IMG/VR virus record: IMGVR_UViG_2531839130_000010
DNA length: 27,627 bases
Direction: 5' to 3' (one strand)
Source of the DNA: a virus
Taxonomy: Duplodnaviria > Heunggongvirae > Uroviricota > Caudoviricetes
The notes beneath the pieces are model-generated. The model had not been told where the DNA came from. It was given only the letters and a program-made list of their open reading frames with translations, and made no database searches. Both the position numbers and the translations under genes were made by a program. Of the stretch, positions 1 through 27,627 are shown in pieces (position 1 is the stretch's first letter; each line of letters begins with the position of its first letter).

Positions 1-228
1 TTAGCCTTTTTTATTTTGATTTTTAGATTGTTCAATGTGATAATTTAATACTTCTCTCTTTGCCTCTTCATAGGTTAGCTCTCCATTGATTACCTTAGTT
101 TTTATTTCATTAAAAAATGAGGAGCCTTTGGGATCTTTACTTGATAAAAAAAGACTGGCTTCAGCTCTCCGAAAAGCTTCTTTCCTTGCTTCTATAGAAA
201 ATGAATTAGCAGGGTTATTTTTGTTCAT
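1..228 (-). CDS. Small hypothetical protein (75 aa); weak resemblance to YhfG/VbhA-type small antitoxins
   Basis: ORF track, complete with stop at 1-3. Charged helical sequence with a ..AEASL...INGELTYEEAKREVLNYH pattern loosely like Fic-antitoxin family, but the S-x-x-x-E-G inhibitory motif is not evident. Speculative. Confidence 0.3.
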   Translation of the reverse strand: MNKNNPANSFSIEARKEAFRRAEASLFLSSKDPKGSSFFNEIKTKVINGELTYEEAKREVLNYHIEQSKNQNKKG

Positions 229-1105
229 AAGTTGAAGTGCCTTTATTATTTATATTCAAGATGTTTTTATCTACAAGAGTTAGTCTTAACTCCGAGAATT
301 TATTTCCTGATATTTTATAACACTGATTTTCATTTTTTTCAATATAAAGAGATTTGCTTTCTGAGCTACCACATGTCGTAGATGTTCTTGCATCGAGAAA
401 AATAAACTTTTCTTGAAATCTTTCAATGTATTTCATTGCTGTCATGCTAATAATAAAAAGAGCAACTGACACAGCAAAAAGGGATAAGCCTGATACTAAA
501 CGATTAAAATTAAATTTCCTTTTAATAACTAATGAACTAGCTAAATTGACCATGTTATAGGGGACCATAATTATAAGTCCTATTAATATTATTTTTTCAG
601 GAAGATTGTTCACCTGTATATGATGTTGAGCCAAGCTTCCAATATATACTGAAATCATAGAGGATATTACTATTTTTGCTGGGGATACATCTCGCAAAAA
701 TATGTATATATAGACTGTAATTGCACAAATCATTGCCCCTATTGGAAATGAGAGCATGAAAGCATAAGCTAATGTCGAGTAATTAAGGTTTTCTGGGACT
801 ATACCATAAGCTATGTCAAGCTTAAACTTTGCGATCCATAAGCATACGGAATATGTAAAGCCAGTTACGCCCCATTTAACTACTGCATTATTAAATACTT
901 TATTTAATAAATCACGATATCCTATGTATACACTGGTTAATAAAGCTATAGATGATAGGAAAATTGGAGCGGCAATGTATATATTTTCTAGCCATAATGG
1001 GTTTTCTACAATCAAGTATCCAAAAGGTATTAAGTATATTATAGCCAATAGTTGAGGGTTGTTTAATTTTGGTGATGCATCAACTAACTTATTTTTATAA
1101 TCCAT
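215..1105 (-). CDS. Polytopic membrane protein of unknown function (296 aa)
   Basis: ORF track; several long hydrophobic segments (about 6 predicted TM helices by eye) and a polar C-terminal tail; AT-rich codon usage typical of island cargo. Confidence 0.5.
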   Translation of the reverse strand: MDYKNKLVDASPKLNNPQLLAIIYLIPFGYLIVENPLWLENIYIAAPIFLSSIALLTSVYIGYRDLLNKVFNNAVVKWGVTGFTYSVCLWIAKFKLDIAYGIVPENLNYSTLAYAFMLSFPIGAMICAITVYIYIFLRDVSPAKIVISSMISVYIGSLAQHHIQVNNLPEKIILIGLIIMVPYNMVNLASSLVIKRKFNFNRLVSGLSLFAVSVALFIISMTAMKYIERFQEKFIFLDARTSTTCGSSESKSLYIEKNENQCYKISGNKFSELRLTLVDKNILNINNKGTSTYEQK

Positions 1106-1114
1106 ACAACGTCC

Positions 1115-2188
1115 TTATTTCAACTTTAACGCCAAATCTTCAGCTTTTGGATGATAATACCGCATTAGCATTCTTGGATCTTTATGTCCTGTAATTTTGG
1201 TTAGTTCATGCATAGGGAAAATTTCAGCAAGTCGAGAAGTTGCTTCATGTCGAAGGTCATGAAATCTTAAATCTTTAAGGAAAGATTCATCACATAATGA
1301 GTTTGTTTTCTCGTATCGTTCTCTGGCTCGTTTTACAGCTCGGTCAAAAGCTCGGGTAATCGCGTCTGCACGCATATCAAAAACCTTATCAGCAGCTGGC
1401 TTAGAATGTTCCTTGAGACTGGACAGTATCGTAATGGCTTTCGTTGATAAAGGGACATCGCGGGCATTACCATTCTTAGTATCCGGCAGATGTGCAACTC
1501 GCCGATCAAGATCGATAAAGCGCCATCGAAGCTCTGCGATTTCGCTACGGCGCATGGCTGTCTCTAACGCCAGAAGAATGATTGCTGGCAATACTAATGA
1601 ATGTGTTGCGGCGATGATATGTTCGATCTCGTTGGCTATTTGCTTTCCTGACGTAACACCGGTTTTCTCAGAAACTACAGGCAGCGCTTCTAGGCGTCTG
1701 GTCCTGGAGTTCTTGGGTTGGGGTTTGCGAATGGCCTCTACGGGGTTCAGCAGGCTCTCCATGCCCCATTCTTTCCGCGAAACATTGAATACATGAGAAA
1801 GTAAGGCCAAACGCCTTAAAACGGTTGCAGGAGCATAGATTTTCAACCATTCATCTCTCAGCTTGGCGACATCGGCACTCCTGATGCTGGCCATATAGTT
1901 TTTCGCCAGCTGAGTGCCTTTTAGTATCCGCACCAATGATCGGTCTTGCACTGCCCCTTTTTTGTCGGGAACAATCTCTTTTTCATATCGCGTTAGGGCT
2001 TCATACAATGTCGTAGATTCCGCTTCGCTGCGGCTAAGCCAAACTCCTCTCGCCATTTCTGACTCGATCATTTTGGCCCAAGCTTCTGCTTCTACTTTGG
2101 TGTTAAAGGTTTTGGTTTGAGAGGGAAAACCACGTTTACGGATTTGAGCTTCCCATTGGTAGTTACCACGTTTGCGTATAGTCGCCAT
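1115..2188 (-). CDS. Tyrosine recombinase / phage-type integrase (about 357 aa from the ATG at 2188)
   Basis: C-terminal catalytic motifs FHDLRHEATS (HxxR) and LMRYYHP (catalytic Tyr); N-terminal arm-binding-like MATIRKRGNYQWEAQIRKRG. The track start at 2218 is a TTG; the ATG at 2188 is more plausible. Confidence 0.85.
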   Translation of the reverse strand: MATIRKRGNYQWEAQIRKRGFPSQTKTFNTKVEAEAWAKMIESEMARGVWLSRSEAESTTLYEALTRYEKEIVPDKKGAVQDRSLVRILKGTQLAKNYMASIRSADVAKLRDEWLKIYAPATVLRRLALLSHVFNVSRKEWGMESLLNPVEAIRKPQPKNSRTRRLEALPVVSEKTGVTSGKQIANEIEHIIAATHSLVLPAIILLALETAMRRSEIAELRWRFIDLDRRVAHLPDTKNGNARDVPLSTKAITILSSLKEHSKPAADKVFDMRADAITRAFDRAVKRARERYEKTNSLCDESFLKDLRFHDLRHEATSRLAEIFPMHELTKITGHKDPRMLMRYYHPKAEDLALKLK

Positions 2189-2276
2189 TTCTGTCTGATT
2201 CCTAACGAACTGTGGCAATATTGTGGCAAAAAATCCATTTAAATTCGATAGGTATTGATTTTACAAGATCAATTTA

Positions 2277-2325
2277 CGCATTCGTAATGCGAAGGTCGTA
2301 GGTTCGACTCCTATTATCGGCACCA
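2277..2325 (+). tRNA. 3' fragment (about 49 nt) of a tRNA-Thr(CGU) gene (thrW-like); pseudo-tRNA / att site
   Basis: Readable anticodon stem-loop cgca-TTCGTAA-tgcg (anticodon CGT), T-arm gtagg-TTCGACT-cctat, acceptor 3' strand tatcggc + A + CCA ending at 2325. No complementary 5' acceptor strand (gccgata) upstream, so it is a 3' fragment, not a complete gene. Confidence 0.7.
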
Positions 2326-2328
2326 TCA
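2302..2328 (+). repeat. attL core of the P4-like element: 27-bp direct repeat gttcgactcctattatcggcaccatca (tRNA-Thr 3' end)
   Basis: Exact 27-bp identity with 15192-15218; flanks differ on both sides. Confidence 0.8.
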
Positions 2329-2489
2329 CCTAGTTTTCCCAAGTCAACCCACATCAACAAAATCATTTAAAAACATATATATTACGTTGTTTTCATACGT
2401 TTGAGGTCAACCCTTGTCTCTTGAAATCAACACGCGGTTGGGGGCACAATCAGGGGCATGTTCTGTTCGGTCTAGGAAATGTGCCCCCA

Positions 2490-3680
2490 ATGATGCTGAA
2501 TGCCCGCAAGGTTGAAGCTGCGAAAGGAAAAGAGAAGAGCTACAAGCTGTTTGATGGAGGTGGCCTATACCTTCAGGTCGAACCTAATGGCTCGCGTTAC
2601 TGGCGTATGAAATACCGTTTTGCTGGTAAAGAGAAACGATTGTCCTTTGGTGTTTATCCAACAGTCACACTTGCTGATGCCAGACAAAAACGAGAATACG
2701 CGAAGAAACTACTCGCAGCAGGTGAAGATCCCGGCGAAGTCAAAAAAGCCAAAAAGCAGGCTTTAAATGCAGCGAGTGAGACACTTAACCCATTCAGAGA
2801 AGTGGCGTTAGAGTGGCACAAAATGAAATCACCCAAATGGTCTGAGGGCTATGCTTCCGACATCATTGAGGCATTCGAGAAAGACATTTTCCCGCATATT
2901 GGGCACAGACCTATAGCTGATATTCAGCCCCTTGAACTGCTTGAAGTTCTGAGGTTGATAGAAGCTCGAGGCGCTATGGAGAAAGCGAAGAAAGTCCGTC
3001 AGCGATGCGGTGAAGTTTTTCGCTATGCCATCGTAACGGGTAGGGCAATCTACAATCCGGCACCGGATCTTGCCAGTGCGATGCAAGGACATGAAGCAGT
3101 CCACTATCCATTCCTCAAAGCCAACGAACTACCGGAGTTCTTTAATGCCCTTAATTCTTATTCAGGAAGTCCAATTGTATTGTTGGGGGCGCATTTACTT
3201 ATCCTGACAGGTCTACGAACTGGAGAACTACGAGCAGGTGAGTGGCGAGAGGTGGATTTTGATAATGCGGTGTGGGAGATCCCAAAAGAACGTATGAAAA
3301 TGCGTAGGAGCCATATTGTCCCGTTGTCAAAACAAGCATTATCCCATCTCAAAAGTTTGAAAGAACTAACTGGGAACTACCCGCTGATGTTCCCTGGACG
3401 CAACGATCCCAGCAAATTTATGAGTGAAGCAAGCATTAATCAGGTGTTTAAACGTATTGGATATGCAGGGCGTGTTACGGGGCATGGTTTCAGGCATACG
3501 ATGAGTACAATCCTACATGAGAAAGGATTTAACAGCGCTTGGATTGAAACCCAGCTTGCTCATTCGGACAAAAACTCTATTCGTGGAATTTATAACCATG
3601 CCCAATATCTCGAAGGGAGAAGAGAAATGATGCAATGGTATGCTAATTATTTATCTGAGCAAATTGGTACTCATAAATGA
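2490..3680 (+). CDS. int: P4-type tyrosine integrase (about 396 aa from the ATG at 2490)
   Basis: N-terminal P4-integrase signature KVEAAKGKEKSYKLFDGGGLYLQVEPNGSRYWRMKYRFAGKEKRL; catalytic HGFRHTMST (HxxR) and C-terminal Tyr region. Track start 2421 is a TTG. Confidence 0.9.
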   Translation: MMLNARKVEAAKGKEKSYKLFDGGGLYLQVEPNGSRYWRMKYRFAGKEKRLSFGVYPTVTLADARQKREYAKKLLAAGEDPGEVKKAKKQALNAASETLNPFREVALEWHKMKSPKWSEGYASDIIEAFEKDIFPHIGHRPIADIQPLELLEVLRLIEARGAMEKAKKVRQRCGEVFRYAIVTGRAIYNPAPDLASAMQGHEAVHYPFLKANELPEFFNALNSYSGSPIVLLGAHLLILTGLRTGELRAGEWREVDFDNAVWEIPKERMKMRRSHIVPLSKQALSHLKSLKELTGNYPLMFPGRNDPSKFMSEASINQVFKRIGYAGRVTGHGFRHTMSTILHEKGFNSAWIETQLAHSDKNSIRGIYNHAQYLEGRREMMQWYANYLSEQIGTHK

Positions 3681-4501
3681 ATATTTTAAAAATTAATAAT
3701 ACTGATTCTCTGCTCAGAGATTACTACCAGTTGGATGAAGCTTCAGAAAAAATTGGTTGTAGTGAAAAGGATATACTCTGGTTTGCCAGAGAACGAGATG
3801 TAGAGCTATGCATGGAATTCCATGATGATGAGTATGATGTTTCATGTGGTTTGAAGATTGATGGTCAAATAGATGAGTTCTTATCTAATCTGAAATATTT
3901 ACCACGAGATAGAAATGGCAATATTATGTTGTCAGACTTAAGTTCTATAAGAATCCCTGATGAAGATAATTTAATTGATAAAAATGGTTTTATTCGATGC
4001 TTCATATCCGGTTTATGGGCTGTTGATTATGAATATAAAGATCTGTTAGTTAAGCATGAGGGGCAACCGGATTCCTGGCCTATTCATTTTCTACTGGCGG
4101 GTACGCCTAATATAAATTGTAAGGTAATTCTTTATGTAAATTATGATGAAAAAGAAAATTATTATCTTTTTGAGGTTTTGTGGATTACAAAGGTACAGAT
4201 TCAAAAATTCATTGATATAGTCTTATGCGAACAAAAGCGGATAAAAAACGCCAATAAATATAAATCACAATCTGAGGCGCAAAAACAAAAACATGCTGTT
4301 CCTCGAGCTGAAATACTCATGGCTATTATTTCGCTCTATCATCGTGATATGAGGCTAAGAAGAGAGAGTCCAGCAGCGATAGCTGATTATCTTTTTCAAC
4401 ATGCCAGTGAGTTCTGGCCTAAGACCGGAGAACCGCCTTTGAGCTATGATACTGTTGTTAGTTTGCTACGTAGTTGCATGAAAAACATTAAGTTTAACTA
4501 A
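3677..4501 (+). CDS. Hypothetical protein (274 aa), AT-rich orphan cargo gene between int and alpA
   Basis: ORF track; ATG overlaps the int stop (ATGA); composition visibly more AT-rich than the flanking P4-like backbone; no motif I can recognise. Confidence 0.5.
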   Translation: MNILKINNTDSLLRDYYQLDEASEKIGCSEKDILWFARERDVELCMEFHDDEYDVSCGLKIDGQIDEFLSNLKYLPRDRNGNIMLSDLSSIRIPDEDNLIDKNGFIRCFISGLWAVDYEYKDLLVKHEGQPDSWPIHFLLAGTPNINCKVILYVNYDEKENYYLFEVLWITKVQIQKFIDIVLCEQKRIKNANKYKSQSEAQKQKHAVPRAEILMAIISLYHRDMRLRRESPAAIADYLFQHASEFWPKTGEPPLSYDTVVSLLRSCMKNIKFN

Positions 4502-4626
4502 ATATTAACAATTGTTGTGGCTAATGATTTTGAATTTTTTTCATTAGTCACATTTTTCTCATTTATAACCTATGTTTTAATTTTCCGTGTTGAAGCCAAT
4601 AGACTTAGATAAACGGAGAATGATGA

Positions 4627-4917
4627 ATGTTATCTAAACATGATAATACTACTTTGCAACGACCTTCAATGGATTCTCTGATCGATATGAAGTTTATTAC
4701 TTCCAATTGTTTATTAAGTGATAAATGGATTTATCGATTGATTTCTCTGAATCGCTTTCCAAAACCTATAAAAATAGGTCGGATGTCACGATGGCGCGCT
4801 GCTGATTATTATAAGTGGCGAGATGGGTTTGAAGAAAACTCAGGTCAACAGTTTGAGGGGATGAGAAATAAGGCAAGAGCAATTAATAAAGGGAATAGAT
4901 TATCACCTACTCCCTAA
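4627..4917 (+). CDS. alpA: AlpA-family phage transcriptional regulator / excisionase-like protein
   Basis: Core LLSDKWIYRLISLNRFPKPIKIGRMSRWRAADYYKWRD resembles AlpA-type HTH (RFPKP motif, conserved W after HTH); GGAG RBS 8 nt upstream of the ATG. Confidence 0.7.
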   Translation: MLSKHDNTTLQRPSMDSLIDMKFITSNCLLSDKWIYRLISLNRFPKPIKIGRMSRWRAADYYKWRDGFEENSGQQFEGMRNKARAINKGNRLSPTP

Positions 4918-4949
4918 GCCTTAATTGATAGTTAGTAATATTTAACTGA

Positions 4950-5123
4950 TTAGCCTTTAGGGTCAATCCCGCGTGATTGGAGTTCTTTGCGTAAAATTCT
5001 TTTAATCCAAGTTGCCAACGCGCTATCTCCATCTTTGCGCATTTCGTTTTCGAGTTGCAACCTAAAATCGTCGGTAAGACGCATTTGGAATGGTGGAGAA
5101 CGTTTCTCTTGTGGTGTTGACAT
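4950..5123 (-). CDS. Small ribbon-helix-helix (Arc/MetJ-like) DNA-binding protein, 57 aa (below ORF-track cutoff)
   Basis: Manual translation of minus strand: MSTPQEKRSPPFQMRLTDDFRLQLENEMRKDGDSALATWIKRILRKELQSRGIDPKG; beta-strand then two helices typical of RHH. The overlapping plus-strand ORF 4987-5187 looks non-protein-like. Confidence 0.5.
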   Translation of the reverse strand: MSTPQEKRSPPFQMRLTDDFRLQLENEMRKDGDSALATWIKRILRKELQSRGIDPKG

Positions 5124-5163
5124 GGTAATTACCCTAGAATATGATGACTACATGGTAATTACC
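5117..5163 (+). promoter_or_regulatory. Candidate sigma70 promoter (TTGACA-17 bp-TATGAT) with two copies of the palindrome GGTAATTACC (operator-like)
   Basis: TTGACA 5117-5122, TATGAT 5140-5145; 15-mer direct repeat (g/t)ACATGGTAATTACC at 5119-5133 and 5149-5163, each containing the perfect 10-bp palindrome GGTAATTACC, 30 bp apart; overlaps the start of the RHH gene. Confidence 0.45.
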
Positions 5164-5254
5164 ATTGTAAGTATAGTTCGCTTGTAAAAGCAATGCCCGA
5201 TTGTGCGGGAACACAAATCGGGCATTTAACCAACCGTTATAAGAGGTAACGAAG

Positions 5255-5431
5255 ATGGCTAAACAGAAGTGTACCTGGTTATTTGCGGCGATCAACCGCA
5301 GTCAACGCAATGCCCGTCCTGTGATGTTAAGGATCACCGCAGATAACGAGCGGTCAGCGCGGCGCAGACTTGCCCCGGACTATGTACTGAGCTTTGCCGG
5401 GCGCATTCCCTGCGGAGGTGAACATGCGTAA
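5255..5431 (+). CDS. Small protein (58 aa), possibly Icd/Ash-like P4-family protein
   Basis: Manual translation MAKQKCTWLFAAINRSQRNARPVMLRITADNERSARRRLAPDYVLSFAGRIPCGGEHA; AAGAGG RBS upstream. Family assignment is from memory only. Confidence 0.45.
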   Translation: MAKQKCTWLFAAINRSQRNARPVMLRITADNERSARRRLAPDYVLSFAGRIPCGGEHA

Positions 5432-5783
5432 TTATCCGCATCCCGGCGAACGCTGGCAGCATGAACGTGGCTGGACGGTCACGATTATCCGATTAATAGA
5501 AGCCTCGCCCTCTGTGGCGCTGGTTAATCCTGAATTCAGCTGTGAAGTGCTGATACGTCATGACAGCGACAACCAGCTTTCTTCCTGCCCTCTGGCATGG
5601 TTTGAACAGCGATATACGCGCCTGTTTGATGTACCACTCTTTAAGCCTGCACCAGCTCCTGCAGGCGGTAGTGGTTCCGGCCCGCTGACACTGCATCCGT
5701 CTGTGCTATTTATCCGCTGGCGGGAGCGTAGCATATGGCGTTCTGCTGAGCCTGATGACGGTCACTATTCAAAGTTTCTCTGA
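5424..5783 (+). CDS. Hypothetical P4-like protein (about 119 aa from the ATG at 5424)
   Basis: ORF track (5394 start is a TTG); ATG at 5424 has a GGAGGTG RBS and overlaps the upstream stop (ATGCGTAA), suggesting translational coupling. Confidence 0.5.
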   Translation: MRNYPHPGERWQHERGWTVTIIRLIEASPSVALVNPEFSCEVLIRHDSDNQLSSCPLAWFEQRYTRLFDVPLFKPAPAPAGGSGSGPLTLHPSVLFIRWRERSIWRSAEPDDGHYSKFL

Positions 5784-5814
5784 CACAATACCGCTGAAAA
5801 CGGAGTAATCCACG

Positions 5815-6099
5815 ATGAATATTTCAAACGGGCACAACGGTGCTCAGGGCCACACTTTGCCTGAAAAACACAATACCGGTGTTTTTGCCTATGGGTTGTC
5901 AGAGGACAGTTTCGGAAAGCTGACCCGCGCAAGAAATGCCTGCGACATGCTCCAGCTTCTCTTTTCTGAATACCCGTCTCAGGCCGGAGCACTGGACACT
6001 GGCTGTGCGCATGGTGTCGCCGCGCTGATGGAGTACCTGCTGGCAGATTTGACGGATATTGCACACAGCTGCGCACTGATTGAAGGAGGTGCCAGATGA
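5815..6099 (+). CDS. Hypothetical protein (94 aa)
   Basis: ORF track; GGAG RBS; stop overlaps next start. Confidence 0.5.
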   Translation: MNISNGHNGAQGHTLPEKHNTGVFAYGLSEDSFGKLTRARNACDMLQLLFSEYPSQAGALDTGCAHGVAALMEYLLADLTDIAHSCALIEGGAR

Positions 6100-6479
6100 A
6101 CCAGCCGCAGGTTTCCATTTTCCCGGCAGAAATGACCACCGCGCTTTACCGGCGGGCTATTGCTTCAGCATGGCGGCAGAAAATGCTGAACGAAACTGGC
6201 AGTGATCAGTATGGTCCGCACAGCCTGACGGTGGAGCGTATTGAAATGGCCATTGCGCTGCATATCGAGTGCGTACTGATTAACGAGTACGGCGAAGCAC
6301 AGGGCGCCGCTGCCGCGCTGGCACTGCTGACTGACATGCTGGAGCCGTCACTGCTGACCGCGCCGCCGGTACTGACCGCGCGCGGCTGTGAAGTGATGGC
6401 GGAGATGTACCGCACGCTTCCGGCGGCCTTTGATGACTTCTGCAGTACCGGTGTGACGTTGTATCAGGGGGAAGTATGA
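6096..6479 (+). CDS. Hypothetical protein (127 aa)
   Basis: ORF track; AGGAGG RBS; ATGA overlaps with neighbours on both sides (operon). Confidence 0.5.
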   Translation: MNQPQVSIFPAEMTTALYRRAIASAWRQKMLNETGSDQYGPHSLTVERIEMAIALHIECVLINEYGEAQGAAAALALLTDMLEPSLLTAPPVLTARGCEVMAEMYRTLPAAFDDFCSTGVTLYQGEV

Positions 6480-9148
6480 CAATACAGACGGTTACGCAGA
6501 TTTCAGCCGCCGCACGGGGGAAATGGCCCGTTATTCTCCAGATGCTGCGTATTGATGTACCTGAAAACGGCAGGCACGGTCCCTGCCCGAAATGTGGGGG
6601 CAAGGATCGTTTTCGCCTTGATGACCTTGACGGGCGCGGGACGTGGATCTGCAGCCAGTGTGGCAATGGTGACGGTCTGGATCTGGTTAAGCTCGTAACC
6701 GGTTACAGCATCAGAAAGGCTGCGCAGGAGGTGGCGCAGGTGCTTAATGTGCCGGATGTGCAGGAACTGCCTGTTAAGCCTGCCAGACAAAAAGCCCCTA
6801 AACGCGACATGGGTCTTACCGTGGCGGCGCTGATGAAAGAGAGCCACACGGGAGAAAGCGCCTATCTGACAGGAAAAGGGTTCGCCGGATACCCGGCCTC
6901 TCTGACCGGAAGCGTGCAGCATATCAGCGGTAAGGATTTTCCTGCCGGTTCCCTGCTGTTACCACTCACGACCAACACCGGAGCCGTGACTGGTGCACAG
7001 CTTATCGCCCCGACGGGTGAAAAAAGCATACTGCCCGGCAGCACGATGAAAGGCGCGTTTGTGTCGCTCAGCCCGTTACCGTCTGAACCACCGGTACAGG
7101 TGGTGATTACCGAAGGTTACGCTACGGCGCTGACGGTAAGTCAGCTCACTGCCGGATGCGTAGTGGCTGCCATATCTGCGGGCAACCTGCCCAATGTGGC
7201 GCAGTCGCTGCGGGCACGCTGGCCTGAGGTAAAAATTATCATCGCCGGTGATAACGATTTTCAGGACGGAGGTGAGAATCCCGGCAGAGCCTTTGCTGAA
7301 CGGGCGGCAAAAGCTGTTGGCGGCTGGATGACGCTGCCACCAGGAGAGATTAAGGCTGACTGGAATGACTTTCATCGGGAGCACGGTATTACCCGTGCCC
7401 GTGAAGCCTTTCGCAACGGTCTGGTACTGTGCGGGGAAGGCCGCACGCAACTGCCGCACGGGTTCCGTCTTACCCAGGAATATCTCTGGTATGAAAAGCA
7501 GGTACAGCGCAACGGTGAGACGGAGATCCAGAACGTCAAAATATGCAGCCCGCTGCGCGTGACGGCAATCACCTGCGATGCCGATGGCGGTAACTTCGGA
7601 CGACTGCTGGAATGGGAAGATACGTGGGGTGAGTGTCGCCGCTGGGCGATGCCGATGGAAATGCTGAGCGGCAGTGGTGAGGAACTGCGCCGGGTACTGC
7701 TGGTTAACGGGCTGTCTTATATCAGCACCACCGGTGAGGCACGCGCACGCCTGATGGAATATATCTCACTGTGTAAACCGGAACGCCGCGTGACCTGCGT
7801 CAGTCGTACTGGCTGGCATGGTCAGGTTTACGTCCTGCAGGATGAGGTCAGCGGTGAAGGTGCAGAGGGTGTCATTCTCCAGACCACTTCCGTGCAGGGG
7901 CGTGATTTCCGCGTGTCGGGCACAACAGAGGAATGGCGGGAGCATGTATCCCGCTACTGTACCGGCAACTCCCGCGTGGCATTTGCTGTCAGCCTGGCCT
8001 TTGCTGCACCACTGTTACGGCTGGTTGGTATGGACGGCGGCGGCTACCACCTCAAAGGGGAATCGACAGACGGTAAGACCACCACCATGAAAGCGGCAAC
8101 CTCCGTCTGCGGCGGGCCTGACTACTGGCAGACATGGCGGGCCACCGGCAACGCGCTGGAGGGATGCGCCAGCCGCCGCAACGATGCCGCCATGATGCTT
8201 GATGAGATCCGGGAAGTTGACGGACGCGAGGCAGGCAATATCGCCTACATGCTGGCAAACGGTCAGGGCAAGGGCCGTGCCGGTACGGACGGTGAGCTGC
8301 GTACCCGTAAGCAGTGGCGCCTGTTGTTCTTTTCAACTGGCGAGTTGTCTCTGACCGAACATGCGGCAAAGGCCGGTGAGCGTACTTTTGCCGGGATGGA
8401 AGTCAGGATGATCCAGATCCCCAGCGATTCCGGGAAGTTTGGCGTTTTTGAGGAGCTGCACGGCTTCGACAGCGGCAAGGCTCTGGCAGAGCATCTTGAA
8501 TGGGCCACGTCCTGCTACTACGGTTCGCCGTTCCGGGAGTGGCTGAAAGCACTGACCGCTGATCTTAACGGACTAACGGCACAGGCAAAATCGCTGATGA
8601 AGGAATATGCTGCCGCCCTGACTCCGAAAGATGCAGGCAATCAGGTGGGCCGGGCTGTGAACCGCTTTGCTCTGGTGGCGATGGCAGGTGAACTGGCAAC
8701 CCGTCTGGGTATCACCGGCTGGCCTGAGGGTGAAGCACTGCGGGCAACCCGCGTCTGCCTGAACGCATGGCTGAAAGATCGCGGGCACACCGCCAATCAG
8801 GAAGATATCGCCGCACTGGAGCAGGTTCGCAGTTTCTTCACCGCGAATCAGTACAGCCGCTTTGCAGACTGGTATGACGAGCGCAACCGCCCCGGCAATA
8901 TGGTGGGCTGGCGCAGGGTGGAGAAAGGCAGTACCGCGCAGGGCACGGAAGCTGTCACTACGTTCTATGTCATGCCGTCCGGCTGGAAAGAAATCTGCAG
9001 GGGATTTGACCCGCGCAAGGTGGCGCGTCTGTGCGCAGATCGTGGATACCTGCTGCCCTCCACTGATGGCAAACTCCAGACAACCATTCGCCCGCCAGAG
9101 ATGAATCCCCGCAGGCTCTATGTCTTCAACAGCGAGGTGCCGGGTTAA
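6476..9148 (+). CDS. P4 alpha-type primase-helicase (890 aa)
   Basis: N-terminal zinc-binding CPKCGGKD...CSQCG; Toprim-like VVITEGYATA ... IIIAGDNDFQDGGENPG; C-terminal helicase Walker A GESTDGKTT and Walker B-like MMLDEIRE. Confidence 0.9.
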   Translation: MTIQTVTQISAAARGKWPVILQMLRIDVPENGRHGPCPKCGGKDRFRLDDLDGRGTWICSQCGNGDGLDLVKLVTGYSIRKAAQEVAQVLNVPDVQELPVKPARQKAPKRDMGLTVAALMKESHTGESAYLTGKGFAGYPASLTGSVQHISGKDFPAGSLLLPLTTNTGAVTGAQLIAPTGEKSILPGSTMKGAFVSLSPLPSEPPVQVVITEGYATALTVSQLTAGCVVAAISAGNLPNVAQSLRARWPEVKIIIAGDNDFQDGGENPGRAFAERAAKAVGGWMTLPPGEIKADWNDFHREHGITRAREAFRNGLVLCGEGRTQLPHGFRLTQEYLWYEKQVQRNGETEIQNVKICSPLRVTAITCDADGGNFGRLLEWEDTWGECRRWAMPMEMLSGSGEELRRVLLVNGLSYISTTGEARARLMEYISLCKPERRVTCVSRTGWHGQVYVLQDEVSGEGAEGVILQTTSVQGRDFRVSGTTEEWREHVSRYCTGNSRVAFAVSLAFAAPLLRLVGMDGGGYHLKGESTDGKTTTMKAATSVCGGPDYWQTWRATGNALEGCASRRNDAAMMLDEIREVDGREAGNIAYMLANGQGKGRAGTDGELRTRKQWRLLFFSTGELSLTEHAAKAGERTFAGMEVRMIQIPSDSGKFGVFEELHGFDSGKALAEHLEWATSCYYGSPFREWLKALTADLNGLTAQAKSLMKEYAAALTPKDAGNQVGRAVNRFALVAMAGELATRLGITGWPEGEALRATRVCLNAWLKDRGHTANQEDIAALEQVRSFFTANQYSRFADWYDERNRPGNMVGWRRVEKGSTAQGTEAVTTFYVMPSGWKEICRGFDPRKVARLCADRGYLLPSTDGKLQTTIRPPEMNPRRLYVFNSEVPG

Positions 9149-9182
9149 GGCTTTGCGTGAGTCTTATTTATTAAGGGTAACA

Positions 9183-9370
9183 GGTGAAACAGGTGGAACA
9201 ACCGTATTTTACAGGGCTGAACCTGTTCCACCTTCTGAAATAGTGAGGTGGAACAGATGTAACGCCAGCCAATCCGCTGTTCCACCTTGTTACCCGCGAT
9301 GTTCCACCGGTGCAGTGTATATAAATGTCTTATAAAACAAAGCTGTAACACATGTTTCACCTGTTCCACC
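9183..9370. repeat. Iteron cluster: 8 copies of TGTT(C/T)CACC in both orientations (candidate crr/ori-type replication element)
   Basis: Copies at 9183-9191(-), 9192-9200(-), 9224-9232(+), 9247-9255(-), 9278-9286(+), 9300-9308(+), 9353-9361(+), 9362-9370(+), immediately downstream of the primase gene. Confidence 0.6.
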
Positions 9371-9458
9371 GCATCAGGGACATAAAGCAGACTGAAACAG
9401 AGGGCATTTTTATCTGGCTGGCTTTCATAGCCACGTCTGAATAACCGCAAGCGCCCGT

Positions 9459-9514
9459 TGTGCCAGCCACCACACACTGAACACCGATAGTGTGCTTGTG
9501 TCAGCCACGACACA
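9459..9514 (+). promoter_or_regulatory. Two TGT-N12-ACA dyads (Ogr/Delta-type activator boxes) upstream of the sid-like gene; candidate late promoter
   Basis: TGTgccagccaccacACA at 9459-9476 and TGTgtcagccacgacACA at 9497-9514, sharing a cagccac core; the sid-like ATG is at 9549. Confidence 0.4.
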
Positions 9515-9548
9515 ATTGACGTAACGAACCAACCCGACAGGAGAAGTC

Positions 9549-10292
9549 ATGAACAATACCGCAGTAAATAACAACCTTTCCACTTTTCCGGCTGTAACGC
9601 AGCGGGCACTGGAAACCATGAACACAGCCAGAAACGCATGGCTTGAAGCACGTCGTCAGCAGAAAGCGGCAGCGGATAATATTGCGACAATCCGCCAGCG
9701 TCGCGCTGAAATGGAAGCCACGACGAACACACTGAATGAGGAGTGGCGCACGCTGTTTCGTGAAAGTCAGGGCGTGGTCTCAAAGGAAATGAAAAAACTG
9801 CGCACGGAAATTGCGCTGGGACGAGAAACGCTTGAGGATTTTGATGAGCTGCTGGCGGCTCAGGAAAGCGAAAATGCACTTTTGCCGCAGAAAGCTGCAG
9901 AATTAGCCGGAAAGTATATCCACGCGCATAACATTCTTGTGGATATTCGCGCAAAACAAATCTGGGAGGATTTTATGCAGTCGCATGGAAAAGCGCTTAT
10001 TCAGACGCTGAGCCTGCTTAAATCCACAATGGGCCGGGAAGCCAGTGCCGTTGTGGGTGTGGTGAATTCAGTTAATGACCCGGACACAGTGCTGAAAGAC
10101 TTTATTCATAAACATATCACCAGACCGGCTCTGGCTAACGATGCGATGCCTGAGCAGGACCCGGTGTTTAAACTGGCGGGAGTTGCCCCGGATTATGCGG
10201 CGCGTCTGGATTTCAGTAATCAACTCTCTCCGGCAGCTATGCATAAAATTAAGGTTCGTCAGGAACTTGCTGAGAAGGAGAAAGCAGTATGA
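9549..10292 (+). CDS. Sid-like (capsid size determination) protein candidate, 247 aa
   Basis: Position after primase/iterons and before psu-like and delta genes; size close to P4 Sid; helical, charged sequence; AGGAGA RBS. No motif-level proof. Confidence 0.4.
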   Translation: MNNTAVNNNLSTFPAVTQRALETMNTARNAWLEARRQQKAAADNIATIRQRRAEMEATTNTLNEEWRTLFRESQGVVSKEMKKLRTEIALGRETLEDFDELLAAQESENALLPQKAAELAGKYIHAHNILVDIRAKQIWEDFMQSHGKALIQTLSLLKSTMGREASAVVGVVNSVNDPDTVLKDFIHKHITRPALANDAMPEQDPVFKLAGVAPDYAARLDFSNQLSPAAMHKIKVRQELAEKEKAV

Positions 10293-10840
10293 CGGCCCGA
10301 GGCACGCCTGACCAGGCACTTACCAGTTTTCGGAATGCCCGCATTCTGTGGGCCGGACATAATGAGAGCCGAAAAGCCGTTGAACAACAGATAACATCTC
10401 TCCTCGCTGCCACAGAAAAACCAGCAGATTATGCCCGACAGCTCGAATTACTGCGGGAACGTCTGGATGTGCTGAAATGGCAAATTAACTGTGCTGCGCG
10501 CGAATGCATTTACTCGCAGCATTTACTGATGGAGGCCTGCACAGAAGCCGCTCTCAGCAATTTTATGCAGGCGAATGGGGCAGCCCTGACATCTGCACTG
10601 GCTCCGTTCCTGAAGGGGCGCGGAGGGGTTGACGTTGCGTCCCGTATATTACGCAGTGCTCTGGTTCGCCAGCTGGCAATAACACCGCCTGAAATTGCTG
10701 GGGATTATCGTGAGATCCTGGATGAATCCGGTTTGATGCCTGACCCCGGGATGATTCGTGATTGCCAGGGTTCTTACACCCCGGCACAACATCTGCGTTT
10801 TCAGCAACGCCTGAATGACATTAACGATATACAGGAGTGA
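10289..10840 (+). CDS. Psu-like (polarity suppression) protein candidate, 183 aa
   Basis: Size and position next to the Ogr/Delta gene as in P4-like elements; AGGAGA RBS; start overlaps upstream stop. Assignment by synteny only. Confidence 0.4.
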   Translation: MTARGTPDQALTSFRNARILWAGHNESRKAVEQQITSLLAATEKPADYARQLELLRERLDVLKWQINCAARECIYSQHLLMEACTEAALSNFMQANGAALTSALAPFLKGRGGVDVASRILRSALVRQLAITPPEIAGDYREILDESGLMPDPGMIRDCQGSYTPAQHLRFQQRLNDINDIQE

Positions 10841-10845
10841 TATTA

Positions 10846-11118
10846 ATGGCACTTAAATGTCCGGAATGCGGTACAGTTGCACACGCCAGAACAGCAGCCT
10901 ATGAAGCTCCGTCAGTTAAACGCTCGTGGTATCAGTGCCAGAATCTGGAATGTTCCTGCACATTTACGGCACTGGAGAGTGTGGATAAGATAATCATGAA
11001 ACCCCGGCGCAATGAACAGGAACCAGACAAATCACAACCCCCGGTAAAACAACAGCAAACGCTCAATCGCTATGGCTCCGCGTCAAAACTGTCAAGCCGT
11101 CAGCAGATTCCTGTCTGA
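10846..11118 (+). CDS. Ogr/Delta-family zinc-finger late-gene transcriptional activator (90 aa from ATG 10846)
   Basis: MALKCPECGTVAHARTAAYEAPSVKRSWYQCQNLECSCTF has the C-x2-C ... C-x4-C spacing and HART motif of P2 Ogr / P4 Delta; AGGAG RBS 8 nt upstream. Track start 10837 is a GTG. Confidence 0.8.
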   Translation: MALKCPECGTVAHARTAAYEAPSVKRSWYQCQNLECSCTFTALESVDKIIMKPRRNEQEPDKSQPPVKQQQTLNRYGSASKLSSRQQIPV

Positions 11119-11141
11119 TTAGAAAAAAACGCCCACGTAAT

Positions 11142-11165
11142 CCCGGTCGAGTACCGGGATTTTTA
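11142..11165 (+). terminator. Rho-independent terminator after the delta gene
   Basis: Hairpin cccggt-cgagt-accggg followed by aTTTTT. Confidence 0.6.
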
Positions 11166-11512
11166 ACACCTTTTCCCTGGCTGGCCTGAGAGCGTATGAG
11201 TGCATGTCTATGGCGCATGAAAATGCATGAGTCTTATGCACCCTTTTTGAGGCGAAAACCTTTGTGTGGTGGTATCTGAGACGATTTATGGCATGCATGA
11301 AAACCAGTCTGTTAAGCGAAGCGGGCAGGCGTGCGGGGCTGCCCGCGTAAGGGCGTTGAATGGTATAACTATGGCACGGTTACCGCATGTTTTGAGCTGT
11401 AATCGAAGTTATGAAAATTACTATATAAAGCGGTCGCTGTTGTGGAGATACGATTGCGGGAAGTGATGGAAAGAGCTATAAAAAGTACAGAGGATAGTTT
11501 AATGAGGGTATT

Positions 11513-12790
11513 ATGAACCGTCAGCCGTTTACTTCAGCAGCACTTAAACGAAACTTAAGTGAAAGTGAGAAGGCTTATTATTTTAAAAAAAATAATGTTG
11601 CTGAGTTAGAATCATTAATTAGTGATGCCGTTTTAATTGCTAATGAGAATTTTCGCTCTGGTGTGAGTGTAAAGAAACTAAATATTAAGGGACGCTGCGT
11701 TTACACTGCTTCATGTTTGAAGGAAAAAATAATACTTAGACATTGCAATGCAAATTTAAAATGCCTTGAATCGCTTCGTCCCAAACAACGAAATACAATA
11801 ATTAGTGAGCTTAAAATTTATTTGGAAGAAGGTACTCCATTCAAAATATATCGTTTGGATATAAAGTCTTTCTTTGAATCAATTGATTTACCGCAGCTTT
11901 TTCAGCTCTTACATAACGAAACACGACTGTCTAGACATACAAAAAATTTGCTAGAATGGTATCTTAAATCGTGTGAAAGGCTTCACTCTTCGAAAGGATT
12001 ACCTAGAGGGTTAGAAATTAGTCCTATGTTATCAGAATTGTACTTGGCACAATTTGATAATAGTATTCATAGGCATCCAGAAGTATTTTATTATTCAAGA
12101 TTTGTAGATGATATGGTAATCGTTTCAAGTGGTTGTGAATGTGAAGCGTCCTTTATGGAATTTATACAAGATGTATTACCAAAGGGATTGGCTTTAAATA
12201 AAAATAAATTAAAAATATCTCCATGCATACCAAAGAGAAGTAAGGGTTTAAATAAACAGGATAAATTGCTTCATGAATTTGACTTTCTAGGGTACTCGTT
12301 TTCTATAATAGACACACCTTTGAGCAAAGATGGTGAGATTAATAGCTGTTACAGAAAGGTTGTTGTTAATTTATCTAAATCTCGCCTGAAGAAAATTAAA
12401 ACAAGAATAGCTAGGTCTTTCTACTCTTATCATATTAATGGTGATTTTAAACTATTGCTAGACAGGATTTCTTTTTTGACTAGTAACAGGGATTTAAATC
12501 GCAAAATAAAATCGTTAAGTTCTTTAGAAAAAAGCAAGATAAGTACAGGTATTTATTACAGTAATGCGAAGTTAGATGTTGACTCCATATCCCTAAAAAA
12601 ATTAGATGACTTTTTGCTATATTGTGTGCAATCTAATACTGGGCGTTTGAATAGTGTTGCAAAAAAACCTTTTAATTTGAAGCAAAAAAAAGAACTGCTA
12701 AGAAATAGTTTTAGAAAAGGCTTTGTGGATAGAGTATATAGAAAGTATAACTTTAAGCGCTATACTGAGATTACAAAAATATGGTTATAA
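11513..12790 (+). CDS. Reverse transcriptase, 425 aa (UG3-like; first gene of a DRT type 3-like pair)
   Basis: RT motifs read directly: YRLDIKSFFESI (motif 1/2), GLPRGLEISPMLSELYL (motif 4), RFVDDMVIV (catalytic motif 5), FLGYSF (motif 7). Strongly AT-rich versus the P4 backbone; stop overlaps next gene start. Confidence 0.8.
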   Translation: MNRQPFTSAALKRNLSESEKAYYFKKNNVAELESLISDAVLIANENFRSGVSVKKLNIKGRCVYTASCLKEKIILRHCNANLKCLESLRPKQRNTIISELKIYLEEGTPFKIYRLDIKSFFESIDLPQLFQLLHNETRLSRHTKNLLEWYLKSCERLHSSKGLPRGLEISPMLSELYLAQFDNSIHRHPEVFYYSRFVDDMVIVSSGCECEASFMEFIQDVLPKGLALNKNKLKISPCIPKRSKGLNKQDKLLHEFDFLGYSFSIIDTPLSKDGEINSCYRKVVVNLSKSRLKKIKTRIARSFYSYHINGDFKLLLDRISFLTSNRDLNRKIKSLSSLEKSKISTGIYYSNAKLDVDSISLKKLDDFLLYCVQSNTGRLNSVAKKPFNLKQKKELLRNSFRKGFVDRVYRKYNFKRYTEITKIWL

Positions 12791-14799
12791 AGAAAAACAT
12801 TAAACTTGATAAGAAAGATTATCTCAGGGCTTTACTATGTGATACACTGCCCGGTGATTGTCCAATTATTTTTTCAAATGATGGCTTATATATAAACTTA
12901 ACAGAATATGATAGAGTTTGTAATGATTTGTTACATTTTACTCCGGTTTCTTCTTTCTTAAAAAAAATAGTTAACCCTAATTTAGACTCTTCTATTAGTG
13001 TCGCAGATCGCCACCGAGAAAAGAAGAAACAAAGCTCCCCATTTGGCTATTGTATAGTAAAAGATGCCTTTAGCCAAAGACATCTTTCTTTAATTCACCC
13101 AAGATCTCAAATTAATTATTCGGAATTTTATAAAACATACTCATCCGTTATCACATTAAATACTTTAAAAAGTAATTTTTCTATTCGCTACCCACGTAAG
13201 GTCGCTAACTCTTTCTTTTTATATGAAAATAATGCTTTGGAAAAATATAAAGGGGAAGATATCGAAACAACAAAGGATGAGTTAATGAGGAAATATTCAT
13301 CCTCTTATTTTAGTTATGGCGGTTTCAACAGGATATATAAACTATTTCAAAGTAAGATGTTTATTGAGCTTGAGAAAAGATTCTCGGTGATGTGGATGTT
13401 AGATGTATCACATTGTTTTGATAGCATATATACGCATTCGGTTTCTTGGGCATTAAAAAATAAATCATATATAAAAAAACATGTTAAACACAGCAATCAA
13501 TTTGGACAAGAATTAGATACACTGATGCAACGTAGCAATAATAATGAAACAAATGGAATACCTATTGGTTCAGAGTTTAGCAGGGTTTTTGCAGAATTAA
13601 TATTTCAGCGAATTGATTGCAATATTGAGTCATGCCTTCTTAGTGAACATGGATGGGTTAATAATAAAGATTATGTTATATTGAGATATGTAGATGATTT
13701 TATTGTTTTTTGTAATGGTGAGTCAAGTGCCGAAGTTATTACAAAAATAATTAATGTGAAGTTAAATGAATATAATCTACAATTAAATGTAAACAAGCTT
13801 AAGAAGTATTCTAGGCCATTTTGCACTAGCAAGACAAGTTTGATTGTCAAAGTTAATGAATTAATTCGCAATTTAGAAATTAAACTGTATGAAAAACGTG
13901 ATAGTGGCTTTACTTTAAATAAAATAAGAAGTAAGCATGATTTAAAGATATATGTAATTAATCATGTCAAGTCTATATGCATTGAAAATCAAGTGTCTTA
14001 TTCTGATGTTTCATCATATATAATATCATCTCTTTCCAAAAGATTAATATCAATAATTGATATATTACGAGTTCAAGAAAATGAAGATGATGTAGATGTA
14101 AAAAAAAGGATTAAGGACTTAATTTTCACAATAACCGATATTATGTTGTTCTTTTTCAGTGTTAACCCAACTGTTTCATCATCTTATAAATTATCAAAGA
14201 CAATGGTTGTTGTTAATAACTATTTGAATGAAATATCTAGTGACTATAGTAGTATTTTTATGACTACGTTAGTGAATGCTGCGGAAAACATTAATTTTGG
14301 TGAGAATGATAATGGGCTGTTTATTGATGATTTCATTTCAATTGAAAAGGTTAATTTAATCTTGGCTGCTACTTTTTTTGGAGATAATTATCTTATAAGT
14401 GACAGTTTTTTTCATGGAGTTATACATAAAAAGAAATTGGACTACTTTACTATAATCTCACTGCTATTCTATTTTAGAAACAGAAGATCATTCCGAAAAT
14501 TGAAGTGTATAATAGAGGGTGAAATAAAGGAAATATTAAGTTCTAATATGGATTTGCTGCAATCATCGGAAAAGGCACATTTATTTTTGGATGTCATGTC
14601 ATGTCCATTTGTCTCAATAGAGACAAGGCGTTTTTTATATAGAAAATATCTCAAGAGCTATGAGCCAAAGCTGAACAGAAGTCATCTGGAGATTGAGAAT
14701 GATTTGCAATCTCTGCTTCAAACATATTGGTTTGTCAAGTGGGATGAGTTAGATATTGTGAAAATGATTGAGAAAAAAGAATTGAAAGAAAGCTATTAA
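12781..14799 (+). CDS. Reverse transcriptase, 672 aa (UG8-like; second gene of a DRT type 3-like pair)
   Basis: RT motifs: MLDVSHCFDSI (motif 2), GIPIGSEFSRVFAELIF (motif 4), RYVDDFIVF (catalytic motif 5), LQLNVNKLKKY (motif 6); long N- and C-terminal extensions; 10-bp overlap with the upstream RT gene. Confidence 0.8.
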   Translation: MVIKKNIKLDKKDYLRALLCDTLPGDCPIIFSNDGLYINLTEYDRVCNDLLHFTPVSSFLKKIVNPNLDSSISVADRHREKKKQSSPFGYCIVKDAFSQRHLSLIHPRSQINYSEFYKTYSSVITLNTLKSNFSIRYPRKVANSFFLYENNALEKYKGEDIETTKDELMRKYSSSYFSYGGFNRIYKLFQSKMFIELEKRFSVMWMLDVSHCFDSIYTHSVSWALKNKSYIKKHVKHSNQFGQELDTLMQRSNNNETNGIPIGSEFSRVFAELIFQRIDCNIESCLLSEHGWVNNKDYVILRYVDDFIVFCNGESSAEVITKIINVKLNEYNLQLNVNKLKKYSRPFCTSKTSLIVKVNELIRNLEIKLYEKRDSGFTLNKIRSKHDLKIYVINHVKSICIENQVSYSDVSSYIISSLSKRLISIIDILRVQENEDDVDVKKRIKDLIFTITDIMLFFFSVNPTVSSSYKLSKTMVVVNNYLNEISSDYSSIFMTTLVNAAENINFGENDNGLFIDDFISIEKVNLILAATFFGDNYLISDSFFHGVIHKKKLDYFTIISLLFYFRNRRSFRKLKCIIEGEIKEILSSNMDLLQSSEKAHLFLDVMSCPFVSIETRRFLYRKYLKSYEPKLNRSHLEIENDLQSLLQTYWFVKWDELDIVKMIEKKELKESY

Positions 14800-14972
14800 T
14801 TTGATAAATATGAGTCGTGGTCAGTTTCAAAATACTTACGTCATCGTCGTCGGTGTATTTTATATCGATTATGAAGACGATTTCGCTGGAACTGAAATCG
14901 GCTTGAATGCTTAAACTTAAGCTAAAAAAACAGTTTGAGACCAAAGCCTAAATTATTAGGCTTTGGATTTTC
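14800..14972 (+). ncRNA. Candidate structured non-coding RNA downstream of the RT pair, ending in a terminator hairpin
   Basis: No credible ORF; local self-complementarity (atcgtcgtc ... gaagacgat); ends with hairpin ccaaagcct-aaattatt-aggctttgg plus ATTTT at 14941-14971. Purely a candidate. Confidence 0.2.
14941..14971 (+). terminator. Rho-independent terminator downstream of the RT operon
   Basis: Perfect 9-bp stem ccaaagcct/aggctttgg, 8-nt loop, followed by aTTTT. Confidence 0.55.
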
Positions 14973-15191
14973 AGGTTCAGTTGAGAGTAATTGCTGTCTG
15001 TTTATTGCTTAACCAATACAGTTAGTGGTGCTTACACACCTGATGTTGAGAAACTGACCACACCAATACAACCTTTTGTTTGTCTTCAACTGTGTAGACT
15101 ACTAAACACGAATCAGCAGTTAGGGGCATGTATGGGGGCATTGGTTTTAATTTTTTATAAAATATCAATTTTTTCATATTGTTAAGTTATT

Positions 15192-15218
15192 GTTCGACTC
15201 CTATTATCGGCACCATCA
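15192..15218 (+). repeat. attR core of the P4-like element: second copy of the 27-bp tRNA-Thr 3'-end repeat
   Basis: Exact copy of 2302-2328; no tRNA body upstream of it. Confidence 0.8.
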
Positions 15219-15821
15219 AGAAAATCAATAACTTAGCTTAACTTCTCTAAGAAATTGTATCTTCTGTTATCACTTACAAACGCCTATACGTTGTTATGGG
15301 CTTTGGTAGTGTAACACGTATGGGCGAGTAGTTCCCAGGCTCAACCTCGTAACAAGTTCCTTTGAAGCTGGAAGACGTGCCACCGTCTCTAAACCTTCTA
15401 CCAAAACTCTTAGCAAGATGTTCCACACCTGGCGCGGTGTCCAATGATGCTACACGTCGTGAGACGTTGCAGAGGATAAACAGGCTAAATGATGGGAAGA
15501 GTTTTAAGTGCAATAGTGGATTAAAGCCCACCTCTTCAAAACCTAACTTGATCGGGAAAGAATCAAGCTCTAGCACGGTTTCGTCCACCGGAGTACAACG
15601 GGTGCCTGATAAGAGAAGAACTGCTAAGACTTCATAGCTTTTGTGAAAAAGCCCTTTTTAGTGGATACGCCTACGGCGCTTATTTTTTGGTATAACCATC
15701 AAAGGCGCTTTATGGCTCCTATTGTCTTGAAAATGTATCTTTACTTGTATTGTGTTTTATGCGTAGCCTTCCTGTGTAGTATGTAACTTGTTCATTTTCA
15801 TATGAATACAGAGGCAACACG

Positions 15822-15974
15822 ATGAAAAACATTGCAGCTATCAAACGTAATAACCGCAAGATTCACGCTCGTAAGTTCCTGTCTACGCCAGAAGGAAAAG
15901 CCTGGCTAGAGCGTAAACAGCGAGAGAACGAAGAAAGAAAACTCCTTAGTGAGTTGAAATGGCTTAAGGATTGA
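15822..15974 (+). CDS. Small basic hypothetical protein (50 aa; below ORF-track cutoff)
   Basis: Manual translation MKNIAAIKRNNRKIHARKFLSTPEGKAWLERKQRENEERKLLSELKWLKD; GAGG-like RBS about 9 nt upstream. Confidence 0.3.
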   Translation: MKNIAAIKRNNRKIHARKFLSTPEGKAWLERKQRENEERKLLSELKWLKD

Positions 15975-16539
15975 ACCACCAGTAGGCGCATAACACATCC
16001 AGCGATCAAAGATGTGTTTATGCACCTGATAGTGAAATTATTAAAGTCGTTTAGTTAACATCGCCATTGCTTGAGCAATAATTGCAACAGCGTCCATCTC
16101 TTCACTGGAAGCGATGCAAATGCGGTAACTAATAGCCACAACGAATACATCAATAACGAGAAAGTGAATAGTGTGAAGATGTTTTGAAAGTAAATGCATA
16201 ACTTCCTCCGGTTTTACGATAGGAAGATTAGAACATGCATTAAATGATGTTACAAGGGTGGTAATTTACCCTAATAGTCTACTATTCACCTCAATCTACG
16301 TCAACCAATATTTGATGTAGATTTAATTTTCTTTTAAAAACAATATGTTGCAATTTGTTGAATTTTGGGGTTAGGTTGTTTTTTGAACGTTTTCATCAAG
16401 TGTAAAGATACGTTTAGCCTTCATAGTGAGTTCAGTTACTGTCTTTTTCTCTGAAATCGGCGCAGACGTGATCAATGTTTAACGCGAAGATCAGCGGCGT
16501 CAGGTCCACGCAGCGACAATTCTCAAATATCAGGAGGCA

Positions 16540-17097
16540 TTACGCTTCCTGCTCTTTCTTGATACGTTGCACCGTCTGTGTGCTGACACTGAAATCTTTT
16601 GCTACGCTCCGAATTGATCCACCATTCGCGAGAGCGGCAACAATTCCCGCTCGATCAATTGCTTTTCCATTACCACGTTTTGCTATACGTCCAGCGGCCT
16701 TAGCTGCGGCGATCCCCTCACGCTGCCGCTCAAGCATCATTTCACGTTCCATTTGTGCCACTGCTGCAAGCACTGTGAGCATCATATTCCCTGCGGGAGA
16801 GTTCTTCCCTGTCTTAAAGTCTTCTTTATGGAAATGCACAGACACGCCGCGCTCTGTTAATTGCTCAACCGTTGCCAGAAGGTCGGCTGTATTACGACAA
16901 AGGCGATCAATACTATGGACGTGTAACACGTCACCCTCCCGCACATAGTTCATCATTGCCTCAAACTGTGGGCGCTGAGTGTTCTTGCCTGACGCTTTAT
17001 CTTCAAAGACTTTATCAAGAGTTACTCCAGCTAATTGACGGTCTGTGTTTTGTTGCACAGTCGATACCCTAATGTATCCAATATTAGCCATTTTCAT
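16540..17097 (-). CDS. Serine recombinase (resolvase / DNA invertase family), 185 aa
   Basis: N-terminal catalytic signature IGYIRVSTVQQNTDRQ (active-site Ser), resolvase core, C-terminal HTH GGSIRSVAKDFSVSTQTVQRIKK; AAGGA RBS. Confidence 0.85.
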   Translation of the reverse strand: MKMANIGYIRVSTVQQNTDRQLAGVTLDKVFEDKASGKNTQRPQFEAMMNYVREGDVLHVHSIDRLCRNTADLLATVEQLTERGVSVHFHKEDFKTGKNSPAGNMMLTVLAAVAQMEREMMLERQREGIAAAKAAGRIAKRGNGKAIDRAGIVAALANGGSIRSVAKDFSVSTQTVQRIKKEQEA

Positions 17098-17655
17098 TTT
17101 CCTTCTGTGTTGATTTGTGTGTAGTGATTATTGATCGTGTTGATTAGGTGTGTAAAGGACTTTTTTCACTACGAAATTCGAAGGTTTTTAGTGTGGTGAT
17201 TTAGCCTGCTTTATCACTACACGTCTTGCATGAGAATCATGTAGTTACATTTTGGTAAAATTAGCAAGCTATTAAATAGTGTGTTTATTTTGAAAAAATA
17301 ATTTTTTGTTGCATTAAAGGAAACTTGTTCGACAAATAATAGATTGATTTTTAATCAACAATTTCTGATAGTGCTCTGTAAGCCGTATTACACAAGGCTT
17401 TGCGAAAGTGATGTAAAAGTGAAGAAAGCTAACATTGCACTTTTTAAGCTACTTTTCATTGGATTTTTACGTAGGAATTACACAGGGATTAATCATCAAT
17501 TACATTGAATTTAAGCCTGTTTTAGATGTTTAATTTTGGTAGCAAGAAACACTTTTAGAAGATCATTGCACAGATGCTATGTGATGATTGGATGTAACGG
17601 TAGGTCACTGTGAGCTACCCCTATCAAGTCTGATACCCGATAAGTATAAATAACA

Positions 17656-17756
17656 CCTGGGAAATGAGTTCCGATCTATTTAGGAAATAACCGTGGAAGT
17701 GGTTTCCTACCTACCTAGGAAATGAGTTCCTATCACCTAGGAAATGATTTCCGACA
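17656..17756. repeat. Cluster of near-palindromic direct repeats CCT(A/G)GGAAATGA(G/T)TTCC (3 copies) plus a related dyad; candidate protein-binding sites
   Basis: Copies at 17656-17674, 17714-17734, 17736-17756; dyad taggaaa-N15-tttccta at 17681-17709. Core GGAAAT-N-ATTTCC is palindromic. Confidence 0.5.
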
Positions 17757-18147
17757 ATACTATAATTAAACTACAATTAAACTATATAATATAATTCTTT
17801 TTTATCTTTATAAGAATAATTATAGGGATACCCGTTAGGGAGTCTAACGACTATCCCTTAATCTATTGGCATTCGCCAGAACCTTGCACAAGTTAGAGTG
17901 TTAGTCGTTAGACTGCTTGTCATAACACATAGTTTTTGTTTGTTGATGTTAGTTAGTAGATCTATGTTCGCTAATGCCGCTCACAACGAATATGTAATCT
18001 ACTATGTGCAAATAGCCTACGGCTTGCGTAAGGCTAAATAGTCTTGCGCTGTGCGCTTCAATAGTTCCATTGATGAGGCTTATGATCTTACCCAGCAATA
18101 GTGGACACGCGGCTAAGTGAGTAAACTCTCAGTCAGAGGTGACTCAC

Positions 18148-18447
18148 ATGACAAAAACAGTATCAACCAGTAAAAAACCCCGTAAACAGCATTCGCCTGA
18201 ATTTCGCAGTGAAGCCCTGAAGCTTGCTGAACGCATCGGTGTTACTGCCGCAGCCCGTGAACTCAGCCTGTATGAATCACAACTCTACAACTGGCGCAGT
18301 AAACAGCAAAATCAGCAGACGTCTTCTGAACGTGAACTGGAGATGTCTACCGAGATTGCACGTCTCAAACGCCAGCTGGCAGAACGGGATGAAGAGCTGG
18401 CTATCCTCCAAAAGGCCGCGACATACTTCGCGAAGCGCCTGAAATGA
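18148..18447 (+). CDS. insE: IS3 transposase OrfA (HTH DNA-binding subunit)
   Basis: [28 protein letters not shown]... recognised as IS3 OrfA; ATG at 18148 with GAGGTG RBS (track start 18139 is a GTG). Confidence 0.9.
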
Positions 18448-19310
18448 AGTATGTCTTTATTGAAAAACATCAGGCTGAGTTCAGCATCAAAGCAATGTGC
18501 CGCGTGCTCCGGGTGGCCCGCAGCGGCTGGTATACGTGGTGTCAGCGGCGGACAAGGATAAGCACGCGTCAGCAGTTCCGCCAACACTGCGACAGCGTTG
18601 TCCTCGCGGCTTTTACCCGGTCAAAACAGCGTTACGGTGCCCCACGCCTGACGGATGAACTGCGTGCTCAGGGTTACCCCTTTAACGTAAAAACCGTGGC
18701 GGCAAGCCTGCGCCGTCAGGGACTGAGGGCAAAGGCCTCCCGGAAGTTCAGCCCGGTCAGCTACCGCGCACACGGCCTGCCTGTGTCAGAAAATCTGTTG
18801 GAGCAGGATTTTTACGCCAGTGGCCCGAACCAGAAGTGGGCAGGAGACATCACGTACTTACGTACAGATGAAGGCTGGCTGTATCTGGCAGTGGTCATTG
18901 ACCTGTGGTCACGTGCCGTTATTGGCTGGTCAATGTCGCCACGCATGACGGCGCAACTGGCCTGCGATGCCCTGCAGATGGCGCTGTGGCGGCGTAAGAG
19001 GCCCCGGAACGTTATCGTTCACACGGACCGTGGAGGCCAGTACTGTTCAGCAGATTATCAGGCGCAACTGAAGCGGCATAATCTGCGTGGAAGTATGAGC
19101 GCAAAAGGTTGCTGCTACGATAATGCCTGCGTGGAAAGCTTCTTTCATTCGCTGAAAGTGGAATGTATCCATGGAGAACACTTTATCAGCCGGGAAATAA
19201 TGCGGGCAACGGTGTTTAATTATATCGAATGTGATTACAATCGGTGGCGGCGGCACAGTTGGTGTGGCGGCCTCAGTCCGGAACAATTTGAAAACAAGAA
19301 CCTCGCTTAG
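18444..19310 (+). CDS. insF: IS3 transposase OrfB (DDE catalytic subunit)
   Basis: 288-aa IS3 OrfB with integrase-core DDE region (WAGDITYL ... HTDRGGQY ... [11 protein letters not shown]); overlaps OrfA as in IS3. Confidence 0.9.
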
Positions 19311-19875
19311 GCCTGTGTCCATATTACGTGGGTAGGATCATTACGCCAATCTAACGATCATCAATCTATTTAAGAGAAAATCTATTGTGCAATACTCTGA
19401 CGAGTGCAATAACCTTGTGTGCTACGCGTTAGCGATGTTAGCACATAGACACAGACAACAACCAACAACAAACAAAAAAGAAAGAATGGTTTTAGTAGTT
19501 GAAGGTTAAATAAGTTTCTACCGCTTAAATCAAGCCGTAGGCGAGCTAAACGTATATAAGGCAGGGAAACCTTAGCGGTAATAGATTAGCTCATTATAGA
19601 GCTTCTGAGGAGCTTTACAGGTATTTTATAAGGTGTCTGAAATTAGAGTTTATCTATCATCTCCTTTTCATATACCTAACAAATACAAAATAAGCCCCTT
19701 AAATAAACCTCTGGCGAGCTAAACTGTCATTACATAAGGGAATGTATTGTTTTTATCAAAACCTCGTTAGAACGCGTTTTAGAGAATAAGGAAGAATAGC
19801 ATCACACAGAAGAGCACGAATTGCTAAGCAAAATCATAACATACTGAAAAATGATCAATATTTTATGGGCGGGGG

Positions 19876-19904
19876 TTGACAAAAGCCTTTAGTTATGGTA
19901 AAGT
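19876..19904 (+). promoter_or_regulatory. Candidate sigma70 promoter with extended -10 (TTGACA-N17-TAAAGT, TG at -15/-14)
   Basis: TTGACA 19876-19881, 17-bp spacer, TGgTAAAGT 19896-19904; about 120 bp upstream of the first small gene. Confidence 0.4.
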
Positions 19905-20027
19905 AATATTAGGGACAGGAAAACATTCCTATCCTCTAAATAATTAAACCAATGCACCGCACTTTGAAGCCCAAGAGGCTTGCAAGGTGTCTTTTTCTTC
20001 TAACCAAATAGAATAGGAGGTTAATTA

Positions 20028-20210
20028 GTGAAGTATTTCACTTCTCAAGATGTAGTTGAAGCCTGGAAACGTGGTGAGATCAACCGCTTTAGGGTAAGAA
20101 TGAATAGGAACACAGCGCGACGCTGTGGTTATCCAGAGCGTGAAAAATGTTTTGACGATGCACTAAAAATTATTGATGAACTGCGTAAGGCAGGAGCAGA
20201 GAAAGAATAA
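20028..20210 (+). CDS. Small hypothetical protein (60 aa)
   Basis: ORF track; GTG start preceded by a strong AGGAGG RBS. Confidence 0.45.
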   Translation: MKYFTSQDVVEAWKRGEINRFRVRMNRNTARRCGYPEREKCFDDALKIIDELRKAGAEKE

Positions 20211-20233
20211 TAACAGGAGAAGGAGAAAACCAA

Positions 20234-20422
20234 ATGAATATTAATTTTGATTCTGCAACTTATAACGCGTTGTTAAATCGTGCAAAGGCAGAAGGGAAAT
20301 CAATTCCAAAACTTGTTAATGAATTACTAATTACAGTCCTTACAAAGGAGGAACTAAATGATCAAAAATATCAAAACAATTGCCGAAGCGAAAGCCAAAT
20401 GTCTAAATCAGAAAGATGGTAA
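20234..20422 (+). CDS. Small hypothetical protein (62 aa), possible RHH/CopG-like fold
   Basis: ORF track; GGAGAAGGAG RBS; 3' end overlaps next gene by about 65 nt, so true extent is uncertain. Confidence 0.35.
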   Translation: MNINFDSATYNALLNRAKAEGKSIPKLVNELLITVLTKEELNDQKYQNNCRSESQMSKSERW

Positions 20423-21026
20423 ACAAAAATATGTAGTCGTTGAGCAGTGGTTGAAGATGTTTAAAAAGTGGTTCTCACCGTCAGGTAATGAATACACCGC
20501 TACACTGCCAGCCGTTGAAATCTATAGCTATATAGCTGGATTCAATGAACAAGGGCAAGAATGTTACGCCACTCAAAAAACATTATCTAATATTGGAATG
20601 GTTAGTGATCGCCAGGTTCGCAATATTATAAATATGTTTGTTGATATGGGAGTTCTTTCTGTAGAGGCTCGGGACGGGCAAACATCACTCTATAAAGCAT
20701 TACCATTCACAGATGCACATATTACTCCCCCTGGAGAGTCATCACTACCTGATCCTTCTGAGAAAGAAGACGAATCTAATGAAATATTGAATGTTTCCGA
20801 AATCATCGTTGAAGAAGAAACACAAGAGCCAGAGTTCCCTGAGCGGCCCGAAATTTTTACTTGGCTTCTTTCCCTTGATAAGAAGAAACCACCGCACGAA
20901 GAAACAGAAGATTTTGTAAAACGAGCATTAGATTCAAAGAATATCTATCTTTGTGAAAATGATTTTGACTCTTTGATAATTGATCTCAAAAGTGAGAGCA
21001 CAATATATGATTCACTACCCTTCTAA
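20358..21026 (+). CDS. Hypothetical protein (222 aa) with winged-HTH-like N-terminal region and acidic C-terminus
   Basis: AAGGAGG RBS; segment ATQKTLSNIGMVSDRQVRNIINMFVDMGVLSVEARDGQTSLY resembles a wHTH; acidic EEETQEPEFPERPE stretch. Confidence 0.5.
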   Translation: MIKNIKTIAEAKAKCLNQKDGKQKYVVVEQWLKMFKKWFSPSGNEYTATLPAVEIYSYIAGFNEQGQECYATQKTLSNIGMVSDRQVRNIINMFVDMGVLSVEARDGQTSLYKALPFTDAHITPPGESSLPDPSEKEDESNEILNVSEIIVEEETQEPEFPERPEIFTWLLSLDKKKPPHEETEDFVKRALDSKNIYLCENDFDSLIIDLKSESTIYDSLPF

Positions 21027-21035
21027 GGAGAATAA

Positions 21036-21305
21036 ATGACTTATAACATCACTATAGGAAACAAAACTATTGAAATAACTGAAAGCGGATACAACATTTT
21101 AAAAGCTATTTTGGACATAGAGTTTTCACCACCGACAGTGGTTAGCTTTTGTAGTTTAGGCGGCTACAGCGCACAACACGTAAATCATTGGTTAAATCAT
21201 TTTACATCGTTCGGTGTGCTGGATTATGAAGGGATTAACAGCACTACATTTCGTCTTTTGAAATTAAACAAAGATTTTGAATTGTTTCTCACAAACAATC
21301 AATAA
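21036..21305 (+). CDS. Hypothetical protein (89 aa)
   Basis: ORF track; AAGGAG RBS. Confidence 0.45.
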   Translation: MTYNITIGNKTIEITESGYNILKAILDIEFSPPTVVSFCSLGGYSAQHVNHWLNHFTSFGVLDYEGINSTTFRLLKLNKDFELFLTNNQ

Positions 21306-21402
21306 CAACAGATCGGGCAATACATATGGCAAATGCATTTATGGCGATATTCATCGTAACAATGGCGTCCAGTTTTTATAATCCACATAAAAAGAGGGAA
21401 AA

Positions 21403-21786
21403 ATGGGAAGAAAGAAAAAGAACAACTTAAAACGTATTGAAAAAAACAGTAATTTCAATTCAAAAAGACAACGTCCACCGACACACACCAATAACGAAAT
21501 TCCAGGGGAAGAGATAATCTTTATTCTTGAAACAGAATCCCCTGAATTAAGTGATGAAGAATTAGAAATAATCCAATCAATGCCAGGCGTTTACTTTCGC
21601 CCAAGAACAAGAAAACAAACTATCATTTCTGATGGCACTCTGAAACGTTGGCAGCTTTTAGGGTTTAGCTCCTATCATCATTTTTTGGGATTTAACGCTT
21701 TCAATAATTGTGTAGGTGGTGCATCGGAAGTCGATCTGATGGCTCATTTAGAAGATACATTAGCTTCTAACAAACGTTCTAACTAA
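21403..21786 (+). CDS. Hypothetical protein (127 aa)
   Basis: ORF track; GAGGG RBS; basic N-terminus. Confidence 0.45.
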   Translation: MGRKKKNNLKRIEKNSNFNSKRQRPPTHTNNEIPGEEIIFILETESPELSDEELEIIQSMPGVYFRPRTRKQTIISDGTLKRWQLLGFSSYHHFLGFNAFNNCVGGASEVDLMAHLEDTLASNKRSN

Positions 21787-21801
21787 TAAAATGATGGGTG
21801 T

Positions 21802-22047
21802 ATGTATAAGCGCCCAATGAAAATATTCAAAAAAGGAAAAATAATGATTGGCTATATTCAAGAAACACAATTATTTCAGATGATCCTGTCTGATGCAAAA
21901 AACTATGCAGAGTTAATTCGGCTGGCAAAAGAAACAGAAGACTACGAAGCATTAGAGCGTTACCGTGATGAAGTGCTGACGCTCAAGACACCTTTTAACA
22001 TCGTATTGAATATGATTAATGATGCATTACAAGGAGAATACGCATAA
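21802..22047 (+). CDS. Hypothetical protein (81 aa or shorter)
   Basis: ORF track; alternative internal starts possible; stop overlaps next ATG. Confidence 0.4.
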   Translation: MYKRPMKIFKKGKIMIGYIQETQLFQMILSDAKNYAELIRLAKETEDYEALERYRDEVLTLKTPFNIVLNMINDALQGEYA

Positions 22048-22346
22048 TGGAAGAAGATATTAGCAATGCAATGGAACAACTTTTAGATCTGACTATCTCA
22101 CTACAAACAAGAATAAATCAAGCCTATTCAGATTTATGCGATTACACGCTCTCTCAATGCGTTATTAGCTTAATGAAGGTGAATGTAAGCCTTGACGATT
22201 TTATCTCTCTGGTGAGCGTATCAGAGGACGATGCAAAACAGTGTAATCAAATCATCACAGACATCGCCACCACGTTAAAGGTTGCAAGTGAAGAGATTCA
22301 GCAATTAGTAGATGATTTAGCAAAAAGTGCTATTTTCTCTAAATGA
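22047..22346 (+). CDS. Hypothetical protein (99 aa)
   Basis: ORF track; AAGGAGAA RBS; ATAATG overlap with the upstream gene. Confidence 0.45.
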   Translation: MEEDISNAMEQLLDLTISLQTRINQAYSDLCDYTLSQCVISLMKVNVSLDDFISLVSVSEDDAKQCNQIITDIATTLKVASEEIQQLVDDLAKSAIFSK

Positions 22347-22618
22347 TAATGAAAATTATTTGCATTTATAATGATTTTGTTATATAATAATTTTAGGGGT
22401 AGATAAAAAGATTTTAGTTGGTGTTAATCCTTCTACTGTCATAAATCCCTGCATATGGAAGGTGATAGCCTCAAAGGTTGAGTGGCATTAACCTCTAACA
22501 AATATTACCTTCCATCTCTCAAGAAGTTTTAGAATAATCATAACTCCCTCTTTGATTGTTGATTGTTTCTACGTTGTGTTGATGAATGTTGTTAGGCATT
22601 GTGCTTAATTTTGATAAA

Positions 22619-22661
22619 AGCGGGTAGGTGTTATCTCCTTGCCCTTCCCGCTCTTATTTTT
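22619..22661 (+). terminator. Terminator-like hairpin with T-tract
   Basis: agcggg ... cccgct stem (large 22-nt loop) followed by cttattttt; weaker than the other terminators. Confidence 0.3.
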
Positions 22662-23288
22662 CATCTATGCTTATCCTAAAGCTCCTTATTTTGTCAGAAA
22701 ACATTAAAGAGCCTTACACTGATAGTTATATTTTATAACTATTTACTAACATCATTAAACTATTATTTAATGACAGAAGTTAGTAACAGAATAATCTATT
22801 AAGTTGTTGTCAAAAACAATCATCTGCATAGCGTTAGCCGCAAGCAGAGAGAGTTTAGCTAAGAATGGTGCAATAAACTTTGGAAATATTGATAGCAAAA
22901 CGGGTTTTATAGAATGCGGATCTATAAGCTTTGGTTGTAAAAACGATTTTCTGAAACGGTAGATTACTGTTGGTGTAGTTAATCATTATTAAAAATTTAA
23001 TCTGTGAGTAGATTGGAATAGTGATTCCTTAAAATCTGACTGGTGCATCCACACCATGAAAGATAGCGGTTGGCCACCGCGCCCCGAATAGATATTCCTG
23101 ATTGATTCCGCATGTTTTCCTAAGAGCATGTTTTCAGGAGTATCTATTCACCCTTTAAGCATATCATCAAGTATATTTAAAAAGTGTATTTGCTGATATG
23201 TTTAATCCTCTTATAGTTTAACTTATCAATTATGTAATTGCCCGCACGTTAAAGCCCCTTTGCTGGTCAGAATTAACCTCTTACGGCA

Positions 23289-23528
23289 TTGGGGCTTTTT
23301 ATTTGTCTGGCACTAACAGGAACATTATTTATGAAACAAGAAATGATTATCAGCAAAGACGGGGAAACGATGATTGTTAGTGATGAAAACCTCATTAAGG
23401 TTGCCGCACTGTTGGGAGTTACTCCCGAAAGTCTTCGTTCTACCACTGCTCAATTATTTAAATCGGCTGATGCGGTTAGTCTTGCTGATGCCCTTAAATC
23501 TAAAATTAAACAACTGAAAGGAAAATAA
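23289..23528 (+). CDS. Hypothetical phage protein (79 aa; may start at internal Met near 23331)
   Basis: ORF track; first of a co-oriented phage-like gene set. Confidence 0.4.
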   Translation: MGLFICLALTGTLFMKQEMIISKDGETMIVSDENLIKVAALLGVTPESLRSTTAQLFKSADAVSLADALKSKIKQLKGK

Positions 23529-23532
23529 TCTT

Positions 23533-23916
23533 ATGGCTAACCCATATGGAAAATTAAAAGCAGTGAATGCGGATAACTCCCGTTCACGCTGTAAGGTAGT
23601 AGCTTACGCTGCTGATCCAGTGCTGCAAGATCGCCTCGTCAAACTGGCTTCACCTCTCACTGACGATCTTATTGTCGGGGCTTTGCTGAAAGCCGATGGC
23701 ACCAAAGCAACAACCGCATCTGATATTGCTCACGTAGTAGTTGAACCGGCTTATGAAGGACAGGAAAGCGTAGTGGTTGCACATCCTACTTTCGTTATTC
23801 TGGCTGAAGATGGGATTGAATTTAACAGCATGGAAAAGGCAAGTGTTATTGCAAAACTGCAATCTCTCGGCTTTGTAATTGCTGGTTATGAAGAACTTGC
23901 GATCCCTACGACTTAA
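23533..23916 (+). CDS. Phage structural-module protein (127 aa), function unknown
   Basis: ORF track; AAGGA RBS; tight spacing with neighbours. Confidence 0.45.
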   Translation: MANPYGKLKAVNADNSRSRCKVVAYAADPVLQDRLVKLASPLTDDLIVGALLKADGTKATTASDIAHVVVEPAYEGQESVVVAHPTFVILAEDGIEFNSMEKASVIAKLQSLGFVIAGYEELAIPTT

Positions 23917-23930
23917 CAAGGAAAATAATA

Positions 23931-24962
23931 ATGAATGATTTATCAACATATTTTGGCGTTAATACTGCGGTAGTAACTCCATTTGCTTATGAGAATGCAC
24001 TTAATACCCTGATTACTAATCTCGATCTGTTCGATGTGCAATATCATACAGAAAACAGCATTCTTCTTACCGACCTGATTGATCAGTTTGTGCAGGTAGC
24101 TGGGGAAACCTCGCCTTACGCTCAAAGCGACTGGAACGCCTCTAAACGTCAGGAATGGTCAAACAAACTTTTCCAGATGAAACACGTCGGCAGTATTAAC
24201 GCTGTTACTTCTCGTGACCTGGAACAATACAGCCGCCAATATCCAAACCGTTCTGATGCTATGCTGGTAGCGGTTAATGATTTCTCTGAGGCTCATTACC
24301 GTTCACACGCAAACCGTGTTGAAGTGGATCTGATTACCGCGCTGCTGGGCCTGAAAGTTGAATCTGAATATGCCGGACAAGGTGATCTCGACTTCCTCGA
24401 CGGTCAGGCTAAAACCACGGTACCCGCTATCGACTTTGCATCGACTACTGTTAACCCGTTCCTTGCTATTCGTAAAGCGGTGCGCTTACAGAGTGAAAAG
24501 CTGGGGTCTGGTCTTGCTGCAAAGCGAACTGGTGTAATTATCTTTGCTGCTGGCACTGCTGCTGATGGTTTGTCATCTAACCCGCTGATCAGTGACATGG
24601 TGAAATATGCAGGCGATGCGAGTGCTACGGCCCTGTTTACCCGTATGGTTGATTCTAACCCAGCCTATGACTCTTTCCAGATTGGTGGGATCACTGTTAT
24701 TGATGTGTCAATGTTTCCTGAGATTGTTGCTCACATCGGAGAGAACGGTTTCGCAATTGTTCCGGTAATGGATAAAGCGGCACAGTGTTACCAGCTTCAT
24801 AGCGGCGTTGGTGTGCGTCATGCTGAGTTAGGTCAAGATGCCGTGTTGCATCACCAATATCTAATCAAGGATGAATTCCAATTCCCATCTGTGGTTACTG
24901 AGACATCTTATCTGCCAGTAAACAACATTCCGCAAGCTATCATCTTCGGATCTGCTGCGTAA
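23931..24962 (+). CDS. Phage structural protein (343 aa); major capsid or major tail protein candidate
   Basis: ORF track; size and position before the tape-measure-like gene; no diagnostic motif, call by context only. Confidence 0.45.
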   Translation: MNDLSTYFGVNTAVVTPFAYENALNTLITNLDLFDVQYHTENSILLTDLIDQFVQVAGETSPYAQSDWNASKRQEWSNKLFQMKHVGSINAVTSRDLEQYSRQYPNRSDAMLVAVNDFSEAHYRSHANRVEVDLITALLGLKVESEYAGQGDLDFLDGQAKTTVPAIDFASTTVNPFLAIRKAVRLQSEKLGSGLAAKRTGVIIFAAGTAADGLSSNPLISDMVKYAGDASATALFTRMVDSNPAYDSFQIGGITVIDVSMFPEIVAHIGENGFAIVPVMDKAAQCYQLHSGVGVRHAELGQDAVLHHQYLIKDEFQFPSVVTETSYLPVNNIPQAIIFGSAA

Positions 24963-25113
24963 TAAAGCGTTAATAGACGATTCCCCATCGGGGCAATAAG
25001 GGTAAAGGGATTAACTAACCTGTAGGCGCAAATACAGTAACGAATCTCTTTGCCCTTTTTGTTTTTCTACTGTCTACAAACCCAAATAAAAATATATATG
25101 TGAGAGAAAACCA

Positions 25114-25311
25114 ATGAATACAGAAAACCCACAATCCTTTATTCTTAAGGCTGTAAAAGAACTGGCAGCTATTAGCGAGGAATCAGTTATAAACACATCG
25201 GCGCTTTGCCGCCTTTTAGAAATTGATGCAAATAATGTGCGCCAGCGTGTCTTTCAGACTGGGTGCAGCACTTTCGAAGCAATTCAATACTATTGCTCTA
25301 AAAAACAATAA
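25114..25311 (+). CDS. Small hypothetical protein (65 aa), possible tail assembly chaperone by position
   Basis: ORF track; weak RBS. Confidence 0.3.
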   Translation: MNTENPQSFILKAVKELAAISEESVINTSALCRLLEIDANNVRQRVFQTGCSTFEAIQYYCSKKQ

Positions 25312-25345
25312 TAAACAACAATCATAATACAGGGAAACAATTAGC

Positions 25346-26764
25346 ATGTTAGAACTTAACGTCAGCCGCTTATCAAACGTTGTCACCTTCCAGGTTGATC
25401 GACCATCATTAGAGAAAGCAAAAGCAGAAGTAGAAAAACTTCGTAAACAAATGGCGGCGGTGAAAGATATAGAATTGCGTGTTAAGACACATAAACAATC
25501 AACTTCTAAAGCAAAAAAAGACGTAGACGATATTGCTAAAAAGCAAGCACAGGCAGATAAAGCCAATGCTAAAGCACAATTAGCCGCTCAACGTGTAGTT
25601 GCAAGAGAACAAAAAGCCCTGGCAGCACGCAAAGAGAAGGCAGACTTAAAACTGTTAGACGTTGGATCAAGCATTAGTGCATTGCACCGCCTTTCTGTAG
25701 CGGAACAATATAAAGCTATTGCACAGGCTAGAGAAATTGCCCTCCAATATGAAAGAGGAGCTATTAGTCTGGCACGTATGAATAGCCAAATGAAACGCCT
25801 ACAACAGCAACAACGTAAGATTAATGGCAATCGTAACGCTCACGCTAAAGCCTATGCACCTGTTAAGGGTAGCGGGAGTATTGGCGGCGGTGCTGCGGCT
25901 GTTATGCTGGGTGGCTTAGGCGCTGGCGCTACGTATATGGCTATGAGCAAAGCCTCTGAATTTGTTACTAACAGCTTTGCGAATGCTGAAACGCTGGGTG
26001 AATTGTATAGCCGTGCGAAGCTGGGCGGTGTAGACGTTAACCAGATGAACAATATTGAGCAATGGGCCTACAAAAACGGCGTTGATTCAATGATGGGGGA
26101 TCAAGGTAAACGTAAGTATCTCGATCAGATGAAAGATGTGCGTGAGCGTGCAACCAAAAGCTATGATGAGGCTGAATATGTAGTCGATAAAAAAACAGGC
26201 AAAGGTGAATGGAAGGGCGGCGATAGCGGCATCAATACTTTAATGAATGAAGGATTCTTAACTAAAAAGGATCTAAAAGACTTTGCTGATAATCCGGCTG
26301 GTCTGGTTAGTAAAGCAGTTCAGGGAATGGTGAAGAAAGGCTATTCAGATGCACAAATCGGTAGTCGTCTGGAAGATCTGGCTGATGATTTGATGCTCAC
26401 CTCTAAATACTGGACACGCTCCGCTAAAGAAGTGGAACAATCAGCACGAGAACAACGAGAATCAGGGCGCTGGGTAACACAGGCACAACAGGAAAGCGTT
26501 ATTAAATTCCGTGAACTGAATAATGCACTTAGTGGGCTTTCTGACTCACAAGGGATCGCCTTTGTTGATGGCTTTATGAAATCTCTTGATCCGAAAGTGA
26601 TTGAAGAGTTTAAAAAGAGCATGGTTGCAATGCTGCCAATGTTTACCAAATTAGGCGAGGCTATCGGCGGATTGGTTAACGCCGTAATGAAAACAATCAA
26701 CTGGCTGATGAAAAACGACGAGAAGACGGATGATCCTACCCACGTAATATGGACACAGGCCTAA
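25346..26764 (+). pseudogene. Tape-measure-like phage protein gene, truncated by IS3 insertion at 26730/26731
   Basis: Lys/Ala-rich coiled-coil N-terminus followed by Gly-rich hydrophobic segment GSGSIGGGAAAVMLGGLGAGATYMAMS; last 11 codons and the stop are IS3 terminal-repeat sequence. Confidence 0.5.
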
Positions 26765-27627
26765 GCGAGGTTCTTGTTTTCAAATTGTTCCGGACTGAGG
26801 CCGCCACACCAACTGTGCCGCCGCCACCGATTGTAATCACATTCGATATAATTAAACACCGTTGCCCGCATTATTTCCCGGCTGATAAAGTGTTCTCCAT
26901 GGATACATTCCACTTTCAGCGAATGAAAGAAGCTTTCCACGCAGGCATTATCGTAGCAGCAACCTTTTGCGCTCATACTTCCACGCAGATTATGCCGCTT
27001 CAGTTGCGCCTGATAATCTGCTGAACAGTACTGGCCTCCACGGTCCGTGTGAACGATAACGTTCCGGGGCCTCTTACGCCGCCACAGCGCCATCTGCAGG
27101 GCATCGCAGGCCAGTTGCGCCGTCATGCGTGGCGACATTGACCAGCCAATAACGGCACGTGACCACAGGTCAATGACCACTGCCAGATACAGCCAGCCTT
27201 CATCTGTACGTAAGTACGTGATGTCTCCTGCCCACTTCTGGTTCGGGCCACTGGCGTAAAAATCCTGCTCCAACAGATTTTCTGACACAGGCAGGCCGTG
27301 TGCGCGGTAGCTGACCGGGCTGAACTTCCGGGAGGCCTTTGCCCTCAGTCCCTGACGGCGCAGGCTTGCCGCCACGGTTTTTACGTTAAAGGGGTAACCC
27401 TGAGCACGCAGTTCATCCGTCAGGCGTGGGGCACCGTAACGCTGTTTTGACCGGGTAAAAGCCGCGAGGACAACGCTGTCGCAGTGTTGGCGGAACTGCT
27501 GACGCGTGCTTATCCTTGTCCGCCGCTGACACCACGTATACCAGCCGCTGCGGGCCACCCGGAGCACGCGGCACATTGCTTTGATGCTGAACTCAGCCTG
27601 ATGTTTTTCAATAAAGACATACTTCAT
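26731..27627 (-). mobile_element. Second IS3 copy, inverted relative to the first, truncated by the window end
   Basis: Starts with the IS3 terminal repeat TGATCCTACCCACGTAATATGGACACAGG; OrfB is 288/288 aa identical to the copy at 18444-19310. Confidence 0.9.
26761..27627 (-). CDS. insF: IS3 transposase OrfB (second copy)
   Basis: Identical 288-aa translation to the first copy; start codon is the last 3 bases of the window. Confidence 0.9.

Follow-up and report, generated by a model that had tools for sequence, protein, structure and literature searches.

Comparison with intact alleles identifies the 472-aa open reading frame (ORF) at positions 25346–26764 (plus strand) of the window, as we call the complete 27,627-nt stretch of viral DNA analysed here, as a pseudogene in which the 5′ 75% of a tail tape-measure gene is joined to 34 nt of the insertion sequence IS3. 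We consider it highly probable that this is a dead gene cut by IS3 together with a deletion of about 15.5 kb, and that it belonged to a discrete parent element of about 13 kb, most likely a satellite and not a decayed prophage.

The interrupted tape-measure gene

The original prediction had described the gene as tape-measure-like, and this assignment holds. Among PDB sequences, its product matches 21vq_V (E 1.5e-22), gp134 of phage phi92, a trimeric tape measure protein whose residues 631–656 have been resolved inside the baseplate by cryo-EM (PMC13450770). The protein also matches PHROG 16051 (E 3.4e-34). Neither the tape measure nor the capsid protein nor any of the small ORFs of the element had a significant match in Pfam or NCBIfam; identities were established through PHROGs, PDB sequences and pairwise comparison.

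Homology with gp134 of phi92 (Justusliebigvirus, Stephanstirmvirinae) and with its Phapecoctavirus orthologues runs from end to end. Residues 1–41 and 84–456 of the element protein are aligned with phi92 gp134, and BLASTP covers residues 1–611 with the tape measure protein of phiWec188 (E 3e-43). Both have a charged helical region at the N-terminus, a hydrophobic segment rich in Gly and Ala, and a strongly conserved block at the C-terminus, although the phage proteins are longer (651–659 against 613 aa) and the identity is only 26–33%. In the phages as in the intact E. coli copies of the element, a gp135-type tube-initiator gene lies directly downstream; in the element it is followed by the integrase gene. 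Its 225-aa product matches phi92 gp135 (E 7.4e-54), and the copy in the glyU/circular variant has a Pfam Dit_like match. However, the gp134 gene resides in a 148-kb virulent phage genome, whereas the gene studied here belongs to a 13-kb integrated element that contains tube, sheath and chaperone genes in no copy.

Residues 1–461 of the ORF are 99–100% identical to hundreds of database proteins, each of 613 aa, so the ORF is not a product of chance. The relatives of the protein are phage tail proteins; neither of the outcomes that would have contradicted the original prediction, a native length of about 470 aa or a non-phage function, was observed. It might nevertheless be argued that the gene product is a TolA-like protein, or one of the cell envelope, that measures some 470 aa and has another native C-terminus: one phage record labels the homologue "putative cell envelope integrity protein", Lys, Ala, Glu and Gln abound in the first 170 residues, and no Pfam or NCBIfam family was matched. 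We give this identity practically no credence. It is refuted by the homology to the phiWec188 protein and to gp134, which cryo-EM locates in the tail lumen and baseplate, and by the native length of 613 aa: among the matches listed, the closest relatives (at least 86% identity) are nearly all of 610–620 aa. The position of the intact gene directly upstream of the gp135 homologue also argues against it.

The junction with IS3 was fixed against the uninterrupted reference allele of E. coli ET791 (L001). The native stretch is identical to L001:15006–16390, and the alignment ends exactly at window position 26730 (16390 in L001), after 1385 nt, or 461 codons and 2 nt. As had been predicted, the ORF crosses the boundary at 26730/26731 and finishes at a stop codon internal to IS3, 34 nt inside the insertion sequence and within its terminal inverted repeat. 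Codon 462 is a hybrid (GA|T) that encodes Asp in place of the native Glu. Consequently, the claim that the last 11 residues are encoded by IS3 is correct for ten of them, while the codon of the first is two-thirds native. The in-frame read-through into the terminal repeat, with its 11 additional residues, is incidental. The native C-terminal part is indeed missing from the window, with a loss of 152 of the 613 residues (codons 462–613).

The C-terminal 55 residues or so constitute the best-conserved block of the family (alignment A2); they are present in the 613-aa allele and absent from the window ORF. The lost block is the counterpart of the gp134 region docked in the baseplate. By analogy with gp134, the intact 613-aa protein would form a trimer that fills the lumen of the tail tube and sets tail length, its conserved C-terminus docking in the baseplate hub beneath the tube-initiator ring. 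A truncated product, if made, would be devoid of the hub-docking end and unable to act as a tape measure. The window gene is thus classified, on its sequence, as a truncated member of the gp134-type tape measures and not as a functional one.

A different role could still be imagined for the predicted 472-aa chimera, for instance as a dominant-negative defence that poisons the tail assembly of phi92-like phages and has been maintained for this reason. The start codon and upstream region are retained, the reading frame is open up to the IS3 stop, and interference with tail assembly is a known defence strategy (PMC11364771; PLE11 Rta). However, the conserved hub-docking block is gone and the allele is rare: the right-hand junction is present in one of 5,426 complete E. 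coli genomes, and the exact 472-aa product is found on two NCBI draft assemblies. In addition, the chimera arose with a 15.5-kb deletion that wrecked host operons, so that it looks like collateral damage. A functional chimera is therefore considered very unlikely.

The two IS3 copies and the deletion

The window contains two inverted copies of IS3 (RefSeq name: "IS3-like element IS3 family transposase"). Their arms, at 18444–19341 and 26730–27627, are 898 nt long and 100% complementary; the outermost base pair is a chance match, as the true IS3 end (TGATCC...) begins at 26731. The length of 1258 bp, the terminal inverted repeats and the orfA/orfB arrangement place the sequence in IS3, with a 3-bp target duplication at copy 1 only. 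This duplication (TTA, at 18080–18082 and 19341–19343) corresponds to L001 positions 9001–9003, which match on either side of the copy. From these flanks, copy 1 is identified as a simple insertion in an ORF-free region of the element.

Copy 2 is 100% identical to copy 1 over its 897 nt within the window and complete (1258 bp) in L002 and in L054 (AQER01000004.1), the latter being 100% identical to window positions 15346–27627. Its flanks, GGA and TTC, carry no target-site duplication, and we therefore interpret this copy as bordering a deletion. It had been proposed that the tape-measure gene might continue beyond the second IS3. This was not the case in L054, where the complete IS3 is followed by ecpB from codon 14 and then by ecpA and ecpR. 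As IS3 abuts codon 462 of the tape-measure gene and its far side is codon 14 of ecpB, without target duplication, an IS3-associated deletion of about 15.5 kb must have occurred. The collinear comparison with ET791 gives 15,461 bp. On the element side, the deletion removed tape-measure codons 462–613, the tube-initiator gene, the integrase gene and attR; on the host side, yagP′, paoDCBA, yagU, ykgJ, ecpEDC and most of ecpB.

Two routes could have produced this loss: an adjacent deletion through intramolecular transposition of IS3, or recombination between two direct IS3 copies. No precursor of either right-hand junction was found among the complete E. coli genomes searched (5,426 in the case of the precursors), nor was the left IS3 junction. 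Inversion between the inverted copies was rejected, since gene order and orientation are those of ET791. Compared with described IS-associated adjacent deletions, there is nothing unusual in this locus: copy 1 has the canonical length, orfA/orfB and 3-bp duplication, and an identical copy 2 with non-duplicated flanks fits either IS-mediated deletion or IS–IS recombination.

Two 100% identical inverted IS3 copies that bracket a 7.39-kb segment could also be taken for a composite transposon, with 19341–26730 as its cargo; the gene would then have been truncated elsewhere, and its present neighbours would not be native. We regard such an origin as extremely improbable, and it is in effect refuted by the TTA duplication of the left IS3, which marks a simple insertion, and by collinearity with IS-free genomes, as the flanks of this copy and the interior are collinear with, and more than 99.8% identical to, the IS-free ET791 locus. 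Moreover, the close relative GPEC60-12-649 has the same right-hand junction as the window, while the stretch that holds the left IS3 is absent from it owing to an IS1-associated deletion.

The parent element and its distribution

The locus is the position occupied in K-12 by the CP4-6 cryptic prophage; the K-12 genes found there (yagK–yagN, intF) were set aside because they belong to a different element. Immediately upstream of the tape-measure element, the window contains a P4-like satellite (2302–15218), to which psu, delta/ogr, the alpha primase gene and the P4-type integrase gene belong. In L001, the 13-bp att core ACTCCTATTATCG is found twice, at 6118 and 19073, and the thrW-type element measures about 12.95 kb. 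The right att, the integrase gene and the tube-initiator gene have been deleted from the window, and this copy of the element can no longer excise. The coordinates of the features are collected in Table 1.

Table 1. Features of the tape-measure element and of the IS3 copies in the window.
Feature	Position	Strand	Remarks
Copy of the thrW 3′ end	15192–15218	+	Right att of the P4-like satellite and left boundary of the tape-measure element
Serine recombinase (resolvase) gene	16540–17097	-	Left end of the element; 100% conserved in the glyU variant
Four iteron-like repeats, ACCTAGGAAATGAGTTCC...	17655–17768		Spaced 22–35 nt, in a 1.7-kb ORF-free region
IS3 copy 1	18083–19340	+	1258 bp; orfA 18139–18447 (102 aa), orfB 18444–19310 (288 aa)
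Helix-turn-helix protein, candidate replication initiator	20358–21026	+	222 aa; Pfam and PHROG matches
127-aa protein	23533–23916	+	Directly upstream of the capsid gene; ORF of 120–128 aa kept there in all variants
Major capsid protein gene	23931–24962	+	343 aa, HK97 fold; homologues, AlphaFold/Foldseek, BLASTP
Conserved 65-aa ORF	25114–25311	+	Between capsid and tape-measure genes; ORF of 62–67 aa there in all variants examined
Tape-measure gene, native part	25346–26730	+	Codons 1–461 of the native 613, plus the first two nucleotides of codon 462
IS3-encoded tail of the ORF	26731–26764	+	Third base of codon 462, ten codons and TAA stop (26762–26764)
IS3 copy 2	26731–27627	-	897 of 1258 nt in the window; inverted; orfB 26761–27627, minus strand

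The parent element is a discrete unit of about 12–14 kb with a replication gene, an HK97-fold capsid gene, the tape measure, sometimes the tube initiator, and an integrase gene. Its ORFs of at least 200 aa are, in full, those for Rep (222 aa), capsid protein (343), tape measure (613), tube initiator (225) and integrase (425). Portal, terminase, sheath, tube and neck genes were found in none of the copies examined, and tblastn searches of the elements for neck, sheath, tube and hub proteins gave no match, while a control phage contig (L049) matched all of them.

The prediction that a co-oriented structural gene lies upstream was borne out by the capsid gene. Homologues 42–49% identical to its product are annotated as major capsid protein and contain PF03864; the top PDB matches of its AlphaFold model in Foldseek are all phage capsid proteins (best E 1.5e-9), its best match among PDB sequences is phi92 gp124, and BLASTP aligns it over nearly its full length with the phiWec188 capsid protein (E 7e-5). 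The 127-aa protein that precedes it is encoded where phi92 has its cement protein gp123, which is also its top PDB match, but with an E value of 0.98. This identity was dropped (BLASTP E 0.044 on 11 residues; hhalign probability 0.65%), and the AlphaFold model of the protein, with a pLDDT of 41.7, was unusable.

The 222-aa protein matches Pfam HTH_36 at 5.5e-5, slightly below the family cut-off, and replication-initiator families of PHROG at 3.6e-6 to 2e-3; in its place, other variants carry a protein of 265–308 aa or a 492-aa helicase-like protein. The iteron-like repeats may represent an origin or an operator. The place of the serine recombinase is taken in the Klebsiella and Enterobacter variants by a 186-aa tyrosine recombinase. 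A search of Rfam over 15000–27627 gave no match, and scans for promoters and terminators did not rise above background level.

About 100 complete E. coli genomes, O104:H4 strains among them, carry the element intact. The reduced gene set and its order recur in at least eight enterobacterial genera at 50–60% protein divergence, with variants in Klebsiella, Enterobacter, Kluyvera, Citrobacter, Kosakonia and Buttiauxella; most variants from outside E. coli have no tube-initiator gene. In the glyU-type element, the gene order is unchanged and the integrase is 33% identical to that of the thrW type. Element size is 12.4–13.8 kb throughout, and the att repeats enclose 12.7–13.6 kb. Additionally, there are contigs of 13.2–13.8 kb with 30-nt terminal overlaps, some of them without an integrase gene. 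Such an overlap is in itself no proof of circularity, as att repeats at both ends of a contig would produce it too; we accept these contigs as circular because their break points differ between samples. The circular variant is absent from PLSDB (plasmids) and INPHARED (phages), and the contigs could be plasmid-like episomes and not satellite genomes. Searches of the accessible literature, run also with protein accession numbers, turned up no account of this element family.

From these observations we infer that the parent is a satellite. As in satellites generally, it is a small, discrete mobile element with an integrase, a second recombinase, a Rep-like or helicase-like protein and iteron-like repeats, and it carries an incomplete set of virion genes. 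The original prediction had seen in this region a degraded prophage remnant; this particular copy is degraded, but its parent was already a compact unit of about 13 kb and not a full prophage. An ordinary full-size prophage might have decayed at random to this state, the IS3 cut being one further step. In agreement with such a history, homologues of phage capsid, tape-measure and tube-initiator genes adjoin a tyrosine integrase gene at a tRNA site, the element has ORF-free stretches of 1–1.7 kb, and the locus is that of a known cryptic prophage. However, the same reduced set in the same order is found at thrW and glyU with such different integrases, and again in so many genera at such divergence, at a constant size and even in circular contigs without integrase. 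A gene set conserved across att sites, integrases and genera is an unlikely outcome of random decay, as independent losses would not converge on the absence of sheath, tube, neck, portal and terminase genes from every copy examined. The mark of random loss from a complete prophage, namely relatives that differ in the genes they retain, was not observed. We thus judge prophage decay unlikely, and prefer the satellite reading.

Putative helpers, comparable satellites and implications

If the element is a satellite, phi92-like virulent myophages are its most likely helpers. The closest phage proteins are 26–33% identical to the tape measure, 49–53% to the tube initiator and 21–25% to the capsid protein; with best identities of 26–53%, no specific helper phage could be singled out. 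Neither a small terminase gene, a pac or cos site, nor similarity to the phi92 terminal repeat was found in the element. Blastn comparison of six element variants with positions 1–50,000 of phi92 (including the 343-bp terminal repeat) and with the structural region of phiWec188 revealed no shared pac or terminal sequence; matches were confined to the tape-measure gene or its 3′ end.

A parallel is found in the PLEs of Vibrio cholerae, whose helper is ICP1 (PMC11838301). Like the PLEs, the element is small, integrative and associated with a type of large virulent myophage, and each has its own genes for a tape measure and a baseplate-core protein, with identities to the phage proteins of 20–41% in PLE and 26–53% here. 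In both cases the tape measure of the satellite is shorter than that of the phage (582 against 677 aa in PLE, 613 against 651–659 aa here). By contrast, the two are unrelated in sequence and live in different host families, PLEs rely on an external scaffold and the capsid protein of ICP1 while this element encodes a capsid protein itself, and no homologue of a tail-assembly chaperone was identified here. The chimeric tails of PLEs have been shown experimentally (PMC11838301), and we adopt them as a model for what this element may do. Following this model, the capsid protein of the satellite would be assembled into small capsids, and the satellite would place its own tape measure and tube initiator into tails made by the helper, as PLEs do with ICP1.

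Other satellites resemble the element in part. The EPIP satellites of Mycolicibacterium are likewise reported to encode major capsid and tape measure proteins (bioRxiv 10.64898/2025.12.02.691453). However, they carry in addition genes for a small terminase, a scaffold, a head-to-tail adaptor, a stopper and a serine integrase, and, unlike this element, they have an actinobacterial host and a temperate siphophage as helper. With cf-PICIs and P4-like satellites, the element shares a size of about 11–15 kb, tRNA sites and a tyrosine integrase, and cf-PICIs likewise encode their own HK97-fold capsid protein. Nevertheless, cf-PICIs have genes for a portal, a protease, connectors and a small terminase but none for a tape measure. 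In the proteins of this element, PHROG and Pfam scans revealed none of those four functions, and none of the ORFs is large enough for a portal or a terminase. P4-like status does not apply either, as the P4 hallmark genes at this locus are those of the neighbouring element.

Taken as a whole, the idea of an undescribed Enterobacteriaceae satellite family of about 12–14 kb, located at thrW, glyU and other sites or episomal, that would parasitise phi92-like (Stephanstirmvirinae-type) myophages with its own capsids and chimeric tails is offered tentatively, as a possibility to which we stop short of giving even chances.

The truncation by IS3 is in itself routine genome decay and mainly a matter of annotation: a pseudogene label is appropriate for the ORF, and the strain is also missing the pao genes and the greater part of the ecp pilus operon. 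The parent element is of wider interest as a compact and widespread unit that pairs capsid and tape-measure genes without most other virion genes. Satellite-encoded tape measures were first demonstrated in 2025, for the Vibrio PLEs. Should phi92-like phages prove to be the helpers of these elements, no earlier satellite would be known to exploit this phage group, a group drawn on for E. coli collections in phage therapy and biocontrol. The elements would also represent a second, independent case of chimeric-tail assembly and offer a tractable system in E. coli in which to study why a satellite should replace the tape measure. The tail manipulation of Vibrio PLEs would thereby be extended to enteric bacteria, where it would be combined with capsid formation by the satellite itself.

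Structure and identity of the interrupted gene

The repeat search detected one inverted repeat pair in the window (898 nt, 100% complementary), formed by two IS3 copies. The first of them is complete and has a 3-bp duplication, TTA, on both sides. The uninterrupted, IS-free locus of E. coli ET791 (L001) was aligned to window 15192-18082 and 19341-26730 (3-bp overlap), and the alignment stops precisely at 26730, after 461 codons and 2 nt of the tape-measure gene. Thus, the IS3 boundary placed at 26730/26731 by the original prediction is correct to the base. The ORF encodes 472 aa, and the claim that its last 11 residues are IS3-encoded stands except for the first, an Asp whose codon is a hybrid (GA/T). 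The TAA of the chimeric ORF (26762-26764, plus strand) overlaps the TAG of IS3 orfB (26761-26763, minus strand) inside the IS3 terminal repeat.

Features of the window and their positions
Feature	Position	Details
Two minus-strand ORFs	215-1105; 1115-2218	in window 1-2300; low GC (31-35%); upstream of first thrW repeat
P4-like satellite	2302-15218	bounded by 27-nt thrW 3′ end copies (2302-2328, 15192-15218)
P4-like satellite integrase	2421-3680	
P4-like satellite TOPRIM/DUF927 primase	6476-9148	
Antiviral reverse transcriptases Drt3a, Drt3b	11513-14799	~30% GC; cargo position of P4-like satellite
Four iteron-like direct repeats	17655-17768	ACCTAGGAAATGAGTTCC...; spacing 22-35 nt
IS3 copy 1, complete	18083-19340	1258 bp; orfA 18139-18447, orfB 18444-19310
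Inverted repeat pair	18444-19341; 26730-27627	
222-aa protein	20358-21026	
Region with no credible ORF	22347-23330	~1 kb, inside element
Capsid protein, 343 aa	23931-24962	upstream of tape-measure gene
Truncated tape-measure ORF	25346-26764	plus strand
IS3 copy 2	from 26731	first bases TGATCCTACCC; continues past window end

In ET791, the intact gene (1842 nt) codes for a 613-aa protein annotated as hypothetical (WP_000891726.1). A large-database search gave 442 relatives; the best 120 of these share 86% identity or more, and nearly all have a length of 610-620 aa; therefore, a native protein of about 470 aa, the alternative considered in the original prediction, is refuted. The expected homology of residues 1-461 to phage tape measures was also found. 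Pfam and NCBIfam gave no match for the protein. PHROG 16051 (“tail length tape measure protein”) was matched with an E of 3.4e-34, and the sole significant PDB sequence match was phi92 gp134 (21vq chain V, 659 aa; E 1.5e-22), aligned to residues 1-41 and 84-456. By BLASTP, residues 1-611 align with 1-648 of the 651-aa orthologue of Phapecoctavirus phiWec188 (26% identity, E 3e-43). The N-terminal region is charged, with many Lys, Ala, Glu and Gln residues, and a hydrophobic segment with a high Gly/Ala content is located at about residues 173-200; both features are typical of tape measure proteins. In an eight-sequence alignment, the best-conserved part of the family is the last ~55 residues (NPxFN...VPLTIQSDTSRLSDYIDFxAKAS...SLTL..SGQS), a block that the window ORF lacks. 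In a 2026 cryo-EM study of phi92, gp134 was identified as the trimeric tape measure protein, and its C-terminal residues 631-656 could be resolved inside the baseplate (PMC13450770). The ORF in the window is a tape-measure gene cut short, and its product has lost the hub-docking end.

The far side of the second IS3 copy

Only one complete genome, GPEC60-12-649, shares the tape-measure/IS3 junction, and there IS3 is followed by ecpA and ecpR. A lookup of the exact 472-aa product led to the NCBI contig AQER01000004.1, which is 100% identical to window 15346-27627, both IS3 copies included. In this contig, the complete 1258-bp IS3 is followed by TTCCGGAAAACAGCAG..., which corresponds to ecpB nt 1-43 in reverse complement, and then by ecpA, ecpR and ykgL; the continuation of the gene, which the original prediction had proposed to look for here, is not present. 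The flanks of IS3 copy 2, GGA and TTC, differ, and so there is no target duplication. In ET791, the order is tape measure, tube initiator, integrase, yagP′, paoDCBA, yagU, ykgJ and ecpEDCBA-R. As order and orientation are collinear with this, an inversion is ruled out, and the rearrangement is a deletion, which compared with ET791 spans 15,461 bp (record positions 3,755,641-3,771,101). No complete E. coli genome with IS3 at just one of the two sites was found; the deletion may have arisen next to a single IS3 or by recombination between two IS3 copies in direct orientation. The window copy of the element has lost the tube-initiator gene, the integrase and attR.

Other rearrangements were observed nearby. 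In GPEC60-12-649, IS1 and a transporter gene fragment (14042-14811 of its locus, L002, NZ_CM160084.1) replace window 17328-22193, with 100% identity elsewhere; this second IS-associated deletion took away the replication region of the element together with IS3 copy 1. The provirus contig IMGVR_UViG_2534681742_000008, whose tape-measure allele is ~3% divergent from the window in DNA, ends at 11383, 2 nt short of the same IS3 insertion point (codon 461), which could reflect an independent same-site insertion, the same event plus upstream recombination, or an assembly break. Additionally, the P4-like satellite, whose site is unoccupied in ET791, carries an Icd-like gene, two psu-like genes and an Ogr/Delta gene, and window 1-2300 is presumably another island of the thrW tandem array.

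The parent element and its variants

In ET791, two copies of a 13-bp core from the thrW 3′ end, at L001 6118 and 19073, delimit ~12.95 kb. Of 5,426 complete E. coli genomes, 98 have 80% or more of the 7.5-kb segment, O104:H4 strains among them; the intact thrW-type element of O104:H4 FDAARGOS_349, 401 and 403 (99.8% identity, 99% of the 7.5-kb query) makes such strains readily available hosts for tests. A second E. coli type adjoins the ETT2 island and is flanked by 22-bp repeats of the 3′ end of a tRNA that we take to be glyU. Its integrase is just 33% identical to the thrW-type one, with gene set and order unchanged (tape measure 86%, tube initiator 79%, capsid 56% and resolvase 100% identical). 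In IMG/VR proviruses whose integrase is of the thrW type (98-99% identical), tape-measure identity falls as low as 59%, and the capsid alleles have diverged to the point where they agree in nothing but length and position; one of these capsid alleles is nearer to that of the phage (25% identity, E 8e-14).

Elements of Klebsiella, Enterobacter, Kluyvera, Citrobacter, Kosakonia and Buttiauxella have one layout in common. A small minus-strand recombinase is followed by a stretch free of ORFs, a gene for Rep or a helicase, small ORFs, and genes for proteins of 125 aa, 345 aa (capsid), ~63 aa and ~618 aa (tape measure); a minus-strand integrase comes last. Identity between these tape measures and that of the phage is 30-33%, with E values as low as 1e-103. 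Some non-E. coli variants encode a 65-77-aa protein (L041 1498-1695 and L042 2296-2529, both minus strand) that resembles gp086 of phi92, which is small and has a signal peptide (identity 38-43%; E 1e-10 and 3e-8); this is a further link between the element family and phi92-like phages. An integrase-less variant was found as 13.2-13.8 kb contigs in independent runs (SRR31140684, ERR11027388 and ERR5014346) and in GCA_949767545.1; a terminal overlap of 30 nt (k-1) was present in three of four contigs examined, and break positions differ, and they are therefore circular. In place of the integrase, att and resolvase, this variant has a DEAD/ResIII-like helicase of 492 aa that ends in an HTH, a lipoprotein-like gene and a superinfection-immunity gene of the T4 Imm type; it is absent from PLSDB and INPHARED.

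Random decay would not yield one architecture across several att sites, integrases and genera. Consequently, the “degraded prophage remnant” originally proposed does not describe the parent element, which is a compact unit. The 343-aa protein is its capsid protein: it matches that of phiWec188 over nearly its full length (E 7e-5), its best PDB sequence match is phi92 gp124 (E 0.014), and homologues in Citrobacter, Klebsiella, Cronobacter and Enterobacter (42-49% identity) belong to PF03864 and are named major capsid protein. The best Foldseek matches of its AlphaFold model (pLDDT 58.5) are all HK97-fold capsid proteins (PhiTE, E 1.5e-9, then ICP1, Bas63, Sf14 and Chi). The 127-aa protein upstream occupies the position of the phi92 cement protein, to which no similarity could be demonstrated. 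Downstream of the tape measure, intact copies encode a 225-aa protein, 49% identical to the product of the phiWec188 gene adjoining its tape-measure gene and similar to the phi92 gp135 tube initiator (E 7.4e-54); its glyU/circular-variant homologue matches Pfam Dit_like. The 222-aa protein weakly resembles replication initiators. The iteron-like repeats, which lie in 1.7 kb without ORFs that separate the resolvase gene from the element's first small ORF, may be an origin or operator, and IS3 copy 1 was inserted ~315 nt downstream of them. At the place equivalent to window 22347-23330, glyU-type variants have a 119-aa minus-strand ORF (L008 7290-7649), no remnant of which is detectable in the window.

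A possible satellite of phi92-like myophages

The element encodes capsid and tape measure, with or without tube initiator, and lacks portal, terminase and connector genes. By tblastn, the phiWec188 neck, sheath, tube, chaperone and hub proteins had no match in any element locus examined, while all phiWec188 queries matched the control, a MAG contig of a genuine phi92-like phage (L049). Neither a small terminase nor a packaging signal was detected in the element. From this analysis, we infer that the intact element would be a satellite of phi92-like myophages: its own capsid protein would form small heads, and helper-built tails would incorporate the tape measure of the element and, in E. coli, its tube initiator. 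No specific helper was identified, the best phage identities being 26-53%. The element's tape measure has 38-46 residues fewer than those of phi92-like phages, which would predict tails roughly 6-7 nm shorter.

Satellites of the Vibrio PLE family have their own tape measure, chaperone and baseplate hub proteins, which share 20-41% identity with their counterparts in the virulent myophage ICP1, and their chimeric tails are ~10 nm shorter than the helper's (PMC11838301). PLE is the direct precedent for the proposed tail role. A class of satellites reported from Mycolicibacterium likewise has genes for both capsid and tape measure (bioRxiv 10.64898/2025.12.02.691453). The gene repertoire of our element fits none of the described families (P4-like, PICI, cf-PICI, PLE, PICMI and EPIP), and no published description was found in the searchable literature, which does not by itself establish novelty. 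Truncation of a phage gene by an IS is commonplace and the tape-measure family was already known; the truncated gene is a modest finding, and the context of its parent element, a worthwhile lead.
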